Assembly (NCBI GenBank): GCA_963663035.1
Contig: OY760074.1
Coordinates: forward strand, 2,720,001-2,784,000
Reading direction: 5' to 3'
Origin: Acidobacteriota bacterium
GTDB lineage: Bacteria > Acidobacteriota > UBA6911 > RPQK01 > JADFOI01
Length of the DNA stretch: 64,000 nt
Below, one piece after another: positions 1-64,000 of this stretch. A model generated the notes under the pieces. It was not told where the DNA came from and searched no databases. It saw only the letters and a list, made by a program, of their open reading frames with translations. How positions within the stretch are numbered: the stretch's first letter is position 1; each line of letters starts with the position of its first letter. A program made the translations under genes and the position numbers.

Positions 1-488
1 TGGCCAAACCTGAAAAGGCTAACAAACAAGCCTCGCTGCATTCCGAGGACAAGAATCGGCCCTCAGAGGTCGCTCAACGGACCCGAGTGGTTCTTACTCT
101 GGCCGCCGCAGGGAAATGGATAGGAGGAGGCTGTTAGTGCTCTACTTAAAGTTCTGCCCTTCAGTATCGCGGGCAAACTATTCGACGGCATCCGGCGACA
201 GATCGAGATCGACTTTCCAGCCCAGATCCGCCAATCTCAGAACGCCCGCCGCCTAGAAGAGAAAAGCAACGGTCAGGACGGCCAGCACCCACATACCAGC
301 CGATAGGCATCCAGTAACCTGTACAGGGAAACGGCATCCACACGGTACGAGGATACTCTACGTGGCGCAACACGCGTGGAGAGGATGAGCTAAAGCACGG
401 ATGGCCAAATCGCCGCGGCGGCAGTGAGGAAAAGTACAAGAAGCGTTGAGGAGCCAACCGACTCGATTAACAGGAGATTCTCAACGCG

Positions 489-640
489 CTAGTGTATCGT
501 CGCCCCGCCGCAGCAACGCTTGTATTTCTTGCAAGAACCGCACGGGCACGGATCGTTCTTCCCGATCTTGGGAGTGTGGCTCCGAGGTTCGCTGGTGTAA
601 CCGCCTGCCGCGCGCTGCCGATGGAGCCGAAAGTACCGGT
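489..640 (-). pseudogene. C-terminal remnant of a SEC-C motif protein (YecA/UPF0149-like tail)
   Basis: ORF 489..785 ends ...[26 protein letters not shown], a SEC-C zinc-binding motif; upstream of ~640 the meaningful frame switches to an unrelated Cys-rich ORF. Confidence 0.6.
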
Positions 641-810
641 AGGGGCCTACGATACTCTCGCTGGCACAACGAATGGCACAGCTTTTCCTTCGGAGACGCT
701 TGATAGCGGTGCCCAGCGGCGCGGACTTGCTGTCGTCGCAGTCTCTGTCGACAGGCAACGCTGCAGTAGCGCTGTCCGCGATCACAGCCCAGGCAGATCG
801 TGAACATCAC
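640..810 (-). pseudogene. Fragment of small Cys/Arg-rich ([12 protein letters not shown]) protein of a type often seen beside IS21-like elements
   Basis: [37 protein letters not shown]...[10 protein letters not shown]; homologous to the fragment at ~4650-4795. Confidence 0.45.
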
Positions 811-1334
811 ACCGCACTTGGGTCACAACATGAACGCAGTCTAAGGCCGTTCGGTAGGTCATCTACTCTGGAGATGGGTATACGTGCCACGATAACCCAC
901 GCAGGAATCGTCTTGTATCAAGACCGCGCCTTCGGCGCTGATGATGATGTCAAAAGCCCGCGGAAACTATTTTCTGTAATTTGAGCTCTACCCGGATGGG
1001 AGAGGGATGGGAGGCCCGGAGAGCCGACCGAAGCCGAACTCACCGACCGTCAAGGACAGAGATCTGGGACAGGATTCTCCAAACTGTTTCCCCTCATTGA
1101 ACGTGGGATACATCCCAGCGGTTCACTGAGATTGGCGCGGGCCGGTAGGGGCTCCCCCGAGCTGGCTCATCTGATCGAGTTGAGTGAAGTGGCCCCCCCC
1201 TGCTAGGGAGGTTTGCCATCGCATCAAAGATCGGCAGTCAAGGATTATGGTATCCTTGATATGCTCAGAGAAGAGGACATAGGGTTTCTCACTGTTGAAC
1301 ATTCCATCACGGATGAATTGGAAAGGAAGCGTCG

Positions 1335-2135
1335 TTGAAGATCGCAACACTGAATTTCCATCGATATTTTCTCGTCTTGCTCGCCATCTTGTTCTGGCAT
1401 AGCCCCCTGGGAGCGCAGGATGTTGACGAGGGCGAGTTCTATCTGAATTTTTCCGGATCAGCCGTTTTCCCATACGACCCAAGGGGTCAATTGGACAACA
1501 CCGCATTGAAGGCTGGGACTGGTTTTACAGCGGCCTTCGGCTACGCCTTCAAAGAGGGCTTCTCGACCGAGATGGAATGGGGATACCAGAAAGTCGGTAT
1601 CGATCAGCCCCCCGAAACCTTTTCCCCCGAAACCTTTTTCCAGGGCATTCCCTCGAGGATTGATGTCGGGGGCATCGCAGGCCCCGAAGACTTCCCGTTC
1701 CCCTCTCGCTCCATCGCCGACATTACTTTCAAAATCGACGGAGAAATCAAGACTCAATCCCTCATGGGCAATGTCTACTACCGCTATCCTAAGTGGAGAG
1801 TGAGTCCCTATGCCGGGGTCGGTTTTGGAGCCTTCTTTTATGATAGAACCGTCACCTCCACCGTCACCGTTGAGAACATTGGAATCGGGATCGATCCCAA
1901 CGTTAGCCCCTACCTTGACCTATTCCCACTGCCAGGCAACCTGCCTCCCATATTCACGGGAGGCACGACCACATTCACATACGAGGATTCCCGGTTTGCC
2001 TATCAGATCATGGGAGGCCTCTCGGCCCAGATCTCCCAGCACGTGGAGCTTCACTTTGGCTATCGCTTTCGCTCCAGCCGGGGGGACCCCATCGATTCCG
2101 ACCAGATTGAGAGCGGCCTCCGGTTCCGGTTTTGA
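1335..2135 (+). CDS. Outer-membrane beta-barrel protein (OmpA-like transmembrane/Opa-like)
   Basis: Signal peptide (FLVLLAILFWHSPLGA), alternating beta-strand motifs (GFTAAFGYAF, SPYAGVGFG, FAYQIMGGL, GYRF) and C-terminal GLRFRF. Confidence 0.8.
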   Translation: MKIATLNFHRYFLVLLAILFWHSPLGAQDVDEGEFYLNFSGSAVFPYDPRGQLDNTALKAGTGFTAAFGYAFKEGFSTEMEWGYQKVGIDQPPETFSPETFFQGIPSRIDVGGIAGPEDFPFPSRSIADITFKIDGEIKTQSLMGNVYYRYPKWRVSPYAGVGFGAFFYDRTVTSTVTVENIGIGIDPNVSPYLDLFPLPGNLPPIFTGGTTTFTYEDSRFAYQIMGGLSAQISQHVELHFGYRFRSSRGDPIDSDQIESGLRFRF

Positions 2136-2261
2136 TGCTAACCTGAGAAACGGCTCCCCACCAATTCTCCTACTCATGCCGGGAGCCGGAGTGTTGCACA
2201 ACCGTTCCTTTACGCAATCCCGCCCCGGATGCGAAGCACAACTGAGGTAATCTGTAAGGCC

Positions 2262-2558
2262 ATGAAGAACCAAGGACGTTATCATCACTTGCGCGTGGAC
2301 TGGGTGGGCGAGTCGTCCAGCGAGTCGATCACACTGTGCGGCGGCGAGGGTAAAGACAGCGGGACTGGACAGACACTCTGCCCCAACTGTGCCCAGGTCC
2401 GCGACGCACTGAACGTTTGTGGGTTGGGCCCGGAGAGCCTACGAGAACTATTTGACGCGCTCCGGGTGATCGACCCTTCCGAGGTGAAAGCGAAGATGGA
2501 AGCGCTTCGAGGTCTGGGGATGCAGATGGATATTCAGGATCGGTCGCTACTCAACTAA
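2262..2558 (+). CDS. Hypothetical protein (CxxC)
   Basis: Open frame from ATG 2262 with LCPNC motif; no family recognised. Confidence 0.4.
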   Translation: MKNQGRYHHLRVDWVGESSSESITLCGGEGKDSGTGQTLCPNCAQVRDALNVCGLGPESLRELFDALRVIDPSEVKAKMEALRGLGMQMDIQDRSLLN

Positions 2559-2561
2559 CAG

Positions 2562-2587
2562 AGCGTTGTTGCATGGATCGGGGCGGA
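2562..2587 (-). mobile_element. Orphan IS5-family terminal sequence
   Basis: agcgttgttgcatggatcggggcgga is the exact reverse complement of 43786..43811, the right end of the IS5-family element. Confidence 0.8.
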
Positions 2588-2621
2588 AACGGGACCGGTC
2601 ATCAGATGGCCTCCCAGTAGA

Positions 2622-2649
2622 GAGTAACATAAAGGACGTTATGTTACCT
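2622..2649. other. dif-like (Xer-type) recombination site candidate
   Basis: gagtaacataa-aggacg-ttatgttacct: 11-6-11 geometry, right arm 9/11 to the XerD consensus TTATGTTAAAT. Confidence 0.5.
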
Positions 2650-3190
2650 TAACTAGGGGCACGCAGGATCTGATCCCAAAATCCCGACTGAGTCCGCCGT
2701 TCTGAGGTCGAACCGGGGCTCGGAGGCCTTCGCCAGGCTCAGCGCTTCGGGTGGTAGCTGGCCGGCCAGGTCGACGTAGATCGTCTGGACCACGTCACCC
2801 TGCGGCGGCGTGAGTGCGCCCTCGCTCAGCATCCGCGCATTGGCGAATGTAGATCGGCTCGTCTGTTCGGTCGTCTTCATGCTCGTCGGTCCCACTGCTC
2901 CACCGGATTACGCAGGCCACGGCAGGTCGGCGACCCGCACCAATTCATCGTGGGCATGTCCTAGCATGACGAGCGTGGCGTCGTGAGAGATGGCGGGCGC
3001 GGCAAGGTGGGCGTCGACCTCCGAGAGGAGCTGGTGCAAATGGCGCCAGTGTTCGTCAGTCTCGCCAACGAGTCGGACGGTCGGCTGCTCGACGTATGCA
3101 AGATATAGAATTAGACATGGGATAAGACACACGGAGGCGCTCGCAAGAAGGCACCATCGACCTTATGTCCCAAACGAACGTTTGCGACAC

Positions 3191-3420
3191 ATGCGGATCG
3201 GGTATGCCCGCGTCTCAAAGGCGGATGGTTCCCAGTCGCTGGACCTGCAGCGCGAAGCCCTGCGGGCCGAAGGCATCGACGACCCAGCCAACCTGTACCA
3301 TGACGTCGCGTCCGGCGGACGCGACGATCGGCCAGGACTCGACAGCTGCGTGCGCTGAGGAAGGCGATGTGCTCGTGGTCTGGAAACTCGGCCGTCTCGG
3401 CCGGCCACGCTCACTTGGCG
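3191..3420 (+). pseudogene. Truncated, frameshifted serine recombinase (resolvase/invertase)
   Basis: MRIGYARVSKADGSQSLDLQ...SGGRDDRPGLDSCVR stop, then EGDVLVVWKLGRLGR in another frame; C-terminal half missing. Confidence 0.85.
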
Positions 3421-3445
3421 AGGGTCGCAGCAGATCGCGGCGCCC

Positions 3446-4582
3446 TCACCCGAGCTCGGCGAGCGACAGCACCAGGCGCACCAGGTCCGCCTGCCGCGAG
3501 ATGGAGTGCTTCTGGTAGATCTGCTGCAGGTGCCAGTAGATGGCGGCTTTCGTATGCCCCGTCGCATCGGCCATGTCGCCGACGCTATTGCCTTCCGCCA
3601 ACCAGACCGCCACCTTAGTCTCCGCTGGCGTCAGTTCCAGTGCCGTGGCCACTAGGTCGGGATCGATGCGATGCTGGCGCCCTGGCTCGACAATCAGCAC
3701 CAGCGCGGCAACGTGCCGCGCTCCGTGGTCCGGTTGGGGGCCGCCCACCGGCTTGACGTGCACCACGAACGGCGGCACCACGGACGAGCGGCGGAGCACC
3801 ATCGACCCACTGACAGCGACCGCGCCAGAGGCCGGCAACGCGTCGCCCACCAGCCGTTCGAGACGGACCTGGTCGGCCGGCGCGCGGGCGCGCAGCATCC
3901 CGTTCCGGTCCAACAACCCATCTCCGTGCCGCAGGATGCTCCGGGCGCGGTCGTTCCCCTCCAGGATCCGCCCGCGCCGGTCCAGTTCGAGGACGCCGAT
4001 CCGCGGGTTGTCGAGCAGGGCGGTCACGGTCGTGCTCCGCGCCTCGGCGCGGACCAGCGCCTGCCGGACGCGGACGAACTGCTGGATATGGGGCAGCAGC
4101 CTCTGGACCATCGCGATCCGCGAAGCCCCCCAGCCCTCCGAGTCGACGGGATCGTTCAGGCCCCAGCCGATGTGGGAGCCGTCCAGCCCGGGGAGACGGA
4201 CGTTCAGGCCGTCCTGCATACCGGCCCGGCGCAGCAGCTCGTTGTAGGTCGGTGAGGTCTTCAACTCCTCGGCCGTGTACAGGTCGTTGATGTGCACCAG
4301 GCGACTGACCGGCAGTTTCCGGAAGCGCGGGACCCGTTCGTCGATGGCATGGTAGTGTTCGAGGTACTCGCGCTCCAGATCTTCGCGGCGCTGCCCCCGA
4401 TAGTAGAGCCCGACGAAGAGCCCCCGGATGTCGTTCTTCGGGCCTTCACCGACCATGAGGCCATTGCCTGTGCTGCCGCAGGCCTCGTCGATCAGGGCCG
4501 AGGTGACCGGCCAGCGGGTCTCGTCGAGCATGGCGTCGTACAACGACGCCATGCACCGCTCAAAGGCGTCCTGGTTGTTCAT
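3446..4582 (-). CDS. LuxR-family HTH transcriptional regulator with PAS-like sensor region
   Basis: C-terminal LTPAETKVAVWLAEG...IYWHLQQIYQKHSISRQADLV; PAS-like LDRRGRILEGN segment; likely start MNNQDAF at 4582. Confidence 0.85.
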   Translation of the reverse strand: MNNQDAFERCMASLYDAMLDETRWPVTSALIDEACGSTGNGLMVGEGPKNDIRGLFVGLYYRGQRREDLEREYLEHYHAIDERVPRFRKLPVSRLVHINDLYTAEELKTSPTYNELLRRAGMQDGLNVRLPGLDGSHIGWGLNDPVDSEGWGASRIAMVQRLLPHIQQFVRVRQALVRAEARSTTVTALLDNPRIGVLELDRRGRILEGNDRARSILRHGDGLLDRNGMLRARAPADQVRLERLVGDALPASGAVAVSGSMVLRRSSVVPPFVVHVKPVGGPQPDHGARHVAALVLIVEPGRQHRIDPDLVATALELTPAETKVAVWLAEGNSVGDMADATGHTKAAIYWHLQQIYQKHSISRQADLVRLVLSLAELG

Positions 4583-4649
4583 GATGATTTCCGGCTCTTC
4601 TCTGGACGACGCTCGGGGACGAACGGCACGGAAGTTCGCTCTCGGCGGC

Positions 4650-4795
4650 GACCGGTGCCGGCAAAAAAAGCGGCGGCAACAAGGGCGGGACGCCAACCGG
4701 CGGCACCAGCAACGCCAGGAGGGCCGGCTCGATCACCGCGACCGGCAACGGGATTACCGGGAACGCTGCCGCCGCCGCGTGACGGATCATACTTC
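4650..4795 (+). pseudogene. Second fragment of the Cys/Arg-rich protein family
   Basis: RCRQKKRRQQGRDANRRHQQRQEGRLDHRDRQRDYRERCRRRVTDHTS aligns with 640..810 (-). Confidence 0.45.
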
Positions 4796-4922
4796 CGCCC
4801 GCCGCCCCCGATCCGTCAACATTAAGGAAACATGGACAAAAACGCGAAGAAGGCCGCCATTCGGGCCGTTTGCATCGTGTGTGGGCGCATGCGGCGGTGA
4901 TCGGCCCAGAGAGGGAGAAACG

Positions 4923-5120
4923 ATGTTTGGGAAAAAGAAAAAGGACAAGGCGAAGGATGAATTGGTTTCAGTCGAGACGGAGGAGGAATTTCACGCGGCG
5001 CTCAATCGGGGCGAAGACGTGGAACTCACGCATGAACTCGCTGAAAAGGTTGGCTTGATGGTTGAGGATGTGGGAACCCTCGAAGAAATCAAGGCCGCGA
5101 GATTCGATCCCTACAACTGA
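4923..5120 (+). CDS. Small acidic hypothetical protein, first gene of the conjugative module
   Basis: RBS gagggaga, ATG 4923, 65 aa, 20 bp before ardC. Confidence 0.6.
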   Translation: MFGKKKKDKAKDELVSVETEEEFHAALNRGEDVELTHELAEKVGLMVEDVGTLEEIKAARFDPYN

Positions 5121-5140
5121 GGCAACCGGAGGGAGACGAC

Positions 5141-6235
5141 ATGGCAAAACGGCCAGCGAAGCAAACCCACTATGAGCGGAGCGAGGCATACGCCAAGCAG
5201 GTGAGCGGTGAAATTATCGAGCAGATCAAAAAAGGCACAGCGCCCTGGATGAAGCCCTGGAAGCCGGGGGAACAAATCGGAGCGACGAATGTAGCAACCG
5301 GGAAAGCCTACACCGGAGGGAACAGCCTGTATCTCATGAGCCGTCAGATCAGCGAGGGCCGGGGAGACAACAGGTGGGGGACCTACCGGCAGATCGAGGC
5401 GGCGGGCGGGCAGGTGCGGCGGGGAGAGCAGGGAACGAAAGTCCTGTTCTACCAGAACCGGACGGAGCAACCGGCAAAAGACGAGACAGGGAAGATCCGC
5501 AAGGACAAGGAGGGCAAAACGATCTATGAGGAAACGGAGCGGTCGCAGGCGGTAATGCGTCAGTACACCGTTTTCAATGTGGAGCAGACCGATGGGTTGA
5601 AGTTGCCGCCCAGGGAAGCCGAGGCCACGCCGGAATGGGACACGCACCGGGAGGCTGACAAAGTGCTACGCGCCAGCGGGGCGAAGGTGCAGCACGTCCC
5701 CGGTGGAGACCGGGCTTACTACCGGATGGCCGAGGACAAGATCGTGCTACCGGACCCCTCGCAATTCGCTACGCGCAATGGCTACTACCAGACGGCGCTA
5801 CACGAGGCGGGCCATTCGACCGGCCATCATGACCGCATGAACCGCGACACCCTCAAAGAAGGCATGGCGGCGGGCTTTGGGAGCCCGGAGTATGCCCGCG
5901 AGGAATTGCGGGCGGAGATCAGCGCCATGATGACCGGAGAGCAGGTGGGCGTGGGACACGACCCGCAACGCGGCGCGGCCTACGTTGAGAATTGGGTGGC
6001 GGTGCTGGAAAAAGACCCGCATGAGATTCGCCGGGCGGCGGGTGAGGCGCAGAAGATGACGAATCACCTCATGGACCGGGCGATCGCCCAGGAGCGGGAG
6101 CACCCGACCAAGACCAAGGCCGAGCTTACGCAAGAGTTTTCCCACGCCAGGGGGCCGCAGATCGGCCAGACACCGAAGCAGCCGGTGGCGGCGCTCACGC
6201 AGACGCAAGAGCGCGATATGGGACCGAGCCGATAA
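5141..6235 (+). CDS. ardC: ArdC-family antirestriction ssDNA-binding protein (N-terminal ArdC domain + zincin-like domain)
   Basis: PWMKPW, YTGGN, WGTYRQ, VRRGEQG, YTVFNVEQ, LHEAGHSTGH (HExxH), YAREELRAE motifs. Confidence 0.9.
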   Translation: MAKRPAKQTHYERSEAYAKQVSGEIIEQIKKGTAPWMKPWKPGEQIGATNVATGKAYTGGNSLYLMSRQISEGRGDNRWGTYRQIEAAGGQVRRGEQGTKVLFYQNRTEQPAKDETGKIRKDKEGKTIYEETERSQAVMRQYTVFNVEQTDGLKLPPREAEATPEWDTHREADKVLRASGAKVQHVPGGDRAYYRMAEDKIVLPDPSQFATRNGYYQTALHEAGHSTGHHDRMNRDTLKEGMAAGFGSPEYAREELRAEISAMMTGEQVGVGHDPQRGAAYVENWVAVLEKDPHEIRRAAGEAQKMTNHLMDRAIAQEREHPTKTKAELTQEFSHARGPQIGQTPKQPVAALTQTQERDMGPSR

Positions 6236-6244
6236 GGAGACGCC

Positions 6245-7144
6245 GTGTTCGATCCGCGAGACATAAGCAGCGATCCCCGGAGGCGGACCCCGGAGAAGCC
6301 AAAGCGCGATCGCCTGAAAGAGCGCCAGGAGCGGAAACGCACCGGGAGCCGGGCCGAGTTCGATCCGCGATCCGACCGCGCGGATTTCACGGGCCGCACC
6401 GAGCGGGCCGTGGCAGAGATCGGCATGTATCGGACGGTAGCCTACAAGGATCTATCGGAGGCGCATTTCGAGGGACACCCCTACACCACACGCCGGGCGG
6501 TGGACCGGATGATTCAACAGGGCGACGTGCAGGAGCATACCGCCAAGGGGCCGCAGGGTGGCACCTACAAGGTGCTGACGCTCACCGTTAAGGGAGTCCA
6601 CCGGGCCGAAGTCGCGGCCCAGGACCAAGGGCTTGACAGCGGACAGAAGGCGTGGAGCGGCATGGTCAAATCGGCAGAGCTACAGCATGACACGGCAGTG
6701 TTCCGGGCGGCGCGGGTGGAGCAAGGCAAGCTGATCGAAAAGGGAGCCGTGTTGAAGCGGGTTCGCATCGACGCCGAGTTGAAACGCGAGGTTGCCAGGG
6801 CCTCAGAGACGGCCAGGGTGAAGGGCGGCAAGGAGGCGGCGGACGCGGCGCGGGTGGGAAAAGCGGCGGAGCTGGGCCTACCCGTCAAGGCCGGGAAGGT
6901 CGAATACCCGGACGCGCAACTTGAGTATGACCTCGATGGACGGAGCGGCAGGGTGAATGTGGAGATTGCCACCGAACACTACAGCACTAAGAGCATCGGA
7001 GCGAAGGCAGCGGCGGGCTTCGCCGTGCATGGAAGCAATGGCCGGGCGAAGGCGCGGGTGGCGCGGGCGCTTGGCCGGGACGATGGCAACAGCGGCGGTG
7101 GCGGCGGAGGCAAAGACCGCGATCCCGCCTCATTTGAACTCTAA
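6245..7144 (+). CDS. Hypothetical wHTH + PD-(D/E)xK-like protein, relaxase candidate (Replic_Relax-like)
   Basis: HTH-like segment (TTRRAVDRMIQQGDV...VLTLTVKG), LQHD, YPDAQLEY...VNVEIATEHY; lies between ardC and the virB genes. Confidence 0.55.
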   Translation: MFDPRDISSDPRRRTPEKPKRDRLKERQERKRTGSRAEFDPRSDRADFTGRTERAVAEIGMYRTVAYKDLSEAHFEGHPYTTRRAVDRMIQQGDVQEHTAKGPQGGTYKVLTLTVKGVHRAEVAAQDQGLDSGQKAWSGMVKSAELQHDTAVFRAARVEQGKLIEKGAVLKRVRIDAELKREVARASETARVKGGKEAADAARVGKAAELGLPVKAGKVEYPDAQLEYDLDGRSGRVNVEIATEHYSTKSIGAKAAAGFAVHGSNGRAKARVARALGRDDGNSGGGGGGKDRDPASFEL

Positions 7145-7153
7145 GGAGGACTC

Positions 7154-7477
7154 ATGCAGCCCTGGAAAATCAGCGTGGGACTGACGGCCATCATCTGCGC
7201 CGGGGGCTTGATGCTCGCCGGCGAGGGATTTTCCTGGCTTGCGCCCTACTTTTGGATGGTCCTCACCGATTTCTGGTTCCCCGTCTCATGGTACGCAGGG
7301 CTGGCCCTGGTCACGCTGATGTTTTCGATCTACTCCGGTGCGCGGCTCATGGGCCTTGCCGACATGGGCCGGAAAGTGGATCTGATGGAGCGGTCCATCC
7401 GGCGAGGCGAAGGAGGGCAAGCGGAGCTTGCCGAGAAGATGGAACAAGAGGAACGAGGGGAGTATCCGGGAGCCTAG
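7154..7477 (+). CDS. Small membrane protein
   Basis: RBS aaggagg; 2-3 hydrophobic segments and a charged C-terminus. Confidence 0.65.
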   Translation: MQPWKISVGLTAIICAGGLMLAGEGFSWLAPYFWMVLTDFWFPVSWYAGLALVTLMFSIYSGARLMGLADMGRKVDLMERSIRRGEGGQAELAEKMEQEERGEYPGA

Positions 7478-7517
7478 CCCCGGATCGAGTTTTCAAAACC
7501 GCAAAGGAGATTGAAAT

Positions 7518-7811
7518 ATGACTTTACCTTGCACCGGCGCTGCAAAGCGCGGAATCCTCATCGTGGCGCTGATCGTGGCGTCGTCTACGGAACTACTCGC
7601 CCAGGGTACAAGCCCCTGGCTCCAAGCCATCGACGTGTTGCAACAGGCGTTCACCGGCCCGATAGCGCGAGGGTTGAGTCTGATTGCCATCGTGGTAGGA
7701 GGCTTAATGTTTGCCTTTGGCGAGGGCGGCAGCAAGAAGGCGCTGGCCGGGATCGTCTTCGGGCTTGGCATGGCAATGGGAGCGGCCAACTTCCTAGCTT
7801 GGCTGTTCTGA
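7518..7811 (+). CDS. virB2: VirB2/TrbC-family pilin
   Basis: Signal peptide, SPWLQAI...FTGPIARGLSLIAIVVGGLMFAFGEG; position before virB3/virB4. Confidence 0.9.
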   Translation: MTLPCTGAAKRGILIVALIVASSTELLAQGTSPWLQAIDVLQQAFTGPIARGLSLIAIVVGGLMFAFGEGGSKKALAGIVFGLGMAMGAANFLAWLF

Positions 7812-8107
7812 TGGAGCGCGGCAAGGCGTGGCGCGGATACCCGGCGCTCAGTAAGCCGCTCACCATCATGGGAGTCGAGCGGCGGTGGTTCCTCTTGAGT
7901 GCCACCTTGGGACTCGCCATGTGGAACGCCATCAACTCCATTGTGACCGGCGGGTTGATCTTCGGGGTTTTGTACGCCGTGGGATTTTGGGCCTGGAAGC
8001 AAGACCCCAACATGCTTGAAATCTTGCGGGCGTCGGCCCAGTTTCGCGCCCGCTACGATCCGGGCAAGTGGGCGGCAGCGCCCTGGACCCTCTTGATTCG
8101 GAGATAG
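7811..8107 (+). CDS. virB3: VirB3/TrbD-family protein
   Basis: ALSKPLTIMGVER, two TM helices, KQDP motif; ATG overlaps the virB2 stop. Confidence 0.85.
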   Translation: MERGKAWRGYPALSKPLTIMGVERRWFLLSATLGLAMWNAINSIVTGGLIFGVLYAVGFWAWKQDPNMLEILRASAQFRARYDPGKWAAAPWTLLIRR

Positions 8108-8111
8108 CGGG

Positions 8112-10535
8112 ATGAATATAGATACCGAACTTCAAGATTACGAGGCGGCGGGATCGCTGGCCGAGGAATTGCCTTATTGGGGCTGGCTTGAAGATGAGCG
8201 GTCCTGTCTCACGCGGGCCGGGGAGTTGATGAGCTTGGCCCGCATTTCTCCTTTTGTCCTGGACGGCCAAACCCCAGAGCAGTTAGACCGGGTGGTTGAC
8301 CGCTGGCAACGGATGTTATCGGGCCTGGACGCCCGGACCCGGTTTTACTTCTATCTCTTGAGGCGTCCCGTTCGCTTCCCGGAAGTGCCGCCTAACGGCG
8401 CTTCCAAGGTGGTGACACTCGGCCAGCGAAAGCGCCGGGAATTTCTCACCAAGCGGGTGCAGGACGTGTCGGCTTATGTTGCATGGGCTTACGATCCGGG
8501 CCTATCCACCGTGGCATCCGAGAGGGCCGGGCCGTGGTGGATGGCGGGCGCGAAGAACTGGATGGCGCGGCGCAAGAACGCGCAGAGGTCCGTTTACCTC
8601 CATTCCTCGATAGAAGCGGCAAGCGCGGCGTTTCGGCAGACGGTCGATGCAAGCCGGGCTCTGGTGGATGATCTCACGCCCTTGCGCTTGCTCAAAGCCC
8701 ATGAAGCCTCAGAAGTTTTGAGCGAACTGACCAACCGGCCCGGAACGCCGTGGGACGGAGCGACCGGCAGCGGCATGAATTGGCGGCTGGCCGTCTCCGA
8801 ACTCGAAGCGGAGCGGCGCAACCTTCGCCTGGACGGGGAGCCCGTTGTGCTCTACTCGCTGCTCTCTCCCCCAGGCTCGGCCCGCAGCAATCTCTTGGCC
8901 GATCTTTACCGGCTCGATGCGACCTTGACGGTCACGCTCGAATGGCGTCCCCAGCGCCTCGATTCTGCCCGGCGAAAGATCCGGGGAGCGCAGCGCCATT
9001 ACTTCTCGAAGCGGTATTCGATGAGCGCCCACGTTCAAGAGACGGAGGGGAGCGCGGCGGCGATGGTGGACACGGCAGCAGCGGCGGAGAGTGACCGCTT
9101 AGGGGATGCTCTCGTGGAGCTTGAGACGGACGGTGTTGCTTACGGCGACCTTGCCCTTACGATTGCGATCCACGGCCCGTTAGAGCACTCCGAGAGCCTG
9201 GACGGGGATATTCGGCGCATCTTCGCCAGCCACGACGCCAAGGCGATCCGCGAGGGATACGGGCAGCTTCCCGCTTGGTTCTCAAGATTGCCAGGGCAAC
9301 CCCGGAGGCGGCAGGTCCGATCCGTGTTTGTATCGGCAGGTGTGACCGCTTGCATGGCCCCGATCTTCGGTCCACCTGTGGGAACTCCCCAGAGCGGTCA
9401 CTTACGCAAGGCAGCCCTGGCCATCCTTGAGACCGGGTGGCGGACCCCCTACCACTACGATCTATTTCAGGGCGACGTAGGACATACGCTGGTCCTTGGA
9501 GCCACCGGCGCGGGCAAAAGTTTCTTGCTCAATTTCCTGCTGGTGCAGGCCCTTCAATACGATCCCCGCGTCCTGATTCTCGATCTAGGGGGTTCTTACC
9601 GCTGGCTCACCCAATTTTTAGGCGGGGGATACATGGAGCTTTCACCGGCAGCGGCAGACGGCGAAGGGTTCCAGCTACGGCCTTTCTCTTTACCGGCAGG
9701 AGAGCGGACCTATCAATTTCTGACCGGCTGGATTTCCCGGCTGCTTCGCATCGGCGGATGGAACTTGAGCGGTTCCGATCCGAGCGAGATCCGCGCCCGC
9801 GTGGAAGACCTCTACGCTTTCGAGCCACCGGAGCGGACCCTTGGAACGCTGGTCCACTCTTTGCCCTCAAAGATGTGGCCCGCGCTTGGCCGCTGGCACG
9901 GTGACGGCGCATGGGGCAAATACTTCGATAACCCGGCAGACGGCGAAGACCTGCAATTTCAGGACTGGCAGGTGATCGACATGGCGGGCGCGGCGGAGCA
10001 TGACGACTTATGCGAGGCGGCGCTGTTCTACCTTTTGGAGCGGTTGCGGCTGGCCCTGGAAAATCCGGACGAGACCGCCCGCGTCAAGCTCATGGTGGTC
10101 GATGAAGCGTGGCGCTACCTTCAAGATCCCGCCGTCCTTTCCTATCTCGCAGAAGCCGCCAAGACATGGCGCAAGAAGAACGCGGCGCTGATCGTGGCGA
10201 CTCAAAGCGCCGTAGACGTAACGGGAACGGCGGGCGCGGAAGTCTTGCTTGAATCCATGCCGACCAAGCTATTCCTTGCCAACCCGGACCTGCCTGAGAA
10301 GGCCGCAGAAACCTTCCGGTTGAACCCCTCGGAAATGAACATCATTCGAGGCTTGATCCCCAAGCGGGAGCTTTACTTGAGGCGCACCGACGCGGCAGGG
10401 ATCTTACGCCTTGAAGTCGATCCGGCCAGCTATTGGCTTTACACATCTTCGCCGGTTGACGCGGCCAAACGGGCCGCAGCCGTCGAAGAACACGGCCTGG
10501 AACAGGCCCTTGAACACCTATCGAAACGGAGGTAA
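8112..10535 (+). CDS. virB4: VirB4/TrbE T4SS ATPase
   Basis: Walker A GHTLVLGATGAGKS, ILDLGGSY, Walker B VVDEAW, WRKKNA, ATQS. Confidence 0.95.
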   Translation: MNIDTELQDYEAAGSLAEELPYWGWLEDERSCLTRAGELMSLARISPFVLDGQTPEQLDRVVDRWQRMLSGLDARTRFYFYLLRRPVRFPEVPPNGASKVVTLGQRKRREFLTKRVQDVSAYVAWAYDPGLSTVASERAGPWWMAGAKNWMARRKNAQRSVYLHSSIEAASAAFRQTVDASRALVDDLTPLRLLKAHEASEVLSELTNRPGTPWDGATGSGMNWRLAVSELEAERRNLRLDGEPVVLYSLLSPPGSARSNLLADLYRLDATLTVTLEWRPQRLDSARRKIRGAQRHYFSKRYSMSAHVQETEGSAAAMVDTAAAAESDRLGDALVELETDGVAYGDLALTIAIHGPLEHSESLDGDIRRIFASHDAKAIREGYGQLPAWFSRLPGQPRRRQVRSVFVSAGVTACMAPIFGPPVGTPQSGHLRKAALAILETGWRTPYHYDLFQGDVGHTLVLGATGAGKSFLLNFLLVQALQYDPRVLILDLGGSYRWLTQFLGGGYMELSPAAADGEGFQLRPFSLPAGERTYQFLTGWISRLLRIGGWNLSGSDPSEIRARVEDLYAFEPPERTLGTLVHSLPSKMWPALGRWHGDGAWGKYFDNPADGEDLQFQDWQVIDMAGAAEHDDLCEAALFYLLERLRLALENPDETARVKLMVVDEAWRYLQDPAVLSYLAEAAKTWRKKNAALIVATQSAVDVTGTAGAEVLLESMPTKLFLANPDLPEKAAETFRLNPSEMNIIRGLIPKRELYLRRTDAAGILRLEVDPASYWLYTSSPVDAAKRAAAVEEHGLEQALEHLSKRR

Positions 10536-10539
10536 TTCG

Positions 10540-11382
10540 ATGTTGAAATTCATTCCACTTTTGGTTACGGCGGTCCTGGCCTTGCCGGGGCCGCTGCTGG
10601 CTCAGGACGCCGGAGCGGTGTTGCGGATCATCGAGGCCCAGGATCAGATTGTGAGGATTCAGGCCAAGACGAGGCACACCACTGTAATCGTGCTGCCCGC
10701 GTCCGAGGACATTCTTGATTTCGTGGTGGGGGATTCCGAGTATTGGCACCTGACCGGCGCGGCCAATCTCGCTTTCCTGAAACCGATTGCGGAAGGGGTC
10801 ACAACGAACGTGGCGCTGGTCTGTGAATCCGGGCGCATCTATTCGTTCCTGGTGACGGAGGAAAGCGCCGGGGAGCCGCATCTAATCGTCCGGGTGGAGC
10901 ACCCGCAGATTGACGATCCCCGCATCTCGCCGGGTGTCAACACCCCGGCCTTTGTCCGGCGATCCCAGGTCACGGCCTATCAGGAAATGGCGGAAACCGC
11001 CATGAAGACCGTCGCCACGGTGCAGGAGGAAGCCGAGGCCCGCGTTGCCGAGGCGAAGGCCCAGGCCCAGGGTGAGACAGAGGCTTTCCGGTCGGACTAT
11101 CCCACCCGGTTGAACTTCCCTTACCGCTTGGAGGACAAGGCGATCAAATGGCCGTTTCTGGTCGAGGGAATGTGGAATGACGGGCAGTTTACCTATCTTC
11201 GCTCGAACGCCCAGGAGACGCCCGCACTGTACGAAGAAAAGGACGGGAAACCGGCCTTGGTTGCCTACGATCTTGAAGAAGACGGCCTGTATATCGCCCG
11301 TCATGTTTTAGGCAACGGCTGGTTGCAGATCGGCAAAGAAAAAGCCAAGTGGCGCTTCACCGCGCCGAAGGTGGCACCGTGA
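10540..11382 (+). CDS. virB9: VirB9/TrbG core complex protein
   Basis: Signal peptide, GDSEYW, FLKP, TNV, WNDGQFTY, PALY motifs. Confidence 0.9.
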   Translation: MLKFIPLLVTAVLALPGPLLAQDAGAVLRIIEAQDQIVRIQAKTRHTTVIVLPASEDILDFVVGDSEYWHLTGAANLAFLKPIAEGVTTNVALVCESGRIYSFLVTEESAGEPHLIVRVEHPQIDDPRISPGVNTPAFVRRSQVTAYQEMAETAMKTVATVQEEAEARVAEAKAQAQGETEAFRSDYPTRLNFPYRLEDKAIKWPFLVEGMWNDGQFTYLRSNAQETPALYEEKDGKPALVAYDLEEDGLYIARHVLGNGWLQIGKEKAKWRFTAPKVAP

Positions 11383-12782
11383 GTAGTGGATGGAAACGCC
11401 TGTACCCCAAGCCAGCCGGGAGCTTGCCGGGCGGCATTGTCACTCAATGGGGGGTGGCGCTTATTACTGTTCTAATCCTGATCTTTGTCGCGCTGTGGCT
11501 GGCAAGCGGAGGCACGGAGCAAGCGGAGATCGACTCCATAGGGGGAGAAGTCACCGGCCCGGCGCGGAACTTCGCCGGGCAGATGGCCGCGCAGGTCGAA
11601 GCCGAGGCGCTACGGGCCGAGACGCGCCGGGCGGCGGCGGATCGGACCCTACAGGCGCAGCAGCGCCAGGAGGCGCAGGAAGTCGCAACGGGCGCGATCG
11701 GAGGCGGGCAGGTGACGATGGACGAGGCGATGCTACTGGCCGGGCCGAGTCCTGAAACCGGCAGAGCATACACACAGCAGGAATTTGAACTCCGGGAACG
11801 GTTGCGCCTGGAAGCCTTGGAGCGGCGGAGCCGGTCGCTTCGCAGTTCGCCGGTGGCTCAGACCTACCGGCAATTCGCCCGCGCCAGATCACCGGCGGAG
11901 GCGGGCGCGGAGCCCGGCCCGGTCGAAGCGATCCGCGCCGAGGGAGCGGCGGCGCTTTCTCAGGCCCTTGGGACGTTCCAGGGTGTGACGGGCAGCCTGG
12001 AAGATGAAATAGGGGCGGAGGCGGACGCGGATCGGGCTTTCCTTGCGGCCCTCACCGGAGCGCAGCGGGGCGGTGGACCGGACCCGGCCCAGGCCGTTCC
12101 TCCTGGACCGGCAGCGCCCGCAGCGCCCGCGCCTAATTCGCTAGGCTTTCCCGGTGCGGCGGCGCAACCGTCCCGCGACTATGCCAACCCTTCGCGGCTT
12201 GAGGGCGGCGACGATCCGCCAGGGTGGGAACGGATCTATGAGGGAGCGTTCCTTGAGGCCGTGCTTGTCACCCAACTATCCGGTGACTTTCCCGGCCCGG
12301 TCCTGGCCCAGGTTGCCGTGCCGTTTTACTCCGCTGACCGCCAGCGGGTTTTAGTCCCGCGTGGAGCGCGGGCGATCGGAACCGCGTCGGCAGTTCTAGG
12401 CCAAGACCAAGAGCGCCTGGCCGTGTCTTTCCATCGGTTGATCTACCCGGACGGGCGATGGGTGACACTGGACTTTCACGGCCTCAACCAAGTGGGAGAA
12501 GGCGCGTTGAAAGATCGGGTGAACCGCCACTATTTCTCGATGTTTGCCGCTGTCGGAGCGGTTGGCATCATTAGCGGCCTCACCTTGCAGAACTCGAACC
12601 CTTACGGCGGCGGCGCTCAAGCGTTCCGGGCCGGAGCCGGGCAAGGGCTCGGCCAAGCGGCGGAGCAAATCTTGCAGCGTTTCTTGAACCGTTTACCCAC
12701 CCTCACCATCCGGGCCGGGCATCGGCTCCGTATCTGGTTTACGTCCGATGTACTGGTCCCCCGAAACCTGAAAGGAGAATGA
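11379..12782 (+). CDS. virB10: VirB10/TrbI core complex protein
   Basis: N-terminal TM; EAVLVTQLSGDFPGPVLAQV, RLIYPDG, VNRHY, PTLTIRAG; GTGA overlap with virB9. Confidence 0.9.
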   Translation: MSSGWKRLYPKPAGSLPGGIVTQWGVALITVLILIFVALWLASGGTEQAEIDSIGGEVTGPARNFAGQMAAQVEAEALRAETRRAAADRTLQAQQRQEAQEVATGAIGGGQVTMDEAMLLAGPSPETGRAYTQQEFELRERLRLEALERRSRSLRSSPVAQTYRQFARARSPAEAGAEPGPVEAIRAEGAAALSQALGTFQGVTGSLEDEIGAEADADRAFLAALTGAQRGGGPDPAQAVPPGPAAPAAPAPNSLGFPGAAAQPSRDYANPSRLEGGDDPPGWERIYEGAFLEAVLVTQLSGDFPGPVLAQVAVPFYSADRQRVLVPRGARAIGTASAVLGQDQERLAVSFHRLIYPDGRWVTLDFHGLNQVGEGALKDRVNRHYFSMFAAVGAVGIISGLTLQNSNPYGGGAQAFRAGAGQGLGQAAEQILQRFLNRLPTLTIRAGHRLRIWFTSDVLVPRNLKGE

Positions 12783-13699
12783 AAATGAAACACCGAATCG
12801 TGAGCGGCCTTGTCTTGGTTCCCCTCATGATCGTACTGAGCACCACGCCCGCCTACGCCATCTTTGGCTCGATCTTGGCGGCGATCCAGCGGGCGCAGAT
12901 GATCGTCAATCAGGGGGTCCAAATCTACAACGATGCAATGGAGAAGATCACGATGAACGGGCAGCTAACGGAACTGACCGATCAATTCTCGCACCTAAAA
13001 GAGCAAGCCCTTGGCACGGTCGGGGCGCTTTCGCAACCCTTCACCGATCTTAGCTCGGTCCCGACTGAATTTATCGGCGCGGGCCTTTCCTGGAAGAACG
13101 ACTTTACCGGCGTGGCCGGGGAGTTGGCCGGGGCGGTGGAGCAGCTAGGAGAATCGGGGACCAGTTTCAGCGACGCATGGAGGGACCGCTTGACGGCCAG
13201 TAACACCATATCGGAGAGCGATTTTCTGAGCCTCTACGCGGGCCAGAGCCCGGAGGTAGGAGCGGCGGCGTCACGGGTCTACCTAGCGGCAGCAGAGGCC
13301 GGGGATAAGAAGCTCGTCATGGCTCACGCCCAAAGTGACGCGGCCAAGAATCTGATGGTGGCCGCGAAGGAAGCGGTTTCGTCCTATGAAGGATTGCGAA
13401 ACAACACGAACACGAGCAACACCGCGCTACAGCAAGCGATGGTTGCCGGGACCGTGACCCAGGGCAACCTTACCGCTGCTATGGCGCAGTTGATGGTTTA
13501 TCAGGCGTCCAAGGAGAGCGCGAAAGAGTACGAACAGGAGATAGCACGGCGCGAAGAACTGGCCCGTTTCGTGGAGGCCGAGCGCCAAGCTCAGATTACG
13601 TTTGACGCGCAGCAAGCAGGGATTGCGGCCCGCGTAGATTCGATGCGCGAGGGGTTGCTTTTCAGAGTCCCGGCGCTCTACGGCGGACCCGGCCAGTAG
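12779..13699 (+). CDS. VirB5/TrbJ-like pilus-associated protein
   Basis: Signal peptide ending TPAYA, long helical Gln/Ala-rich body, directly before virB6. Confidence 0.6.
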   Translation: MKMKHRIVSGLVLVPLMIVLSTTPAYAIFGSILAAIQRAQMIVNQGVQIYNDAMEKITMNGQLTELTDQFSHLKEQALGTVGALSQPFTDLSSVPTEFIGAGLSWKNDFTGVAGELAGAVEQLGESGTSFSDAWRDRLTASNTISESDFLSLYAGQSPEVGAAASRVYLAAAEAGDKKLVMAHAQSDAAKNLMVAAKEAVSSYEGLRNNTNTSNTALQQAMVAGTVTQGNLTAAMAQLMVYQASKESAKEYEQEIARREELARFVEAERQAQITFDAQQAGIAARVDSMREGLLFRVPALYGGPGQ

Positions 13700-13708
13700 G
13701 CCGCGCCG

Positions 13709-14710
13709 ATGCAGATTCAGATTGACCCGAATATCCCCGCCAATCTCCCCCCGGAGGAAATAAGGGATTTCCAATCCTTCATTCAGACCGCCCTTGACGG
13801 CCTTACGGCAGCGGCGGGCGGTGAGGTGATGACCCTTGGGACGGGCATGTTTGCCGGGCTTGCGTTGATTGTCATCGTAATCGCCGGAGTCAAGATCGCG
13901 TTTAGCGGGAATATCCAACCGTGGGAAGTGGTGCGGCTTGTCATTGGGATATGGATTCCGTGGGTGATGATGCAGTTCTACACGACCACGATTCCCGGCA
14001 TGTCCCAAACCTTTCCGGGGATGATTGCCGAGGGCGGGAACTTTCTACACGAAATGTTGCTAGGCGACATCATTAGCTCGATGCAAACCGAACTCGGAGA
14101 CATGGTGAGGGCCATAGCCGCGAACATGCAAACGCAAGCGGCCCAGGGGAACGTGATCGGGATTTTAACGGGCGGCGTCCACGCCTTCATTACCGCCGTG
14201 GCCGGGAGCATCATCATGGCGCTTTTAGTTCTCATGCTCATCGTCTTATTCGCTGTCACCTACGCTCAGGTGATCTGGGCTCAAATCGCGCTTGCGATCC
14301 TCATCATTCTAGGGCCGATCTTTATCCCGTTTCTCGTGTTCGAGCCGATGGCCTTTCTCTTTTGGGGCTGGTTCAAAGGGATGCTTACCTATTCGCTCTA
14401 TGCCGTGATCGCCGGGTGTGTGTTGCGGGTGTTCAGCGCCGTGGGAATTGCGTATATCACGACGCTGGGCGGCGCGAACCTGGACACCCAATCTATGACT
14501 CAAGTGGGCCTATGGACGCTGGCCGTCATTCCCCTTTTCATTGCCGGGCTTCTCTCATCGCTCAAATGCGGCGAGCTGGCTTCGATGCTCGTCACCGGAG
14601 GCGGAGCGGGAGGAAGCGGACTCATGGGTATGGCGACAACGGCAGGGATGGCAGCGGCCAGCGGCGGAGCGGCAGCGGCCAAGACAGCAGCATCAGGAGG
14701 GATCAAGTGA
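13709..14710 (+). CDS. virB6: VirB6/TrbL inner-membrane protein
   Basis: Polytopic; ILGPIFIPFLVF...FWGW motif; Gly/Ala-rich tail. Confidence 0.9.
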   Translation: MQIQIDPNIPANLPPEEIRDFQSFIQTALDGLTAAAGGEVMTLGTGMFAGLALIVIVIAGVKIAFSGNIQPWEVVRLVIGIWIPWVMMQFYTTTIPGMSQTFPGMIAEGGNFLHEMLLGDIISSMQTELGDMVRAIAANMQTQAAQGNVIGILTGGVHAFITAVAGSIIMALLVLMLIVLFAVTYAQVIWAQIALAILIILGPIFIPFLVFEPMAFLFWGWFKGMLTYSLYAVIAGCVLRVFSAVGIAYITTLGGANLDTQSMTQVGLWTLAVIPLFIAGLLSSLKCGELASMLVTGGGAGGSGLMGMATTAGMAAASGGAAAAKTAASGGIK

Positions 14711-15387
14711 GCCAAGATAAGACGCCACCGGCGAAAGACGCGGGCGCGGAGTACGCCGAAATATGGGGCGAGGCGATCCACTCCAACCGTCACCTTCGGA
14801 CGATCACGGTGGGGCTTGGCATTGCGGTAATTTTGTTGATTATCGTGGTCATCCGCATTGCCTCAGTCGATCCCCCCCGGCCCATCGTGGTGAGGGTGGA
14901 TGAAATAGGCCGGGCCGAAGCCGTCGCCTATGACGTGATGGAGGCCCAGGCCGACCCGCTGGACCCGACGACCAAATACTTTCTCAATCGTTTCGTCTAT
15001 GACTTCTATTCCCGTCGCCGGGCGACGGTCGAAGAAAACTGGTCCCGCAGTCTCCGGTTTCTCACGACCGATCTAGCCAACGCATCCTTCCGGGCCGAGA
15101 GCCAGAATATCGCCCTCCTAGCGGCGGGCGCGGCCCGCGATGAGTTGCAGGTGGATCGTGTCGTTTTGAGGATTCAGGCCAACCCCCAGGAGCCCCACAG
15201 CGCGACGGCCGATTTTGACCTCGTGCGCCTTGTCGCCGAGGGCGAAGTGGACCGGGAGCGGTGGAGCTTATCGCTTCAATTCCTGTTCCTCGATGAGATC
15301 CCCCCCGATCTGATTGTTCACAATCCTATGGGTATCGTTATCACCTACCTGCAAGGAGATCGGGCGGTGGTGACGGGCGACCGATGA
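14707..15387 (+). CDS. virB8: VirB8/TrbF protein
   Basis: Single TM, PIVVRVDEIG, C-terminal NPMGIVIT; GTG start overlaps the virB6 stop. Confidence 0.9.
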   Translation: MSQDKTPPAKDAGAEYAEIWGEAIHSNRHLRTITVGLGIAVILLIIVVIRIASVDPPRPIVVRVDEIGRAEAVAYDVMEAQADPLDPTTKYFLNRFVYDFYSRRRATVEENWSRSLRFLTTDLANASFRAESQNIALLAAGAARDELQVDRVVLRIQANPQEPHSATADFDLVRLVAEGEVDRERWSLSLQFLFLDEIPPDLIVHNPMGIVITYLQGDRAVVTGDR

Positions 15388-16320
15388 TCGAGCATTTGAG
15401 GGGCCGGGAACAGGCGCTTGCATCTCTAGGATGGACCGGGCGGGAGGCGGAATGGATTGCCCTGGTCTGTCTCCACAGCGGCGTTTTCACCCGGCCTCAG
15501 TTTTGTCATTACTTCGATGCAGACAGCAAGCGGGCGCACCGTTTTGTCAAGGCATTAATTGGAGCGCGGGCAGCGGGTCGAGAGCGAGTGGCCGGTTGTC
15601 AACGGAGGCGGGAAGTCATGCCGGATATCGAGCAAGCCGATCTACCGGGCGCTGGGAATTGAGAACATCCGCCACCGGAGGAAAACTACCGTTTCCGTTC
15701 TCAGGCGGCGGCTTCTCTCGCTTGATTTTGTCCTGGAACATCCGGGCATGAACTGGCTTCCGACCGAGGGGGAAAAGGTCGAATTTATTGAAGGGCTAGG
15801 TGTCCATTCCAACCTCATTCCCCGGCGGATTTACTACGGCGCGGTTCGCGCTCAGAAACGCTATTTTGCGCTCAAGCTGCCCGTTGCCGGTGGCGATAAA
15901 ACCGTCACCTTCGCTTATGTCGATCCGGGCCATGCGACCGCCGTGGAATTCAACTCATGGGGAGCGGCGCATGGACCGCTTTGGGATGCGATCCGCGCCA
16001 AGGGGCGGCGGGTGGAGGTAATCGCCATCGGCGCGGAACTGGATACGGTTTTGCGGGCGGATCGAGTGCTACAGCTTTGGGCGGCGGCGGAGCCGGGGAA
16101 GGTGATCGAGGGGTTGACGGTGAAGCAGGAGATTAGCGCGATTAGGGAGGCGCTTCGACAAGCGCGACCTGGAATTTATGAGCCAGTACGGAGGGATGAA
16201 TCGAGGCCGGCGGAACGGTACAAGGAACTCCTGAAACTTCCCGAAGCGGAGCTTGCGGAAGGGGTCTCGATTGACGACTATTCGACGTACCGGGCCACCC
16301 GGTTTTCGGAGCCGGTTTGA
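15384..16320 (+). CDS. Uncharacterised HTH-like protein (possible replication/relaxation initiator), split by frameshift near 15557
   Basis: 15384..15662 and 15559..16320 join at KALI/ERG; motifs LHSGVF, RHRR, SLDFVL, LPTEGEK, FAYVDPG; probably another local frame slip near 16155-16210. Confidence 0.55.
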
Positions 16321-16677
16321 GGGGCCAAATCCGGGGTGTTTTTCATGCCGCTGGGGGCCGCATGCTTTTTGCCACAGGGACAAAGGGGGGGGTGCGGCAT
16401 AAAAAGCGTGGGGGTGGAACATCCCCACATTCCTTGAACTCTTTTGTTTTCCGTGGTTTGCCCCTACTATTCGGCTTCCATAATGACGATACAGAAAAAT
16501 CCGGGAAGACGATAGCGACCCCCCCCGAAAAGGGGGGTTCCTACCGGCCCCGATAGCGGCGCGATGTGGCACGCCCCTACACCGGCCCCAGGGGGTCGCT
16601 ATCGTCGGTATTTATCCCTGCGGGAAGGCTCGGAAAAGACGCCCCGGAGCGGCGTGGATTAAGCGGAGAATGGCCCT
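16321..16677. other. Structured intergenic region, oriT/oriV candidate (copy 1)
   Basis: 16-bp inverted repeat gacgatagcgaccccc 16508..16523 / 16591..16606; hairpin 16408..16428; conserved in copy 2. Confidence 0.45.
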
Positions 16678-18988
16678 ATGGAATTGCGGAAGAACTGGCG
16701 GAAACTGACCACGGCCTTGAGCCGGTTTTGGCACCGGGAGGCCGGGCCGATGAACTGGAAAAACCCCGTCCGCGTGACGGCCTATATCGGCTGGGAAATT
16801 TTCAACGGCGTGGCTTTTTTGGTGGGTGAATGGGTCCGGTACGGCGTCCGGGCCGGGCAGATTTTCCTGGCAATTCCCCCCACCGCGATTCTCTTTTTCG
16901 GGGGGGGTTTGGTTCGCCGTTTGGAGCTTTGTACGGCGTCCTTTTCCGGCGCTTGAGACGGTCCCATTGCTCGATCTTTTGGAGTATCACAACCCGAATT
17001 TTTACAGTGCCGTTGTGGTTTGGTACTACCTTTCGCCGCTGGTGGCGGTGATGCTGGCCGGGTCTATTGCCCTGTCCGTTTGGAAGGTTTGGATTGAGGC
17101 GCGAAAGCGCGATTTAATTCCCTTCGGGGCGCTTCCCGCTTGGCCGCTTTCGCCGGAGCAGCCCGGCCCGGAAATCGTCATCGGGGAAGTGCATCATCCG
17201 GTCGAACCCAAGGAGATTTTCAACCCCGAATGGCTCACCATCCCGGAGCGCGGACTGTACACCGGCATTGCCATTTTCGGAGCGGTGGGGAGCGGTAAAA
17301 CTTCGGCTTGCATGCACCCCTTCGCCAAGCAGCTACTCGGCTGGCAAGCGGACGATCCAGAGAAGCGGGCGGCGGCGCTCATGCTCGAAGTGAAGGGGGA
17401 TTTTTGCCATGACATTCGCTCGATCCTGGACGGCGCGGGCCGGGGAGACGACTACCTGGAGATCGGAATGGGGGGCCTCTGGAAATGGAATCCCCTCTCC
17501 GCGTGGTGGCTCGATTCGTACTCGCTGGCCTACACCGTTGCCAGCCTTGCTGAATCAACTTTTCGGCAAGGGCAAGGAGCCCTTTTGGCAGCAAGCCTAT
17601 ACCAATCTGGTGCGCTGGATTATCGAGCTTCACCGGGTGCTACCGGAGCAGTGGGTGACATTGCAGCAGGTCTATCAATGCGCGATTGACCCGGATCTAT
17701 TCGCGGCCAAAATCAAACAGGCCGAGGCGTGGAGCGCAGAGCTAAACACCGGGGAGGTTTTCATTCCGGTCGAGACGTGGACGAAGCGGGCGGTGGAGGT
17801 TGGAGAGTGGCTATGGACGGGCGGCGGGGAAAACGGGAAGGAAATGCGGGCCGAATGGAGCCCGGAATTGGAGCATAAGCTAAAGGAATTGAGGGATCAA
17901 GCCTCGTATCGTTTGGGAGCCCGGAGCCGGTGACGATGTGAGAGAGCGGGTGGCCGCTGTGAAGCGGTGGTTTGACAACGACTGGCAAAAGCTGGACAAC
18001 AAAATCAAATCCTCGATTGTCGAAGGGGTTTCCGTATTCCTGTCGATGTTCGATATGCCGGACGTGGCGGCGGTGTTCTGTCCCCCGCCCCCGGAAGTGT
18101 CCGACGATCCCCGGCGCATTGGCCCGAAGGCCAGGGCCGCGATGCTGGCCAGAGGCAAAGGCCCAGGCCAAGGGCCAAGGGGAGGACAGCGCCGAGAAGA
18201 AGGCCCAGGAGTCCCGGCAATGGCCCGGCGATACCATTGCCGGAAGGCCGCGCCATTTACCCCCGCTCTATGAATTGATCGAGGGCGGCAAGGTGCTGGC
18301 CTTGAATATGCCAGCCGGGAGCAACCCGGCGCTGGCCCGCGCCATCGGCGTGATGCTCAAAAACGCATGGCTCCAAGCCTTGCTCATGCGGCCCGCGCAG
18401 ATGAAGGAATCCCCAAGCACTTACTTCCGGCCCGCTGTCTTTATTTGCGACGAGTACCAATCCTTCGCGTCGGTGGGCGAGGACGATCCCACCGGCGATG
18501 AGAAATCCTTTGCCTTAACGCGGCAATGCCGGTGCATCCCGATTGTTGCGACCCAATCCATATCCTCATTGCGGGCCGTGCTGGGCAGTTCGGAGGCGTG
18601 GCGGGCGCTGCTACAGACACTTCGCACCCGGATCTTTCTATCCTTGAGCGACGACGCCAGCGCCAAGATCGCATCGGAATTGTGCGGGCAGGTTGCCAAG
18701 ATCAAAGGATCGTACACGATCAGCGAGACCTCGAAGCGGGCGGGCGTGTCCCCGCTATCGGGCCGGGCCGGTGGAGGCGGCGGGAGCATCGGCGCAACCA
18801 AGTCTTTCCAGGAGCGCCGGGAGGCCGTCTTTCACCCGCGAGACTTCACCTTGCTTGGAAACTGTCAAGCCATTTGCTTGCCCTATGACGGAGCGCAATC
18901 GCTGGAACCCCGGAGGGTCTATCTCAAACCTCATTACCTTCCCCTGGATCATTCTTATTGGAGAGCGAAGGAGGCCGGACAGATATGA
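16678..18988 (+). pseudogene. virD4: VirD4-like type IV coupling protein, copy 1, with several apparent frameshifts
   Basis: Fragments 16678, 16826, 17409, 17938 and 17972 reconstitute the intact copy at 36209..38500; indels near 16900, 17550, 17891, 18150. Confidence 0.85.
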
Positions 18989-19934
18989 GCAACGCGGCCA
19001 GCGGGCTTGCACACCTGAAACCTTTTTTGCCAGGGCTTGAACCCCTGCTAGAAGACGCGGAAGTGTCCGAGATCATGATTAACGGCCCCGGCAATGTTTG
19101 GATCGAGGCGAGGGGCCGGTTAACGGCTCATGCAGCGCCAGGGTTGGACGAATCGGCCTTGTTACGGGCGGCTATTCACATCGCCCGTCCTTTGGGCCTG
19201 GACCCGGCCACCACGCCCATCATCGACGCCCGGCTCGATGATGGTTCCCGCGTGGCGATCTGTGTTCCCCCGGCCAGTCCCCACGTTGCGATCACCATCC
19301 GGCGATTCGGCAAGCGGACGTTTAGCGCGGCGGATCTAGTCGAGCAGAAAGCCCTACCGGAAAACGTCTTGAAAGCGGCAGAGCAGGTGTTGATGACGCG
19401 GCGCAACATTCTGGTTTCCGGTGGGACCGGATCAGGCAAGACCACCTTGCTCAATGCCCTCATAGAACTGCTACCCGTTGACGAGCGCATTGTGGCAATC
19501 GAGGACACGCTAGAGCTTCGCATTGACCACTCGAATTGTGTCCGGTTTGAGGCCGAGGGTTGCAGGAAGGCGCGGTGACGATCCGCGATCTAGTGCGCCA
19601 TGCCTTGAGGCATCGACCGGATCATATCGTGGTGGGAGAGGTTCGAGGCGGTGAGGCGGCGGACCTGCTGCAAGCCCTCAACACTGGACACGGCGGGTCA
19701 CTCACGACCGTACACGCCAACAACGCGGAGAGCGCCCTATCGAGAATCGCCAGTTGCGCCATGCAGGGCGGCGGGGAGTTGCCGTGGGAGGTCACTTGCC
19801 GAGGCGTGGTGGATGGGATTGCGATGGTCATTCACATGACGCGCCGCGAGGGGCGGCGTTTCGTGGAAGAAGCCGCATACGTCAAAGGTTACGAAGCGAA
19901 GGAGAACCAATGGGAAATCGAACGGCTGGAATGA
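18985..19934 (+). pseudogene. virB11: VirB11/TrbB traffic ATPase, copy 1, frameshift near 19553
   Basis: EIMING, GGTGSGKTT, EDTLEL, LRHRPDHIVVGEVRG, NTGH; one base shorter than copy 2. Confidence 0.85.
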
Positions 19935-20435
19935 ATATCGCTAGCAAACTGAAATCCAAACGATCCGCCAAGATCGGGGTTTTGATCCTGATGGGCGGGA
20001 TGCTTGCGCTCATCACGGAAGCGCAATTTGAGCCGATTGAGGCAACGGTGGTTCGTGGGATTGACGGAGATACCATCCGGGTCCGGGTGCGAGGCAAGGA
20101 CGCACACCGTCCGTCTCATCGGCGTGGACACCCCGGAGACGGTACACCCGACCAAGACCGTGCAGCACTTTGGAGCGGAGGCCAGCGCCTACACCAAGGC
20201 CGCGCTCGAAGGTAAGACGGTGACGCTCGAAGCGGACCCGACCGGAGACACCGTGGACCGCTATGGGCGCTTGCTTCGCTACGTCTACCTGGACGGCCAG
20301 AACTTCAACGCCCGGTTGATCCGCGAGGGATACGGTCACGCCATCAGGAGATTCCGATATTCCTTGAAGGCTCAATTTATCCGGCTTGAGGACTCGGCCC
20401 GGAAAGCGGGCCGGGGGTTGTGGTCCCCGCGATGA
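19931..20435 (+). pseudogene. Thermonuclease (SNase-like), copy 1, frameshift near 20100
   Basis: IDGDTI, VRLIGVDTPE, DRYGRLLRYV, ARKAGRGLW in two frames; N-terminal TM/signal. Confidence 0.85.
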
Positions 20436-20671
20436 GGCCCGGACTCGATCAACGCGCCCTCGACGGCGGGGGACCGGCTGCGGGGCCAGATCCGACCGCA
20501 AGCGTCAGGCTGCGGGCCTTCTCTCTACGATCCACGGACCGCCGACAAGACGGCGGAGCCGTGGGCGGGGCTTGGATTCCCCCATCGTGCCGTGCGGCCC
20601 CCGGAGCATGGGTGTGTCGCCATGTGCCGCTGCCGGTCGCCGGTATCGGTTTGGCCCGGCGCAGGGATCGC

Positions 20672-20713
20672 GCCAGACCGGGGCAAGCCCCTTGCCTGTG
20701 GCATCTGTCACGC
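20672..20713 (+). repeat. Conserved leader motif, copy 1
   Basis: gccagaccggggcaagccccttgcctgtggcatctgtcacgc; also at 21421, 22255 (partial) and 40188. Confidence 0.9.
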
Positions 20714-20842
20714 CCCATGCCTGTTGCCGGTCCTGCCCGTCACCGGCGACGGCGGCGCTTTCCTCCGTGTCAGGTGTCGCCGGTATCGCCATTCACAGGT
20801 GAGCGATAACCGCTCGAACCTTAACTTAGGAGGAAACACAAA

Positions 20843-21103
20843 ATGGCTAACCACAAACCCATTGATGAAGTCCGAATTGGCCGCGTCAAAGCCACGATTT
20901 GGAAGAACGGAACCGAGGACGCCCCGCGTTACAACGTCACCTTTTCCCGTCTCTACAAAGACGGCGATCAGTGGAAGACCACGCAGAGCTTCGGGCGGAA
21001 CGATCTTCTGACGCTTGCAAAAGTGGCGGATCTCGCTCATACCCGCATCTACTCGCTCCCCCAGGAGCAGCCCGACGAGGCCGGGGAGGTTGATGAGTCC
21101 TAG
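20843..21103 (+). CDS. PC4-like small ssDNA-binding protein, copy 1
   Basis: RIGRVKATIWKN...YNVTFSRLYKDGDQWKTTQSFGRNDL; RBS aggagg. Confidence 0.7.
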   Translation: MANHKPIDEVRIGRVKATIWKNGTEDAPRYNVTFSRLYKDGDQWKTTQSFGRNDLLTLAKVADLAHTRIYSLPQEQPDEAGEVDES

Positions 21104-21158
21104 CCGGATTCAGAGCGCGGCGGGGACCACAACCCCGCCGTTTCGCTCTCCGGCTTTT
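21102..21158 (+). terminator. GC-rich hairpin followed by a short T run
   Basis: agccgga..gagcg cggcgggg/ccccgccg..cgctc tccggct ttt. Confidence 0.55.
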
Positions 21159-21420
21159 CCCACGGTTTCAGGTTCCCCTTTTTCCCCTCGTAGTGCATTG
21201 TTGCGGCCCGGTCCTTGCCGTCAAGGGATCGGCTTCGCCTCGCTTCGCGCCCTGGACCGCTGCGGGCCGGGCCGGGGAGCCGGATCTACTACGAGGGAAA
21301 AAAGGGGGAGTGTGGTGAGTGTCGCCGGTGGAGAATCACCCCGGCCCGTCGCCGGTGTTTGGCTTTTCATGGGACCGCCAGCTTTCGCCGGGTCCGGGTC
21401 ACGTCCCAGGCATCCCCCCC

Positions 21421-21462
21421 GCCAGACCGGGGCAAGCCCCTTGCCTGTGGCATCTGTCACGC
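21421..21462 (+). repeat. Conserved leader motif, copy 2
   Basis: Identical to 20672..20713. Confidence 0.9.
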
Positions 21463-21591
21463 GGGAGTGCTTGAACTGGGCCTTGCGCCCCGGAACCGGA
21501 CGGCGCTGTACTCTCTCCTGACGCTGGCCCGCTGGTTTCCCCTCATTCATAGGTGAAGGGAAAACACATCAAACCAGCTAGGAGAGAAAAA

Positions 21592-22032
21592 ATGAATCAA
21601 ATCCAAACACTCATTGACGCGGCCCGCGAGGCGCTGGCCTCCAACGGAATCCACGACACAATCCTTGCCGTGGGGATCGCCGCGATTCCCATCTTGATCT
21701 TCTGCGTCATCGTCAATCGGCTTCGCCATCCTGACCGATCCTTTCTCGCGGCTATGGCCCTTTCCGTTCTCGGATTCTTCCTAGTGCCGTCCGTAGCCAC
21801 CGGAACCGCTATCCTTTGGGTCTACACCGGAGGCGCGGGCGGACAGGCTATCGGCGTTGGAGTCGTGCTTTGGCTTCTTGGTTTTTGGCTCTTTCGACAG
21901 TGGTTGCGATCCGCTCCCCGATCCGCACGGCGAACGCGGACGGTTACACCCTCACGCGCCCGCGAACTCGCAGAGCTTCAAGACGAGACCGCGAGGTTTC
22001 GCGCTGAGGCCATGAACCGGGAGGATGAATGA
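21592..22032 (+). CDS. Small membrane protein (about 3 TM) with charged tail
   Basis: RBS aggagag, ATG 21592; hydrophobic segments. Confidence 0.65.
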   Translation: MNQIQTLIDAAREALASNGIHDTILAVGIAAIPILIFCVIVNRLRHPDRSFLAAMALSVLGFFLVPSVATGTAILWVYTGGAGGQAIGVGVVLWLLGFWLFRQWLRSAPRSARRTRTVTPSRARELAELQDETARFRAEAMNREDE

Positions 22033-22254
22033 AGCCCGTCCATAGCGGCCTAACTCCCCGTTTGGAGCGTTACAGACACTTTGCAGACCTGTCGGACAGG
22101 CTGTCGCTAACGTGTCTCTAGGCCGTGCTGTGGTTGCCCCGGACGGCGCTTGATCCGCTGTGTTTCATGCCGTCCCTCCAATCAAGCGGTTTGCGGTTTT
22201 GCCATTGGTCCGCTTGCCGTCCCCTGGTCCGGTTTGTCGCGGCGCAGGGATCGC

Positions 22255-22281
22255 GCCAGACCGTGGCAAGCCCCTTGCCTT
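22255..22281 (+). repeat. Conserved leader motif, copy 3, truncated by the IS3 element
   Basis: gccagaccgtggcaagccccttgcctt then the IS terminus tgtgacc. Confidence 0.85.
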
Positions 22282-22349
22282 TGTGACCTTGCCCCCTAAA
22301 ACGAGTCCAGTTTGAATGTTAGGATTTCCGGTTTAGGAAGGAGGCAAGG

Positions 22350-22628
22350 ATGGCAGGGAAGCGGTTTAGGGCAGAACAGATCATCATGAAGCTGCGTGAG
22401 GCAGAGGTGGGTCTGGCCCAAGGACAGAGGGTGGGACAGGTGTCGAAGCAGATGGGGGTGAGCGAGCAGACCTACTACCGGTGGCGCAAAGAGTACGGAG
22501 GGCTCCGGTTGGACCAGGCCAAGAGGTTGAAGGTGTTGGAGAAGGAGAATACCCGGTTGAAGAAGCTGGTGGCGGATCTGTCTTTGGACAAGCAGATCCT
22601 GAAGGAAGTGTCCTCGGGAAACTTCTAG
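22350..22628 (+). CDS. IS3-family transposase OrfA
   Basis: [41 protein letters not shown]; slippery gggaaac near 22616. Confidence 0.9.
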
Positions 22629-23500
22629 GCCCGGCGAACAGGAGACGAGCGGTGATGTGGGTACGAGAGCGATTAGGAGCAGAGCGAGTCTCCGAACGTC
22701 GGGCCTGCCAAGTGCTGGGACAGGTTCGATCGACCCAGCGAAGGGAAAGGCAAATTCCCGATGATGAGGCCCGATTGGTGGCCCGGATGGTGGAGTTGGC
22801 TACGCAATACGGGCGTTATGGCTACCGGCGGGTCACGGCGATACTTCATGGGGAAGGGTGGAAGGTGAATCCTAAGCGGGTGGAGAGGCTGTGGAGACAA
22901 GAAGGGCTGAAAGTCCCGTCCAGACAGCCGAAACGAAGGAGGCTGTGGCTTAATGACGGTTCCTGTGTTCGGTTACGAGCGGCTCGCAAGAACCACGTCT
23001 GGAGCTATGATTTCGTGCATGAACGGACCCATGATGGGCGAGCCTTTCGGCTATTGACGATCCTGGATGAGTACACCAGAGAGTGCCTCGCCATTGATGT
23101 GAAACGGCAGATGAATCACCAAGACGTGTTGGACCGGCTGGCGGAGTTATTCGTTGATCGGGGAGTGCCTGAGTTTATCCGGTCCGATAACGGATCGGAG
23201 TTTACGGCACAGGCGGTCCGGGACTGGCTGCAGGCTGTTGGGGTAAGGACCTTGTACATCGAGCCGGGCAGCCCCTGGGAGAATGGGTACATTGAGAGTT
23301 TCAACGGGAAACTACGGGATGAGCTGCTGAACATGGAGATCTTCGACACGCTGGGGGAAGCCAAGGTGTTGGTAGAACGCTGGCGGAGGGATTACAATCA
23401 GATCCGGCCTCACAGCGCCTTGGCCTATCGGCCGCCGGCGCCAGAGGCCAAACTACCTAGGTCGCAGGCACTGGATCTTATCCCCTGGAGTGGACTTTAA
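22625..23500 (+). CDS. IS3-family transposase OrfB (DDE), probably expressed by -1 frameshift
   Basis: [42 protein letters not shown]; start approximate. Confidence 0.9.
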
Positions 23501-23659
23501 ATGGTCCCGGGTTTAACTTAGAGGGTGGTTTCGTTGGTGGGGGCAGGTCACAGACTATGCATAACTTCGTTACGGCAGCCCCGCTGTCTTCGTCTGAGCT
23601 AAGGCACACATGAGCCAGCAAGCAAGTAAAAAAGTGAACTTAGAAAGGCCCCTTGGCAA

Positions 23660-25198
23660 ATGGTACTCTTGAAAGAGAGGAGAAGAGTCGTGAGAAGGGG
23701 TATCTTCGCAATTCTCCTATCACTTATAGTCCAGGGAATCCTTTGGGGCCAGAGCCCTGCGGTGGAGCGTCCTGAACTGAAACAAGTGCCTGCCGAGACT
23801 CTGCCGGATCTCTATTTATGTCCACCCTGTGGCCCCTGGGATGCGAGGACAGCGGCCCACCTGATGCGCCGGGCCGGCTTCAGTGCCACGCCTGGAGAAT
23901 TGGGTCGATTGGTGGATATCGGATTCGAGGCGACGCTGGAGGAACTTCTCAACTATGAAGCCGTCGACGATAGCGAGATGGAGGAAGGTCTCGAAGAGCG
24001 GAATTATCCGTTCACCCGGGTGAATAACAATGGTAAACTTCGGGCCAACACTCTCGGGATACAGCGTTGGTGGCTATATCGGATGGTGAACTCCCAGAGG
24101 CAATTGCTCGAGAAGATGACCTACTTCTGGCACGACCATTTCGCCACTTCCGTGAACCCGGTCCGACAGGTGGGAATCGGTGAGCAACCCTATATGATGA
24201 CTCAAAATGAGCTGCTGCGGGAATACGCCTTGGGCAACTTCAAAGAAATGGTGGAGATGATAGCGAAGGATTCGGCGATGTTGGTCTGGCTGGACAACCG
24301 CAGAAACGTGAAGGAGCATCCCAACGAAAACTGGGCCCGAGAGCTGTTGGAACTCTTTACCATGGGAGTGGGTAATTACACGGACCAAGACGTGGTGGAA
24401 GCGGCTCGCGCCTTCACAGGCTGGGGGCTGAACCGCTGGGCCGGAGAATTCGCCTTCTTTCCGGGTCGACACGATTTTGGAATGAAGACCTTCCTGGATG
24501 TGACCGGACCGTTTGATGGGAATGACATCATCGACATTATTTTCGAGCAGGACGTGACCGCTGAATTCATCTCCAGAAAACTCTTTGAATTCTTTGTTTA
24601 CCCGGATCCATCGGAGGAACTTATCGCTGAGCTTGCGGACGTCCTCCGGGAGAACAACTATGAGATACGTCCTCTAATGAGCGCCATCTTCGAGTATCCC
24701 GAGTTTTACTCCGACCGGGCCTATCGTTCATTGATCAAGAGCCCGGTGGACTTGTTTGTGGGACTGTTTCGGGAACTGGGGCTGTCCGATCCTGTGTTCC
24801 TGCCTCGCTTCATGGCTGACACGGGTCAGAAACTGTTTGCCCCGCCCAACGTCAGTGGGTGGACCAGCGGTGTTGGCTGGATCAACACCGCCACCCTTTT
24901 GGCTCGCTACAACTCCTTTAACATCCTTGCCTCATTTCTCGGAGGTGGATCGCTTGACTTCGTGGGATGGGTTCAAACCTACCAACTGTCCAAATCCGAT
25001 GTGGTCGGACTTCTTGTCGACACCATTGTAAAGGGCGATGTCTCAGTGGATACGCGCTACGCTCTGGAACAGTACATGACCACGGATGATTCCGGCAAGC
25101 CGGTGGAGTGGGATATCAACGATGCCGCCATGATCGATAAGAAGGCCCGAGGAGTCTTCTATCTGATCTTGGTACTCCCCGCCTATCAACTGCACTAG
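23660..25198 (+). CDS. DUF1800-family protein
   Basis: AHLMRRAGF, EKMTYFWHDHFATS, MLVWLDN, PNENWARELLELFTMG, KSP, PPNVSGW. Confidence 0.9.
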   Translation: MVLLKERRRVVRRGIFAILLSLIVQGILWGQSPAVERPELKQVPAETLPDLYLCPPCGPWDARTAAHLMRRAGFSATPGELGRLVDIGFEATLEELLNYEAVDDSEMEEGLEERNYPFTRVNNNGKLRANTLGIQRWWLYRMVNSQRQLLEKMTYFWHDHFATSVNPVRQVGIGEQPYMMTQNELLREYALGNFKEMVEMIAKDSAMLVWLDNRRNVKEHPNENWARELLELFTMGVGNYTDQDVVEAARAFTGWGLNRWAGEFAFFPGRHDFGMKTFLDVTGPFDGNDIIDIIFEQDVTAEFISRKLFEFFVYPDPSEELIAELADVLRENNYEIRPLMSAIFEYPEFYSDRAYRSLIKSPVDLFVGLFRELGLSDPVFLPRFMADTGQKLFAPPNVSGWTSGVGWINTATLLARYNSFNILASFLGGGSLDFVGWVQTYQLSKSDVVGLLVDTIVKGDVSVDTRYALEQYMTTDDSGKPVEWDINDAAMIDKKARGVFYLILVLPAYQLH

Positions 25199-25209
25199 GG
25201 AGACTTCAT

Positions 25210-26475
25210 ATGTGTCGGGCCAAGCTATTGAGAAATCGTAGAGACTTTCTGAAAAATCTCACCATGATTTCCGCTACCTTATCGGTACCGGCCTTCCTGG
25301 TTCGGAGTCTTCAGGGAGCACAGGCCTCCATGGTCGGCACAGGTCGAATTCTGGTGGTGATTGAGCTGGCAGGGGGATGTGATGGATTGAACACGATTGT
25401 TCCCTATACCAACGACTTTTACTACCAGGAGCGGCCCACCCTAGCCATCGACCCCCAGAGTGTGTTGCCCCTGGATGACCAGCTGGGCTTTCATCCTTCA
25501 CTCACCGGCTTCAAAGAACTCTATGACAGCGGTAACATGACGATTGTGCAGGGGGTGGGCTATCCTAATCCCAATCGCTCTCACTTCCGGTCCCGGGACA
25601 TCTGGCATACCGCGGAAGCGGAGAAGATCGGCACTAACGGCTGGCTGGCCAAATACTTCGATAATTTTGAGGGTTCAGGATCCTTGCAGGGGATCAACAT
25701 CGGCGGGCGCGTTCCCAAGGCCATGATCTCAGAGTCTGGGTCCTCCCCCTCCATCAAAAGTATCGATACCTACAAGCTCCAGGCCGATCCGCATTATCCT
25801 GGGGACGAGGCCAACAAGAATGCTGCCTTTCAGAGCATTCTCTCGGAATCCTCCACTCGGTTTCCTCCCTTCCAGGAGTATGTAACGCAGACCGTCCTGG
25901 ATGCCACGTTCAGTTCAGCTGAAATCCTGGAAGGTCAGGATAACTACAACAGCACCATTGAGTATCCCGATACTGCCTTTGGCGGTAACTTGAAAACAAT
26001 CGCCCAGATCATTGCCGCCAACATTGGAACGACAGTGTTTTATGCCACCATTTCCGGATTTGACACCCACGCTCGCCAGGTCGATCCGACCGACCCTGAT
26101 GTGGGGATTCACGCCAATCTGCTGGAAACCGTCTCTTCGGCCGTCAAGGCTTTCTGGGATGATGTGCGGGAAATGGGCATGGAGAACGACGTGCTGATCA
26201 TGAGCTTCAGCGAGTTCGGGCGTCGCGTCAGCGAGAACGCCAGTGACGGCACCGATCACGGAACGGCTAACCCAATGTTCCTGTTCGGAGAAAATGTCAT
26301 TCCGGGTCTCTATGGTGAGCAACCCAGTCTGGATCCCCAGGATCTGGATCCCATCGGAGACTTGCTGCACAACGTGGACTTTCGCAGCGTCTACTCGACG
26401 GTCCTGGGCAACTGGCTGGAAGTGGATCCGGTACCGCTGATTGGTGGGCCCTGGCCCATACTTCCGATTCTTTGA
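25210..26475 (+). CDS. DUF1501-family protein (Tat-like RRDFLK)
   Basis: LAGGCDGLN, NRSHF, GFDTH, FSEFGRR, GTDHG, DFRSVY. Confidence 0.9.
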   Translation: MCRAKLLRNRRDFLKNLTMISATLSVPAFLVRSLQGAQASMVGTGRILVVIELAGGCDGLNTIVPYTNDFYYQERPTLAIDPQSVLPLDDQLGFHPSLTGFKELYDSGNMTIVQGVGYPNPNRSHFRSRDIWHTAEAEKIGTNGWLAKYFDNFEGSGSLQGINIGGRVPKAMISESGSSPSIKSIDTYKLQADPHYPGDEANKNAAFQSILSESSTRFPPFQEYVTQTVLDATFSSAEILEGQDNYNSTIEYPDTAFGGNLKTIAQIIAANIGTTVFYATISGFDTHARQVDPTDPDVGIHANLLETVSSAVKAFWDDVREMGMENDVLIMSFSEFGRRVSENASDGTDHGTANPMFLFGENVIPGLYGEQPSLDPQDLDPIGDLLHNVDFRSVYSTVLGNWLEVDPVPLIGGPWPILPIL

Positions 26476-26714
26476 AACGTTCCACACCATCGATTGTGAA
26501 AAACCCGAAGATCTTGCTAAACGACTCCAATACCGTATCGAAGCGACTGTTGGGAAAGGCCGCGAGACTGGTTTGGCAATAAGACCCCATGTAAGAACCG
26601 AGGGAAATCGACTACAACAAGACCGATGACGAAGAAATTATCAGCGGAGAAGTTACACGGGAATCAGGTCAGACGGCACTGTCAGAGGAAATCCACAGGT
26701 CTGAGTTTTCCACC

Positions 26715-26870
26715 GACGACATCCTGGAAACCGGACAAACATTGACATGCATTCGCGACCTAGTACAGGCACGGGGCGCGGCTTCGGTCCGCGTGGCAAC
26801 CCTACTGCAGAAAATGGGCAAACTGGAACTCCAGTTTGCTGCCGATTATGTTGGATTTCAGATTCCCGAC
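26715..26870 (+). pseudogene. hpt: Hypoxanthine phosphoribosyltransferase remnant
   Basis: Manual translation DDILETGQTLTCIRDLVQARGAASVRVATLLQK...ADYVGFQIPD (PRPP-binding loop and HPRT C-terminal motif); no intact start. Confidence 0.65.
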
Positions 26871-26904
26871 ATCAGAATCCTCAATGACTAGTATTACTGT
26901 GTTG

Positions 26905-27732
26905 GGTTCTGGTGCAGATAGGATTGTCGGAGCGATAAGACCAGGAGTGCGCCCCGGCGATGCGGCCTATGCTGCCATGACGTGACGCCAGATCACCGCG
27001 GGATTCGATTGCCATGGGATCGGAATTGCGAACTGGCGTTTGTGAATCTTCTGCGCCAGCTCGATGCCGATAATGACACGTCGCGCATTGTAGAACGTCT
27101 TGAATCCCAACATCGGGCGCAATCGCCCTTTCACCCGGCGGTGGTCCTGCTCTACAACGTTGTTCAGGTATTGACAGCAACGAATCTTCACCGGGTTCCG
27201 CCCCCGGAAGTTGAACTCCCCGTTCATTCCCATGTGCCGCAGGGCGCTATGGCTCGGCCGGTGGCCATCCAGAGTGATGCTGTGTGGCTCCCGATGATGC
27301 TTCAGCGCCTTGCGAAAGAAGGCCTTCGCCGCCGCGATGCCACGTGCCCGACTGAGAAAGAACTCCACAGTGTTGCCCTGTCCGTCCACGGCTCGATACA
27401 GGTACATCCACTGGCCCCGCACCTTGATAAACGTTTCATCAACCCGCCAGCTCCCACCCACCGGCCGTTCGAATCGGCTCCAACGCCTTTCGCAGATTTC
27501 GGCATAGCGAACGACCCACCGCAAGATTGTGGTGTGCGAAATCGGTAAACCCCGCTCACCTAAAATCTCGACCAGGTCCCGGTAACTCAGTTTGAAGCGG
27601 AAATACCAGCGAAGGCAGAGAAGAATGATGTCGTCTTCGAACCAACGTCCGGCAAATAGAGGATTCCGTTCCGTTTTACGATGCACCATGTCCCATTATC
27701 GCCAATTCCCGTTGGCTGTCTGCACCAGAACC
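26905..27732 (-). mobile_element. IS6-family insertion sequence
   Basis: Inverted repeats ggttctggtgcaga / tctgcaccagaacc flank the transposase; no target duplication seen. Confidence 0.92.
26967..27689 (-). CDS. IS6-family transposase
   Basis: RWYFRFKLSYRDL, WRVDETFIKVRGQWMYLYRAVD, YLNNVVEQDHR. Confidence 0.95.
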   Translation of the reverse strand: MVHRKTERNPLFAGRWFEDDIILLCLRWYFRFKLSYRDLVEILGERGLPISHTTILRWVVRYAEICERRWSRFERPVGGSWRVDETFIKVRGQWMYLYRAVDGQGNTVEFFLSRARGIAAAKAFFRKALKHHREPHSITLDGHRPSHSALRHMGMNGEFNFRGRNPVKIRCCQYLNNVVEQDHRRVKGRLRPMLGFKTFYNARRVIIGIELAQKIHKRQFAIPIPWQSNPAVIWRHVMAA

Positions 27733-28228
27733 CTTTGTAGACCAACTGGACATGAGCGTTGAAGAGACGCCGCATCTGGTTGCGGAGCTTGGTGTGTACG
27801 TTGCCGCCGCCGCTACTGTAGATGCCGAGTTCCCGCATGAACTTCGCCAGTGACGGCCCTAGGATCAGCACACGGCTTTGGGTCTGTACCGCTTCGGTCG
27901 AGACCCAGGCCAAGATCAGGCGGGGGAAATTACCGAAGGGGAGCTTGTTGTTGACCCCGGCGATCATGGCGAGCGTGTAGGGACCGTTGACCCGCTTGTA
28001 CTGGAGCCGGTTGCCGGGGTTGCTGCGGGGCAACGAACACAGTGCCATCATTCGCGCCATGAAGCCTCGATCGGCGTCCGCTTCGCTGGCCCTGACAAGC
28101 TGGTTTACCTGATCGGCAACGGTGAAGCCTCGCCGCGCCTGGGGGGAGGCGTCGCGGAGTGCCGGCACGTCATCCAGGCCGGAGACGACCTCGCCGATCG
28201 GAACCAACTCGCCGCGTTTACGCTGCAT
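27733..28228 (-). pseudogene. repA: Plasmid replication protein RepA (RepA_C/IncW-like), 3'-truncated by IS6
   Basis: FMARMMALCSLPRSNP, RVNG, LPFGNFPRLILAWVSTEAV, LGPSLAKFMRELG, LRNQMRRLF; frame runs into the IS6 end. Confidence 0.85.
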
Positions 28229-28323
28229 GGGTTTATTCTCCCATGCGCCTCAGACACAACAGGGACACCTCTCCCAAAGGGATTGGTAGCAGGAATGATC
28301 TCGCAATAGCTTCGCAAGAGTGG

Positions 28324-28554
28324 CTACTTAATTACTGTCCCTTCTTGGGCGGTTGCGGCGGTCCTGGGTGGAGAACCTGGCGGTCGCGGCGGTCCTGGTG
28401 GAGAACCTGGCGGTCGCGGTGGTCCTGGTGGAGAACCTGGCGGTCGCGGTGGTCCTGGTGGAGAACCTGGCGGTCGCGGCGGTCCTGGTGGAGAACCTGG
28501 CGGTCGCGGCGGTCCAAGCTTGCCGCTAGCCTTTATGTTTTTTTCATCCGACAT
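28324..28554 (-). CDS. Small proline-rich repeat peptide (GSPPGPPRPP)n
   Basis: Follows the TIR gene in the same orientation; an extra G near 28366 probably shifts the true end ...GPPQPPKKGQ. Confidence 0.5.
   Translation of the reverse strand: MSDEKNIKASGKLGPPRPPGSPPGPPRPPGSPPGPPRPPGSPPGPPRPPGSPPGPPRPPGSPPRTAATAQEGTVIK
28350..28515. repeat. 30-bp tandem repeat, about 5.5 units
   Basis: Unit cggtcgcgg(c/t)ggtcctggtggagaacctgg at 28381, 28411, 28441, 28471, plus a variant at 28350 and a partial at 28501. Confidence 0.95.
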
Positions 28555-28610
28555 ATCGGTCACCCGTTGACTCGGTTAGTAGTTGCTTCGCATTATCGTT
28601 CAGTTACGGT

Positions 28611-29108
28611 TCAATTATCCTTCCGTATCTTGATCGCTTCCTCAACGGCGGCTTCGAGATTCTTCTTAATCCAGTCGTATCGCTCTTTGCTGTTGCTTCC
28701 CGCTGGGTTGTAACACTTCACAATCGACGAGAGTTTTTTACCGCTGTTGCCGTGGGTGATGCTGGTGAACGGGTTGCTCCCTTTAGTCGCGATCTTGCCG
28801 CCCAGGTCTTTCAGGCCGTGCACATGGATGCCGACCACACCCATCCCATCGTCCCAGGACTCGACGATTTCGTGTTTAATCCATTTCCGACCAGCTGTGT
28901 TGCTGCCGACCAGAACCACCGTGCAGGACCGCCCGTGCATCTGGTCGGCAATCCACTTCTTGATAGCTGCGTCGCCACCTTTCGTGACGGTTTCCCAATC
29001 GTTGTCTGACACGGGGGTGTTTCCCTCGATCATCCCCATGTTCCTTACCTGCGCTGCGCGCGAGGCATCGGGCTTATAGTGAAAACTGAAAAACGCTTTA
29101 CGGGCCAT
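28611..29108 (-). CDS. TIR-domain protein (MTH538/DUF1863, ThsB-like)
   Basis: RKAFFSFHY, RAAQVRN, WIADQMHGRSCTVVLVG, RKWIKHEI (catalytic Glu position), GSNPF. Confidence 0.9.
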   Translation of the reverse strand: MARKAFFSFHYKPDASRAAQVRNMGMIEGNTPVSDNDWETVTKGGDAAIKKWIADQMHGRSCTVVLVGSNTAGRKWIKHEIVESWDDGMGVVGIHVHGLKDLGGKIATKGSNPFTSITHGNSGKKLSSIVKCYNPAGSNSKERYDWIKKNLEAAVEEAIKIRKDN

Positions 29109-29110
29109 TG

Positions 29111-29548
29111 TCAAACCTCCCCTACATCATCAGCAGCACCACAAAAGCAGCACCACAAAACAACAAACACAATTGTGACTGTGACGGTGATAGTACCGTG
29201 AAACAGGCGTAGCGTGTGCGACCAGGCAACGCTCCACTTCCCGTCTACACTTTCTTCAAACGGTTGAGTGTTCATCGAGAAATCGACCTGCTCCGCCTTC
29301 GCACCTCTGACGTGGTCGTAGAGCTTCCGAAACAGACGCTCTTGGCGCAAGAAATACGCATCAAGCGCCCAGAACATGAAGACCGGAAAGTAGGTCAGGA
29401 CCACAAAGAGCAAGTTGGTGCTGGCGGCGGCGAGCGCGAACAAGGCCGCAACCAACGTCACGTTCCAGCGCTTGATGAGGAACGAGTTGCTCGCCATTCT
29501 TGTGATGACCGCTTGGATCATCTGCAGGTGCGCGATCTTGGCTTCCAT
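29111..29548 (-). CDS. Membrane protein (about 3 TM), probable TIR-linked effector
   Basis: HLQMIQAVITRMASNSFLIK, FWALDAYFLRQERLFRKLY; RBS aagga before MEAK; stop 2 bp before the TIR ATG. Confidence 0.75.
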   Translation of the reverse strand: MEAKIAHLQMIQAVITRMASNSFLIKRWNVTLVAALFALAAASTNLLFVVLTYFPVFMFWALDAYFLRQERLFRKLYDHVRGAKAEQVDFSMNTQPFEESVDGKWSVAWSHTLRLFHGTITVTVTIVFVVLWCCFCGAADDVGEV

Positions 29549-29800
29549 GCCGTTCCTTTCGTCATCTGTCATGTTGCCCTGTTTTGATAAGACCCGCGCC
29601 CGCGCTTCAGCGCTCCGCTTATTTAAGGGGCCTTTCTCTGAGCCTTCCCGCAAGAGCCGAGGCCAGAAGGGAAGCGGCAAGTTACCGTAGGGGAGTTTGT
29701 TAATCTGCGCCCGCCACCATGACTAGCTTGTACGGACTATGCATGGGCCTTTCCGTCGGAACGCCACCGACAGCCCCGCGACCGCTTCGTCAGCACATCC

Positions 29801-30118
29801 TCAGCCGTTGCAAACCGGCTTCCACTTCTCGATCAGGTCGTCTTCCTCCGCACGACGCAGCCGCTCATCACTAGGAGTAGTGTGTGTATGGATGTGGGTT
29901 GCACTGTTTCGCGTGGCGCACGCCTCCTTTTCGTGATCGGCCAGACGCTCTGAGAGGCTGGAGGTCTGTCCAATGTACACAGGACGCCAGCTCCGTGGTG
30001 TTGTTTCCGCAGCATAGATGTAGTTACCGGGTTCATCCTTGAAATCCGCTCCAATCGGACAAATCCAATAGTCGTACGTCTTACCCGAACCGCCTTTCCA
30101 TTTGATGCTTTTAGCCAT
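29801..30118 (-). CDS. Small GIY-YIG nuclease-like protein
   Basis: PGNYIY...VYIGQT..L.ERL..H...E.DLI...P.CN pattern. Confidence 0.75.
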   Translation of the reverse strand: MAKSIKWKGGSGKTYDYWICPIGADFKDEPGNYIYAAETTPRSWRPVYIGQTSSLSERLADHEKEACATRNSATHIHTHTTPSDERLRRAEEDDLIEKWKPVCNG

Positions 30119-30133
30119 TGATCTCCCCTCTGA

Positions 30134-31513
30134 GAGCTACCCTCAAAAGGTGTGTAAATAGCACAGGCGGTGATTATCCTTCCGGGTGAAAATAAAAACC
30201 CGGGCGGAAGAGCCCGAAAGGAAGGAGTCACACCGCCATGAGCAAGAAGAACATTGATCACAGTGTGGAGTCAAGAGTCTGCTTTGAACAGCTGGAAGAG
30301 TGGGTGCGAGAGCAGATCCAGTTTTACGTACAGGAACTGCTGGAGGATGAAGTGACACAGCTGCTGGGACGAAGAAAGAATGAGCGTCGCCGAGAAGTGG
30401 ACGCCTCCGGTGGCTATCGCAACGGCTACGGCAAGGAGCGGCGACTGACGATGAGTTGCGGAACGATCAAGCTGCGGCGTCCCCGAGTGCGGGATCTGGA
30501 AGAGCGTTTTGAGAGCCGGGTCTTGCCGCTGTTTGCCAAGCGAACGCGAGAGGTACGAGACTTGATTCCAGAACTCTATTTACATGGTCTGGCCGAGGGG
30601 GATTTCGATCTGGCCTTGAGAGGGCTTTTAGGGGAAGAAGCGCCGCTGTCCCCCAGCACCGTAGCCCGGTTGAAACAGAAGTGGCAGGGAGAAATGGAGG
30701 CCTGGCAGAGCCGTCGGCTGGATGATCTGGAAGTCGTGTATTTGTGGGCGGACGGCGTGTACATCAAAGCAGGGCTGGAGAAGGAGAAGGCCGTGATTCT
30801 GGTAGTGATCGCCGCTTTAAGTGATGGCACTAAAGTGGTGGTGTCCGTCAGTAGTGGTTATCGAGAATCGACCCAGAGCTGGTCCGCAGTGCTGCGGGAT
30901 CTCAAAGAGCGGGGGATGAACCCACCCCGTCTGGTGATCGCTGACGGGCATCTGGGGATCTGGGGAGCGTTGCGCAACGTGTTCCCAGAAGCCGACGAGC
31001 AGAGATGCTGGAATCATCGCATCGTCAACTTGCTGGCCAAGATCCCCAAGAGTCGGCACAAAGCGGCCTTGTTGATGTTGCGGCAGATCCCTTATGCAGA
31101 AACACGGCAGGAAGCCGAGCGAGTCAAAGGACGATTCCAACATTGGTGTAGCAAGAGAGGCCTGGAGGCAGCGGCTGATCTGATCGACCAGGACTGGGAG
31201 CGGATGGTGACGTTTTACAACTATCCCAAACAGCAGTGGCAACATCTGCGGACTACCAACCCAGTGGAGTCTCCCTTCTCTGCTCTGCGACTGCGAACCG
31301 ATGCTGCTCGAAGGTTCAAGAAAGTGGCCAACGCACGGGCTGTCATCTGGAAGATGCTGCTGGTCGCTGAGAAGAGATTTCGCCGTTTGAAGGCTCCCCA
31401 CTTGATGAAGGATGTCTACCAAGGAGCCCAATATGTCAATGGAGTTCCAGTCAACCCAGTCACCCAGGAGAAAGCCGCCTGATGTCTATTTACACACTTA
31501 TTGACGGAACCTC
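30134..31513 (+). mobile_element. IS256-family insertion sequence
   Basis: 28-bp imperfect inverted repeats ending gtgtgtaaatag / ctatttacacac; no target duplication seen. Confidence 0.9.
30238..31482 (+). CDS. IS256-family (mutator-type) transposase
   Basis: YRNGY, LWADG, ESTQSW, IADG, QRCWNH, RTTNPVES. Confidence 0.95.
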   Translation: MSKKNIDHSVESRVCFEQLEEWVREQIQFYVQELLEDEVTQLLGRRKNERRREVDASGGYRNGYGKERRLTMSCGTIKLRRPRVRDLEERFESRVLPLFAKRTREVRDLIPELYLHGLAEGDFDLALRGLLGEEAPLSPSTVARLKQKWQGEMEAWQSRRLDDLEVVYLWADGVYIKAGLEKEKAVILVVIAALSDGTKVVVSVSSGYRESTQSWSAVLRDLKERGMNPPRLVIADGHLGIWGALRNVFPEADEQRCWNHRIVNLLAKIPKSRHKAALLMLRQIPYAETRQEAERVKGRFQHWCSKRGLEAAADLIDQDWERMVTFYNYPKQQWQHLRTTNPVESPFSALRLRTDAARRFKKVANARAVIWKMLLVAEKRFRRLKAPHLMKDVYQGAQYVNGVPVNPVTQEKAA

Positions 31514-31594
31514 TACTAGACCGTCTAAATATCTAGCTTAACTAGCCATCCCATAAGTTTAGGCGAAGCGTTGGGAGCATAGAGCCATCTTCCC

Positions 31595-31710
31595 TGATCG
31601 GCTTGGGTGAAGTGCCGACGCGCCTGGGGCGAGGTGTCTCGGATTGTTTGCACCGGTCCGGGCAGTTTACCGAGGGCTTCCCCGATGGAAATCAAGTCGT
31701 CCCTTGCCAC
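31595..31710 (-). pseudogene. repA: 5' stub of a second repA
   Basis: MARDDLISIGEAL...RDTSPQARRHFTQADQ aligns with the N-terminus of the repA at 28228 (GELVPIGEVV...RDASPQARRGFTVADQ). Confidence 0.75.
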
Positions 31711-31716
31711 CTAACG

Positions 31717-32145
31717 TCAAGGATTTTGGTACGTAAACCCAGCCTTCGTGATTTCCTCGCCGAAGGTTTCAAGCCATTCAATCAACAAGCCGTACACATT
31801 AACAGCAGCCTCGGCTACCTCTTTTGATTGATTGTTGGTGTAGGTATATCCGTGTTGCCACAACTGATGAACAATCCGGTTCCGCCTCTGATTGAGTTGT
31901 TGTAATTCGCCGACAAAAACTGCCTTGGGATAACCCTGATCTATCAGATACAGTCCGTATGCAGCAACAAGTTGGTTGAAAATCCCGCGTGGTTTATTGA
32001 CGCGTAGAAAGGCCCGAAGCAGAGCCTCAACTAAAGTGTGCACTAGCAGAAAGGCGTCCATGTAGCGGCCTTCGCTTAGCGCTTTTGCCGCAGCCTGCTC
32101 GTTGGCACGAACCACAAAGGAATAATCGGGTCTTTCCGTTACCAC
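31717..32145 (-). CDS. HEPN-like protein (RxxxxH motif), putative RNase
   Basis: All-helical, VEALLR and LNQRRNRIVH; GTG start with ggaggtgg RBS just after higA. Confidence 0.65.
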   Translation of the reverse strand: MVTERPDYSFVVRANEQAAAKALSEGRYMDAFLLVHTLVEALLRAFLRVNKPRGIFNQLVAAYGLYLIDQGYPKAVFVGELQQLNQRRNRIVHQLWQHGYTYTNNQSKEVAEAAVNVYGLLIEWLETFGEEITKAGFTYQNP

Positions 32146-32149
32146 CGAT

Positions 32150-32452
32150 TTATCGTGCCACCTCCAAGGTCTGGATTTTTGCGTAGTCTGTCGAGTGCTC
32201 ACGCTCAGCGTCCCACATGTCAATCGCCTTCTGCATGTTGACCCAGAGTGTCGGACCGTTGCCGAAGAGCTTCCCGATCCGGTGTGCCATGTCGGTGCTC
32301 ATCGGTCTTCGTCCTTGGCAAATCTCGTTAATGGTCCTGCGCCCGACACCGACAAGATCCGCCACCTGCCCCTGATTGAGTTCCCGAGCCTCGATCTCGC
32401 TCCGTAGCAACCTGCCTGGATGCGTCGGTCGCCTCTCCAGATTTCTAGCCAA
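32150..32452 (-). CDS. higA: HigA-family antitoxin
   Basis: PTHPGRLL, HTH, INEICQGRR, MAHRIGKLFG, WVNMQ; TTG start. Confidence 0.9.
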   Translation of the reverse strand: MARNLERRPTHPGRLLRSEIEARELNQGQVADLVGVGRRTINEICQGRRPMSTDMAHRIGKLFGNGPTLWVNMQKAIDMWDAEREHSTDYAKIQTLEVAR

Positions 32453-32469
32453 TGTCCCGCCCTCCGTTC

Positions 32470-32748
32470 TTAGTGATAATCTTCCAGGTCTACCTCTACG
32501 GCATCTCCCGCCTCGAATCTGAAGGTAATCCTCCAGTTCTTCGTCACGGTCATTCCCCACTCACCCTTTCGGTTGCCTTTCAGCGGGTGGGTGCCGAGCG
32601 TCAGGAGGTTCAAGTCTTCCACTTTCTCTGCTGCGGCCAATGCATCCAGAAGAAGTTCAACCCTGGACCTCCATTGAGGGTTGATCCTCCGGTAGTTTCC
32701 ATCTTCAAACGCCCTCCTAAGGACTTTAGAAGCGAAACTCTTGATCAC
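32470..32748 (-). CDS. higB: HigB-family (RelE-like) toxin
   Basis: MIKSF, HPLKGNRKG, NWRITFRF, VDLEDYH. Confidence 0.92.
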   Translation of the reverse strand: MIKSFASKVLRRAFEDGNYRRINPQWRSRVELLLDALAAAEKVEDLNLLTLGTHPLKGNRKGEWGMTVTKNWRITFRFEAGDAVEVDLEDYH

Positions 32749-32753
32749 AAAAG

Positions 32754-32780
32754 ATAGTGTAACATTAAATGTTACACTAT
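32754..32780. promoter_or_regulatory. Perfect palindrome, probable HigA operator
   Basis: atagtgtaacatt-a-aatgttacactat immediately upstream of higB. Confidence 0.75.
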
Positions 32781-32911
32781 AGTCGCCATCACCGGCTACG
32801 GCAGCCCGAGGATTATTTCGACATGTTCTACGTGGAAGGCCTTTAGGCTATGCGCTTGTCCTGGAACGAAATTCGTGCGGGCGAGGATCTGTTGGAGAAG
32901 GACGAGAACGC

Positions 32912-35749
32912 ATGAGTCACCCGCGCAACACGGAACCGCAAGCGAACGGTGCGCTGGCTCGTGCGCTGAGCCGACGAAATCCCGACTGGAATGATAGGAC
33001 TGTTCACGCCGAGCGGACCAACGTGATTCAGCAAGTTGCGCTAAGCACAGGAGCAGGCAAGAGGCCGGATATTCTCATCGACTCTCCTCGCCGCCAGCCG
33101 GTGATCTTGGAGACGGAGTTCGCCCCTGCACACACGGTTGATCAAGACGCGACCGCCAGACTGGGGACGAGCTTGCACAGCACCGGAGAGGAGATTGAAG
33201 GCGTGCTATCCGTTGTCCTGCCGGAGAGCCTCAAGACAGGCGACCTCGAAACCGTCGACAGAGCTGCGTTCCGATACGCAACGCACTACTTGGACTCCAA
33301 GGGAGATAGCATCCGCTGGCCGCCAGAGCGGGAGTGGCTTGAGGGGGGCGTGGACGATCTCGCGGATGCCATCGAGTACCTGTCCCTTTCGGAACGGCGA
33401 TTGGCTCGAGGGACGGAAGCCCTCGAACAAGTGGTGCGGAGCGCGGCGGAACTGCTAGCCGAGCACGCCGGAGAAGGCCCTCTGGAGCGGATCTCCAGAG
33501 ACTTGCATCAGGAAGCGGGCGAGCAAACCGAGCGCATGGCGGTGGCTATCTGCGTCTCGGCCTTTGTATTCCACGTGGCCATCGAAGGGCAGAAACACAT
33601 CCCGCCTGTTCCGTTAGCGGGCTTCATCGACAAGGGGAGGCTTCTGAGCACATGGAACGCGATTCTCGAAATTAACTACTGGCCGATCTTCAGCATTGCC
33701 TGTGACCTAGTGAAGGAATTACCAATCAAGGCTGTGCCGCCGGTCATGAACCGAATTGCGGAGTCCATCTCCGACTTGGCCCAGCTGGGTGCGACTACCT
33801 ATCACGACCTCACGGGGCGGATGTTTCAGACCCTCATCACAGATCGCAAGTTCCTCGCCACCTTCTACACATTGCCTGAATCTGCCTGCTTGCTCGCGGA
33901 ACTGGCGGTCGATCGGCTGGATGTGGACTGGTCGGACAGGGCCGCTATCGAAGGGCTGCGGATTGCGGACTTCGCCTGCGGCACAGGGGCCTTGCTCTCC
34001 GCTGCGCAGCGTGCAGTCTATCGGCGCTACCGCAGGGCTGGGGGCGATGATAAGGACTTGCATCGACCCCTGATGGAGCACGTTCTGACTGGGCTGGACG
34101 TCATGCCCGCCGCAACCCATCTCACCTGCTCCATGCTGTCCAGTGCCCACCCCTCGCTCGGCTACGGGGAATCACAGATCCACACAATGCCCTACGGCAT
34201 CGACGGCAACAGAACACACATCGGCGCACTCGACCTTCTCAATTCCAGCCATTCCTACTCCCTGTTCGCCACAGGCGAGTCCATGGGCGGAATGAAATCG
34301 AACAGCCGTAGTGGCCACTCCGTCACTATCAAGGATAAGTCCTGCGATCTGGTCATCATGAACCCCCCGTTCACGCGCCCCACGAACCACGAGGCCAGTC
34401 ATGCCGAGATACCGGTTCCATCGTTCGCTGGCTTCAATACGTCGCATGACGAGCAGCAAGCGATGCAACGGAAGCTCAAGAAAGCCACCACCTCCTTGTT
34501 CAGCAGCGGCCACGCCGGCCTTGCGTCGAACTTCATGGACTTGGGACACCGCAAGCTGAAAGATGGCGGCGTGCTGGCCCTAGTTATTCCGTTCGCTTTT
34601 GTCCGGGGCAAATCATGGAAAAAAGCGCGAGAGGCACTGAAGGCTCACTACAGCGACATTCATGTCACGTCCATTGCCGCTACCGGCTCGACGGCACGGG
34701 CATTTTCCGCGGACACTGGCATGGCCGAGTGCCTTGTCGTGGCGACGCGACGAAGTGGGAGCAACTCCTGTGCAGCGTACTCCAATCTACCGGCAAGACC
34801 CTCCTCTCTCCTTGAAGCCGCCGTAGGAGCGAAGACCGCAAGGGGCCAAACCGTGCAGGGCGATATTCTCGACACGGGTGTAGCGGGTGTCCGATCCACA
34901 AGCGTCATCGAGGCGGCCCGTGATTTGGAGGCAGGGAATCTGCGCCTGCCACGGCAGGCACAAGCGGTCAGATTACCCGTGGTGACGCTCGGCACCGTAG
35001 CAGCGCGCGGCCTTGTCCATAGAGACATCAACGGCGGTCCTACGGATCGCAAAAAGGAAGGCCTGGCGCAAGGCCCTTTCATCGTGCGTTCCATCCGCCC
35101 CGGTGAAGTGCCGACTTACCCGATGCTCTGGGCTCATTCCGCCGTCCGGGAGCGCAAGTTCGTAGTGCAGATCGACTCCTGCGGAGATCCCCGCCCGGGT
35201 GACGAAACGCGATCAGCCGAGCGTTGGAATCGAGCGGCATCTCGCCTGCACGCCAACCTGGACTTCCGGTTGAACTCCCAGAGCCTCGCCATGTGCCTCA
35301 CGCCAGAGAAGTGCCTCGGGGGCACGGCGTGGCCGAACATCAATTCCAGGGACGAGCGCCACGAGATTCCGCTGCTCCTGTGGGCCAACTCAACACTGGG
35401 TCTGATCTTATTTTGGTGGAAGGGCACGCGGCAGCAGGCGGGCCGTTCAAGGATGACGATCACAGCGATTCCCGATCTCCCCGTGCTCGACCCGCGCACC
35501 TTGACAGAGGGTCAGACGGATCACTGCCACGCGATCTTCGACGACTTGAAAGATCGCGAGTTCCTTCCCGCGAATGAAGCGTGGCGAGACGAGACGCGCA
35601 AGGATCTCGACCGCGAACTGCTGTTCGGAATCACGAGCGTGCTGCAACTCGACCGGGGCCTAGAGGAGGGGCTAGACCTGCTGCGGAAGCAGTGGTGTGC
35701 TGAGCCATCCGTCCACGGCGGGAAAGGTACTCGAATCGATGTGCCGTGA
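32912..35749 (+). CDS. Fused restriction endonuclease / N6-adenine methyltransferase (type IIG-like)
   Basis: N-terminal RPDILI...ILETEF nuclease-like motif, FYT, DFACGTG (motif I), IMNPPF (motif IV), C-terminal TRD-like region. Confidence 0.85.
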   Translation: MSHPRNTEPQANGALARALSRRNPDWNDRTVHAERTNVIQQVALSTGAGKRPDILIDSPRRQPVILETEFAPAHTVDQDATARLGTSLHSTGEEIEGVLSVVLPESLKTGDLETVDRAAFRYATHYLDSKGDSIRWPPEREWLEGGVDDLADAIEYLSLSERRLARGTEALEQVVRSAAELLAEHAGEGPLERISRDLHQEAGEQTERMAVAICVSAFVFHVAIEGQKHIPPVPLAGFIDKGRLLSTWNAILEINYWPIFSIACDLVKELPIKAVPPVMNRIAESISDLAQLGATTYHDLTGRMFQTLITDRKFLATFYTLPESACLLAELAVDRLDVDWSDRAAIEGLRIADFACGTGALLSAAQRAVYRRYRRAGGDDKDLHRPLMEHVLTGLDVMPAATHLTCSMLSSAHPSLGYGESQIHTMPYGIDGNRTHIGALDLLNSSHSYSLFATGESMGGMKSNSRSGHSVTIKDKSCDLVIMNPPFTRPTNHEASHAEIPVPSFAGFNTSHDEQQAMQRKLKKATTSLFSSGHAGLASNFMDLGHRKLKDGGVLALVIPFAFVRGKSWKKAREALKAHYSDIHVTSIAATGSTARAFSADTGMAECLVVATRRSGSNSCAAYSNLPARPSSLLEAAVGAKTARGQTVQGDILDTGVAGVRSTSVIEAARDLEAGNLRLPRQAQAVRLPVVTLGTVAARGLVHRDINGGPTDRKKEGLAQGPFIVRSIRPGEVPTYPMLWAHSAVRERKFVVQIDSCGDPRPGDETRSAERWNRAASRLHANLDFRLNSQSLAMCLTPEKCLGGTAWPNINSRDERHEIPLLLWANSTLGLILFWWKGTRQQAGRSRMTITAIPDLPVLDPRTLTEGQTDHCHAIFDDLKDREFLPANEAWRDETRKDLDRELLFGITSVLQLDRGLEEGLDLLRKQWCAEPSVHGGKGTRIDVP

Positions 35750-35850
35750 GGACCGGAGCTCCAAAGCCTCCCGAAGCGGAGCTTGTGAAAGGGGTCTCGA
35801 TTGACGGCTATTCGACGTTCCGGGCAACGCGGTTTTCGGAGCCGGTTTGA

Positions 35851-36208
35851 GGGGCCAAATTCGGGGTGTTTTTCATGCCGCTGGGGGCCGCTTATTTTTT
35901 GCCGCAGGGACAAAGGGGGGGGTACGGCATAAAAAAGCGTGGGGGTGGAACATCCCCACATTCCTTGAACTCTTTTGTTTTCCGTGGTTTGCCCCTACTA
36001 TTCGGCTTCCATAATGACGATACAGAAAAATCCGGGAAGACGATAGCGACCCCCCCCGAAACGGGGGTTCCTCCCGGCCCCGTGTAGCGGCGCGATGCGG
36101 CACGCCCCTACACCGGCCCCAGGGGGTCGCTATCGTCGGTATTTATCCCTGCGGGAAGGCTCGGAAAAGACGCCCCGGAGCGGCGTGGATTAAGCGGAGA
36201 ATGGCCCT
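35851..36208. other. Structured intergenic region, oriT/oriV candidate (copy 2)
   Basis: Same inverted repeats as 16321..16677. Confidence 0.45.
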
Positions 36209-38500
36209 ATGGAATTGCGGAAGAACTGGCGGAAACTGACCACGGCCTTGAGCCGGTTTTGGCACCGGGAGGCCGGGCCGATGAACTGGAAAAACCCCGT
36301 CCGCGTGACGGCCTATATCGGCTGGGAAGTTTTCAACGGCGTGGCTTTTTTGGTGGGTGAATGGGTCCGGTACGGCGTCCGGGCCGGGCAGATTTTCCTG
36401 GCAATTCCCCCCACCGCGATTCTCTTTTTAGGGGGGGGTTGGTTCGCCGTTTGGAGCTTTGTACGGCGTCCTTTTCCGGCGCTTGAGACGGTCCCATTGC
36501 TCGATCTTTTGGAGTATCACAACCCGAATTTTTACAGCGCCGTGGTCCTCTGGTACTACCTTTCGCCGCTGGTGGCGGTGATGCTGGCCGGGTCTATTGC
36601 CCTGTCCGTTTGGAAGATTTGGATCGAGGCGCGCAAGCGGGATCTTTTGCCCTTCGGGGCGCTTCCCGCTTGGCCGCTTTCGCCGGAGCAGTCCGGCCCG
36701 GAAATCGTCATCGGGGAAGTGCATCATCCGGTCGAACCCAAGGAGATTTTCAACCCCGAATGGCTCACCATCCCGGAGCGCGGACTGTACACCGGCGTCG
36801 CTATTTTCGGAGCGGTGGGGAGCGGTAAAACTTCGGCTTGTATGCACCCCTTCGCCAAACAGCTACTCTCCTGGCAAGCGGACGATCCAGAGAAGCGGGC
36901 GGCGGCGCTCATGCTCGAAGTGAAGGGGGATTTTTGCCATGACATTCGCTCGATCCTGGATGGCGCGGGCCGGGGAGACGACTACCTAGAGATCGGAATG
37001 GGGGGCCTCTGGAAATGGAATCCCCTCTCCGCTTGGTGGCTCGATTCGTACTCGCTGGCCTACACCGTTGCCAGCCTTCTCAATCAACTTTTCGGCAAGG
37101 GCAAGGAGCCTTTTTGGCAGCAAGCCTATACCAATCTGGTGCGCTGGATTATCGAGCTTCACCGGGTGCTACCGGAGCAGTGGGTGACATTGCAGCAGGT
37201 CTATCGATGCGCGATTGACCCGGATCTTTTCGCGGCCAAAATCAAACAGGCCGAGAAGTGGAGCGCGGAGCTTAACACCGGACAGGTTTTCGTGAAAACC
37301 AAAACTTGGAGGCCAAAGATCGTAGACCTTGGAGAGTGGACGTGGACGCCCATACCAGAGACAGAAGAATCGCGGGCCAAATGGAGCCCGGAATTGGAGC
37401 ATAAGCTAAAGGAATTAGGGATCAAGCCTCGTATCGTTTGGGAGCCCGGAGCCGGTGACGATGTGAGAGAGCGGGTGGCCGCTGTGAAGCGGTGGTTTGA
37501 TAATGACTGGCGAAAGCTGGACAACAAAATCAAATCCTCGATTGTCGAAGGCGTTTCCGTATTCCTGTCGATGTTCGATATGCCGGACGTGGCGGCGGTG
37601 TTCTGTCCCCCGCCCCCGGAAGTGTCCGACGATCCCCGGCGCATTGGCCCGAAGGCCAGGGCCGCGATGCTGGCAGAGGCCAAGGGCCAGGGGGAGGCCA
37701 GCGCCGAGAAGAAGGCCCAGGAGTCCCGGCAATGGCCCGGAGATACCATTGCCGGAAGGCCGCGTCACCTGCCCCCGCTCTATGAATTGATCGAGGACGG
37801 CAAGGTGCTGGCCTTGAATATGCCAGCCGGGAGCAACCCGGCGCTGGCCCGCGCCATCGGCGTGATGCTAAAAAACGCATGGCTCCAAGCCTTGCTCATG
37901 CGGCCCGCGCAGATGAAGGAATCCCCAAGTACTTACTTCCGTCCCGCTGTCTTTATTTGCGACGAGTACCAAGCGTTCGCGTCGGTGGGCGAGGACGATC
38001 CCACCGGCGATGAGAAATCCTTTGCTTTAACGCGGCAATGCCGGTGCATCCCGATTGTTGCGACCCAATCCATATCCTCATTGCGGGCTGTGCTGGGCAG
38101 TTCGGAGGCGTGGCGGGCGCTTTTGCAGACACTCCGCACCCGGATCTTTCTATCCTTGAGCGACGACGCTAGCGCCAAGATCGCATCGGAATTGTGCGGG
38201 CAGGTTGCCAAGATCAAAGGATCGTACACGATCAGCGAGACCTCGAAGCGGGCGGGCGTGTCCCCGCTATCGGGCCGGGCCGGTGGAGGCGGCGGGAGCA
38301 TCGGCGCAACCAAGTCTTTCCAGGAGCGCCGGGAGGCCGTCTTTCACCCGCGAGATTTCACCTTGCTTGCGAACTGTCAGGCGATTTGCTTGCCCTATGA
38401 CGGAGCGCAATCGCTGGAACCCCGGAGGGTCTATCTCAAACCTCACTATCTTCCCTTGGATCATTCTTATTGGAGAGCGAAGGAGGCCGGACAGATATGA
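36209..38500 (+). CDS. virD4: VirD4-like type IV coupling protein, intact copy
   Basis: N-terminal TMs, Walker A GAVGSGKT, LEVKGD, EPFW, Walker B FICDEYQ, VATQS. Confidence 0.9.
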   Translation: MELRKNWRKLTTALSRFWHREAGPMNWKNPVRVTAYIGWEVFNGVAFLVGEWVRYGVRAGQIFLAIPPTAILFLGGGWFAVWSFVRRPFPALETVPLLDLLEYHNPNFYSAVVLWYYLSPLVAVMLAGSIALSVWKIWIEARKRDLLPFGALPAWPLSPEQSGPEIVIGEVHHPVEPKEIFNPEWLTIPERGLYTGVAIFGAVGSGKTSACMHPFAKQLLSWQADDPEKRAAALMLEVKGDFCHDIRSILDGAGRGDDYLEIGMGGLWKWNPLSAWWLDSYSLAYTVASLLNQLFGKGKEPFWQQAYTNLVRWIIELHRVLPEQWVTLQQVYRCAIDPDLFAAKIKQAEKWSAELNTGQVFVKTKTWRPKIVDLGEWTWTPIPETEESRAKWSPELEHKLKELGIKPRIVWEPGAGDDVRERVAAVKRWFDNDWRKLDNKIKSSIVEGVSVFLSMFDMPDVAAVFCPPPPEVSDDPRRIGPKARAAMLAEAKGQGEASAEKKAQESRQWPGDTIAGRPRHLPPLYELIEDGKVLALNMPAGSNPALARAIGVMLKNAWLQALLMRPAQMKESPSTYFRPAVFICDEYQAFASVGEDDPTGDEKSFALTRQCRCIPIVATQSISSLRAVLGSSEAWRALLQTLRTRIFLSLSDDASAKIASELCGQVAKIKGSYTISETSKRAGVSPLSGRAGGGGGSIGATKSFQERREAVFHPRDFTLLANCQAICLPYDGAQSLEPRRVYLKPHYLPLDHSYWRAKEAGQI

Positions 38501-39447
38501 GCAACGCGGCCAGCGGGCTTGCACACCTGAAACCTTTTTTGCCAGGGCTTGAACCCCTGCTAGAAGATGCGGAAGTGTCCGAGATCATGATTAACGGCCC
38601 CGGCAATGTTTGGATCGAGGCGCGAGGCCGGTTAACGGCTCATGCCGCGCCGGGGTTGGACGAATCGGCCTTGTTACGGGCGGCTATTCACATCGCCCGT
38701 CCTTTGGGCCTGGACCCGGCCACCACGCCCATCATCGACGCCCGGCTCGATGATGGTTCCCGCGTGGCGATCTGTGTTCCCCCGGCCAGTCCCCACGTTG
38801 CGATCACCATCCGGCGATTCGGCAAGCGGACGTTTAGCGCGGTGGATCTAGTCGAGCAGAAAGCCCTACCGGAAAACGTCTTGAAAGCGGCAGAGCAGGT
38901 GTTGATGACGCGGCGCAACATTCTGGTTTCCGGTGGGACCGGATCAGGCAAGACCACCTTGCTCAATGCCCTCATAGAACTGCTACCCGTTGACGAGCGC
39001 ATTGTGGCACTCGAGGACACGCTAGAGCTTCGCATTGACCACTCGAATTGTGTCCGGTTTGAGGCGCGAGGGTTGCAGGAAGGCGCGGTCACGATCCGCG
39101 ATCTCGTGCGCCATGCCTTGAGGCATCGACCGGATCATATCGTGGTGGGAGAGGTTCGAGGCGGTGAGGCGGCGGACCTGCTGCAAGCCCTCAACACTGG
39201 ACACGGCGGGTCACTCACGACCGTACACGCCAACAATGCGGAGAACGCCTTATCCCGGATCGCCAGTTGCGCCATGCAGGGCGGCGGGGATCTTCCTTGG
39301 GAGGTCACTTGCCGAGGCGTGGTGGATGGGATTGCGATGGTCATTCACATGACGCGGCGCGAGGGGCGGCGCTTTGTCGAGGAAGCCGTGTACGTCAAAG
39401 GTTACGACGCGAAGGAGAACCAATGGAAAATCGAACGGCTGGAATGA
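38497..39447 (+). CDS. virB11: VirB11/TrbB traffic ATPase, intact copy
   Basis: GGTGSGKTT, EDTLEL, RPDHIVVGEVRG, NTGHGG, TVHAN. Confidence 0.9.
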   Translation: MSNAASGLAHLKPFLPGLEPLLEDAEVSEIMINGPGNVWIEARGRLTAHAAPGLDESALLRAAIHIARPLGLDPATTPIIDARLDDGSRVAICVPPASPHVAITIRRFGKRTFSAVDLVEQKALPENVLKAAEQVLMTRRNILVSGGTGSGKTTLLNALIELLPVDERIVALEDTLELRIDHSNCVRFEARGLQEGAVTIRDLVRHALRHRPDHIVVGEVRGGEAADLLQALNTGHGGSLTTVHANNAENALSRIASCAMQGGGDLPWEVTCRGVVDGIAMVIHMTRREGRRFVEEAVYVKGYDAKENQWKIERLE

Positions 39448-39948
39448 ATATCGCTCACAAACTGAAATCCAAACGATCCGCCAAGATCGGGGTTTTGATC
39501 CTGATGGGCGGGATGCTGGCCCTTATCACTCAGGCTCAATTTGAGCCGATTGATGCAACGGTGGTTCGCGTCATTGACGGAGATACCATCCGGGTCCCGG
39601 GTGCAAGGCAAGGAGTACATCGTCCGTCTCATCGGCGTGGACACCCCGGAGACGGTACACCCGACCAAGACCGTGCAGCACTTTGGAGCGGAGGCCAGCG
39701 CCTACACCAAGGCCGCGCTCGAAGCCAAGACGGTGACGCTCGAAGCCGACCCCACCGGCGACACCAGAGACCGCTACGGGCGCTGGCTTCGCTACGTCCT
39801 CCTGGACGGAGACAACTTCAACGCCCGGTTTATCCGCGAGGGATACGGTCACGCCATCAGGAGATTCCGATATTCCTTGAAGGCTCAATTTATCCGGCTT
39901 GAGGACTCGGCCCGTAAAGCGGGCCGGGGGTTATGGTCCCCGCGCTGA
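39444..39948 (+). pseudogene. Thermonuclease, copy 2, frameshift near 39597
   Basis: VVRVIDGDTI then extra C (gtcccgg); VRLIGVDTPE...DRYGR in the next frame. Confidence 0.85.
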
Positions 39949-40187
39949 GGCCGGGTCTCGATCAACACGCCCTCGACGGCGGGGGATCGACTGCGGAGCC
40001 AGATCCGACCGCAAGCGTCAGGCTGCGGGCCTTCTCTCTACGATCCACGGACCGCCGACAAGACGGCGGAGCCGTGGGCGGGGCTTGGATTCCCCCATCG
40101 TGCCGTGCGGCCACCGGAGCATGGGTGGTGTGTCGCCATGTGCCGCTGCCCGTCGCCGGTCCCAGTTTGTCCCGGCGCATGGATCGC

Positions 40188-40229
40188 GCCAGACCGGGGC
40201 AAGCCCCTTGCCTTTGGCATCTGTCACGC
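40188..40229 (+). repeat. Conserved leader motif, copy 4
   Basis: One mismatch to 20672..20713. Confidence 0.9.
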
Positions 40230-40360
40230 CCCCTGCCTGTTGCCGGTCCTGCCCGTCCCCGGCGGCGGCGGCGCTTTCCTCCGTGTCAAGGTGTCGCCGG
40301 TATCGCCATTCACAGGTGAGCGATAACCGCTCGAACCTTAACTTTAGGAGGAAACACAAA

Positions 40361-40609
40361 ATGGCTAACCAGAAACCCGTTGATGAAATCCGAATCGGGC
40401 GCGTCAAAGCGACAGTTTGGCGCAACGGAACCGAAGACCAGCCCAGGTACAACGTCACCTTCTCGCGGCTCTACAAAGACGGCGATCAATGGAAGAGTAC
40501 GCACAGCTTCGGGCGCAACGACTTGTTGGTGCTTGCGAAAGTGGCCGATCAGGCCCACACGCGCATCTTCGAGCTTTCCCAGGAAAAAGAACAGGAGGCC
40601 GATTCCTAG
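40361..40609 (+). CDS. PC4-like small ssDNA-binding protein, copy 2
   Basis: MANQKPVDEIRIGRVKATVWRN...FSRLYKDGDQWKST. Confidence 0.7.
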   Translation: MANQKPVDEIRIGRVKATVWRNGTEDQPRYNVTFSRLYKDGDQWKSTHSFGRNDLLVLAKVADQAHTRIFELSQEKEQEADS

Positions 40610-40692
40610 CGGGCAAGTTGCGGGCGGCGGAGCCGGTCCCCGCCGCTCTCCGATCCTTCGGCAAGAAGAATATGAATTATGAGCTACCAACT

Positions 40693-41058
40693 TTACGGCG
40701 CGGTGGGCCTCCGGACTCGCGTTTGTAGTTCATCTGCGACGACGAGACATCCCCGAAACGCATCAAGTGGCCCTTCGCTCAAGACGCGTTCCAGAACCTG
40801 AAGGACGGCCGACCGGCTCCGATTGCGTGCGCGCAGGAGCAAGATCCCGGGATGAGACCCGGGCTTGTACCGTCGAACATCGGCAAAGCCCAAGTCCATG
40901 GTGATGAAGAACCGTCCTTCGCTAGAAACACGCTCCCAGACAACCGGATCAGCCTCTCCGGAAAGCCCCTGATCGTGCACTCGGTCTGCTTGATGACCTG
41001 CCTCTAACAGTAGCGCAACGTGGGAACGGCCGAGATTCTCGTCAAGTTTCACGAGCAT
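40693..41058 (-). CDS. DUF5615 PIN-like toxin
   Basis: MLVKLDENL, GHQA, GEADPVVW, FITMDLGF, HPGILLLR. Confidence 0.85.
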   Translation of the reverse strand: MLVKLDENLGRSHVALLLEAGHQADRVHDQGLSGEADPVVWERVSSEGRFFITMDLGFADVRRYKPGSHPGILLLRARNRSRSAVLQVLERVLSEGPLDAFRGCLVVADELQTRVRRPTAP

Positions 41059-41062
41059 GGAA

Positions 41063-41428
<366 letters not shown>

Positions 41429-41535
41429 TTATCGAGGAGGTGCCGATGATCTTCATAAGCTTAGTCAGCCCTGCCTCTACAGCCATGTAGCATCCTACTC
41501 AAAAGACACACACCTCACCCACCGAACCCCAATCG

Positions 41536-41564
41536 TTGACCCCTTTCTTCGTGCATGCTATCAT
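41536..41564 (+). promoter_or_regulatory. Sigma70-like promoter of parA
   Basis: TTGACC-N17-TATCAT with TG extension. Confidence 0.65.
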
Positions 41565-41590
41565 GCATCTATGCGTGCATGCGAACATGC
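41554..41590. repeat. Centromere-like (c/t)atgc repeats with 8-bp period
   Basis: Units at 41554, 41562, 41570, 41578, 41586 overlapping the -10 box. Confidence 0.75.
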
Positions 41591-41641
41591 TAGGCTACCC
41601 AAAGCCCGAACTGGCTCTGCCCAAACCTCATCCTTTCATCC

Positions 41642-42298
41642 ATGGCAATCAAAGTAGCCGTCGTCTCACAAAAAGGCGGTGTTGGGAAAAGTAGCATCGC
41701 CCGCCTGATCGCCCGCGAGTTCGCTGACAACGGATGGCTCGTCAACATCGCTGATATGGATGTGCAGCAGGCCACCAGCTACCACTGGTTCAAGCGCCGA
41801 GCTGCAAACCAAGTCATGCCGGAAATTCACACCGAAACCTTCACGAGTGTCAGCACCGCTTTGACCGCTGCGGATAAGTTCGACCTGTTTATTTTTGACG
41901 GTGCCCCCCATGCCAGTAGGGCTACCCGCGACATGGCCCGCGCATCCGATTTCGTGATACTCCCCACGGGCCTTGCCGTTGACGATCTTCACCCGCAAGT
42001 GGGCCTTGCCCACGAACTGAGTCACCAGCACGGCGTAGATCCGGAACGGCTCGCCTTTGTCCTTTGGCGTGTTGGCGACAGCAAGATCGAGATACAGCAC
42101 GCAAAGGAATACATCAAAGCGGCAGGATACCAAATGATAGCGGGTGAGGTACCGGAGCGCATCGCCTACCGGCGTGCAAGCGATGCAGGCCGCACCGCCA
42201 CCGAAACCAACTACCAGACCCTCAACCGCCGTGCCGACACCACCGCACAGAGCATCATCGACGCCATAACCAAGATCACTAACAGAAAGGCCTCCTAA
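41642..42298 (+). CDS. parA: ParA-family partition ATPase (short, type Ib-like)
   Basis: SQKGGVGKSS, ADMDVQQ, FDGAP, SDFVILP. Confidence 0.92.
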   Translation: MAIKVAVVSQKGGVGKSSIARLIAREFADNGWLVNIADMDVQQATSYHWFKRRAANQVMPEIHTETFTSVSTALTAADKFDLFIFDGAPHASRATRDMARASDFVILPTGLAVDDLHPQVGLAHELSHQHGVDPERLAFVLWRVGDSKIEIQHAKEYIKAAGYQMIAGEVPERIAYRRASDAGRTATETNYQTLNRRADTTAQSIIDAITKITNRKAS

Positions 42299-42531
42299 TG
42301 ACCAAAATCAACGCCGCACTCCAAAAGCCAAATCCCAAAGGAGCTCCTCCCATACCTGCCGCGACGCCTGACAATCTTCTGCGCCCCGTGACAGGGGAGA
42401 ATGTGCCTTTTCAGGTGCGAATACCTCCCGCAGCCAAGTGCGAGTTTAAGGCCTACGCCGCAGCCCGGAATCTCCATTCCAGCCACTTATTTCTAAAAGT
42501 CTGGGAGTACTACAAGGAACACCACTCCTGA
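42298..42531 (+). CDS. Small ParA partner (ParG-like, probable ribbon-helix-helix)
   Basis: 77 aa, flexible N-terminus then VPFQVRIP...EFKAYAA...LFLKVWEYY; overlaps the parA stop. Confidence 0.7.
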   Translation: MTKINAALQKPNPKGAPPIPAATPDNLLRPVTGENVPFQVRIPPAAKCEFKAYAAARNLHSSHLFLKVWEYYKEHHS

Positions 42532-42536
42532 TGGAG

Positions 42537-42565
42537 CATGATTGCATGCACACATGCAGTCATGC
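42537..42565. repeat. Second block of 8-bp-period catg repeats
   Basis: Units at 42537, 42545, 42553, 42561. Confidence 0.7.
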
Positions 42566-42707
42566 TAAGGCCGGCGGGCAACTCCACGTTGCGGTGGCGG
42601 GCACGAAAATGAATGATGAAATCCGCCAGTTCATCTCCCGTCGCAGTACGGAACTTGAAGCTTCAGAAGAATAGAAAGTGGTCGCGGTATGCATCCTCGA
42701 TAATACA

Positions 42708-43811
42708 GACCTTGTTGCATGGATCATCCCGAAGGATGTCTAATCATGGTGTTTTTCAACACTGGGGATAACTTAGATGCCACATAAGTTCAACGCATCC
42801 CGACGGCACAAGTTCGATAAGGCGCAGTATCGGGTGATCGACTGGGCGGAATATAACGAGAGCCTCCGCCAGCGGGGTGATCTGACGATCTGGGTCAGTG
42901 AGGAGGCGCAAAGTGTGTGGAGCGCGCCGCGCCGCACGTCACGGGGTGGCCAGTGGAGATACTCGGATTTGGCGATCGAGACCTGCCTGACGCTGCGCAC
43001 GACGTATCGGCTTGCGTTGCGGCAAACGCAGGGACTTATGGGCTCCATCGGCACGCTCATGGGGCTGGATATACGGGTGCCGGATTACTCCACACTGTCG
43101 CGTCGCGCAAACGGCTTGAGCATCGCTCAGGCGATGAGGCAAGCCGGGTCTGTGGCTGTCCATCTGGTGGTGGACAGTACCGGCCTCAAGATCTTCGGCG
43201 AGGGGGAATGGCTCGCCCAGAAGCATAAAATCAAGGGAATACGCCGCCGCTGGCGCAAACTCCACCTCGGACTGGACCTGGCCAGCGGTGCGATTGTTTA
43301 CGCCGATCTGACTCACGATGAGGTTGGAGACAGCACCGCCTTACCCGGGCTCCTGGATCAACTCGATGCTCCTGTCGCGGGCTTTCTGGCTGACGGCGCC
43401 TATGATGGAGCGTCTATACGGGATATGCTGAGGCAGCGGTATGGGGAGACCCTGGATGTGGTTATACCGCCGCCGAAGAACGCAGTGATCCGACCGCAAT
43501 CGGCGCGGGATCCAACCGTTCGGGATCGCCATATTGCCCAGATCCGCAGCAACGGCCGCATGGCCTGGCAAGTGGCCACAGGGTACAACCAACGCAGCCG
43601 GATAGAAACGCAGATCGGTCGTTGGAAGAGCGTGATCGGCCCCAAGCTCAAATCTCGCAGCTTCTCCAGGCAAATCGCGGAGATCCAGGTCGGCCAGAAA
43701 GTTCTGAACACAATGACCGCACTCGGACGGCCTGTGTTCCAACGCATCGCCTGACGCTACCGCTTGGGAACGGGCGAATTCCATCTCCGCCCCGATCCAT
43801 GCAACAACGCT
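42708..43811 (+). mobile_element. IS5-family (IS903-like) insertion sequence
   Basis: Inverted repeats ttgttgcatggatc / gatccatgcaacaa; no target duplication seen. Confidence 0.9.
42777..43754 (+). CDS. IS5-family transposase
   Basis: WAEYNESLRQRG, PDYSTLSRR, VDSTGLK, WRKLH, ADGAYD, GYNQRSRIE. Confidence 0.95.
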   Translation: MPHKFNASRRHKFDKAQYRVIDWAEYNESLRQRGDLTIWVSEEAQSVWSAPRRTSRGGQWRYSDLAIETCLTLRTTYRLALRQTQGLMGSIGTLMGLDIRVPDYSTLSRRANGLSIAQAMRQAGSVAVHLVVDSTGLKIFGEGEWLAQKHKIKGIRRRWRKLHLGLDLASGAIVYADLTHDEVGDSTALPGLLDQLDAPVAGFLADGAYDGASIRDMLRQRYGETLDVVIPPPKNAVIRPQSARDPTVRDRHIAQIRSNGRMAWQVATGYNQRSRIETQIGRWKSVIGPKLKSRSFSRQIAEIQVGQKVLNTMTALGRPVFQRIA

Positions 43812-44102
43812 GTCGCCAGGGAGGTTATGCGCAGACGGCGTACTGCTATGCGTTCTTGTTGGACCTAGCGGGGTTGAGTGAGTAGCCTCTAGGCTGCGTT
43901 GATCTTCTTCAATTCGCGTAGGCAGTCCTTACGAAAGGCGTTTGCAACACAGAAGCCCTTAAACCCGTCGGTGCCGGACCCGGGGAGCAATCATTCCTTT
44001 GCGCAACCCATCCGCTAACAGATGTACTATGAGAATCAGGCGGCTCTCGTCATGGTGGCAAGAGGCAACTTGGACTGTCCCCGGAACATCCAAGTCGGTT
44101 CA

Positions 44103-44852
44103 ATGAACGACCCTCACGTAGTCGCATTAATTTACAAAATCGAGCATGGTCCGTCGGTTGATTACCGTAAGGCGGAGTCAATAGATCACGAAGAGGCAGG
44201 TTTTCGTGTCAAGATTGAGAATGATCAAGTGCGCTTTGAATTCAAGGAACACTACGCGACGGAAGACGCTGCACGGAAAGCCATTGAAGACTACATCCGC
44301 GTTTGGGAGTTCAGCGCTTGCCTCGAAAATGGGCCGAGCTATTTCAAGCTAATATTTGACCATGCGCAGATTGAGGACCGAAACCCAACGCCGGGTGTGT
44401 TGATGTTCCACGCGCCCCCGGCTAGGTTCGAAGTGAAGGTAGAGAAAGCAACTGGTGTTGTTTCGCCAGCGTACTATCCGCCGCCGCTATCGGGGGTTAA
44501 GATCACCCCTGATGTGCAGCTCATGTATGACCGCTACATGGATCATCTGCAGGGCAGAGAAAAGCTGCTGGATGTGGCCTATTTTTGTTGGACAATGGTT
44601 AAAGACAACCCAGTAACTACAACGGATTTCTCAAGAGGGGTCTGCAATACGATCAGCAGACTTTCTGGCGGCGGCGGCGGCCCCGAGCATGCGAGAAAGA
44701 AGGCCGGAATAGACAAAGACCCTCTGACAGATCAAGAGCTCCGCTTTTTCGTCGAGGCGATCAAGGCGATTATCCGCCGAGCGGCGGAGAGGGCTCACGA
44801 CCCTGATCACAATCTCCCCCAAATATCGATGTCGGATCTTCCGCCGGTTTGA
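44103..44852 (+). CDS. Hypothetical protein
   Basis: Long clean ORF (track 44022..44852), probable start MNDPHV; beta-rich N-terminus, helical C-terminus. Confidence 0.7.
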   Translation: MNDPHVVALIYKIEHGPSVDYRKAESIDHEEAGFRVKIENDQVRFEFKEHYATEDAARKAIEDYIRVWEFSACLENGPSYFKLIFDHAQIEDRNPTPGVLMFHAPPARFEVKVEKATGVVSPAYYPPPLSGVKITPDVQLMYDRYMDHLQGREKLLDVAYFCWTMVKDNPVTTTDFSRGVCNTISRLSGGGGGPEHARKKAGIDKDPLTDQELRFFVEAIKAIIRRAAERAHDPDHNLPQISMSDLPPV

Positions 44853-45038
44853 AGCGCACCACACTTTTTCACTTCCTGGTTATCAAGCTAACACTACGCT
44901 AGGCACTCTTGTCCCGGGATGTAGCGCCGGAGAATGTCCAGGTTGCCGCCGTAGTAAGGGTCACCTCACGAAACGGGGAAACCTCGAACGCCAAGAGCCA
45001 TCCGAATGGCGCTCGTGGCTCACCACGGCCCTTTCCCG

Positions 45039-45068
45039 CTGTCCAGTTGAAGTATGCCAACTGGACAG
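45039..45068. promoter_or_regulatory. Inverted-repeat site A
   Basis: ctgtccagttg-aagtatgc-caactggacag; related site at 51933. Confidence 0.6.
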
Positions 45069-45643
45069 AGGTGACCCCTTCATAGCCGAGGCAGTGGGCG
45101 GATTTCTCGCACTGATGGTGTAGTCCGCGCCGTTGGCGGATGAATAGTAAAATAGATCCATGGGGAAGAAGATGACAGAGACGACAACGATCCGGGGGGC
45201 GCTGATCATGGCCTATCCATCCGCGCTCGGCCCGGCAGACGAGCCCCTAACGATTGAGTGGCCGGAGGGCCACGCCTACGCCGTGGTAGCGACGGCATTC
45301 CACGGTGGGGCAGTGCTCGGCACGGCGGCCACCGAGGACGAGGCATGGGCGATCTACGATCAGTTGGCCAAAACTGATTGCAGGTGCGGGTGCCGGGGCA
45401 TCGTCACCCGCGACGGGCTTCGCCTCAGGCGCGGTGGGAGTCCGCAAAAGATAATAGACGACTGACCGAGGAAGGCATGCGTGGAGAAATGTTTGTCTTG
45501 GTGGCCGCACAGGAGATTGCAACTAGTCCTTCACCCGCGATGCCGGATCCGCGTACTTGGGAAACAAGATAGCGTGCCAAGCTGATGCTGGCACAGAGAT
45601 CGGTTTCTCTATAGTGCCAATAGCCCGTTAGAGAATAGAGTCC

Positions 45644-47125
45644 ATGCCGACGGCAAGAACAAGCGAGAGCCACCCACTCCGCATCACGGCGATGAACCTA
45701 GGCGAGGGCCGAGGCCGGATCGGCTTCTCGCAGTGCCCCGGCAGGATCGATCACTGCGCAATATCCGGTCCCTGGAGACGGGATCTCGACACCGATCTCG
45801 ACGCGATTCTGCACTGGGGCACGACTGCGGTGCTCAGCCTAGTCAGCCACGAAGAGCTCGCCTATCTGAAGGTGTCCGATCTCCCGAATGCGGTCCGAGA
45901 CCGGCACATGGAGTGGTGGCATGCGCCGATTCCCGACGGAGAGGCGCCGGAACGGGACTTTGAGGACGCCTGGAAGGCCACCGGTGAGTCCATCCGGAAC
46001 CGGCTGCGGCTCGGCTTCGATGTGCTGCTCCACTGCCGGGGCGGTCTGGGACGCGCCGGGACCATCACGGCCCGCCTGCTGGTGGAGTTGGGCGCACAAC
46101 CGGACGATGCGGTCCGCCGCGTGCGCGACGCCCACGAAGGGACCATCGAGAACGAGTCCCAGCTGGCCCACGTGAGGCAGTGTGAGGCACAACCACCATC
46201 GGTTCCATCCCGGACCGGCGCCGCCACCAACGACCGGGCGCTCGGGGCCTTTCTCGGTCTGGCGGTGGGCGACGCGGTCGGCACGACGCTCGAATTCTGC
46301 TCCCGCGATACGCAGCCGCGTCTAGAAGACATGGTCGGTGGCGGCCCCTTCGATCTGCCGGTCGGTGCCTGGACCGACGACACGGCCATGGCGCTGGCCC
46401 TCGCCGACAGCCTGGCGGAATCCAAGACGCTCGACTGCCGGGATCTGATGGACCGTTTCGTGAAGTGGTGGCGGGACGGAGACTACTCGTGCACCGGAGA
46501 GTGCTTCGACATCGGAAACACGACCCGAGAAGCGCTTGAGCGGTACCTGCAGACGGGTGACCCGGTCGCGGGGTCGACCGATGCCCAGAGCGCAGGCAAT
46601 GGCTCGCTGATGCGGCTCGCCCCCGTCGCTCTCCGGTTCTGGCGCGACCAGCCGCGCCTGATAGCAGCAGCAGCCGACCAGTCCCGGACAACCCACGGAG
46701 CCGAGGAAGCGGTGGACGCCTGCCGGACGTTCGGCGAGCTCCTGGCGGACGCCATCATCGGGTCACCGTTCTCGGACGTTCTGGCTCCGAGACGGTTCAC
46801 GGGAGCGGCGGCAATCGCTCAGATCATAGCCGGTGGCTGGCGAGGACGGACACGGGATACGATCCGCTCCAGCGGGTACGTCGTTCACACGCTTGAAGCC
46901 GCCCTCTGGTCAGTCGCCCGCACCGGAGACTTCCGCGGTGCGGTGCTGCTCGCGGCCAACCTGGCCGACGACGCCGATACAGTAGCAGCAGTAACGGGGC
47001 AGCTCGCCGGCGCCCTCTACGGCCTGAGCGGCATCCCTGACCATTGGCTGGAACGCGTTGCCTGGAAGGATCGACTCCTGGCAGCGGCGTGGCGGTTGCT
47101 GTCGGCACCCCTTGCCAACCGGTAG
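45644..47125 (+). CDS. Dual-specificity phosphatase (CDKN3-like) fused to ADP-ribosylglycohydrolase
   Basis: CPG, PIPDG, HCRGGLGR P-loop; GLAVGDAVG, WTDDT, DIGNT, GNGSLMR, DADT. Confidence 0.92.
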   Translation: MPTARTSESHPLRITAMNLGEGRGRIGFSQCPGRIDHCAISGPWRRDLDTDLDAILHWGTTAVLSLVSHEELAYLKVSDLPNAVRDRHMEWWHAPIPDGEAPERDFEDAWKATGESIRNRLRLGFDVLLHCRGGLGRAGTITARLLVELGAQPDDAVRRVRDAHEGTIENESQLAHVRQCEAQPPSVPSRTGAATNDRALGAFLGLAVGDAVGTTLEFCSRDTQPRLEDMVGGGPFDLPVGAWTDDTAMALALADSLAESKTLDCRDLMDRFVKWWRDGDYSCTGECFDIGNTTREALERYLQTGDPVAGSTDAQSAGNGSLMRLAPVALRFWRDQPRLIAAAADQSRTTHGAEEAVDACRTFGELLADAIIGSPFSDVLAPRRFTGAAAIAQIIAGGWRGRTRDTIRSSGYVVHTLEAALWSVARTGDFRGAVLLAANLADDADTVAAVTGQLAGALYGLSGIPDHWLERVAWKDRLLAAAWRLLSAPLANR

Positions 47126-47283
47126 AAGTCGGGTGGGTAGCCGAAGCACGGCGACTAGTCTCCGGCCTGCGTACGCGCGCGCGACGCGCTACTAAGGTGC
47201 CGAAAGGCAAGCGGTCCTGGCCTGACCCCTTAAAGCCGTTGTGTTCACAAAGGCAGCATCGCCAACACCGTAGCGTGCTGACC

Positions 47284-47312
47284 TTGACACCGACCGAGAT
47301 GAGTAGTATATA
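47284..47312 (+). promoter_or_regulatory. Sigma70-like promoter, probably giving a leaderless mRNA
   Basis: TTGACA-N17-TATATA ending 6 bp before ATG 47319; no RBS. Confidence 0.6.
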
Positions 47313-47318
47313 GTACAT

Positions 47319-47672
47319 ATGACACGTTTTGGTGCTGTCCTCCGGGTCCGGCGGGAACGCCTGCGCTTGACCGACCGGCGCTTCTCCCTGCGTCAGGTGG
47401 CCTCGCGCGTTGGCATCGAACCAGCCTATCTGAGCAAGATCGAGCGGGGCGATGTGGCCCCGCCTTCGGAGGCCACGACTGCCCGGCTGGCGCAGGAACT
47501 GGGCGAGGATCCGGACGTGCTTCTAGCCTTGGCCGGAAAGGTCTCGAGCGATCTTCAGGACATCATCCGGAAACGGCCCCGGCTGTTCGCTGAATTGATC
47601 CGGCAACTGAAGAAAGCTCCCGACAACGCCATCCTCCGCGTGGTGCGTGAGGTGCGGGACGGGGACTGGTGA
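47319..47672 (+). CDS. XRE-family HTH transcriptional regulator
   Basis: SLRQVASRVGIEPAYLSKIERG, LLALAGKV. Confidence 0.9.
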   Translation: MTRFGAVLRVRRERLRLTDRRFSLRQVASRVGIEPAYLSKIERGDVAPPSEATTARLAQELGEDPDVLLALAGKVSSDLQDIIRKRPRLFAELIRQLKKAPDNAILRVVREVRDGDW

Positions 47673-47702
47673 GAACCAACGCGACAAGGAGAAACCGATT
47701 TT

Positions 47703-48719
47703 ATGATCGTTCTGGATAACGACAGCTTGGTGTTCCAATTCCCGGACGTGCACGACGACGCACGCTGCGCAATCGACTTCCAGCGCACGCTACGCATCCC
47801 CGATGACGGCCAGGACTACCCGCTGCCGCCGGGCCTGGGCCGCTTGCCGTTGCGGCATCTCGACGACTACGCGCAGCGCTTGCAGGGGGAATGGCACAGC
47901 CGAGGCGGGGTGATCGCCCCCATGCACCAGGCCGAGGCGATGTGGATTCACTTCGCCGCCTTCCGTTATCCCTTCGCAGTGAAGATCGCGACCGGCAAGA
48001 TTTGTGCTCTCACCGGTGACCAGTGGGTCAACCATCTGAACAGCGATCCGCAGGACTATGCCGTACTGCCCGAGCAGCCCTGGCTCGACGGATATTGTGT
48101 GGAGAGAGGTGTCATACGCCAGTTTGTCGCCATGCCCTTGGGCGACGGTTACACGGCCGAGGAACAGATGACCGGAGTAGGCCAGCACGGCGGCGTTCAG
48201 ATTGTCGTCTATCCGATGAAACTGGAACGATACCGGCAATTGGCTGCTCGCGAGTCCGATCCGATGTACGAGCTCGACGCGCCTCTTGACGTTGCCTACT
48301 GCCTGGAGGCGCCGATGGGGCTGGCCCCGGGCGGCCGCATGCGGCAGGAAATCTATGACGATCCTCACGGCCTGGACGCCTGGGACCAGCGGCATGCCAG
48401 CCGCTGCTTCGTCACCATCGCGAATTCGATGCAATGGGTGGAGATCACGGGGGAACGGCCGCCGACAGTCCCGCCGGCGGCGAAGCAGTACACAACAGCG
48501 GGTCTTCCGTGGTTCAACTGGTATGGCGGCGACGCTGCAGCCGTAGCCGGAGCAGAGAAGCTCAAGCCGCTTGCCAGCGTGGCGCAAATGGGCAAGACAA
48601 AGGGCGAGAGACCGCTCCCAGAAAACGAAGGCTTCGAAGTGACTAACGTTGTTGAGCCTCGAGCCAGCAGCGCCACGCGTGTGCGGGAGTTTGGTTCCGG
48701 CGCGACCGTGGATTCATAA
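47703..48719 (+). CDS. Conserved uncharacterised protein (FQRTLRIPD family)
   Basis: RBS aaggag; motifs FQRTLRIPDDG..YPLPPGLG, EAMW, QPWLDG, RQFVAMPLG.GY..E.Q, MGLAPGG..RQ.IY.D, GLPWF. Confidence 0.75.
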   Translation: MIVLDNDSLVFQFPDVHDDARCAIDFQRTLRIPDDGQDYPLPPGLGRLPLRHLDDYAQRLQGEWHSRGGVIAPMHQAEAMWIHFAAFRYPFAVKIATGKICALTGDQWVNHLNSDPQDYAVLPEQPWLDGYCVERGVIRQFVAMPLGDGYTAEEQMTGVGQHGGVQIVVYPMKLERYRQLAARESDPMYELDAPLDVAYCLEAPMGLAPGGRMRQEIYDDPHGLDAWDQRHASRCFVTIANSMQWVEITGERPPTVPPAAKQYTTAGLPWFNWYGGDAAAVAGAEKLKPLASVAQMGKTKGERPLPENEGFEVTNVVEPRASSATRVREFGSGATVDS

Positions 48720-49811
48720 ACATATGTTGCCGCCCTTGATGGTGGCCGGGATGTTGGAGGAGGAGGCGATTCTTGGATGCTCTGAAAAGACCGTGGCCCG
48801 CCTGGCCGCGCAGAAGCGCATCCAGAAGGTAATGCCCCCGAATCCTGGGCGCAGGTCGAAGCCGATTTATAACGCAGATGACATTGAAAGAAGCGTCCGC
48901 ATACAGCGGTTTGCCGCGCGCTTCGCGGCGGCGGCGAATCACCGAAGGCACAATGAAAGCGTTCAAGGACGGCGGATGGAGAATCCGCCGCACCGACCTA
49001 GACAACCTGTAAAGGAGCAGACACGATGCGTTTACCAGAAGAAGCTAATCGGTGGAGGAGCGACGGACGGACAATCGAACTCGACTTGAGCGACCTGTCC
49101 ATAAACCAGCTCGGCGAGCTGGACGGCGTTGAGGGGGACGGTACGGATCAGACACTACGTTTTTGCGAATGGCTCCGTTCAAACGGTTGGACGGTTATCA
49201 CGGAGCATCGAGGACCCATGCGGATAGGAGGACGGGCGGGACACCAGGATAAGTCTGTTGCCGCGTTCGAGCTAATGCTCCTCGATGAGTTTATGCATTC
49301 ACACTGCCTGTATTAGCAGGTCGGGGCTGATTCATTCCGGACAGTGCTCTAACATCGTACCCGCCACCAGCGGGCGAATATCGCTGGGAGGGAACGCGGC
49401 TTCTACGAGCGTTCCTTCCCCCGCCGCTACCAGCTCCGCGCCATCATCCGCCCTCAACGCTTCCAGGATGCTCACAGGCTCCAAGTCCATTTCCTGATCG
49501 GGACGTGCAATCGAATAGTCGATCGTGTGCCGGACCAACTCGGACTCATACACGGCGGAGTTTGCAAAGCTAACCCTCACCGGCACTCTCACAAACTCGT
49601 TTCCCGTCAAACCACGCGATCAATACAGAGGATTCCATGCGTTCGGGACATCCGGGGCGGCGGGATGCAGTGGCAACAGCGGGACCGCCGACAACGGCTC
49701 GGGACCGTTGTACCCGTCGGGCCTCCCGTCCGTCCGACAGCTTACGATAATAACCGAATCTGTGCGCGGGTCCGCTTCGAGTACATCCCCGGGGAGGAAT
49801 TAAAGGGGGAA

Positions 49812-50864
49812 TTATTTGGGTGGGAATAGGCCAACATCTATCATTAACTGATCGTCCCTAGTCTTGAGCCATTCCCGAGTGGCCTCAAATCGCCTTTTGG
49901 CTAAAGTGCGTTTTGAAGGAGGGGTGCTAGTTCCACCTTTGACGTGGATGATTTCGCCTGTGGTGATGCTCCTAGCATCCCCCGGGTGGTTTTCCTCGTG
50001 AGATCCGAGCACTAGAGCACGGTTCAGGGAGTAACTCCCGGTAACCCATATGCCCTCGCTATCTGGCCCGGCGATCCTCTTCCCGAAGTTCTGCGCGCGC
50101 TGAATCGCGGCTTCTTCGCTGTCGAAGTACGTCCTGTCCCTAGCCTCTCGGGGCCGACGTTCATCCTCCGTCTCACCTTCGGCGCGGAGGAACATTGGGC
50201 AGGACAGTCGATCTGCCGCGGCCAAGCGGTCTCCCACCCATTCCAGGAGAAGGGCACGCGGGTCTGTGCTCGCCGACTCTCCCTGCCGCTCCCGCGCCAT
50301 GATCGACTGTGCTTTCACCCAGCTTCTGGCGCTTTCCGGGTTTCGGTCGTGGGCAGCCAGCACCGCGTCCTTGAGTGAACCGTGCCGGTATCGGACCTCT
50401 GACGACCACGGCACCTCTGACATGAGGCCGACGAGGAACCCCGCCATGAGGGAGTAGCGGACGGCGACACCTTCTTCCCGCGCCGTGCGCGCCTCGTTCA
50501 AGACGGCGAGCATCTGTAGAAACCCGGCCGCCCAATCGGGACCGCTCTTGTCGGGTGAAGGTTCGTCCGGCAGGTGATTCGGCCTCAGTCTGGCTGCAAC
50601 CGTCCGCTGGAGCCGGCCAACTTGGTCTAGGTCCAGCTTCTCGGCGGCATCGGAGATGTCATCGAAGAGGGCCTCCGACTTGATCCCCGGCAGGCAACCG
50701 GAAAACGCGAGTCCACCCGCCACCCCGAGGTGGAACATCCCCGACCGTTGGGCGTCGTGCACATCCGGACCTTCGGCAGGAGGCCGTTCCAGCCAAAAGA
50801 GGGCTTCCTCCAGCACGTTCAGGATCTTCCCGTACACGGATCCTAACCGTTCGTCACAGTCCAT
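49812..50864 (-). CDS. Hypothetical protein
   Basis: 350-aa ORF, no motif recognised. Confidence 0.5.
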   Translation of the reverse strand: MDCDERLGSVYGKILNVLEEALFWLERPPAEGPDVHDAQRSGMFHLGVAGGLAFSGCLPGIKSEALFDDISDAAEKLDLDQVGRLQRTVAARLRPNHLPDEPSPDKSGPDWAAGFLQMLAVLNEARTAREEGVAVRYSLMAGFLVGLMSEVPWSSEVRYRHGSLKDAVLAAHDRNPESARSWVKAQSIMARERQGESASTDPRALLLEWVGDRLAAADRLSCPMFLRAEGETEDERRPREARDRTYFDSEEAAIQRAQNFGKRIAGPDSEGIWVTGSYSLNRALVLGSHEENHPGDARSITTGEIIHVKGGTSTPPSKRTLAKRRFEATREWLKTRDDQLMIDVGLFPPK

Positions 50865-51276
50865 CCCGAGACTCCTTTGCCGCCCTTACGCCGGGGCCGT
50901 TGCCTCCGTCTTGCCAGCGCAGATCCTCCCTTGCTCCGTTAGCGGCCATATCGCACAGAACAATCGACCGGACCGCACCGATTCCCGGACAGCCATCCAG
51001 CATTTCCTCTTCGATTCTACCATCCGTGGATGGCAAAAAACACGGCCCCTGGAGTCGATCAATGGCTACCGGAAGCTTCGAGATAGGTCCCTATCTGGCC
51101 AACAAAAAGCATGGCGGTACTATTACTATGATGATGGGGGCGGGCCTAACGTGAAAGCAGAGATAGTAGTCTAATGTGGAAGGCGAGCCGACCGGCATTG
51201 GGCCCAGCGGCTGGGTTGACCATTTGCAGTAGCCCCTGAAGATGCCCTGGTCACTGGACAGGAAACCCAAAGTACT

Positions 51277-51864
51277 TCACACCACCCTACCGCCGCCGGG
51301 CTGCACCTCGACCTCGGAACGGAAGAGATGGGCCTTGGCGGCTCCGAATGTGATCTGTTCCAGCCGCCGCGAAGCGGCCACTTCCTTCTCCAATAGCTCA
51401 GCGAACAACTGAGGGAGGCGGCTGTGGCCAAATGAGGCTGCGGCCACGGCGAAGTCCAGGCCGCTGTTGTGCGTAAAGAACCGCCCCGGCAGAAACTCCC
51501 CCTTGCCAATGACAAGACCGTAGCGGAGGTACGGGTACACCTGCTTGTGGCGAGTCGCTTTAGCGCTGTACGTCAGCACGTCGTGAGTGGAAAGGCCCTG
51601 CTTGAACTCCATGACCACCCGCGGGATCTTGACGGGCTCACTCCCAACCGTCTCGAAAACGCATAGATCGGTTTCGAATGCCGATTGCCCCCTCTTCGGA
51701 GCGTGGGGTTCTACCGTCACCTTCAGCCGGTTGTTCACCGTCACCCGGTACAACAGCGCCTTGCCGCGCTCGATACTCAGCGGTGGCCCGATCACCTTCC
51801 TGGCCGAGGCCAAGGCGACCTCAACAAATTCATTCTCCCGGTTCATACGTGTACTCGCCATCAA
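51277..51864 (-). CDS. PD-(D/E)xK nuclease-like protein
   Basis: FETDLCVFE...PRVVMEFK, THDVLTYSAKA..HK..YPYLRYG. Confidence 0.65.
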   Translation of the reverse strand: MMASTRMNRENEFVEVALASARKVIGPPLSIERGKALLYRVTVNNRLKVTVEPHAPKRGQSAFETDLCVFETVGSEPVKIPRVVMEFKQGLSTHDVLTYSAKATRHKQVYPYLRYGLVIGKGEFLPGRFFTHNSGLDFAVAAASFGHSRLPQLFAELLEKEVAASRRLEQITFGAAKAHLFRSEVEVQPGGGRVV

Positions 51865-51932
51865 AAAGGGAGATTCTATCTTTAATCAGTCTGTGCCAAC
51901 AACGGCCCTTTTCCCCTCGCATTATCTTACTT

Positions 51933-51962
51933 CTGTCCAGTTGATGCATGCCTCAACTGGAC
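51933..51962. promoter_or_regulatory. Inverted-repeat site B
   Basis: ctgtccagttga-tgcatgcc-tcaactggac. Confidence 0.6.
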
Positions 51963-52118
51963 GCCTTCCTAAAACGCACATCCTCTTCATCGAGACCTCC
52001 TGTTCCATCGTGCCAGAAAGCCCTACTATGCAATGGTGTCTTTTTAGGGGAAGCTTACGATTACTCCCGGCCTTCTAGCCGCCCCAATCATTTACTGTTG
52101 TCGTGAAGGCAGCATCAG

Positions 52119-52170
52119 GACGGTTTACAAGTCGTCTATTAGACGGTAATGTGAAAAGCAAATGGACGGT
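52119..52170 (+). repeat. Three gacggt direct repeats with 23-bp period upstream of the AAA gene
   Basis: Units at 52119, 52142, 52165. Confidence 0.65.
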
Positions 52171-52179
52171 AATAAATCC

Positions 52180-53409
52180 ATGTTCCCACGTTTACTGGCT
52201 CCAGCCATCCGAGAAGCATTAACCGATACGCCGGTGGTCTGCGTGCTAGGGCCCCGGCAAACGGGCAAGACCACACTCGTTCAGCAATTGGCACCAGATC
52301 GTGCCTATATCAGCCTGGATGAGGCGAACTATCATCGAACGGCTGTTGAGGATCCCGAGGGCTTTATCGCAAGCCTGCCCGATACTGTCACCCTAGACGA
52401 GGTCCAACGGGCTCCAGCGTTGCTTCTCGCCATCAAACGCGCCGTGGATCGGGATCGCCGCCCCGGCCGTTTTCTGCTGACTGGATCGGCCAATCTATTG
52501 TTCTTACCGAAAGTCACCGAATCTCTGGCGGGACGCATGGAGATCGTGCAGTTGCAGCCGCTCACGGAAGCGGAGAAGGAGCGCAAGCCTGGCCGGTTCC
52601 TAAGCGCTCTGCTGGAAGGTTCCCTCAAGCCCAGTATCAGGGGTCGAACCGGTGGGGTCGAACCGGGACTGTCTGAAAGACTGGTGGCGGGCGGCTATCC
52701 CGAACCTCTCGGGCGCTCGCCCCACCGGGCACGGCAATGGCACCGGCAATATCTGCGCGGCATCGTCGAGCGTGACGTTCAGGACGTTGCAAGGGTGAAA
52801 GATGTTCATGAACTGGCCCGCCTCCTGGAATTGCTTGCCCTGCGGAGCGCGCAGTTGTTGAATGCAAGCGGTCTTGCAAACGACCTTGGCTTACACCGGG
52901 AGACCGTCTCCCACTACCTGGCTGTGCTTGAACGGCTCTTCCTGGTGAGACGCCTGCCCGCCTGGCACCGCAACACCACCAAACGGCTTGTCAAATCGCC
53001 CAAAGCGCATTTGCTCGACAGCGGGCTCGGGGCGGCCCTCGCCGATCTGACATCTACCGACTGGCTCGACCGGCGGGATCGCATGGGATATCTGCTGGAG
53101 TCTTTTGTGGTTCAGCAGTTGATCGCCCAGGCGGCCTGGACGGATGCGGCCCTGCGTTTCTGGCATTACCGTGACAAGGATCAGGTCGAGGTAGATATTG
53201 TCATGACGCGGGGCCGGAAGGTCTGGGGTATCGAAGTCAAGGCCGCCGCATCGTTGACGCGCCGGGACGGGCAAGGGCTGGCGCGTCTGTCAGATCGCTG
53301 CGGCAAGGATTTCGAGGGCGGTATCCTGCTCTATGCCGGGTTGGATTGCTTGCCCTTGGGTGGGAAACGTATGCTCGCCGTGCCGCTTAATGAACTATGG
53401 ACGCGATAG
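52180..53409 (+). CDS. AAA_14 ATPase with C-terminal DUF4143 nuclease-like domain
   Basis: GPRQTGKTT, LDEVQR, LTGSA, ESLAGR, GGYP, KSPK..LLDSGL, EVDIV, IEVK. Confidence 0.92.
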   Translation: MFPRLLAPAIREALTDTPVVCVLGPRQTGKTTLVQQLAPDRAYISLDEANYHRTAVEDPEGFIASLPDTVTLDEVQRAPALLLAIKRAVDRDRRPGRFLLTGSANLLFLPKVTESLAGRMEIVQLQPLTEAEKERKPGRFLSALLEGSLKPSIRGRTGGVEPGLSERLVAGGYPEPLGRSPHRARQWHRQYLRGIVERDVQDVARVKDVHELARLLELLALRSAQLLNASGLANDLGLHRETVSHYLAVLERLFLVRRLPAWHRNTTKRLVKSPKAHLLDSGLGAALADLTSTDWLDRRDRMGYLLESFVVQQLIAQAAWTDAALRFWHYRDKDQVEVDIVMTRGRKVWGIEVKAAASLTRRDGQGLARLSDRCGKDFEGGILLYAGLDCLPLGGKRMLAVPLNELWTR

Positions 53410-53502
53410 GCCGCTGTGGCAACCTTCTATGCAAAGATATCGAGGCCTGAAATGACCAAGGGAACGCAACCGGCCGGATCTTTATACCCCCAGGAAGAGG
53501 AG

Positions 53503-54132
53503 ATGAATATTCGACGCACGAACAGGAACTCACACGAATCCGTACGCTATCGAGCAACGATCGCGGCGAGTTCCCTGAAAATCGTCGAGAGCCGAACCAT
53601 CGCAGATCTGTTGTTGCGGGGTGTTGGCGCCCACGAATGGCGCACGGAACTGGTGGAGAAAAATGTTCTCCAGATCCAAAGTCCAGAGACCGCCACGCGG
53701 TGGGGCCAACTGCTCCGTGCCCGCCTTGAATTAATGAAGCCCACGCTTTGGGAAATGGTCCGTGATGGTTCAGTCCCGCTTGCAACGCACGCCTGCCTCG
53801 CTGCTGCCGTGAAACATAGCCCCCTGCTCGGCGACTTTCTGGATATAGCAGTGCGCGAGCAGTACCGGCTATTCCGGCCGGGCCTCTCCAAGCGCATTTG
53901 GGAGCATTTCATCGAGGATTGTTGCAACCGTGACCCGGGGATGCCGGACTGGAGCGAATCGACAGTAGCGCGCTTGCGTTCGACTGTCTTCGCGATCCTC
54001 GCGCAGGCCGGCTACGTCGAGAACACACGCACCCTCAAGTTGCAAACGGTTCATGTTGCCAGGGAAGTGCTGAACTACTTGCACGAGGAGAACGAAAAGT
54101 ACGTGCTCCGCTGCATTAAGGTTCGACCATGA
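53503..54132 (+). CDS. brxA: BREX protein BrxA (DUF1819)
   Basis: SLKIVESR.IA.LLL, NVLQ, LLGDFL, WSEST; first gene of the brx operon. Confidence 0.9.
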   Translation: MNIRRTNRNSHESVRYRATIAASSLKIVESRTIADLLLRGVGAHEWRTELVEKNVLQIQSPETATRWGQLLRARLELMKPTLWEMVRDGSVPLATHACLAAAVKHSPLLGDFLDIAVREQYRLFRPGLSKRIWEHFIEDCCNRDPGMPDWSESTVARLRSTVFAILAQAGYVENTRTLKLQTVHVAREVLNYLHEENEKYVLRCIKVRP

Positions 54133-54737
54133 GTGACCTGCTGACCCAGCGGCTCAACCAGATCCTTCCGAAGCTCACATCGGACGATTTTATTAAAGCC
54201 CGTGGCATTGGCAATGAGATTGCCTTTTATATCTTCGATTATGCGCCGGAGGATGAGCTGCGCATCCGCGAACACATCCGGTTCCTCCTGGATCACCTGC
54301 CGAAGAATAGGCCCGGTCTTCGGGTGACCCACGTCAACCTCTTTGATTTCCTGATCCATTACCTCAAGGAGCGCAACCTATTGGAGCAGTCGTTCCGGTT
54401 GCAGCGCGAGAAGGGCAACGACGCGCTTCTGAAGGCATTAAAGGGCGTCCTGCATGAGGGAAAGATCGCCCGGCGTTTTGCCGGCACCGCAAAGCCGGGG
54501 GAGCATGACCTCGTGTTGATATCCGGGATCGGCAGTGTTTATCCATTACTGCGATCGCATACCTTGCTCAGCAATTTGCACGCCATCATGGGACAGACGC
54601 CCCTGGTCATGTTCTATCCCGGCAGATATGACACGCAGACATTACGGCTCTTTGGCAAGACCGGCCTGACCGGTGGTTCCGCCGGGGAAGGCAAGAAGCA
54701 AACAAATTACTATCGGGCCTTTAGACTGATTGATTAA
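54129..54737 (+). CDS. brxB: BREX protein BrxB (DUF1788)
   Basis: GNEIAFYIFDY, GIGSVYPLLRSH, PLVMFYPG.Y, NYYRAF. Confidence 0.95.
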   Translation: MSDLLTQRLNQILPKLTSDDFIKARGIGNEIAFYIFDYAPEDELRIREHIRFLLDHLPKNRPGLRVTHVNLFDFLIHYLKERNLLEQSFRLQREKGNDALLKALKGVLHEGKIARRFAGTAKPGEHDLVLISGIGSVYPLLRSHTLLSNLHAIMGQTPLVMFYPGRYDTQTLRLFGKTGLTGGSAGEGKKQTNYYRAFRLID

Positions 54738-54750
54738 AGCGAGAACCACA

Positions 54751-57700
54751 ATGCGTATTGAGAATCTATTTCAGAAGGACATTTCCCGGCCCATCAATGG
54801 CGTCGTAAAAGCCGATCAGCTGGATGAATCATCGGTCTGGCAGGAGCTGGAGGAGTTCGTTGTCACGAAGGAACTGGACCAACACCTTCGGCGCTTCTTC
54901 TCCAGCTACTGCGAAGCGATGGACAAGACCGGGGACCCGGATGTTGCGGGGAAGATCGGGGTCTGGGTTTCGGGTTTTTTTGGATCCGGCAAATCCCACT
55001 TCATCAAAGTGCTGTCCTACCTGCTCAATAACAAGAGTCATACGCATGATGGTCAAACCCGGCAGGCCGTCGAATTCTTCGATCTAAAAGTCAAGGATGC
55101 GATGCTGCTCGGGGACATCAAGCGTGCGGTCGCATCCCATACCGATGTCATTTTGTTCAATATCGACAGCAAGGCGGACAACCGGGCTGGGCGCGATGCC
55201 ATCCTGGCGGTCTTCCTCAAAGTGTTGAACGAGTTGGCGGGATACAGTGGCGATCACCCGCATATCGCCCACATGGAGCGTTATCTCGAAGGCAAGGGCA
55301 GGCTTGAGGTCTTTCACGATGCCTATCGGGCACAGACCGGCACCAATTGGACCGACGAACGCGACGCTTACGCGTTCAATCGGGACGAGGTTATCAAGGC
55401 ACTGGCCTATTCCCTCCGCCAGAGTGAACAATCCTGCGAGAAATGGATGGACGGCGCCGAGGGCAATTTTGCCCTGACCATCGAGAACTTCTGCCAATGG
55501 GTCCAGGACTATCTCGATGGCAGGGGGGAAGACCACCGCATCGTCTTTCTCGTTGATGAGGTCGGGCAGTTCATCGGCACCGATACCCACCTGATGCTCA
55601 ATCTGCAAACCATCACCGAAGAGCTGGGCACCGTCTGCAAGGGCCGGGCTTGGGTTGTCGTCACGTCTCAGGAGGACATCGATGCGGTGCTCGGTGAGAT
55701 ACAGGGAACCCGCGCCAACGACTTTTCCAAAATCCAGGGCCGGTTCCGCACCCGCCTGTCGCTGTCCAGCGCCAATGTGGATGAGGTCATCCAGGAACGC
55801 CTGCTTGCCAAGCGGGAAGAAGTACGGGCCGGACTGGAGGCAGAGTACGCCAGGCAAGGCGACATTCTTAAGAATCAACTATCCTTCAGGGATGCCGGAA
55901 TGACCTTCCCGCAGTTCAGGGATGCGGATGATTTCGTGCGGAATTATCCCTTCGCGCCCTACCAGTTCAAGCTGCTCCAGAAGATTTTCGAGTCGATCCG
56001 CAAGGCGGGAGCTACCGGGCTCCATCTGGCCCAAGGGGAGCGTTCCCTGTTGGACGCCTTCCAGCATGCGGGGAAGTCCGTGGCCCGCATGGAAGTAGGC
56101 ATTCTGGTTCCGCTGTATCGCTTTTACCCGTCCATTGAGAGCTTTCTCGACACCACCGTCAAACGCACCATCGACCAAGCCAAAGACAATACGAGTCTGG
56201 AGGATTTTGACACCCGGCTCCTTGAAGTGCTTTTTCTCATCCGCTACGTCGATGAAGTCAAAGGCAATGTCGATAACCTCGTCACCCTGTGCCTTGATCA
56301 GATCGACGCAGACCGTCTCGCACTGCGAAAAACCATCGAGGCCAGCCTTCAGCGGCTGGAGCGGGAAACGCTCGTCAACCGCAGCGGCGACACCTACTTT
56401 TTCCTGACCAGCGAAGAGCGCGACATTAATCGCGAAATCAAAAATGTCGAACTGGGTAGCGCGGAGGAAGCTAAGCTCGTCGGTGAGCTTGTTTTTGACG
56501 ATGTATTGAAAGGTCATCGCAAGCATCGCTTCAGCGCCAACAAAATGGATTTCAGCTTCAGCCGTATTTGCGACGCGCATCCGGTCGGCAATCGCACCGA
56601 GGGCGCACTCGTCGTCTCGATTATGACGCCGTTGGCCGAGGACTATGAGTTCTACCAGGAAGATGGCAAGTGCGTGCTGGAAAGCAGCCGGGAGGACGGG
56701 CAGGTTCTCATCCGGCTACGGGACGACGAGAGTCTGGGGCGGGAACTGCGCACGCTGTTGCGGACGGACAAATACATTCGAACGAAGGATGACGGTACTC
56801 TGCCGGCCACCACCAAACGAATCCACCGCGATCTGGCTGAGGAGAATCGCATGCGCCGCGACCACCTGATCGGCCTGCTCGGCGAGATGCTGGCGGACGC
56901 CAGCTACTTTGTGGCGGGGCAGCGGCTAGAGGTTTCCGCCAGTGCTCCTCAGATAGCCCTGAGCAAGGCGATGGAGTACCTCATCCAGAACACCTTTAAC
57001 AAGATGAGCTATCTCAAGACGCTTTGCGACGATCCGCTCAAGGAGATCCAGGCCGTTTTACGCAGCAATGATATTGGACAATACAACCTCGGCATGGATA
57101 TGCCTGAGAGCAATCCGCAAGCCATTGAAGAGCTTCGCGCTCACATCGAGCTTTGCAAGAAAACCAACCGGCAGATTGTACTTGGCACGATCACCGAGCG
57201 CTACGCCAAGCGTCCTTATGGCTGGCCCGAGTTCGAGGTCATTCTTCTTCTAGCCCGGCTCATCATGGCTGGCGATGTGCAATGCGTCTTGGGCGGTGCG
57301 GCAATCCCAAAGGACAAGCTATACGAAGCGCTCACGTCAAAGCGCAAGTGGCGAAACATCACGATCGTCCAGCGGGCTACGACCCGGCCCGAGGACGTGA
57401 AGCAAGCCAGGGAACTAGGCCGGGACGTGTTCTCGGAGATGGGGCCGGAGAGCGAAGATGCCCTGTTTGAGTTCTTAAAGGGCCGCCTTGAAGACTGGCG
57501 TGAGAAGTTGAGCCAGTATCGTGCCCTGGCGGATACCGGAAGTTACCCTGGATCTGCAGATATCGCAGACAGCCTCAGCCTTCTCAAGATACTGAGGGCT
57601 CCCGAGGATAGCAACAGGTTCTTGGCGCAGGTCAATGAGCACGAAAGCGACCTGCGGGATCTCGCCGAAAGATTCCATGATCTCGATCACTTCTACGAAC

Positions 57701-58323
57701 ATCAGCGCCCCATGTGGGACAAGTTGCGCACGGCATCGAGTCGATTCAAACTCAATCAAATGGAGCTGGAGCGAGACGACTCCGCCGGACCTGCGTTGCG
57801 GCGGATGAGCGAAATCCTCTCTGCACCGAATCCTTACGGATTGCTCAAGGAAGCCGAAGGGCTGATTCGCACGGTAAGCGAAGTAAACGAGGAGCTGCTT
57901 TCTGAGCGACGGACCCGGGCGATTGCAACAATCACCGAACAGACTGCCAGCGTGAGCGCAGAGGTCTCAACGGCGGGTGGAGACGAATCATTGAAAACAA
58001 CGTGCCTTACGCCACTGGAAGATCTGGCGAAACAGGTTTCGACCCACGAGAGTCTTGCACATATCGGCCAGGCTGAGGGCGAAGCCGTGCGCTTGAAGGA
58101 CGAGGCGTTGGACCAGGTCGAGCGCTATCTAGAGCGAAAAGCCGAGGAAGGCAAGGCGGGGCCGGACAAGCCGGTAGTCAAGCCCCGGCGGGTCGTCTCT
58201 CCTGGCAAGTTCGTCAAGTCGTCCTATCTTGAATCTAAGGCCGACGTGAACACTTTCCTTGACGATCTTCGTGAAGAACTGGCCGATGCCCTGGCCAAAA
58301 ACGAGCGCATAGAAATCCGTTAG
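54751..58323 (+). CDS. brxC: BREX P-loop ATPase BrxC
   Basis: RPINGVVK, WVSGFFGSGKSH, LVDEVGQ, KIQGRF, YPF, PYGW. Confidence 0.95.
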   Translation: MRIENLFQKDISRPINGVVKADQLDESSVWQELEEFVVTKELDQHLRRFFSSYCEAMDKTGDPDVAGKIGVWVSGFFGSGKSHFIKVLSYLLNNKSHTHDGQTRQAVEFFDLKVKDAMLLGDIKRAVASHTDVILFNIDSKADNRAGRDAILAVFLKVLNELAGYSGDHPHIAHMERYLEGKGRLEVFHDAYRAQTGTNWTDERDAYAFNRDEVIKALAYSLRQSEQSCEKWMDGAEGNFALTIENFCQWVQDYLDGRGEDHRIVFLVDEVGQFIGTDTHLMLNLQTITEELGTVCKGRAWVVVTSQEDIDAVLGEIQGTRANDFSKIQGRFRTRLSLSSANVDEVIQERLLAKREEVRAGLEAEYARQGDILKNQLSFRDAGMTFPQFRDADDFVRNYPFAPYQFKLLQKIFESIRKAGATGLHLAQGERSLLDAFQHAGKSVARMEVGILVPLYRFYPSIESFLDTTVKRTIDQAKDNTSLEDFDTRLLEVLFLIRYVDEVKGNVDNLVTLCLDQIDADRLALRKTIEASLQRLERETLVNRSGDTYFFLTSEERDINREIKNVELGSAEEAKLVGELVFDDVLKGHRKHRFSANKMDFSFSRICDAHPVGNRTEGALVVSIMTPLAEDYEFYQEDGKCVLESSREDGQVLIRLRDDESLGRELRTLLRTDKYIRTKDDGTLPATTKRIHRDLAEENRMRRDHLIGLLGEMLADASYFVAGQRLEVSASAPQIALSKAMEYLIQNTFNKMSYLKTLCDDPLKEIQAVLRSNDIGQYNLGMDMPESNPQAIEELRAHIELCKKTNRQIVLGTITERYAKRPYGWPEFEVILLLARLIMAGDVQCVLGGAAIPKDKLYEALTSKRKWRNITIVQRATTRPEDVKQARELGRDVFSEMGPESEDALFEFLKGRLEDWREKLSQYRALADTGSYPGSADIADSLSLLKILRAPEDSNRFLAQVNEHESDLRDLAERFHDLDHFYEHQRPMWDKLRTASSRFKLNQMELERDDSAGPALRRMSEILSAPNPYGLLKEAEGLIRTVSEVNEELLSERRTRAIATITEQTASVSAEVSTAGGDESLKTTCLTPLEDLAKQVSTHESLAHIGQAEGEAVRLKDEALDQVERYLERKAEEGKAGPDKPVVKPRRVVSPGKFVKSSYLESKADVNTFLDDLREELADALAKNERIEIR

Positions 58324-58340
58324 ACCGGCATCAATACAAT

Positions 58341-61300
58341 ATGAATCGCAACACACTCGAAGCCTATGCCCAAAAAGCACGGCGCGATTTCATCGCGGCG
58401 GTAACCGGGCGAGCGGCGTTTTACGGACTGACTGCCAAAACCATTGAGCCGGTTGTAGAGCAGGGCGATGTGACCATGATCGGCGCACATGCCTTCCCTC
58501 GCAATGTGGCGGTCCCGCGCAAGCGTCTGGAAGAACGGATCCAACAAGACGGCTTCGAGCAGGTCATGGAGGCAATAGCCTATACGTGGTTCAACCGTTT
58601 CGCAGCCATACGTTACATGGAGCTGCACGGCTATCTAGACCATGGCTACCGCGTTTTGAGTCATCCCGAAGGCCGGCCATACCCCGAGATCTTGGAGCAC
58701 GCCGCTGATGTCGATCTGCCGAACTTCGACCGGGAGAAAGCCGTGGAACTAAAGCTTGACGGTAGCAAAGACGAAGAGCTCTACCGGCTGCTCCTCAAGG
58801 CCCAGTGCAACGCCCTGCATCAGGCCATGCCTTTTCTCTTTGAGCGCATTGGGGATGAGACCGAGTTGCTGCTGCCCGCAAACCTGCTCCACACCGACTC
58901 GCTGATCCACCGGATGGTCGAGAGCATCGACGAGAGCGCCTGGGGGCAGATCGAGATCATCGGCTGGCTCTACCAGTTCTACATCTCGGAGAAGAAAGAC
59001 CAGGTCATTGGCAACGTGGTGGCCTCTGAAGACATTCCGGCAGCGACCCAGCTTTTCACGCCCAACTGGATCGTGAAGTACCTGGTTCAGAATTCGCTGG
59101 GGGCACAGTGGCTGGCGACCTATCCGCACTCGCAGCTCTCGGGGAAGATGGAATACTACATCAAGCCCGCCGAGCAGACCGATGAGGTCAAAGCGCAGCT
59201 TGCGGCTATCACTCCTGGCACGCTCAACCCCGAGGCGCTAACCCTCATCGACCCGGCCAGTGGCTCCGGGCACATCCTGGTGGAGGCCTATGATCTGTTC
59301 AAGGCCATCTACCTGGAACGAGGCTATCGCCAGAGGGATGTGGCCCAGTTGATTTTAGAGAAAAACCTCTTCGGCCTCGATATCGACGGGCGCGCGGCGC
59401 AGCTGACGGGCTTTGCGCTAATGATGAAGGGGCGGGCTAATGATCGTCGGCTTTTCGAGCGGGGCGTGGAGCTCAACGTGATGTCGCTGGTAGACAGCAA
59501 AGGGTTTGATGCGGAGCGGCTCGCTCAGAGTGTGAAGTTGGCCACCTATGGGCTTACGGCCAGTGACCTTACAGAGCTGAAGCGGCTCTTCGAGCACGCC
59601 TCGACCTTTGGCTCGCTGATCCAGGTGCCGGAAGGACTGGCTGCGAAGCTGCCGCCGTTGAAGCAATTGAGTGAAGCCACAAGTCAAGACCTATTTGTGT
59701 CGGATGCCCTCACGCGGTTGGGGCTGTTGGTGCGGCAGGCCGAGATGCTGGCGACGCAGTACGACGCGGTGGTCGCGAATCCACCGTATATGGGAAGCAA
59801 GGGCATGAATGCCCTGGTGAAGAAGTTCGCCAAGGATCACTTTCCCGACGCGAAGAGCGACCTCTTCGCCTGCTTCATCAAACGTGGCTTCACGTTGGCG
59901 AAGGATGCAGGCCACAACGCCATGGTCACCATGCAGAGTTGGATGTTCCTGTCGTCGTTCGAAAAAATGCGCGAGTGGATGCTGCGGGAGAAGACCATCA
60001 AGACGATGGCTCACCTGGGCGCGCGAGCTTTCGGAAGCATCTCGGGCGAGGTGGTTCAAACAACAGCGTGTGTGCTGCAAAACCGATCACCGCAGGGTTA
60101 CAAGCCAGTGTTTTTCAGGTTACTGGACGGTGGCGAAGCAGAGAAAAGCACGGCGCTGGCCAATGGTGAGAAACGTTTCGATACGACAGCCCAAGACGAG
60201 TTCAAGAAAATCCCCGGCAGTCCCGTGGCTTATTGGGTGAGTGAGCGTGTTCGGGAGATGTTTGAAGAAGGGACGTTGCTAGGCAAGCTTGTTGATGCAA
60301 AACAGGGTCTGGCGACGGCCGACAACGATCAGTTCTTGCGGCGTTGGCATGAGGTGGACCAAGGAAAGTGCTCTTACGACTCTAAAAGCAGAGACGCTGC
60401 GGCCCAATCGGGCAAGAAATGGTTTCCTTACAACAAGGGGGGAGAATTCAAAAAATGGTACGGAAATCAGGAATACCTAGTTAACTGGGAAAATGATGGG
60501 CACGCGATTCGTGCTTTCGGCACCGAGGACGGAGGGCGGGCAAGATCGGTACTGCGGAACACCGAGTTCTACTTTCAGGAGTCTTTAACTTGGTCAGACG
60601 TTACCTCCGGCCCCCCCTCGTTTCGTCTGAATGACAGAGGCAGCATCCACGACGTAGCAGGGATGTCAGCGTTCAGTTTTCGTGGCGTGGAGCGCCTGTT
60701 GCTCTCAGGCTATTGCAATACGCCGATTGTGCTAGCCCTCGCGAGGGTAACGAATCCGACACTGCACTTCCAGATCGGTAACTTTGTGAACATCCCATTC
60801 ATAGAGGGCGTTGGGGAAGACTTCAGCCGCGACGTGATGAAGAATGTGGATTGGTTGGTGCGCAGCACAATCATCGACTGGAACGCCTATGAACGCTCCT
60901 GGAACTTCGAATCCCTCCCTATCCTGACCGCATCCTCCGAATCCACGCGCACCCTTGAATCCAGCTACACCGCCTGGATCACACAGAATCGCGAAACCAT
61001 CGCGGAGATGCAGCGTCTCGAAGAGGAGAACAACCGGCTATTCATCGACGCTTATGGCCTGCAAGGCGAACTTACCCCCGACGTCCCCATTGAAGAGATT
61101 ACCCTCACCGTGAACCCCACGTGTAGCTATGGCGGTAATCTCACGGAAGAAGACCAGTGGACCCGCTTCCGCCAGGACACGATGGCCAAACTGGTCTCCT
61201 ACGCTATTGGCTGCATGATGGGCCGTTATAGCCTGGACGCGCCGGGCCTCATCTACGCCCACAGCGGAGGTTCCGGCTTCGACCCCAGCCGCTACAACAC

Positions 61301-61922
61301 GTTCCCTGCCGACCCAGACGGCATCGTCCCGCTCACCGGCTCCGATTGGTTTGAAGATGATGCTGCCCATCGCCTCATGGAGTTCATCTCGGTGGCCTGG
61401 GATGAGACTCACCTTGAAGACAACCTCGCCTTCCTGGCCAGCAACCTCTCACCAAGGAACAACGAGCCCAGCCGTGAGGCCCTGCGCCGCTACCTCTGCG
61501 ACAGGTTCTTCAAGGACCATCTGCAGACCTACAAGAAGCGCCCCATCTACTGGCTCTTCTCAAGCGGCAAGCAGAAGGCATTTCAGTGCCTCGTCTACCT
61601 GCATCGGTACAACGAAGGCACACTGGCCCAGATGCGTACCGAGTATGTGATCCCACTGCAAGGCATGATGGCTTCCCGTGTTCTACGGTTGAAGGACGAT
61701 ATTGCCGCCGACACTTCGACGGCTCATCGCAGGCGGTTGGAGAAGGAGCGGGCGGCACTGGTCAAGCAACGAGCGGAGCTTCGGGAGTTTGACGAAAAGC
61801 TGCGCCACTATGCGGACCAACGCATCGGCCTCGACCTCGACGATGGAGTGAAGGTCAATTACGGCAAGTTCGGAGATTTATTGGCCGAAGTGAAGCCGGT
61901 TACAGGAGCCAAGGCGGACTGA
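58341..61922 (+). CDS. pglX: BREX-1 adenine methyltransferase PglX
   Basis: AYTWFNR, IPAATQLFTP, DPASGSGH, ANPPYMG, KRPIYW, DLDDGVKVNYGKF. Confidence 0.96.
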   Translation: MNRNTLEAYAQKARRDFIAAVTGRAAFYGLTAKTIEPVVEQGDVTMIGAHAFPRNVAVPRKRLEERIQQDGFEQVMEAIAYTWFNRFAAIRYMELHGYLDHGYRVLSHPEGRPYPEILEHAADVDLPNFDREKAVELKLDGSKDEELYRLLLKAQCNALHQAMPFLFERIGDETELLLPANLLHTDSLIHRMVESIDESAWGQIEIIGWLYQFYISEKKDQVIGNVVASEDIPAATQLFTPNWIVKYLVQNSLGAQWLATYPHSQLSGKMEYYIKPAEQTDEVKAQLAAITPGTLNPEALTLIDPASGSGHILVEAYDLFKAIYLERGYRQRDVAQLILEKNLFGLDIDGRAAQLTGFALMMKGRANDRRLFERGVELNVMSLVDSKGFDAERLAQSVKLATYGLTASDLTELKRLFEHASTFGSLIQVPEGLAAKLPPLKQLSEATSQDLFVSDALTRLGLLVRQAEMLATQYDAVVANPPYMGSKGMNALVKKFAKDHFPDAKSDLFACFIKRGFTLAKDAGHNAMVTMQSWMFLSSFEKMREWMLREKTIKTMAHLGARAFGSISGEVVQTTACVLQNRSPQGYKPVFFRLLDGGEAEKSTALANGEKRFDTTAQDEFKKIPGSPVAYWVSERVREMFEEGTLLGKLVDAKQGLATADNDQFLRRWHEVDQGKCSYDSKSRDAAAQSGKKWFPYNKGGEFKKWYGNQEYLVNWENDGHAIRAFGTEDGGRARSVLRNTEFYFQESLTWSDVTSGPPSFRLNDRGSIHDVAGMSAFSFRGVERLLLSGYCNTPIVLALARVTNPTLHFQIGNFVNIPFIEGVGEDFSRDVMKNVDWLVRSTIIDWNAYERSWNFESLPILTASSESTRTLESSYTAWITQNRETIAEMQRLEEENNRLFIDAYGLQGELTPDVPIEEITLTVNPTCSYGGNLTEEDQWTRFRQDTMAKLVSYAIGCMMGRYSLDAPGLIYAHSGGSGFDPSRYNTFPADPDGIVPLTGSDWFEDDAAHRLMEFISVAWDETHLEDNLAFLASNLSPRNNEPSREALRRYLCDRFFKDHLQTYKKRPIYWLFSSGKQKAFQCLVYLHRYNEGTLAQMRTEYVIPLQGMMASRVLRLKDDIAADTSTAHRRRLEKERAALVKQRAELREFDEKLRHYADQRIGLDLDDGVKVNYGKFGDLLAEVKPVTGAKAD

Positions 61923-64000
61923 TGGATGTAGTGCAGATCACTGATGCCCTAGGCCAGGTGTTCAATGATGAACAGGTTCGGGTTGTCTTCTGGAACGACC
62001 CCGATGGAGAGTTCGCCGAATCGCTACCGGACATCGCTCTTGAAGGCGTCAAGGTCCTCAAGCTCGACGAGATTGGGGCACTCGAAGTAAAGGTTCGTAT
62101 TGAACAGGAGGATCCTGCTGGGCGGTATCTACTGTACTCGCCTGCTGAGGAGCCGGACTACGAAGACGACTGGCTGCTGGACATGCGGTTGTACGACCGC
62201 AGCTTCCGGGCAGATCGTGCCTCGATCATCCTGCGGGAACTCGGCTTAGCTCACCACAATCTCCGTCAGCACCTTGCGAAGCGCCGGAAGTTTTTTGACA
62301 ACAAAGAGCGGCTGCAGAAGCTGACGAACCTCGTCACGCCCGAAGACTCGGAACTCGACCTCGACCGTAAGATGCTCGCGGTTGTTGCGAAAGCCGACCA
62401 GCCCGAGCTATTCAACATCGTCCGAACCCTGCTCCACTCGATGGCCAGGGATGGCGCACTCGATCTCGAAGCCAGCCCCCCAGCCTGGGCCCAGATCGAG
62501 AAATTCGAACTCGATGAGCCTTTCTGGGCGATGGTCAAGGCCGCCTTCGGGTACGGCGAAGACAGCCCAACTCTGCAGAATTTGCTCATCCGGCTACTGG
62601 TGTCGGATTACGCGCACCATCTTGCGAAGGAACTGCCCGGTGCGTTGCAGCACCTCCAATTGCCTCGTTCCGGCACTGCGAATGCCGTGGTCTGCCTGGC
62701 CCAATGGAGAGACAGCAGCAGCAAGAGCAGCAGCCACGACGTGTTGGCGGCCGAGGTCGGGGAGCGCCTGCAAATTCTGGATCATCTGCACGGCTGTGAA
62801 GTCGAGGAACTTCTGAATGTGATGACTTTTCCCGATGTGGAGAAAAGGGTTGTGCAGGGGTTGTTGGACCGTGTGACCTCAACGACGGATGCAATTGATC
62901 CCGAGGCTGTCGGTAGCATCGCAGACCGCAGACAGGCCGGACACTGGGTATCTTCGGGCTCGGTGCCCGAGGCCCAACGGAACGCCCGGCGCGCCGTATA
63001 CAAAGCGCTAGCGGTCGCTGCGCAGCTTCTGCATTTGCGCAACACGCATGAGGCGGGCTTCGACTCTCCTGATATGACCGCGATGTACAGGGATTACGAA
63101 TCCAGGCTGTTTCGCTTTGACCAGCTCTACCGGCACTTCTGCGAGAACGCCGATGTGGCCGCCGCCCAGGGCTGGGATATGCTGAAGCCGCTTCGGGAGG
63201 AGATCGAAGCTTGTTACTGCAATGGTTATCTGGCTAAGATTGCGCTCGCTTGGGGCAAGTTCGTGGATGCTGAGCTACCCAAGAGGTGGGCGATCGATGG
63301 TATCCAAAACCAGTATACGTTCTTCGACCGTCAAGTACGGCCATGGCTGGACGAAGCCGAAAATCGGCGGGCCTTCGTCATCATCAGCGATGCCCTGCGG
63401 TACGAAGCCGCGGAAGAGCTGACGAGTTCTCTGAATGGCACCTACCGGGTCGAGGCCAAGTTGTCGTCCCATTTGGGCGTTTTGCCTTCCTATACCGCCC
63501 TGGGCATGGCGAGCCTCCTGCCGCACACGAAACTCGAATATACGGAAAAAGCTGAGATCCTGGCCGACGGGAAGCCAACGGCATCTCTCGAACAGCGCAA
63601 CGAGATACTGAGCGCTCGTGGCGGCATGGCCGTGAAAGCCGGCCCGCTGCTCGCGATGAAGAAGGAAGAAGGCCGGGAGTTCATTGCCGGCAAACGTCTT
63701 ATCTACATCTACCATGACGAGATTGACGCACGCGGCGACAAAGCCGCCACCGAGGGGGACACCTTCGAGGCCGTCAGAAAGACGATCCAGGAACTGGCCG
63801 ATCTCGTCCGCTATGTCGTTAATAATCTGAACGGTAATTACGTGGTGATCACAGCGGACCATGGCTTTCTGTTCACCGAAACGGCGCCAGGCAACCCGGA
63901 CAAGAGCAGGCTGGAGGAAAAGCCAGACGGCGCAGTCACCGCGAAAAAACGATACCTCCTGGGCCACGATCTGCCGCCTCACGAACAGGCCTGGCGGGGC
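61922..64000 (+). CDS. pglZ: BREX-1 PglZ (alkaline-phosphatase fold), incomplete at window end
   Basis: Not in the ORF track (no stop); manual translation MDVVQITDAL...VFWNDPDGEF, with FVIISDALRYE (63374) and VITADHGF (63845) in frame. Confidence 0.93.
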   Translation, partial: MDVVQITDALGQVFNDEQVRVVFWNDPDGEFAESLPDIALEGVKVLKLDEIGALEVKVRIEQEDPAGRYLLYSPAEEPDYEDDWLLDMRLYDRSFRADRASIILRELGLAHHNLRQHLAKRRKFFDNKERLQKLTNLVTPEDSELDLDRKMLAVVAKADQPELFNIVRTLLHSMARDGALDLEASPPAWAQIEKFELDEPFWAMVKAAFGYGEDSPTLQNLLIRLLVSDYAHHLAKELPGALQHLQLPRSGTANAVVCLAQWRDSSSKSSSHDVLAAEVGERLQILDHLHGCEVEELLNVMTFPDVEKRVVQGLLDRVTSTTDAIDPEAVGSIADRRQAGHWVSSGSVPEAQRNARRAVYKALAVAAQLLHLRNTHEAGFDSPDMTAMYRDYESRLFRFDQLYRHFCENADVAAAQGWDMLKPLREEIEACYCNGYLAKIALAWGKFVDAELPKRWAIDGIQNQYTFFDRQVRPWLDEAENRRAFVIISDALRYEAAEELTSSLNGTYRVEAKLSSHLGVLPSYTALGMASLLPHTKLEYTEKAEILADGKPTASLEQRNEILSARGGMAVKAGPLLAMKKEEGREFIAGKRLIYIYHDEIDARGDKAATEGDTFEAVRKTIQELADLVRYVVNNLNGNYVVITADHGFLFTETAPGNPDKSRLEEKPDGAVTAKKRYLLGHDLPPHEQAWRG

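Follow-up and report, generated by a model that had tools for sequence, protein, structure and literature searches.

The region at positions 4,923 to 21,103 of the window (the whole 64,000-nucleotide stretch of Acidobacteriota DNA that was analysed) is probably the conjugation module of a family of integrated mobile elements of this phylum. We give this reading a probability of about 0.6; in it, a protein called candidate A is the relaxase candidate, a second protein, B, is accessory, and the structured spacer between B and the coupling protein gene is the best candidate for the origin of transfer (oriT). The copy in the window is degraded: frameshifts affect three of its genes, those for B, the coupling protein and VirB11.

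Gene content and state of the module

Pfam and NCBIfam searches revealed a run of genes, on the + strand throughout, encoding ArdC, VirB2/3/4/9/10/6/8, a coupling protein, VirB11 and a thermonuclease. The co-oriented type IV secretion system (T4SS) run described in the first-pass annotation is thus real. Its virB5 and SSB-like labels were not confirmed, as neither ORF (12779..13699 and 20843..21103) matches a family in Pfam, NCBIfam or PHROGs. The NCBIfam scores of the T4SS genes all lie far under the equivalog cut-offs, and VirB1, VirB5 and VirB7 were not detected in the locus. The features are as follows.

4923..5120, +, small acidic ORF, the module's first conserved gene; C-terminal part of ORF 4428-5120
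5141..6235, +, ArdC, anti-restriction protein that binds ssDNA and has a metallopeptidase domain; PF08401 (ArdcN) 3.1e-31, PF18818 (MPTase-PolyVal) 9.3e-38
6245..7144, +, candidate A, winged-helix and PD-(D/E)XK-like, candidate relaxase resembling MOBC/Replic_Relax
7154..7477, +, small membrane protein, kept in all full loci (synteny); no Pfam family over cut-off
7518..7811, +, VirB2/TrbC pilin; PF04956 3e-15
7800..8107, +, VirB3, start approximate; PF05101 2.7e-7 on residues 112-181 of ORF 7511-8107
8112..10535, +, VirB4 ATPase; TIGR00929 5.9e-78, P-loop_TraG 6.1e-14
10411..11382, +, VirB9/CagX; PF03524 3.4e-27; true start probably near 10540
11349..12782, +, VirB10/TrbI; PF03743 2.2e-40
12779..13699, +, conserved protein at the position first called VirB5; in 38 of 48 loci at coverage ≥0.87
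13709..14710, +, VirB6/TrbL; PF04610 1.3e-16
14362..15387, +, VirB8; PF04335 3e-14; domain at ORF residues 127-333, true start further in
15384..16320, +, candidate B, frameshifted here (two frames); 310-314 aa when intact
16346..16440, +, 8-mer array, element-specific
16508..16606, +, Y-shaped fold with an outer stem of 16 bp, a C/G hairpin and a long hairpin
16607..16632, +, near-invariant tail TATTTATCCCTGCGGGAAGGCTCGG, 3' of the outer stem (spacer alignment of relatives)
16678..18988, +, coupling protein (VirD4/TraG-like), pseudogene here; TraG-D_C 1.6e-8 on the last piece
18958..19934, +, VirB11 ATPase, frameshifted here; T2SSE on two ORFs (4.7e-21, 9.8e-23)
20004..20435, +, thermonuclease (SNase); PF00565 3.6e-26
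20843..21103, +, small conserved protein first called SSB-like; conserved in G001, G003 and G002c
35755..40584, +, second module, partial: B's final ~28 codons, then structured spacer, coupling protein, VirB11, SNase

The small acidic ORF at 4923..5120 matched no family in searches that included Pfam and NCBIfam. Relatives keep only the C-terminal part of ORF 4428-5120 (about query residues 142-230), and nucleotide homology among copies inside one genome begins ~230 bp upstream of ArdC. For VirB9, the alignment with distant relatives begins at residue 44 of the ORF. Like the MPF-T systems (Agrobacterium VirB and IncP Trb), the locus holds VirB2, B3, B4, B6, B8, B9, B10 and B11 together with a VirD4-like coupling protein. 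It differs from them in gene order (B2-B3-B4-B9-B10-x-B6-B8) and in having DNA-processing genes and a structured spacer inside the operon. A basal MPF-T system has already been reported in Acidobacteria (PMC3548315).

The T4SS had been called complete-looking, and 15384..16320 had been taken as a single gene. Neither description fits the sequence. The coupling protein is broken into at least five reading-frame pieces (16678-18985) and VirB11 into two (18958-19572 and 19554-19931), and the 937 nt of B fall in two frames (15384-15662 and 15559-16320). B has one base more, near 15561, than its counterparts in four close relatives, a +1 frameshift. The segment 16224-21066 recurs at 35755-40584 with 94.2% identity over 4854 columns, a duplicate overlooked in the first-pass annotation. 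In this copy 2, 19 kb downstream, the coupling protein (36209-38500, 763 aa) and VirB11 (38470-39447, 325 aa) are intact, and the SNase lies at 39541-39948. Relative to copy 2, the coupling protein gene of the module shows +1 at 16908, +1 at 17549, +3 at 17833, +1 at 17891 and +13 at 18152, and VirB11 lacks one base at 19554.

The breaks could be assembly or polishing errors in a long-read MAG with a repeated region, the operon being truly intact. The host records are MAGs of one or few contigs, a duplication at 94% identity can confuse polishing, and scattered frame breaks are seen in other MAG loci too. In B, only a single extra base is involved, in a GG context. The differences between the copies pile up at third codon positions (30/19/62 in the coupling protein gene, where 46 of the changed codons are synonymous and 35 non-synonymous), which means that any inactivation would be recent. 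We nevertheless consider such errors somewhat unlikely to explain all three genes. Five of the six frame-breaking indels lie outside long homopolymers: three of the coupling protein's four, plus the one in VirB11 and the one in B. One of the six is a 13-nt insertion, and the second copy within the same assembly is clean. The public contigs for the region are short pieces from relatives and do not settle between assembly error and real breaks. With B, the coupling protein and VirB11 frameshifted, this copy could transfer only if copy 2 supplied the coupling protein and VirB11 in trans, and if B were dispensable or its frameshift an assembly error.

Candidate A and the search for a relaxase

Canonical relaxases were sought with models covering MOBQ, MOBP, MOBF, MOBH, MOBV and MOBT. 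PF03389, PF03432, PF08751, PF07514, PF01076 and PF02486 each gave no match in the whole genome (3,594,683 bases, 96.6% complete). PF13814 (Replic_Relax) gave none in the same sequence, and the 97 + 3 ORFs that flank six homologous loci included no canonical relaxase. The original remark that no HUH relaxase is present therefore extends to the whole genome and to the flanks of these six loci.

MOBC proteins are non-HUH, restriction-endonuclease-like relaxases known from TraX of pAD1 and MobC of CloDF13. CONJscan takes Replic_Relax (PF13814) as MOBC. Candidate A is likely a DNA-nicking enzyme distantly related to this class, as judged from sequence comparison. A non-HUH nickase embedded in the operon, as first proposed, stays the best reading; the accompanying idea of an undescribed class does not, because candidate A connects to Replic_Relax/PF13814, that is, to known MOBC relaxases. 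The MOBC class is poorly studied, and no covalent intermediate has been observed for it (PMC12857230).

The connection was seen only at the level of the family and its profile. Candidate A of the window has no Pfam match even at E≤10, and hence none to PF13814. Among 48 diverse relatives, eight match PF13814 at E≤0.1 and two pass its gathering score of 25.3 bits (26.1 and 25.5 bits). For scale, the MOBC-typed protein of pTEF1 scores 28.5 bits. An hhalign comparison of the A family with an alignment of 17 genuine members (Acidobacteriota proteins matching PF13814 at 5e-10 to 9e-24) gave Prob 92.1 and E 6.4e-7 over 77 columns, the significant stretch being the winged helix. A search with the A-family HMM misses the TraX-like protein of pTEF1, and hhalign of A against that single sequence was not significant.

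Candidate A is built of an N-terminal MarR-type winged helix and an alpha/beta C-terminal domain, whose order of secondary structure fits a PD-(D/E)XK core. H148, P222-D223, E240 and K254 are invariant in the family (48 sequences, 24-56% identity). The H, PD, E and K are collinear with conserved positions of the PF13814 family, though only in an hhalign run with relaxed settings. All 50 VIA matches listed and the listed Foldseek matches were to winged-helix-type proteins, so the comparison with solved structures covers the winged helix and not the C-terminal domain by itself. The A family comprises 1097 cluster representatives at 50% identity.

Candidate A resembles the MOBC proteins pAD1 TraX and CloDF13 MobC in its length (about 260-330 aa), in its N-terminal MarR-like winged helix, in the C-terminal H...PD...E...K collinear with the PF13814 consensus in the relaxed alignment, and in the absence of an HUH motif. 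The genes also lie alike, within or beside those of a T4SS and coupling protein. Unlike them, the protein of the window falls under every Pfam threshold, its lysine is not at E-x-K (E240-I-A) but is the invariant K254 on the next helix, and a helix of ~35 residues (176-209) is inserted in the core. Its gene, moreover, comes after ArdC where an MPF-T-like operon begins, in a diderm, and lies away from the coupling protein.

Candidate A could instead be just a regulator of the winged-helix type, or a nuclease that has no part in transfer, with the T4SS using a relaxase in trans or being non-conjugative (protein delivery or DNA release). In PMC3424549, Replic_Relax was read as a regulator of transcription, by prediction; the link to MOBC is also a remote one, and modules with a coupling protein and VirB11 occur without A. 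Yet the invariance of H, PD, E and K across such divergent sequences argues for catalysis. The presence of ArdC and of the integrase, and the spread in many copies, speak for DNA transfer, and the genome search with the seven Pfam models gave no other relaxase. We regard this alternative as distinctly unlikely.

Candidate B and the structured spacer

When intact, B is a single ORF of 310-314 aa (31 relatives), always located between VirB8 and the coupling protein. More than 3425 relatives were found, without a name or a Pfam domain. Many polar residues are invariant, including D114, E118, H119, E128, E130, K131 and Y160. B is most likely an accessory DNA-binding partner. It appears very unlikely that the nickase is instead B, as a member of an undescribed relaxase family beside its oriT and coupling protein, with A as regulator or accessory to B. 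Its strict linkage to the spacer and coupling protein, even in a distant subfamily at 44-45% identity, would suit such a role, as would its invariant polar residues and a low-confidence predicted alpha-beta-beta-beta-alpha-beta stretch. The placement recalls TraX in pAD1-type plasmids, and the MOBC gene of pTEF1 adjoins the coupling protein. However, B matches no family searched and no solved structure, and its predicted model is unusable (pLDDT 44.9). The hhalign comparisons of B with A and with Replic_Relax (E 0.033, Prob 1.5) were not significant, and in the latter, weak alignment the PD and E positions are non-acidic in B.

In the spacer after B, the 8-mer array comprises as many as four copies, phased at 23-24 nt; two are inverted, the other two direct, and they surround a conserved A(A/G)AG-G7 centre. 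Most of the 30 loci hold 2-4 copies (≤1 mismatch) compared with about 0.1 in shuffles; the window's own spacer holds only two. The outer stem of the Y element is a perfect 16-nt inverted repeat, and the distance from the element to the start of the coupling protein downstream is always ~70 nt. Its fold is common to 27 of 30 sequences, with 86.6% of cells paired (42-54% in slid controls) and compensatory changes in 18 of 40 pairs; none of 500 shuffles reached the observed values. Covariation supports this fold, which may serve either as an oriT or as an RNA leader.

As an RNA leader, the Y element would be a 5' UTR or an intra-operon regulator of coupling protein and VirB11 expression. This is quite possible, if short of an even chance. 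G-U pairs occur on the + (sense) strand, and the position upstream of the coupling protein is fixed. In two modules with only the coupling protein, the base of the outer stem marks precisely where homology starts, and an AT-rich stretch with TATAAT-like words lies immediately before it. The G-U pairs and this placement would suit an RNA leader no less than an oriT. RNA-library contigs also cover the region, a weak point as DNA may be present. On the other hand, no Rfam family matches the element, and no sigma-70-like promoter was found in the window's spacer. An oriT usually has this layout, an inverted repeat with a near-invariant single-stranded tail behind it. Modules of coupling protein and integrase need an oriT, and the Y element is their only conserved non-coding piece. 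The spacer is retained as the best oriT candidate; the ~9 kb between it and candidate A counts against the proposed role of A.

The element family and a possible mechanism

The family occurs widely and in multiple copies in MAGs of Acidobacteriota, with up to 43 coupling-protein matches in one MAG. A tyrosine integrase lies 3' of VirB11 in the copies of G002 and G005; it has no homologue in the window's genome (best elsewhere 23% identity). The window itself carries only a resolvase N-terminal fragment (2990-3358), a RepA_C fragment and ParA. Truncated modules like copy 2, made of the spacer structure, coupling protein and VirB11 without mating-pore genes, recur in other genomes, with at least three in G002. 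The integrase comes next after VirB11 in those of G002 and is absent from the window's second module. B remnants persist in the latter and in truncated modules L123 and L125, and these modules seem to derive from the full element by truncation. In lacking mating-pore genes they resemble IMEs with their own coupling protein (streptococcal IME class 8, with MOBC and VirD4; CloDF13, with MobB/MobC), but they lack relaxase candidate A and carry VirB11.

In the mechanism that we propose, DNA-processing genes inside the MPF-T-like operon would replace a separate MOB gene. The MarR-like winged helix of A would bind the transfer origin, and its PD-(D/E)XK-like domain (H148, D223, E240, K254; Y246 nearby) would nick one strand in a MOBC-like manner. 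The nicked strand would pass to the coupling protein and then to the T4SS, and ArdC would guard it in the recipient. B, beside the structured spacer, would act as the accessory DNA-binding partner. An unlikely but more far-reaching version is a two-protein non-HUH relaxosome, in which A and B of an undescribed family act on an origin made of the 8-mer array and Y fold, or in which B is a new kind of relaxase. The truncated modules (fold, coupling protein, VirB11, integrase) would then be hitchers mobilised via the Y fold.

The element is common in soil Acidobacteriota. None of the relatives of A, B and the coupling protein is named in the databases searched, and since candidate A lies under the Pfam thresholds, annotation at these thresholds would flag no relaxase in these elements. 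Seeing A as MOBC-like, with B and the spacer pinned down, provides testable parts for studying how genes move among soil bacteria, and would in addition extend MOBC to an MPF-T-like system in a diderm phylum outside Proteobacteria.

The transfer operon and its duplicate

The co-oriented run of conjugative T4SS genes that the first-pass annotation had described is real, as matches to Pfam and NCBIfam models revealed.

Genes of the T4SS run with Pfam/NCBIfam matches
5141-6235, + strand, ArdC
7518-7811, + strand, VirB2/TrbC
about 7800-8107, + strand, VirB3
8112-10535, + strand, VirB4
end at 11382, + strand, VirB9
11349-12782, + strand, VirB10
13709-14710, + strand, VirB6
end at 15387, + strand, VirB8
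20004-20435, + strand, thermonuclease

The NCBIfam scores all lie far under the equivalog cut-offs (262.9 bits for VirB4, where the cut-off is 643), and the T4SS is, as judged by sequence, a divergent, MPF-T-like system. In a 2012 survey, an acidobacterial T4SS was already put at the base of MPF-T (PMC3548315). The labels VirB5 (12779-13699) and SSB-like (20843-21103) found no support in Pfam, NCBIfam or PHROGs, where neither product matched a family; a comparison of 12 proteins with PHROGs returned no family.

The operon had also been called complete-looking. In the window, candidate B, the coupling protein (T4CP) and VirB11 are all broken into frame pieces. Candidate B, one of two proposed relaxase/initiator genes, had been drawn as a single gene at 15384..16320; this interval is 937 nt long and forms no ORF, and it is made of the frame pieces 15384-15662 and 15559-16320. 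Alignment with four close relatives showed one extra base near 15561. When aligned to their intact paralogues, the coupling protein (16678-18985) falls into at least five frame pieces and VirB11 into two. The window's copy of the operon is degraded.

The segment 16224-21066 (copy 1) recurs at 35755-40584 (copy 2) with 94.2% identity over 4854 columns, a duplicate that the first-pass annotation did not mention. Copy 2 holds the intact paralogues.

Intact genes of copy 2
36209-38500, coupling protein, 763 aa
38470-39447, VirB11, 325 aa

Relative to copy 2, the coupling protein of copy 1 carries indels of +1 at 16908, +1 at 17549, +3 at 17833, +1 at 17891 and +13 at 18152, and VirB11 carries −1 at 19554. 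Long homopolymers are absent at most of these indels. The two copies differ by 263 substitutions, mostly at third codon positions: the changes by codon position are 30/19/62 in the coupling protein (46 changed codons synonymous, 35 non-synonymous) and 6/3/19 in VirB11. By this bias, both copies diverged as working genes, and the breaks arose recently or are in part artefacts of assembly. The largest fraction of sampled window words in any public run was 0.64. Contigs from these runs are short pieces of relatives, some without the extra bases at 16900, 17549/50 and 17891 and some with one base added at 19553/4; being sequence of relatives, they do not decide whether the frameshifts of the window are real. 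Two metatranscriptome runs from one study (X17 and X18) gave contigs over all or nearly all of the 30 bins of 15300-20000. This hints at environmental transcription of family members, with DNA carry-over a possible source.

Candidate A and the search for relaxases

The window occupies bases 2,720,001-2,784,000 of a single contig of 3,594,683 bases, 96.6% complete by marker genes. Across the whole genome, the HUH and other canonical relaxase models PF03389, PF03432, PF08751, PF07514, PF01076 and PF02486 gave no match, in agreement with the earlier reading, and the PF13814 model gave none either. The flanks of six related loci contained no relaxase among 97 ORFs and three large ones, and thus no canonical MOB gene is consistently linked to these loci.

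Candidate A, the other proposed gene (6245-7144, 299 aa), has no Pfam or NCBIfam match even at E≤10. It has at least 1160 relatives at E≤0.001 (7999 candidates scored), every one of them unnamed, and an exhaustive profile search gave 1097 family representatives at 50% identity. We took 48 diverse members, 24–56% identical to the window's A. Eight of these matched PF13814 (Replic_Relax) at E≤0.1 and two passed the gathering score; the other recurrent matches were PadR/MarR winged helices. In pTEF1, assigned to MOBC by MOB-suite and of the pAD1 type, the "replication-relaxation family protein" scores just 28.5 bits against PF13814.

For comparison, we used 17 genuine PF13814 proteins from Acidobacteriota, where a search gave matches in 30 of 401 genomes, 22 of them over the cut-off. 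The A profile aligned to this set in hhalign with Prob 92.1 and E 6.4e-7 over 77 columns, which correspond to the winged helix. With relaxed settings the alignment spans the whole of A, and the invariant residues H148, P222-D223, E240 and K254 fall on the conserved H, PD, E and K of PF13814. Secondary-structure elements of the C-terminal, candidate nuclease half follow the order alpha-beta-(inserted long alpha)-beta-beta-alpha-beta-alpha, which is compatible with a PD-(D/E)XK core. PF13814 is listed as a member of the PD-(D/E)XK superfamily (PMC3424549), its proteins are typed as MOBC by CONJscan (PMC5357655), and MOBC relaxases are described as restriction-endonuclease-like (PMC12857230). The same account gives TraX an N-terminal winged helix and bound repeats 70-120 bp from nic, and reports that a covalent intermediate was not seen (PMC12857230).

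Further comparisons were negative. The A-family HMM did not retrieve the pTEF1 protein, hhalign of A with the single pTEF1 sequence was not significant, and an A-profile search of PDB sequences gave nothing significant (best E 0.29). When the whole ORF set of the genome was searched together with pTEF1 and CloDF13, the A and B HMMs matched nothing but themselves. CloDF13 was set aside as a comparison; its mobC region is unannotated and apparently fragmented in the record. A distant relative of A lies directly upstream of VirB4-VirB9, which argues that the linkage of A to the T4SS is old.

Related loci, candidate B and the second module

A scan of species-representative genomes yielded 48 homologous loci, all in Acidobacteriota MAGs (Terriglobia, Bryobacterales, Acidiferrales); tblastn against 72,556 plasmids gave no match to A, P0209 or P0258. 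Comparison of six related loci and their surroundings (60 kb; five genomes) delimits a conserved core whose first gene is a small ORF directly 5′ of ArdC and whose last is VirB11; SNase, a small gene of the 20843 type and a membrane protein may come after it. In one genome, three copies are 92-94% identical at the nucleotide level, but only over about 14.9 kb, which begin about 230 bp before ArdC and end with VirB11. The flanks of the six loci hold cargo: fn3/cadherin surface proteins, a sulfatase, restriction-modification genes, IS elements and host genes. In the G002/G005 clade, VirB11 is followed directly by a tyrosine integrase. Many element copies are truncated, with nine of the 48 loci cut off before VirB8 and 39 reaching it.

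B has more than 3425 relatives, none named and none with a Pfam domain. It is an intact single ORF of 310-314 aa in 31 related loci; elsewhere, the gene runs past the end of the locus four times, is broken three times and is reduced to a fragment once. We found no family match for 26 intact members, nothing significant among PDB sequences with the B profile (best E 0.2), and no significant similarity to A, to Replic_Relax (hhalign, E 0.033, Prob 1.5) or to the single pTEF1 sequence (hhalign). The predicted model, with a pLDDT of 44.9, was unusable. B follows VirB8 within the locus in 38 of the 39 loci that reach VirB8, and an insertion shifts it just past the locus in the last. The order VirB8-B-coupling protein is kept in a subfamily at only 44-45% identity. 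Given this constant order, B belongs to the core of the system.

Single MAGs carry the element family in many copies: G002 has 7 VirB4 and 20 T4CP matches, G004 has 10 and 43. Conjugative elements usually exclude one another, and such a multi-copy state is unusual. In five related genomes, T4CP matches (6/20/3/43/10) exceed VirB4 matches (3/7/3/10/4). Modules without mating-pore genes recur: examples among the G002 loci L121-L125 are units of the Y structure (a fold in the B-T4CP spacer), coupling protein, VirB11 and integrase. Some such modules keep the last 34 or 141 residues of B; copy 2 in the window is built alike and retains the final 28 codons of that gene. These pore-less modules look like truncation derivatives and are possibly mobilizable hitchers.

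A 945-aa Eco57I/PglX-like methyltransferase (32912-35749) ends six bases before the duplicated segment begins at 35755, so the deletion that removed the T4SS from the second module has its breakpoint inside B. After this module come a 180-aa protein of unknown function and ParA (41115-42298), present again elsewhere in the chromosome at C1:1417159-1418339 with 94% and 100% protein identity. Transposases of the IS3 family (22350-23500), IS256/Mutator family (30238-31482) and IS4/5 type (42777-43754) interrupt the island between modules. A Thoeris ThsB-like TIR protein (28611-29114, − strand; PF08937, 4.3e-26) adjoins a RepA_C fragment (27587-28228) and an IS6/IS240 transposase (26967-27689). 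Further on lie a protein that joins a dual-specificity phosphatase-like domain to an ADP-ribosylglycohydrolase (45644-47125; PF03747, 2e-73), an HTH_31 protein (47319-47672), a DUF4143 ATPase (52162-53409) and a BREX system (53416-64000) with BrxA, BrxB, BrxC, a PglX-like methyltransferase (58341-61922) and PglZ (from 61922, cut by the window end).

The structured spacer and the proposed transfer route

Within the spacer (16321-16677) lies a 16-nt inverted repeat without mismatch (16508-16523 / 16591-16606). A common Y shape, with an outer stem, a C/G hairpin and a long hairpin, is found in 27 of 30 aligned sequences. It was given by hand from single-sequence folds; RNAalifold on the 30-sequence spacer alignment (A5) missed the outer stem. 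The hand-given structure pairs 86.6% of cells against 42-54% in slid controls, with compensatory changes in 18 of 40 pairs, and none of 500 shuffles reached the observed values. G-U pairs occur on the + strand. Directly 3′ of the fold is a near-invariant tail, ATCCCTGCGGGAAGGCTCGG. Upstream is an element-specific 8-mer in up to four copies, 23-24 nt apart, two inverted and two direct (shuffles expect about 0.1); the window's own spacer has two copies only. By eye, 8-mer variants could not be tied to residues of B: a given word appears alongside several B motifs, a given motif alongside several words, and any such comparison is confounded by linkage. The computed ssDNA folding energy of the window's element is −29.3 kcal/mol for the + strand (z −2.4) and −34.2 kcal/mol for the − strand (z −4.2). 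Rfam gave no match in the whole window. Within 15300-17000, a sigma-70 scan found no promoter, and terminator-like structures were at chance level (4 against 2.5 ± 1.8).

The repeats stand apart from the inverted repeat, which resembles the reported layout of the TraX origin (PMC12857230), and the structured spacer is our best candidate for the oriT. Nearly as good is the explanation that the Y structure is an RNA leader rather than an oriT; in two B-less T4CP-VirB11-integrase modules, the homologous sequence sets in precisely at the base of the outer stem, and the AT-rich stretch just before it is unrelated.

The first-pass annotation had proposed an undescribed conjugation class with a non-HUH nickase. 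The lack of a canonical relaxase in the genome and flanks favors such a nickase, but the profile links A to MOBC/PF13814, and the system is not a new conjugation class. The earlier description and its interpretation thus both hold in part. The most likely reading, with a probability of roughly 60%, keeps the spacer as origin: A would be a MOBC-like nickase cutting within it, B would be a partner, transfer would proceed through the divergent MPF-T system, and ArdC would serve as escort.

Follow-up and report, generated by a model that had tools for sequence, protein, structure and literature searches.

A 42-nucleotide core and the "covarying hairpin" downstream of it belong to a single bipartite leader, ~245–250 nucleotides long. 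The initial annotation of the window (the whole 64,000-nucleotide stretch of DNA analyzed here) had proposed that a structured leader precedes every distal gene; in this conjugative element it does, and it is indeed repeated, folded, and marked by covariation. Each copy would act in cis as a two-module 5' leader before every gene of a small-gene array that lies at the far end of the type IV secretion cluster; the mobile elements concerned are conjugative or integrative and come from soil Acidobacteriota. By pairing away the ribosome-binding site, the leader probably decides when the downstream small genes are made. As the best explanation, we tentatively favor a new kind of 5' leader RNA acting in cis to gate translation, with action of the fold in single-stranded DNA as a close rival.

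Architecture of the leader and its copies in the window

Module A is a long irregular hairpin. Its tip, a three-way junction, is the 42-nucleotide core and comprises the 5' strand of helix P3, hairpin P4 (GGGGC-AA-GCCCC), hairpin P5 (TGCC-TGT-GGCA), and a conserved TCTGTCAC. Module B is a three-tier hairpin in which the Shine-Dalgarno (SD) sequence pairs with an upstream anti-SD in the outer, or base, helix. In leader 1, aligned with 46 homologous leaders and folding as two domains, the anti-SD tttcctcc (20759–20766) is predicted to pair with the SD ggaggaaa (20829–20836), with an inner hairpin at 20784–20808; in leader 2 the predicted fold pairs tctctcct (21512–21519) with aggagaga (21580–21587), with an inner hairpin at 21536–21563. 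The sequence of the module A tip is far more tightly held than that of the module A stems: between leaders within one source, identity is 0.83 at the tip versus 0.57 in the stems (36 pairs), and the window leaders agree at 43/43 positions of the core and at 90/217 of the rest. Across alignment rows P4 and P5 differ in stem length but stay paired.

Features of the leader array in the window (R1 and R2 are the covariance models of modules A and B, respectively)
Feature	Position	Strand	Remarks
Leader 1 (subtype I), full two-module unit	20600..20845	+	ends on ATG of 86-aa gene
Leader 1, module A upper part (helices P1–P5)	20651..20735	+	R1 match 65.0 bits, E 4.2e-12
Leader 1, 42-nt core	20671..20712	+	tip of module A
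Leader 1, module B	20756..20845	+	R2 match 56.9 bits, E 2e-11; ATG at 20843
86-aa gene	20843..21103	+	no Pfam family; predicted four strands and one helix
Terminator-like hairpin, GC-rich, then cttttccc	21104..21161	+	after 86-aa gene; predicted fold
Leader 2 (subtype II), full unit	21349..21594	+	ends on ATG of 146-aa membrane-protein gene
Leader 2, module A upper part	21401..21484	+	R1 match 47.6 bits, E 6.9e-08; core 21420–21461
Leader 2, module B	21508..21594	+	R2 match 27.1 bits, E 0.0018; ATG at 21592
146-aa predicted membrane protein	21592..22032	+
Leader 3 (like subtype I)	22210..22283	+	cut inside P5 by IS3-family element
Leader 1b, copy of leader 1 in segmental duplication	40116..40363	+	R1 65.6 bits, R2 58.4 bits
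82-aa paralogue	40361–40609	+	after leader 1b

Recurrence of the core is as the initial annotation had it, with coordinates shifted by one base: two exact matches (20671–20712 and 21420–21461) and a third with one mismatch (40187–40228), where none is expected by chance (100 shuffles). The copy at 40187 is not independent of the others because it lies inside a 4.9-kb segmental duplication (16234–21083 versus 35764–40601, 80–96% identity by segment). A partial copy, near 22254, retains a 24-nt part of the core at 22256–22279, gives an R1 match at 22234–22289 of only 18.6 bits (E 0.68), and is interrupted by an IS3-family element (22284–23550) in which transposase domains were found and whose terminal inverted repeats lie at 22282–22295 and 23539–23552. 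The hairpin of module B had been described as keeping its loop while exchanging its stem. The loop CATTCAYAGGTGA does occur three times (20790, 21544, 40307) against 0.08 expected, and the stems differ as claimed (tatcgc/gcgata at 20784–20808, tttccc(ct)/agggaaa at 21536–21563), but what is compared is two paralogous leader subtypes, each conserved in other elements. The long GC-rich self-complementary tracts are likewise real. Leader 1 (246 nt) folds as plus-strand RNA with a z-score of -4.10, and none of 200 shuffles folds as well; leader 2 is weaker in this form (z -1.48), with 17/200 shuffles equally good.

The product of the 86-aa gene has no sequence match in the PDB, brings up only unnamed clusters in the Atlas, and gives nothing significant in a Foldseek search against the PDB (best E 0.27). 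A PC4 homologue at Foldseek rank 2 (E 0.29) is only a lead.

Distribution and covariation of the family

Covariance models for module A (R1) and module B (R2), built from related loci alone without window sequences, recover every window copy. A family exists, with the leader present in 63 of the 81 sources examined. R1 gives 92 module-A matches in these sources, all on the gene strand; in 83 of the 92, module B follows 12–24 nt after module A as an R2 match. All but one of the 92 plus-strand R2 matches (91/92) end on a start codon, and six gene families are preceded, among them the family of the 146-aa membrane protein (16/92). An element carries up to four leaders, which are present at every unit boundary. 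The 86-aa gene occurs without a leader in 18/81 sources, which counts against the leader-RNA reading.

Homology among these regions becomes apparent only once the upstream regions are aligned; a hand-made regular expression was of no use, and the exact core and loop motifs are found in 0/80 related loci. In line with the new family that the initial annotation supposed, an Rfam search (Rfam 15, gathering threshold) found no match in the window. The only sub-threshold match in 20300–22400 was mir-667 (E 3.2), and nothing in Rfam overlaps the leaders in five further loci (L014, L005, L035, L062, and L017). The PLSDB plasmid collection, which presumably includes F-like plasmids, holds no match to 20000–22300 (blastn distant mode, 72,556 plasmid records). 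Among the papers listed in literature searches are some on Frpo, CUP, and Reg576, but none that describes the leader element.

The content and order of the array differ between elements, while the leader is common to them. This is one of two observations that would favor units that are mobile cassettes, recombined or nicked at the leader in the manner of attC or oriT; the other is that in one locus (L062) the leader and its gene adjoin a tRNA and an integrase, away from the secretion genes. Such a role is highly improbable: a scan of 54 window ORFs turned up no relaxase or integrase family, integron integrases included; the element takes in the SD and ATG of the next gene, whereas an attC site lies downstream of its cassette ORF; and ordinary recombination between conserved leaders can explain the shuffling.

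Both modules show covariation, with compensatory changes that keep the fold. In MAFFT alignments made without reference to structure, pairing reaches 90.1% in module B, where 9 pairs have changed on both sides, and 86.6% in module A, where 13 have; 0/500 shuffles reach these values in either case, and slid controls give 39–55% and 33–48% paired, respectively. In helices P1 and P2 of module A, it is long-range pairs 60–80 nt apart that covary. RNAalifold on the raw 309-column alignment gave only -4.21 kcal/mol and 18 pairs, and the modules were realigned separately. For the outer helix of module B, pairing stands at 87.1% and 2 pairs have changed on both sides; once the alignment is fitted, with 28 minus-strand rows included, 7/7 of the helix's pairs do so. 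An alternative hairpin, GTGAGCG/CGCTCAC, is 97.3% paired but invariant and hence uninformative. Enforcing it costs 0.6–5.8 kcal/mol, with the SD still not freed in 3/4 leaders tested.

The long-range pairs of P1 and P2 bear on an alternative in which the leaders control genes as double-stranded DNA, bound by a repressor that the element encodes, and are self-complementary only incidentally. In IncN plasmid pKM101, ArdK binds the CUP sites that precede ardB, ardK, and repA (PMC6289460), and p576 has four promoters under one repressor, with Reg576 operators (PMC6294495). The leader resembles both in being one conserved upstream element that recurs before several establishment-type genes, an arrangement that gives coordinate control; here the genes belong to a conjugative element, and the leader's tip is tightly conserved within an element. 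Operators of the CUP and Reg576 type are short double-stranded sites overlapping ordinary promoters, whereas the leader is a fold of ~245 nt with long-range covariation and no promoter motif. A repressor-operator role is highly improbable in view of the covarying P1/P2 pairs 60–80 nt apart, the stem lengths and loop sizes that vary with pairing kept, and the lack of any promoter motif that a short operator could overlap.

The ribosome-binding site and the acting strand

The outer helix of module B tracks the SD variant, occurring as GGAGGAA/TTCCTCC, AGGAGAGA/TCTCTCCT, and GGAGAC/GTCTCC, and the leaders show the SD, the upstream anti-SD, and the compensatory change that mark an SD-sequestering element. 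The predicted pairing probability of the SD averages 0.90 in the leaders and is at least 0.8 in 69/88; in 150 further ORFs from these loci the mean is 0.66, with at least 0.8 in 41/150 (Mann-Whitney p 1.4e-17). Leaders of this class include riboswitch expression platforms and RNA thermometers. The present leader shares with them a hairpin that directly precedes the start codon and at whose base the SD pairs with an upstream anti-SD; it departs from them in having no Rfam match, a second large domain, and up to four uses per mobile element.

The leader's coupling to the gene start, together with the pairing of the SD, favors RNA as the acting form. The fold would then act in the mRNA, with translation off by default, and the shared tip of module A may be the docking site of one common factor. 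Such a putative factor would open or lock all leaders of one element together and could come from the element, in which the conserved 86-aa first gene is a candidate; if one factor docks at all leaders, the array would therefore be one regulon.

How the units are transcribed is a weak point of the leader-RNA reading. On the plus strand, none of 89 leaders has a sigma-70-like promoter in the 250 nt before the ATG. Sites with at least 8/12 matches to the -35/-10 boxes occur in 10/89 leaders on the plus strand and 6/89 on the minus strand, against 105/445 shuffles, and a scan of 20000–22400 gave no plus-strand site and one minus-strand site, outside the leaders. The initial annotation cited Frpo, but the leader is not a promoter of that type: its stems do not recreate canonical -35/-10 boxes. 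Terminator-like hairpins follow 18/83 leader genes, compared with 43/2000 random windows, and homologous hairpins with T tracts are present in other loci. With promoters missing and terminator-like hairpins present, the leader-RNA reading does not account for transcription of each unit, which counts against it.

Two other promoter types were considered and rejected. A sigma-54 promoter (GG-N10-GC; TGGCAC-N5-TTGC) requires invariant sequence and spacing and is not conserved: where the window core has (G/T)GGCAAGCCCCTTGC, homologues have GAACGCTTTGCTCGCC and similar sequences, and in a second look-alike (CTGTCAC...TTGC) the spacing varies by 2–3 nt. In an ECF-type reading (GAAC ... CGTC), the spacer varies over 17–22 nt with stem length.

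The terminator-like hairpins between units, the leaders' lack of a promoter, and their presence at every unit boundary would also suit an RNA fold acting on transcription or on the transcript, whether by reading through the hairpins between genes or as a processing or stabilizing module. This is improbable. To our knowledge, read-through elements act once per operon, a habit that does not fit an element standing before each gene; SD pairing and its covariation would be left unexplained; and there is no Rfam match, although known antitermination RNAs or ribozymes in Rfam would be included.

A further confounding issue is the strand. In 87/89 leaders the minus-strand fold is the more stable of the two, which counts against the leader-RNA reading, and the difference of 8.66 kcal/mol, where 1.95 is expected from composition, exceeds expectation in 44/45 leaders. 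The structure conservation index is likewise higher on the minus strand (0.315 versus 0.096 for module A, 0.331 versus 0.321 for module B), and the two window leaders fold as minus-strand DNA with z-scores of -3.85 and -3.56. On the plus strand, 232/301 of the 1x1 mismatches are A.C, C.U, or C.C; those on the minus strand are mostly G.G and A.G, a mix that favors the minus strand. Loops of the form TNC, found at P5 in 43/71 rows and at P4 in ~30/72, read as GNA triloops in the minus strand; 11 rows have GCGAAGC, a DNA mini-hairpin of unusual stability. The unpaired bases of the plus strand are C- and U-rich, which is unusual for structured RNAs and counts further against the leader-RNA reading. 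A wobble test for strand (G.U versus A.C in the consensus helices) was not decisive, at 58 versus 44, 31 versus 23, and 77 versus 68; mirroring the plus-strand structure onto the minus strand was set aside as biased by construction.

Because the fold is strand-asymmetric, the acting form could be the template strand of the genes: the minus strand would fold on entering the recipient, and its hairpins would constitute a non-canonical single-strand initiation site, a promoter or priming site similar to Frpo or ssi, before each gene. We regard this as possible though somewhat unlikely. The setting is appropriate, in that the element is conjugative and has ArdC as well as a type IV secretion system, and terminator-like hairpins stand behind the genes with no ordinary promoter before them. 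The Frpo and ssi elements of F-like and IncI plasmids (PMC9849209, PMC11541004) are like the leader in being long hairpin-forming non-coding stretches, repeated and nearly identical within one element, and placed just upstream of conjugative-element genes in the same orientation; F has two Frpo copies, 92% identical, each before a gene set (PMC9849209). In Frpo, however, the stem recreates canonical -35/-10 (and UP) boxes, and the leaders lack the -35/-10 boxes by which Frpo is defined (PMC11541004, PMC9849209). The leader differs further in that it has no sequence likeness in the plasmid collection, pairs the SD in its base, and has a three-way junction as its tip, which is no mimic of duplex DNA. 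An Frpo or ssi promoter would also be placed in the leading region beside oriT, with the transferred strand as the template of its genes; the window shows neither a relaxase, among the 54 ORFs scanned, nor an oriT. Moreover, the hairpin base holds the SD at a fixed register to the start codon, an arrangement for which a priming site has no need, and a G.U pair of module B conserved on the plus strand in 38/44 rows would become a C.A mismatch on the minus strand.

A dual use of the element is distinctly unlikely. Module B or A on the incoming minus strand would nucleate initiation without -35/-10 boxes, and early transcripts, starting inside the hairpin and without the anti-SD arm, would be translated; read-through transcripts made later from the double-stranded element would carry both arms and fold shut.

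The better folding of the minus strand would also be expected if the fold belonged to a cis-antisense RNA pairing with the mRNA leader, much as FinP pairs with the traJ leader. A weak promoter-like site on the minus strand, with a -10 CATAAT over the start codon, occurs in 24/85 units, but it has only 8/12 matches, its -35 lies within constrained coding sequence, and it is absent in 61/85 units, those of the window included. As no minus-strand terminator was seen on reading the leaders, and an antisense RNA of at least 250 nt would be unusually long, this explanation is very improbable.

Meaning for mobile elements of Acidobacteriota

Acidobacteriota are among the commonest soil bacteria, and no paper among those listed in the literature searches deals with the control of their conjugative elements. 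If the fold acts in single-stranded DNA, the leader would be the first single-strand initiation element without promoter boxes; if the dual use is true, each gene of the establishment array would have a built-in early-on, late-off switch before it. If, as we favor, RNA is the acting form, the leaders would be a new family of RNAs that control translation and together make up a regulon inside a mobile element. Reuse of the leader before unrelated small genes would mark these as one co-controlled set, and the two covariance models provide a sequence handle for finding such arrays and their cargo genes.

Architecture of the leader and its copies in the window

The conjugation machinery, carried throughout on the plus strand, comprises ArdC, VirB3, a VirB4-like ATPase, VirB9/CagX, VirB10/TrbI, VirB6/TrbL, VirB8, a coupling protein, a VirB11-type ATPase, and an SNase-type nuclease; no relaxase family was found among the 54 window ORFs scanned. 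Two further genes follow, each preceded by a long GC-rich spacer holding a leader of about 245 nt, with module A upstream and module B ending on the start codon. The leader is a genuine bipartite folded element, widespread and undescribed.

Module B, the hairpin of the initial annotation, occupies the final ~95 nt and is built in three tiers: an outer helix formed by the Shine-Dalgarno (SD) sequence and an upstream anti-SD, a middle helix GGGTTTG/CAAACCC, and an inner helix that differs between elements, with a loop terminating in GGTGA. Module A is a long irregular hairpin (P1, P2, and further outer pairing) whose tip, the 42-nt core, is a small three-way junction of P3 (GCCAG/CTGTC) and the mini-hairpins P4 and P5, followed by conserved TCTGTCAC. 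P4 has 2-5 pairs, P5 4-6, and their loops 3-7 nt, with pairing maintained throughout. These folds come from RNAalifold on the realigned modules. When pairing was counted in MAFFT alignments of related loci alone, independent of structure fitting, 90.1% of cells were paired in module B and 86.6% in module A, with 9 and 13 pairs, respectively, changed on both sides (0/500 shuffles for each; slid controls 39-55% and 33-48%, the slid control correcting for relatedness and the shuffle control not). The fitted alignment of all module-A matches has 19 of 25 pairs altered on both sides. Its module-B counterpart includes 28 weak minus-strand rows and is therefore not relied on; the 77 distinct plus-strand rows taken by themselves are 90.1% paired. 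The covariation proposed in the initial annotation holds, with compensatory changes in both modules. Covariance models R1 and R2 (modules A and B), built without window sequences, recover the window copies. Rfam holds no family matching the leaders.

The claimed recurrence of the core (0 expected in 100 shuffles) is likewise borne out, with a partial copy near 22254, and the two differing stems around a common loop, CATTCAYAGGTGA, read as described (three loops against 0.08 expected). The core at 40187-40228 lies inside a segmental duplication, so it is counted as one copy with that at 20671. The duplication, 80-96% identical by segment, covers the final part of the transfer cluster, with coupling protein, VirB11, nuclease, leader, and 86-aa gene; the coupling protein and VirB11 are broken up into several ORFs in its first copy and whole (763 and 325 aa) in the second, partial copy. 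The leader at 22254 is broken after ...CCTTGCCTTTG by an IS3-family element, past which lie DUF1800 and DUF1501 genes of lower G+C; as the leader sequence is not resumed there, rearrangement after insertion is indicated. A 20-nt inverted repeat with arms 95% complementary and 93 nt apart lies downstream of the terminator-like hairpin and ahead of leader 2, in a stretch missing from 14 other homologous spacers (12 loci) in the alignment, which makes it look like an insertion.

Features of the window
Feature	Position	Detail
Conjugation machinery	5141-20435	plus strand
Segmental duplication	16234-21083 / 35764-40601	
R1 match, leader 1	20651-20735	65.0 bits
Core, exact	20671-20712	
R2 match, leader 1	20756-20845	56.9 bits
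Loop	20790; 21544; 40307	
86-aa gene	20843-21103	downstream of nuclease; no Pfam family
GC-rich hairpin	21104-21153	behind 86-aa gene; then cttttccc
Inverted repeat	21175-21194 / 21288-21307	
R1 match, leader 2	21401-21484	47.6 bits
Core, exact	21420-21461	
R2 match, leader 2	21508-21594	27.1 bits, E 0.0018
146-aa membrane-protein gene	21592-22032	downstream of 86-aa gene; no Pfam family
R1 match, cut copy (leader 3)	22234-22289	18.6 bits, E 0.68
Core, partial	22256-22279	24 nt
IS3-family element	22284-23550	in third leader; HTH_Tnp_1 and rve ORFs; terminal inverted repeats TGTGACCTTGCCCC / GGGGGCAGGTCACA
Tandem array	28367-28545	five 30-nt units (GGTGGAGAACCTGGCGGTCGCGGCGGTCCT), adjoining the TIR ORF
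ThsB-like TIR-domain ORF	28611-29114	minus strand
R1 match, duplicate	40167-40251	65.6 bits
Core, one mismatch	40187-40228	
R2 match, duplicate	40272-40363	58.4 bits
Phosphatase fusion ORF	45644-47125	dual-specificity phosphatase-like domain fused with ADP-ribosylglycohydrolase domain
Type 1 BREX defence cluster	53416-64000	BrxA, BrxB, BrxC, PglX-like methylase, PglZ; continues beyond window end

Distribution across related loci

Among candidate relatives of the 86-aa protein, 901 of 902 fall at E ≤0.001, none of them named. A one-genome-per-species scan with an alignment of 23 relatives confirmed 89 places, and 80 of them were retained; 79 bear record titles of Acidobacteriota lineages (membership of the phylum was checked for Bryobacterales and Ca. 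Versatilivorator and is presumed for the rest) and one bears a Gemmatimonadetes title. The exact core occurs in 0 of the 80, yet the full spacer 5' of the 86-aa gene can be aligned across loci (49 sequences, 309 columns, 64% mean column identity).

Searched against the 80 loci together with the window, R1 yields 92 matches in 63 of 81 sources, every one on the gene strand: one match in 41 sources, two in 18, three in 1, and four in 3 (the window, L005, and L014). R2 matches 12-24 nt downstream of 83 of the 92, and 91 of 92 plus-strand R2 matches end on a start codon; in 18 sources the 86-aa gene has no leader. The gene that follows R2 belongs to the 86-aa family in 60 cases and one frameshifted copy, to that of the 146-aa membrane protein in 16, and to a "PGWPQY" family in 5, with single cases of DUF2958 and of a Cys-rich 84-aa protein. 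In 6 more, R2 leads into a short upstream ORF of 17 codons, and the SD and ATG of a ~100-aa gene overlap its stop codon, an arrangement that suggests translational coupling. With leaders in most sources and before several gene families, the repeated leader is a general trait of these elements.

Leader 2 represents a second subtype, and its tttccc/gggaaa stem is conserved in other loci too. A third variant, in L005 (6646-6699), L006, L007, L014, L019, and L025, ends on the conserved 17-codon ORF (MANSTFNRETNWRIITS and similar). In another locus, L062 (4071-6255), the leader and 86-aa gene lie behind a tRNA gene and a gene for a tyrosine integrase instead of secretion genes, so the unit is also found at the border of an integrated island; two Acido-Lenti-1 RNA matches lie there on the minus strand (3311-3356 and 3544-3590).

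Translation start, folding strand, and transcription signals

The anti-SD tracks the SD variant, with TTCCTCC/GGAGGAA in leader 1, TCTCTCCT/AGGAGAGA in leader 2, and GTCTCC/GGAGAC in leaders of the second subtype from other loci. In partition-function folds the SD is paired with a mean probability of 0.90 (at least 0.8 in 69 of 88 distinct leaders), versus 0.66 in 150 other, uncurated ORFs of the same loci (at least 0.8 in 41; p 1.4e-17). Folding of the plus (mRNA) strand is further supported by the fixed register with SD and ATG, by a G.U pair kept in 38 of 44 rows, and by C(UUCG)G loops seen in a single clade. A role as a translational leader RNA is the leading, though tentative, reading.

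Other features favor the minus strand, on which the element would act as template-strand single-stranded DNA. Its minimum free energy lies below that of the plus strand in 87 of 89 leaders, and the gap of 8.66 kcal/mol, against 1.95 expected by composition, exceeds expectation in 44 of 45. Mean fold z is -4.10 for minus versus -2.61 for plus, and the structure conservation index is 0.315 versus 0.096 in module A, 0.126 versus 0.039 over the whole leader, and 0.331 versus 0.321 in module B. Among 1x1 mismatches, A.C, C.U, and C.C predominate on the plus strand (232 of 301), G.G and A.G on the minus. TNC loops (43 of 71 in P5, and many in P4) become GNA on the minus strand, and GNA triloops are very stable in DNA. 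Wobble counts in the consensus helices do not decide between strands, and because the sequences are related, such counts are not independent events. A template-strand DNA element is judged somewhat less likely than the leader RNA, with the remaining probability spread over other readings.

Frpo, the single-stranded DNA promoter of F, forms canonical -10/-35 boxes anew within a folded stem-loop; it occurs in two copies of 92% identity, and from it early genes are expressed off the strand that enters (PMC9849209, PMC11541004). The leaders resemble Frpo in repetition, position, and hairpin, but differ in failing a promoter-box test. No sigma-70-like promoter was found on the plus strand across 20000-22400. 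When 400 nt at each of 89 leaders were scanned, a site scoring at least 8/12 turned up in 10 leaders for the plus strand and in 6 for the minus (shuffles, 105/445); every plus-strand site was more than 250 nt from the ATG. The core also holds look-alikes of sigma-54 and ECF promoters, which were dropped, as conservation or spacing fails. Nor was sequence likeness of the leaders to any plasmid record found. A hairpin with a T tract (strict rule) lies downstream of 18 of 83 leader genes versus 43 of 2000 random windows.

A different comparison is with IncN CUP repeats, which are ArdK binding sites (PMC6289460), and with p576, in which four promoters are under one repressor (PMC6294495). Both are double-stranded operators, whereas the leaders show long-range covariation, which rules out such operators as the sole explanation.

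Conserved tip and the first array gene

Leaders from the same source share a mean identity of 83% in the tip versus 57% in the stems (36 pairs), and the window leaders agree at 43 of 43 core positions and 90 of 217 elsewhere, so that the stems are maintained as pairs only and the tip as sequence. A clade-specific P4 is common to paralogous leaders within one element. Tip conservation fits a single common partner, and also gene conversion.

The model of the 86-aa protein has four strands and one helix (pLDDT 83.4). The only suggestive match in a fold search, which was not significant, was the bacterial PC4 homologue 5a4o (E 0.29); if that match is real, the first gene of the array may encode a single-stranded nucleic-acid binder.

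Follow-up and report, generated by a model that had tools for sequence, protein, structure and literature searches.

A probable type V Thoeris pair of ThsB and a small PDC-M50A-family membrane protein in a rearranged, defence-rich mobile element

Two adjacent genes on the minus strand of the window (the whole stretch of DNA analysed here, 64,000 nucleotides), one for a stand-alone TIR protein of the ThsB clade and one for a small membrane protein, are likely to constitute a type V-like Thoeris signalling system (ThsF–ThsB, PDC-M50), with the open reading frames on either side as independent cargo. The identity of the two genes, their intact reading frames and their conserved pairing are read directly from the locus. 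Judged by its profile matches, the pair is already catalogued as the candidate PDC-M50, and as type V Thoeris the system has probably been validated as well. The original prediction had described a new variant of TIR signalling with a minimal membrane effector; its reading of a TIR that acts on a membrane effector is probably right, but the claim of novelty falls, because the PADLOC check that it had called for returned both PDC-M50A and PDC-M50B, and a match to an already described system was what the prediction itself had named as counting against it.

In the ORF map, the order along the minus strand is GIY-YIG-like ORF, membrane protein gene, TIR gene and Pro-repeat ORF, with the boundaries that had been predicted. 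These features and those of the surroundings are listed in Table 1.

Table 1. Features of the module and of its surroundings, in window coordinates.
Feature	Position	Strand	Remarks
GIY-YIG-like ORF	29801..30118	-	stand-alone, 105 aa; neighbour outside the system
Three-TM effector gene, PDC-M50A family	29111..29548	-	145 aa; probably ThsF, DUF2270-related
14-bp tandem duplication	29132..29159	.	end of the third TM helix of the effector
thsB, stand-alone TIR signal enzyme	28611..29108	-	165 aa; type I-like clade, Glu80 intact
Pro-rich ORF	28324..28554	-	76 aa; outside the system
IS256-family element	30146..31500	+	Pfam Transposase_mut E 8e-60; inverted repeats; directly upstream of the module
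repA-like gene	27587..28228	-	Pfam RepA_C E 1.7e-7; downstream of the module, cut by the IS6-family element
IS6-family element	~26904-27733		DDE_Tnp_IS240 E 5e-40; IS ends seen; interrupts repA
Second 5′ repA fragment	~31590-31710		repeat, 77% over 64 nt
4.85-kb segment, two copies	16224-21066, 35755-40584		94% identity; coupling protein, VirB11-like ATPase, nuclease, small genes
HEPN-like 168-aa ORF, HigBA, 945-aa methyltransferase-containing RM-like protein	31717-35749		HEPN Pfam E 0.007, below cut-off
PDC-S01, then BREX cluster (brxA, brxB, brxC, pglX, pglZ)	52162-64000

The TIR gene and its membrane partner

The TIR protein was compared with profile and structure collections with the following results: ThsB_TIR in Pfam (E 4e-26), ThsB (E 7.5e-69) and PDC-M50B (E 4.1e-64, profile positions 1–160 of 162) in PADLOC, and 8WCF (E 8e-38) and 6LHY (E 1e-20) in the PDB, the last being ThsB of Bacillus cereus (PMC7272460, PMC11204291). 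In the alignment with 6LHY the first-strand motif is identical, and Glu80 lies opposite the corresponding Glu. This residue, which we take to be the catalytic glutamate, is present in all full-length TIRs from related loci (43/43), and the predicted ThsB-like TIR with its conserved Glu was thus borne out. The window protein departs from the columns conserved among locus TIRs at a single position and conservatively (V96 for I), and a strong ribosome-binding site is kept before its gene. Relatives on plasmids (48–52% identity) were examined at ten loci: a SIR2 gene is adjacent in four, the TIR gene lies upstream of a phospholipase gene in two, and four are set among other TIR or hypothetical genes. 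The pairing of the same TIR clade with SIR2 effectors elsewhere points to a signalling role. In the two phospholipase loci, L090 and L092, the gene behind the ThsB-clade TIR carries the annotation CBASS cGAMP-activated phospholipase.

The membrane protein matched PDC-M50A of PADLOC over profile positions 1–131 of 134 (E 6.4e-50, 166.9 bits), four M50A models being matched in all. Against Pfam and NCBIfam at E≤0.1, no domain was found except one chance-level Pfam match, in keeping with the predicted lack of a SIR2, SLOG, Macro or caspase domain; ThsA is likewise absent as predicted, since no ThsA model was matched at E≤1e-5 among the 78 ORFs of the window (at least 170 codons each). Hydropathy gives three hydrophobic stretches, with peaks near residues 28–45, 46–64 and 112–134, and the predicted structure is a helical hairpin (pLDDT 88.5). 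With this model, Foldseek returned no match at E≤0.001, and the best VIA-align matches (Z up to 9.0) were unrelated helical bundles, below the level that is meaningful for such folds; the family profile had no match among PDB sequences. Prediction of a four-copy complex gave a median of 0.37 against a mark of 0.42 and is given no weight here. The ESM Atlas, queried with the homologue P0085, returned clusters without names and a weak 8xMP lead at 0.84, and nothing relevant was found in the literature on 8xMP.

The effector family has 5,111 representatives when clustered at 50%, and 1,313 of 1,353 candidates clustered at 90% belong to it; a pattern search of GTDB genomes gave 361 matches, 298 of them relatives, and further ones were found in 122 plasmid records, 3 phage records and one PHROG. 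The closest relatives belong to Acidobacteriota genomes (77% identity). The effector tree, a quick version over 134 columns in which 41 of the 77 inner branches are open, was used for nearest neighbours only.

When 107 diverse family members were searched against Pfam, DUF2270 was the most frequent match (22/107, best E 1.4e-5). The matches share one register, with protein residue 26–33 on profile position 23–24, and cover about positions 23–106 of the 184 of the profile; the curated cut-off of DUF2270 (PF10028) was passed by one of 30 rescanned relatives (P0135, 25.2 against 25), and the window effector itself has no match to it. DUF3278 was matched nearly as often (21/107), so weak hydrophobic matches are common in this family. 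SLATT, DUF6650, Macro and ion-channel families were absent from the 25 of 70 Pfam families listed for the 107 relatives, and in the 60 plasmid rows listed, out of 142, no feature carried a DUF2270 annotation.

Seven new Thoeris types have been verified, and 29 putative types include various TM proteins (Yirmiya et al., bioRxiv 10.64898/2025.12.03.692087). For ThsF, the type V effector, that work gives a DUF2270 annotation, three TM helices, 470 copies and a predicted heptameric channel whose subunits enclose basic pockets between them; type V was first noticed in a TIR cluster common to types I and IV (bioRxiv 10.64898/2025.12.03.692087). From this published description we infer that the window effector is most likely ThsF, its three TM helices, the DUF2270 link seen among its relatives and the type I clade of its TIR all fitting. 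That it is instead another of the predicted TM types or the partner of TIR-IV, perhaps with a different ADPR-derived signal, appears unlikely. The DUF2270 link is weak and limited to the part of the profile given above, TM proteins are among the putative types, and the genera of TIR-IV overlap those of the plasmid matches of the family (PMC11350192); but no SLATT, DUF6650 or ion-channel family appears among the Pfam families listed for the family, and none of the TIR-IV accessions could be connected with a protein of the family.

The effector domain also occurs in fusions, some of which may be read-through artefacts: with ThsB in P0399, with DUF6338 in P0393, and behind a SLOG cluster 2 domain in P0396 and P0183 (by eye also in P0156). 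Among Actinomycetota plasmid matches, H155–H157 and H161 are distant effector matches inside genes annotated as HIT domain-containing, with a ThsB-like TIR near that gene in H155 and H156; these are possibly a HIT–TM fusion effector.

Conservation of the pair, flanking frames and genomic setting

Loci were surveyed with the membrane protein as the sole query, and the best 80 of 298 were kept; these are related and dependent on one another. A ThsB-clade TIR gene is present in 50 of the best 80 and lies on the same strand within 1 kb in 49. Other TIR-type domains (TIR_2, TIR, SEFIR; one with NB-ARC) were found beside the effector in 10 further loci when 30 of the 45 candidate neighbours in the remaining loci were scanned. 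A TIR gene of any kind is thus present in 60 of the best 80 related effector loci, and the conservation of the gene pair, proposed as a check by the original prediction, supports its reading of a TIR that signals to a membrane effector. No TIR was detected in 20 of the 80, one of which has just 119 bases of downstream flank; six of these 20, five from Acidobacteriota and one from Aminicenantes, group together in a single well-supported clade. In this orphan-effector clade (L005, L007, L011, L013, L015, L031), three effectors lie behind a homocysteine S-methyltransferase-like gene. GIY-YIG, RepA, HEPN-like, HigA and HigB were used as control neighbours and were found in none of the 80 loci by BLAST, with phmmer adding one marginal RepA. 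The same pair occurs in plasmid records and in a prophage-like record, in either gene order. In two Thiomargarita genomes (L037:1840-5967, L043:1904-5968) the effector stands behind a large STAND NTPase–WD40 gene, in which no TIR was detected.

The GIY-YIG-like and Pro-repeat ORFs are bystanders, independent cargo of a rearranged mobile element; neither travels with the pair, and both are therefore placed outside the system. The predicted GIY-YIG ORF is there, about 250 nt upstream of the effector and directly behind the end of the IS256-family element, and by eye it shows the Tyr, Arg, Glu and Asn that are typical of the motif; but its Pfam match is below the cut-off (17.4 bits against 22.6, E 0.0054), with E 0.0015 for a PHROG endonuclease, homologues were found in none of the 80 loci, and no plasmid was matched. 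The predicted Pro-repeat ORF is likewise present downstream, but it sits on a 30-bp tandem repeat of 5.6 units (28348–28515) that is open in all six frames. When the 30-bp units were shuffled, at least one minus-strand frame was open in 99.97% of cases and all six in 30%, so that its status as an ORF is by itself no evidence of a Pro gene. It starts with ATG behind a plausible ribosome-binding site, and the variants of the inner units are synonymous in the Pro frame; in the last unit a 1-nt insertion, either genuine or due to an error in sequencing, alters the C-terminal frame. No family in Pfam, PADLOC, NCBIfam or PHROG was matched, and a Pro-rich ORF like that of the window was found behind thsB in 0 of 35 loci, the lone Pro-rich match being a long unrelated protein. 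A possible pairing of short Pro-rich peptides with DUF6338 genes was also considered and discarded, as no DUF6338-like ORF and no similar peptide were found in the 80 loci.

A four-gene system that includes the GIY-YIG protein and the Pro peptide, or a TIR that is itself an NAD-depleting killer with the TM protein as its sensor, is highly improbable. All four ORFs are co-oriented, the Pro peptide has the start, ribosome-binding site and synonymous variants just described, and TIRs of unverified Thoeris types could be effectors (bioRxiv 10.64898/2025.12.03.692087); the absence of both flanking ORFs from the related loci, the distance of the GIY-YIG ORF from the effector and the signalling role of the same TIR clade beside SIR2 effectors argue against it.

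The integrative conjugative element that carries the core pair, read as a two-gene system of the type V kind, is rich in defence genes and has been rearranged. The module lies between the 5′ repA fragment with the IS256-family element and the repA gene cut by the IS6-family element. No target duplication was formed at the flanks of the IS256-family element, so this junction has been rearranged; no integron-like or att-like repeats were seen around the module. Type IV secretion, coupling-protein and nuclease genes surround it, several of these names being read from sequence. In the first copy of the 4.85-kb segment the genes are split over several frames, and in the second the coupling protein and the ATPase are intact. 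A DUF1800–DUF1501 gene pair inside the element (23660–26475) has a G+C content of 0.53, below that of its surroundings. The 493-aa ORF at 45644–47125 had no PADLOC match; by eye, we take it to combine tyrosine/dual-specificity phosphatase-like and ADP-ribosylglycohydrolase-like domains.

The 14-bp duplication and Arg27 of the window effector

The duplication shifts the reading frame just ahead of the usual stop of the family and adds 11 residues. With one copy of the 14 bp, residue 134 would be the last of the frame, which would stop 21 nt short of the thsB start and before reaching its ribosome-binding site; with two, it ends at residue 145, 2 nt before the start, so that the effector stop has been moved past the TIR ribosome-binding site. 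Residues 135–145 are gaps in 71–100% of 119 close homologues. The length of 145 aa and the tight coupling to the TIR gene, both of which had been predicted, are therefore real but local accidents of the duplication: the family norm is about 134 aa, and short gaps as such are usual among its members, with a median of 10.5 nt over 42 loci and at most 5 nt in 14 of the 42.

At position 27 the window effector carries Arg, a residue seen there in none of 106 diverse relatives, 91% of which have Gly. Arg27 is, in turn, common to 23 of the 119 close homologues, and the mean number of departures at conserved columns is 1.21 for Arg27 carriers against 1.14 for Gly27 carriers (p 0.75). These counts lend no support to G27R as a mark of decay. 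The window effector also keeps all 36 of the other columns that are conserved at ≥75%. Taken together, the figures suggest that the window copy is a variant belonging to a subclade and not a degraded gene, although Arg27 and the 11-residue tail may impair it.

Under a different reading, the pair is the decaying remnant of a type V system, with an effector harmed by G27R, S29N and the duplication and a promoter disturbed by the IS256-family element. The absence of Arg27 from the 106 diverse relatives, the C-terminal duplication, the broken repA genes on both sides and the IS256-family element without target duplication would all agree with this, as would the search for sigma-70-like sites on the minus strand between 28100 and 30400, which found none. 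We consider it improbable nonetheless, given the Arg27 carriers among the close homologues with their even count of departures, the complete lack of departures at the other conserved columns, the intact TIR and its strong ribosome-binding site.

Proposed mechanism and comparison with known systems

The working of a type V-like pair is modelled here on the type V work as regards trigger, signal, oligomer and membrane damage. The type V system of B. thuringiensis defends, and its TIR makes 3′cADPR upon infection; 3′cADPR is toxic when added, and defence is weaker in the presence of the sponge Tad1 (bioRxiv 10.64898/2025.12.03.692087). A second type V system, from Bacillus sp. 1NLA3E, gave no response to added 3′cADPR, so that the published parallel for signal-dependent toxicity comes from one Bacillus system only (bioRxiv 10.64898/2025.12.03.692087). 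In the window system, ThsB would detect a phage protein; for staphylococcal ThsBs, capsid proteins are the trigger (PMC12578639). Judging from its clade and the intact Glu80, ThsB would then use NAD+ to make an isomer of cyclic ADP-ribose, 3′cADPR being the likeliest, and this signal would bind basic pockets between the subunits of a ring-forming three-TM effector. The candidate signal site is made up of H7, Q12, R17, N21, S22, K26 and W28 of helix 1 and of D63, E70, R74 and Y77 of helix 2; in the effector model, the conserved polar residues of the two helices all face the same side of the hairpin in the membrane. The effector ring would finally breach the inner membrane, and the infected cell would arrest or die before the phage matures.

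It is conceivable, though doubtful, that the Arg27 subclade reads another ADPR-derived signal and, more broadly, that the effector is a general nucleotide-gated pore. In this subclade, whose nearest named loci are Acidobacteriota genomes, the near-invariant Gly27, part of a conserved K-G-W motif that lies at the predicted signal pocket, is replaced, and signs of decay are absent. The variety of inputs found with the effector (TIR_2/SEFIR, TIR-like NB-ARC, STAND–WD40 and fused SLOG) is what suggests the general pore. If true, this would make the effector more than type V's own.

As a type V-like pair, the locus adds one Acidobacteriota-like example to a widespread system of TIR and membrane effector, and it is no better suited than hundreds of known ones to settle the ThsF pocket, the pore or the missing response to 3′cADPR. 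Two by-products are the putative link between PDC-M50 and ThsF, of which no statement was found in the literature searched, and a natural G27R variant with which the predicted signal pocket can be probed.

Among the systems with which the pair was compared, TIR-IV of E. coli is a two-gene TIR system in which both genes are needed and from which phages escape through mutation of the major capsid protein (Wang et al., PMC11350192). The genera in its table (Lactiplantibacillus, Levilactobacillus, Priestia, Klebsiella, Escherichia, Campylobacter; PMC11350192) overlap the plasmid hosts of the effector family, and TIR-IV may be related to the window system; comparison of TIR-IV accessions with effector family members gave no tie, and the parts of PMC11350192 and its supplements that were examined name no domain for the partner.

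Type VII (ThsH, SLATT, canonical cADPR) and type II (TM-Macro, His-ADPR) share with the window pair a TIR signal and a membrane effector, but the window effector matches neither SLATT nor Macro, a remote homology to SLATT being conceivable. Type I (ThsA SIR2-SLOG with ThsB, 3′cADPR) is alike in its TIR, which is homologous in the window and in B. cereus, and unlike in its effector, the window having a membrane protein and no ThsA among its 78 ORFs.

With type V, the window pair shares a stand-alone ThsB of the type I clade beside a small three-TM effector, a weak link to DUF2270 through its relatives and a broad spread over phyla; it differs in that the window effector has no DUF2270 match of its own, and the comparison with ThsF is one by description only. 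When a Bacillus-group homologue served as query, neither tested type V strain appeared among the names listed for the best 120 matches.

PDC systems are 145 untested candidates drawn from genes embedded in BREX, DISARM and RM systems (bioRxiv 10.1101/2024.01.29.577857), and the main text of that work does not name PDC-M50 (Payne et al., bioRxiv 10.1101/2024.01.29.577857; PADLOC-DB 2.0.0). Apart from the 11-residue tail and G27R of its effector, the window pair is like PDC-M50 in that both genes match the M50A and M50B models and are adjacent, co-oriented and 2 nt apart.
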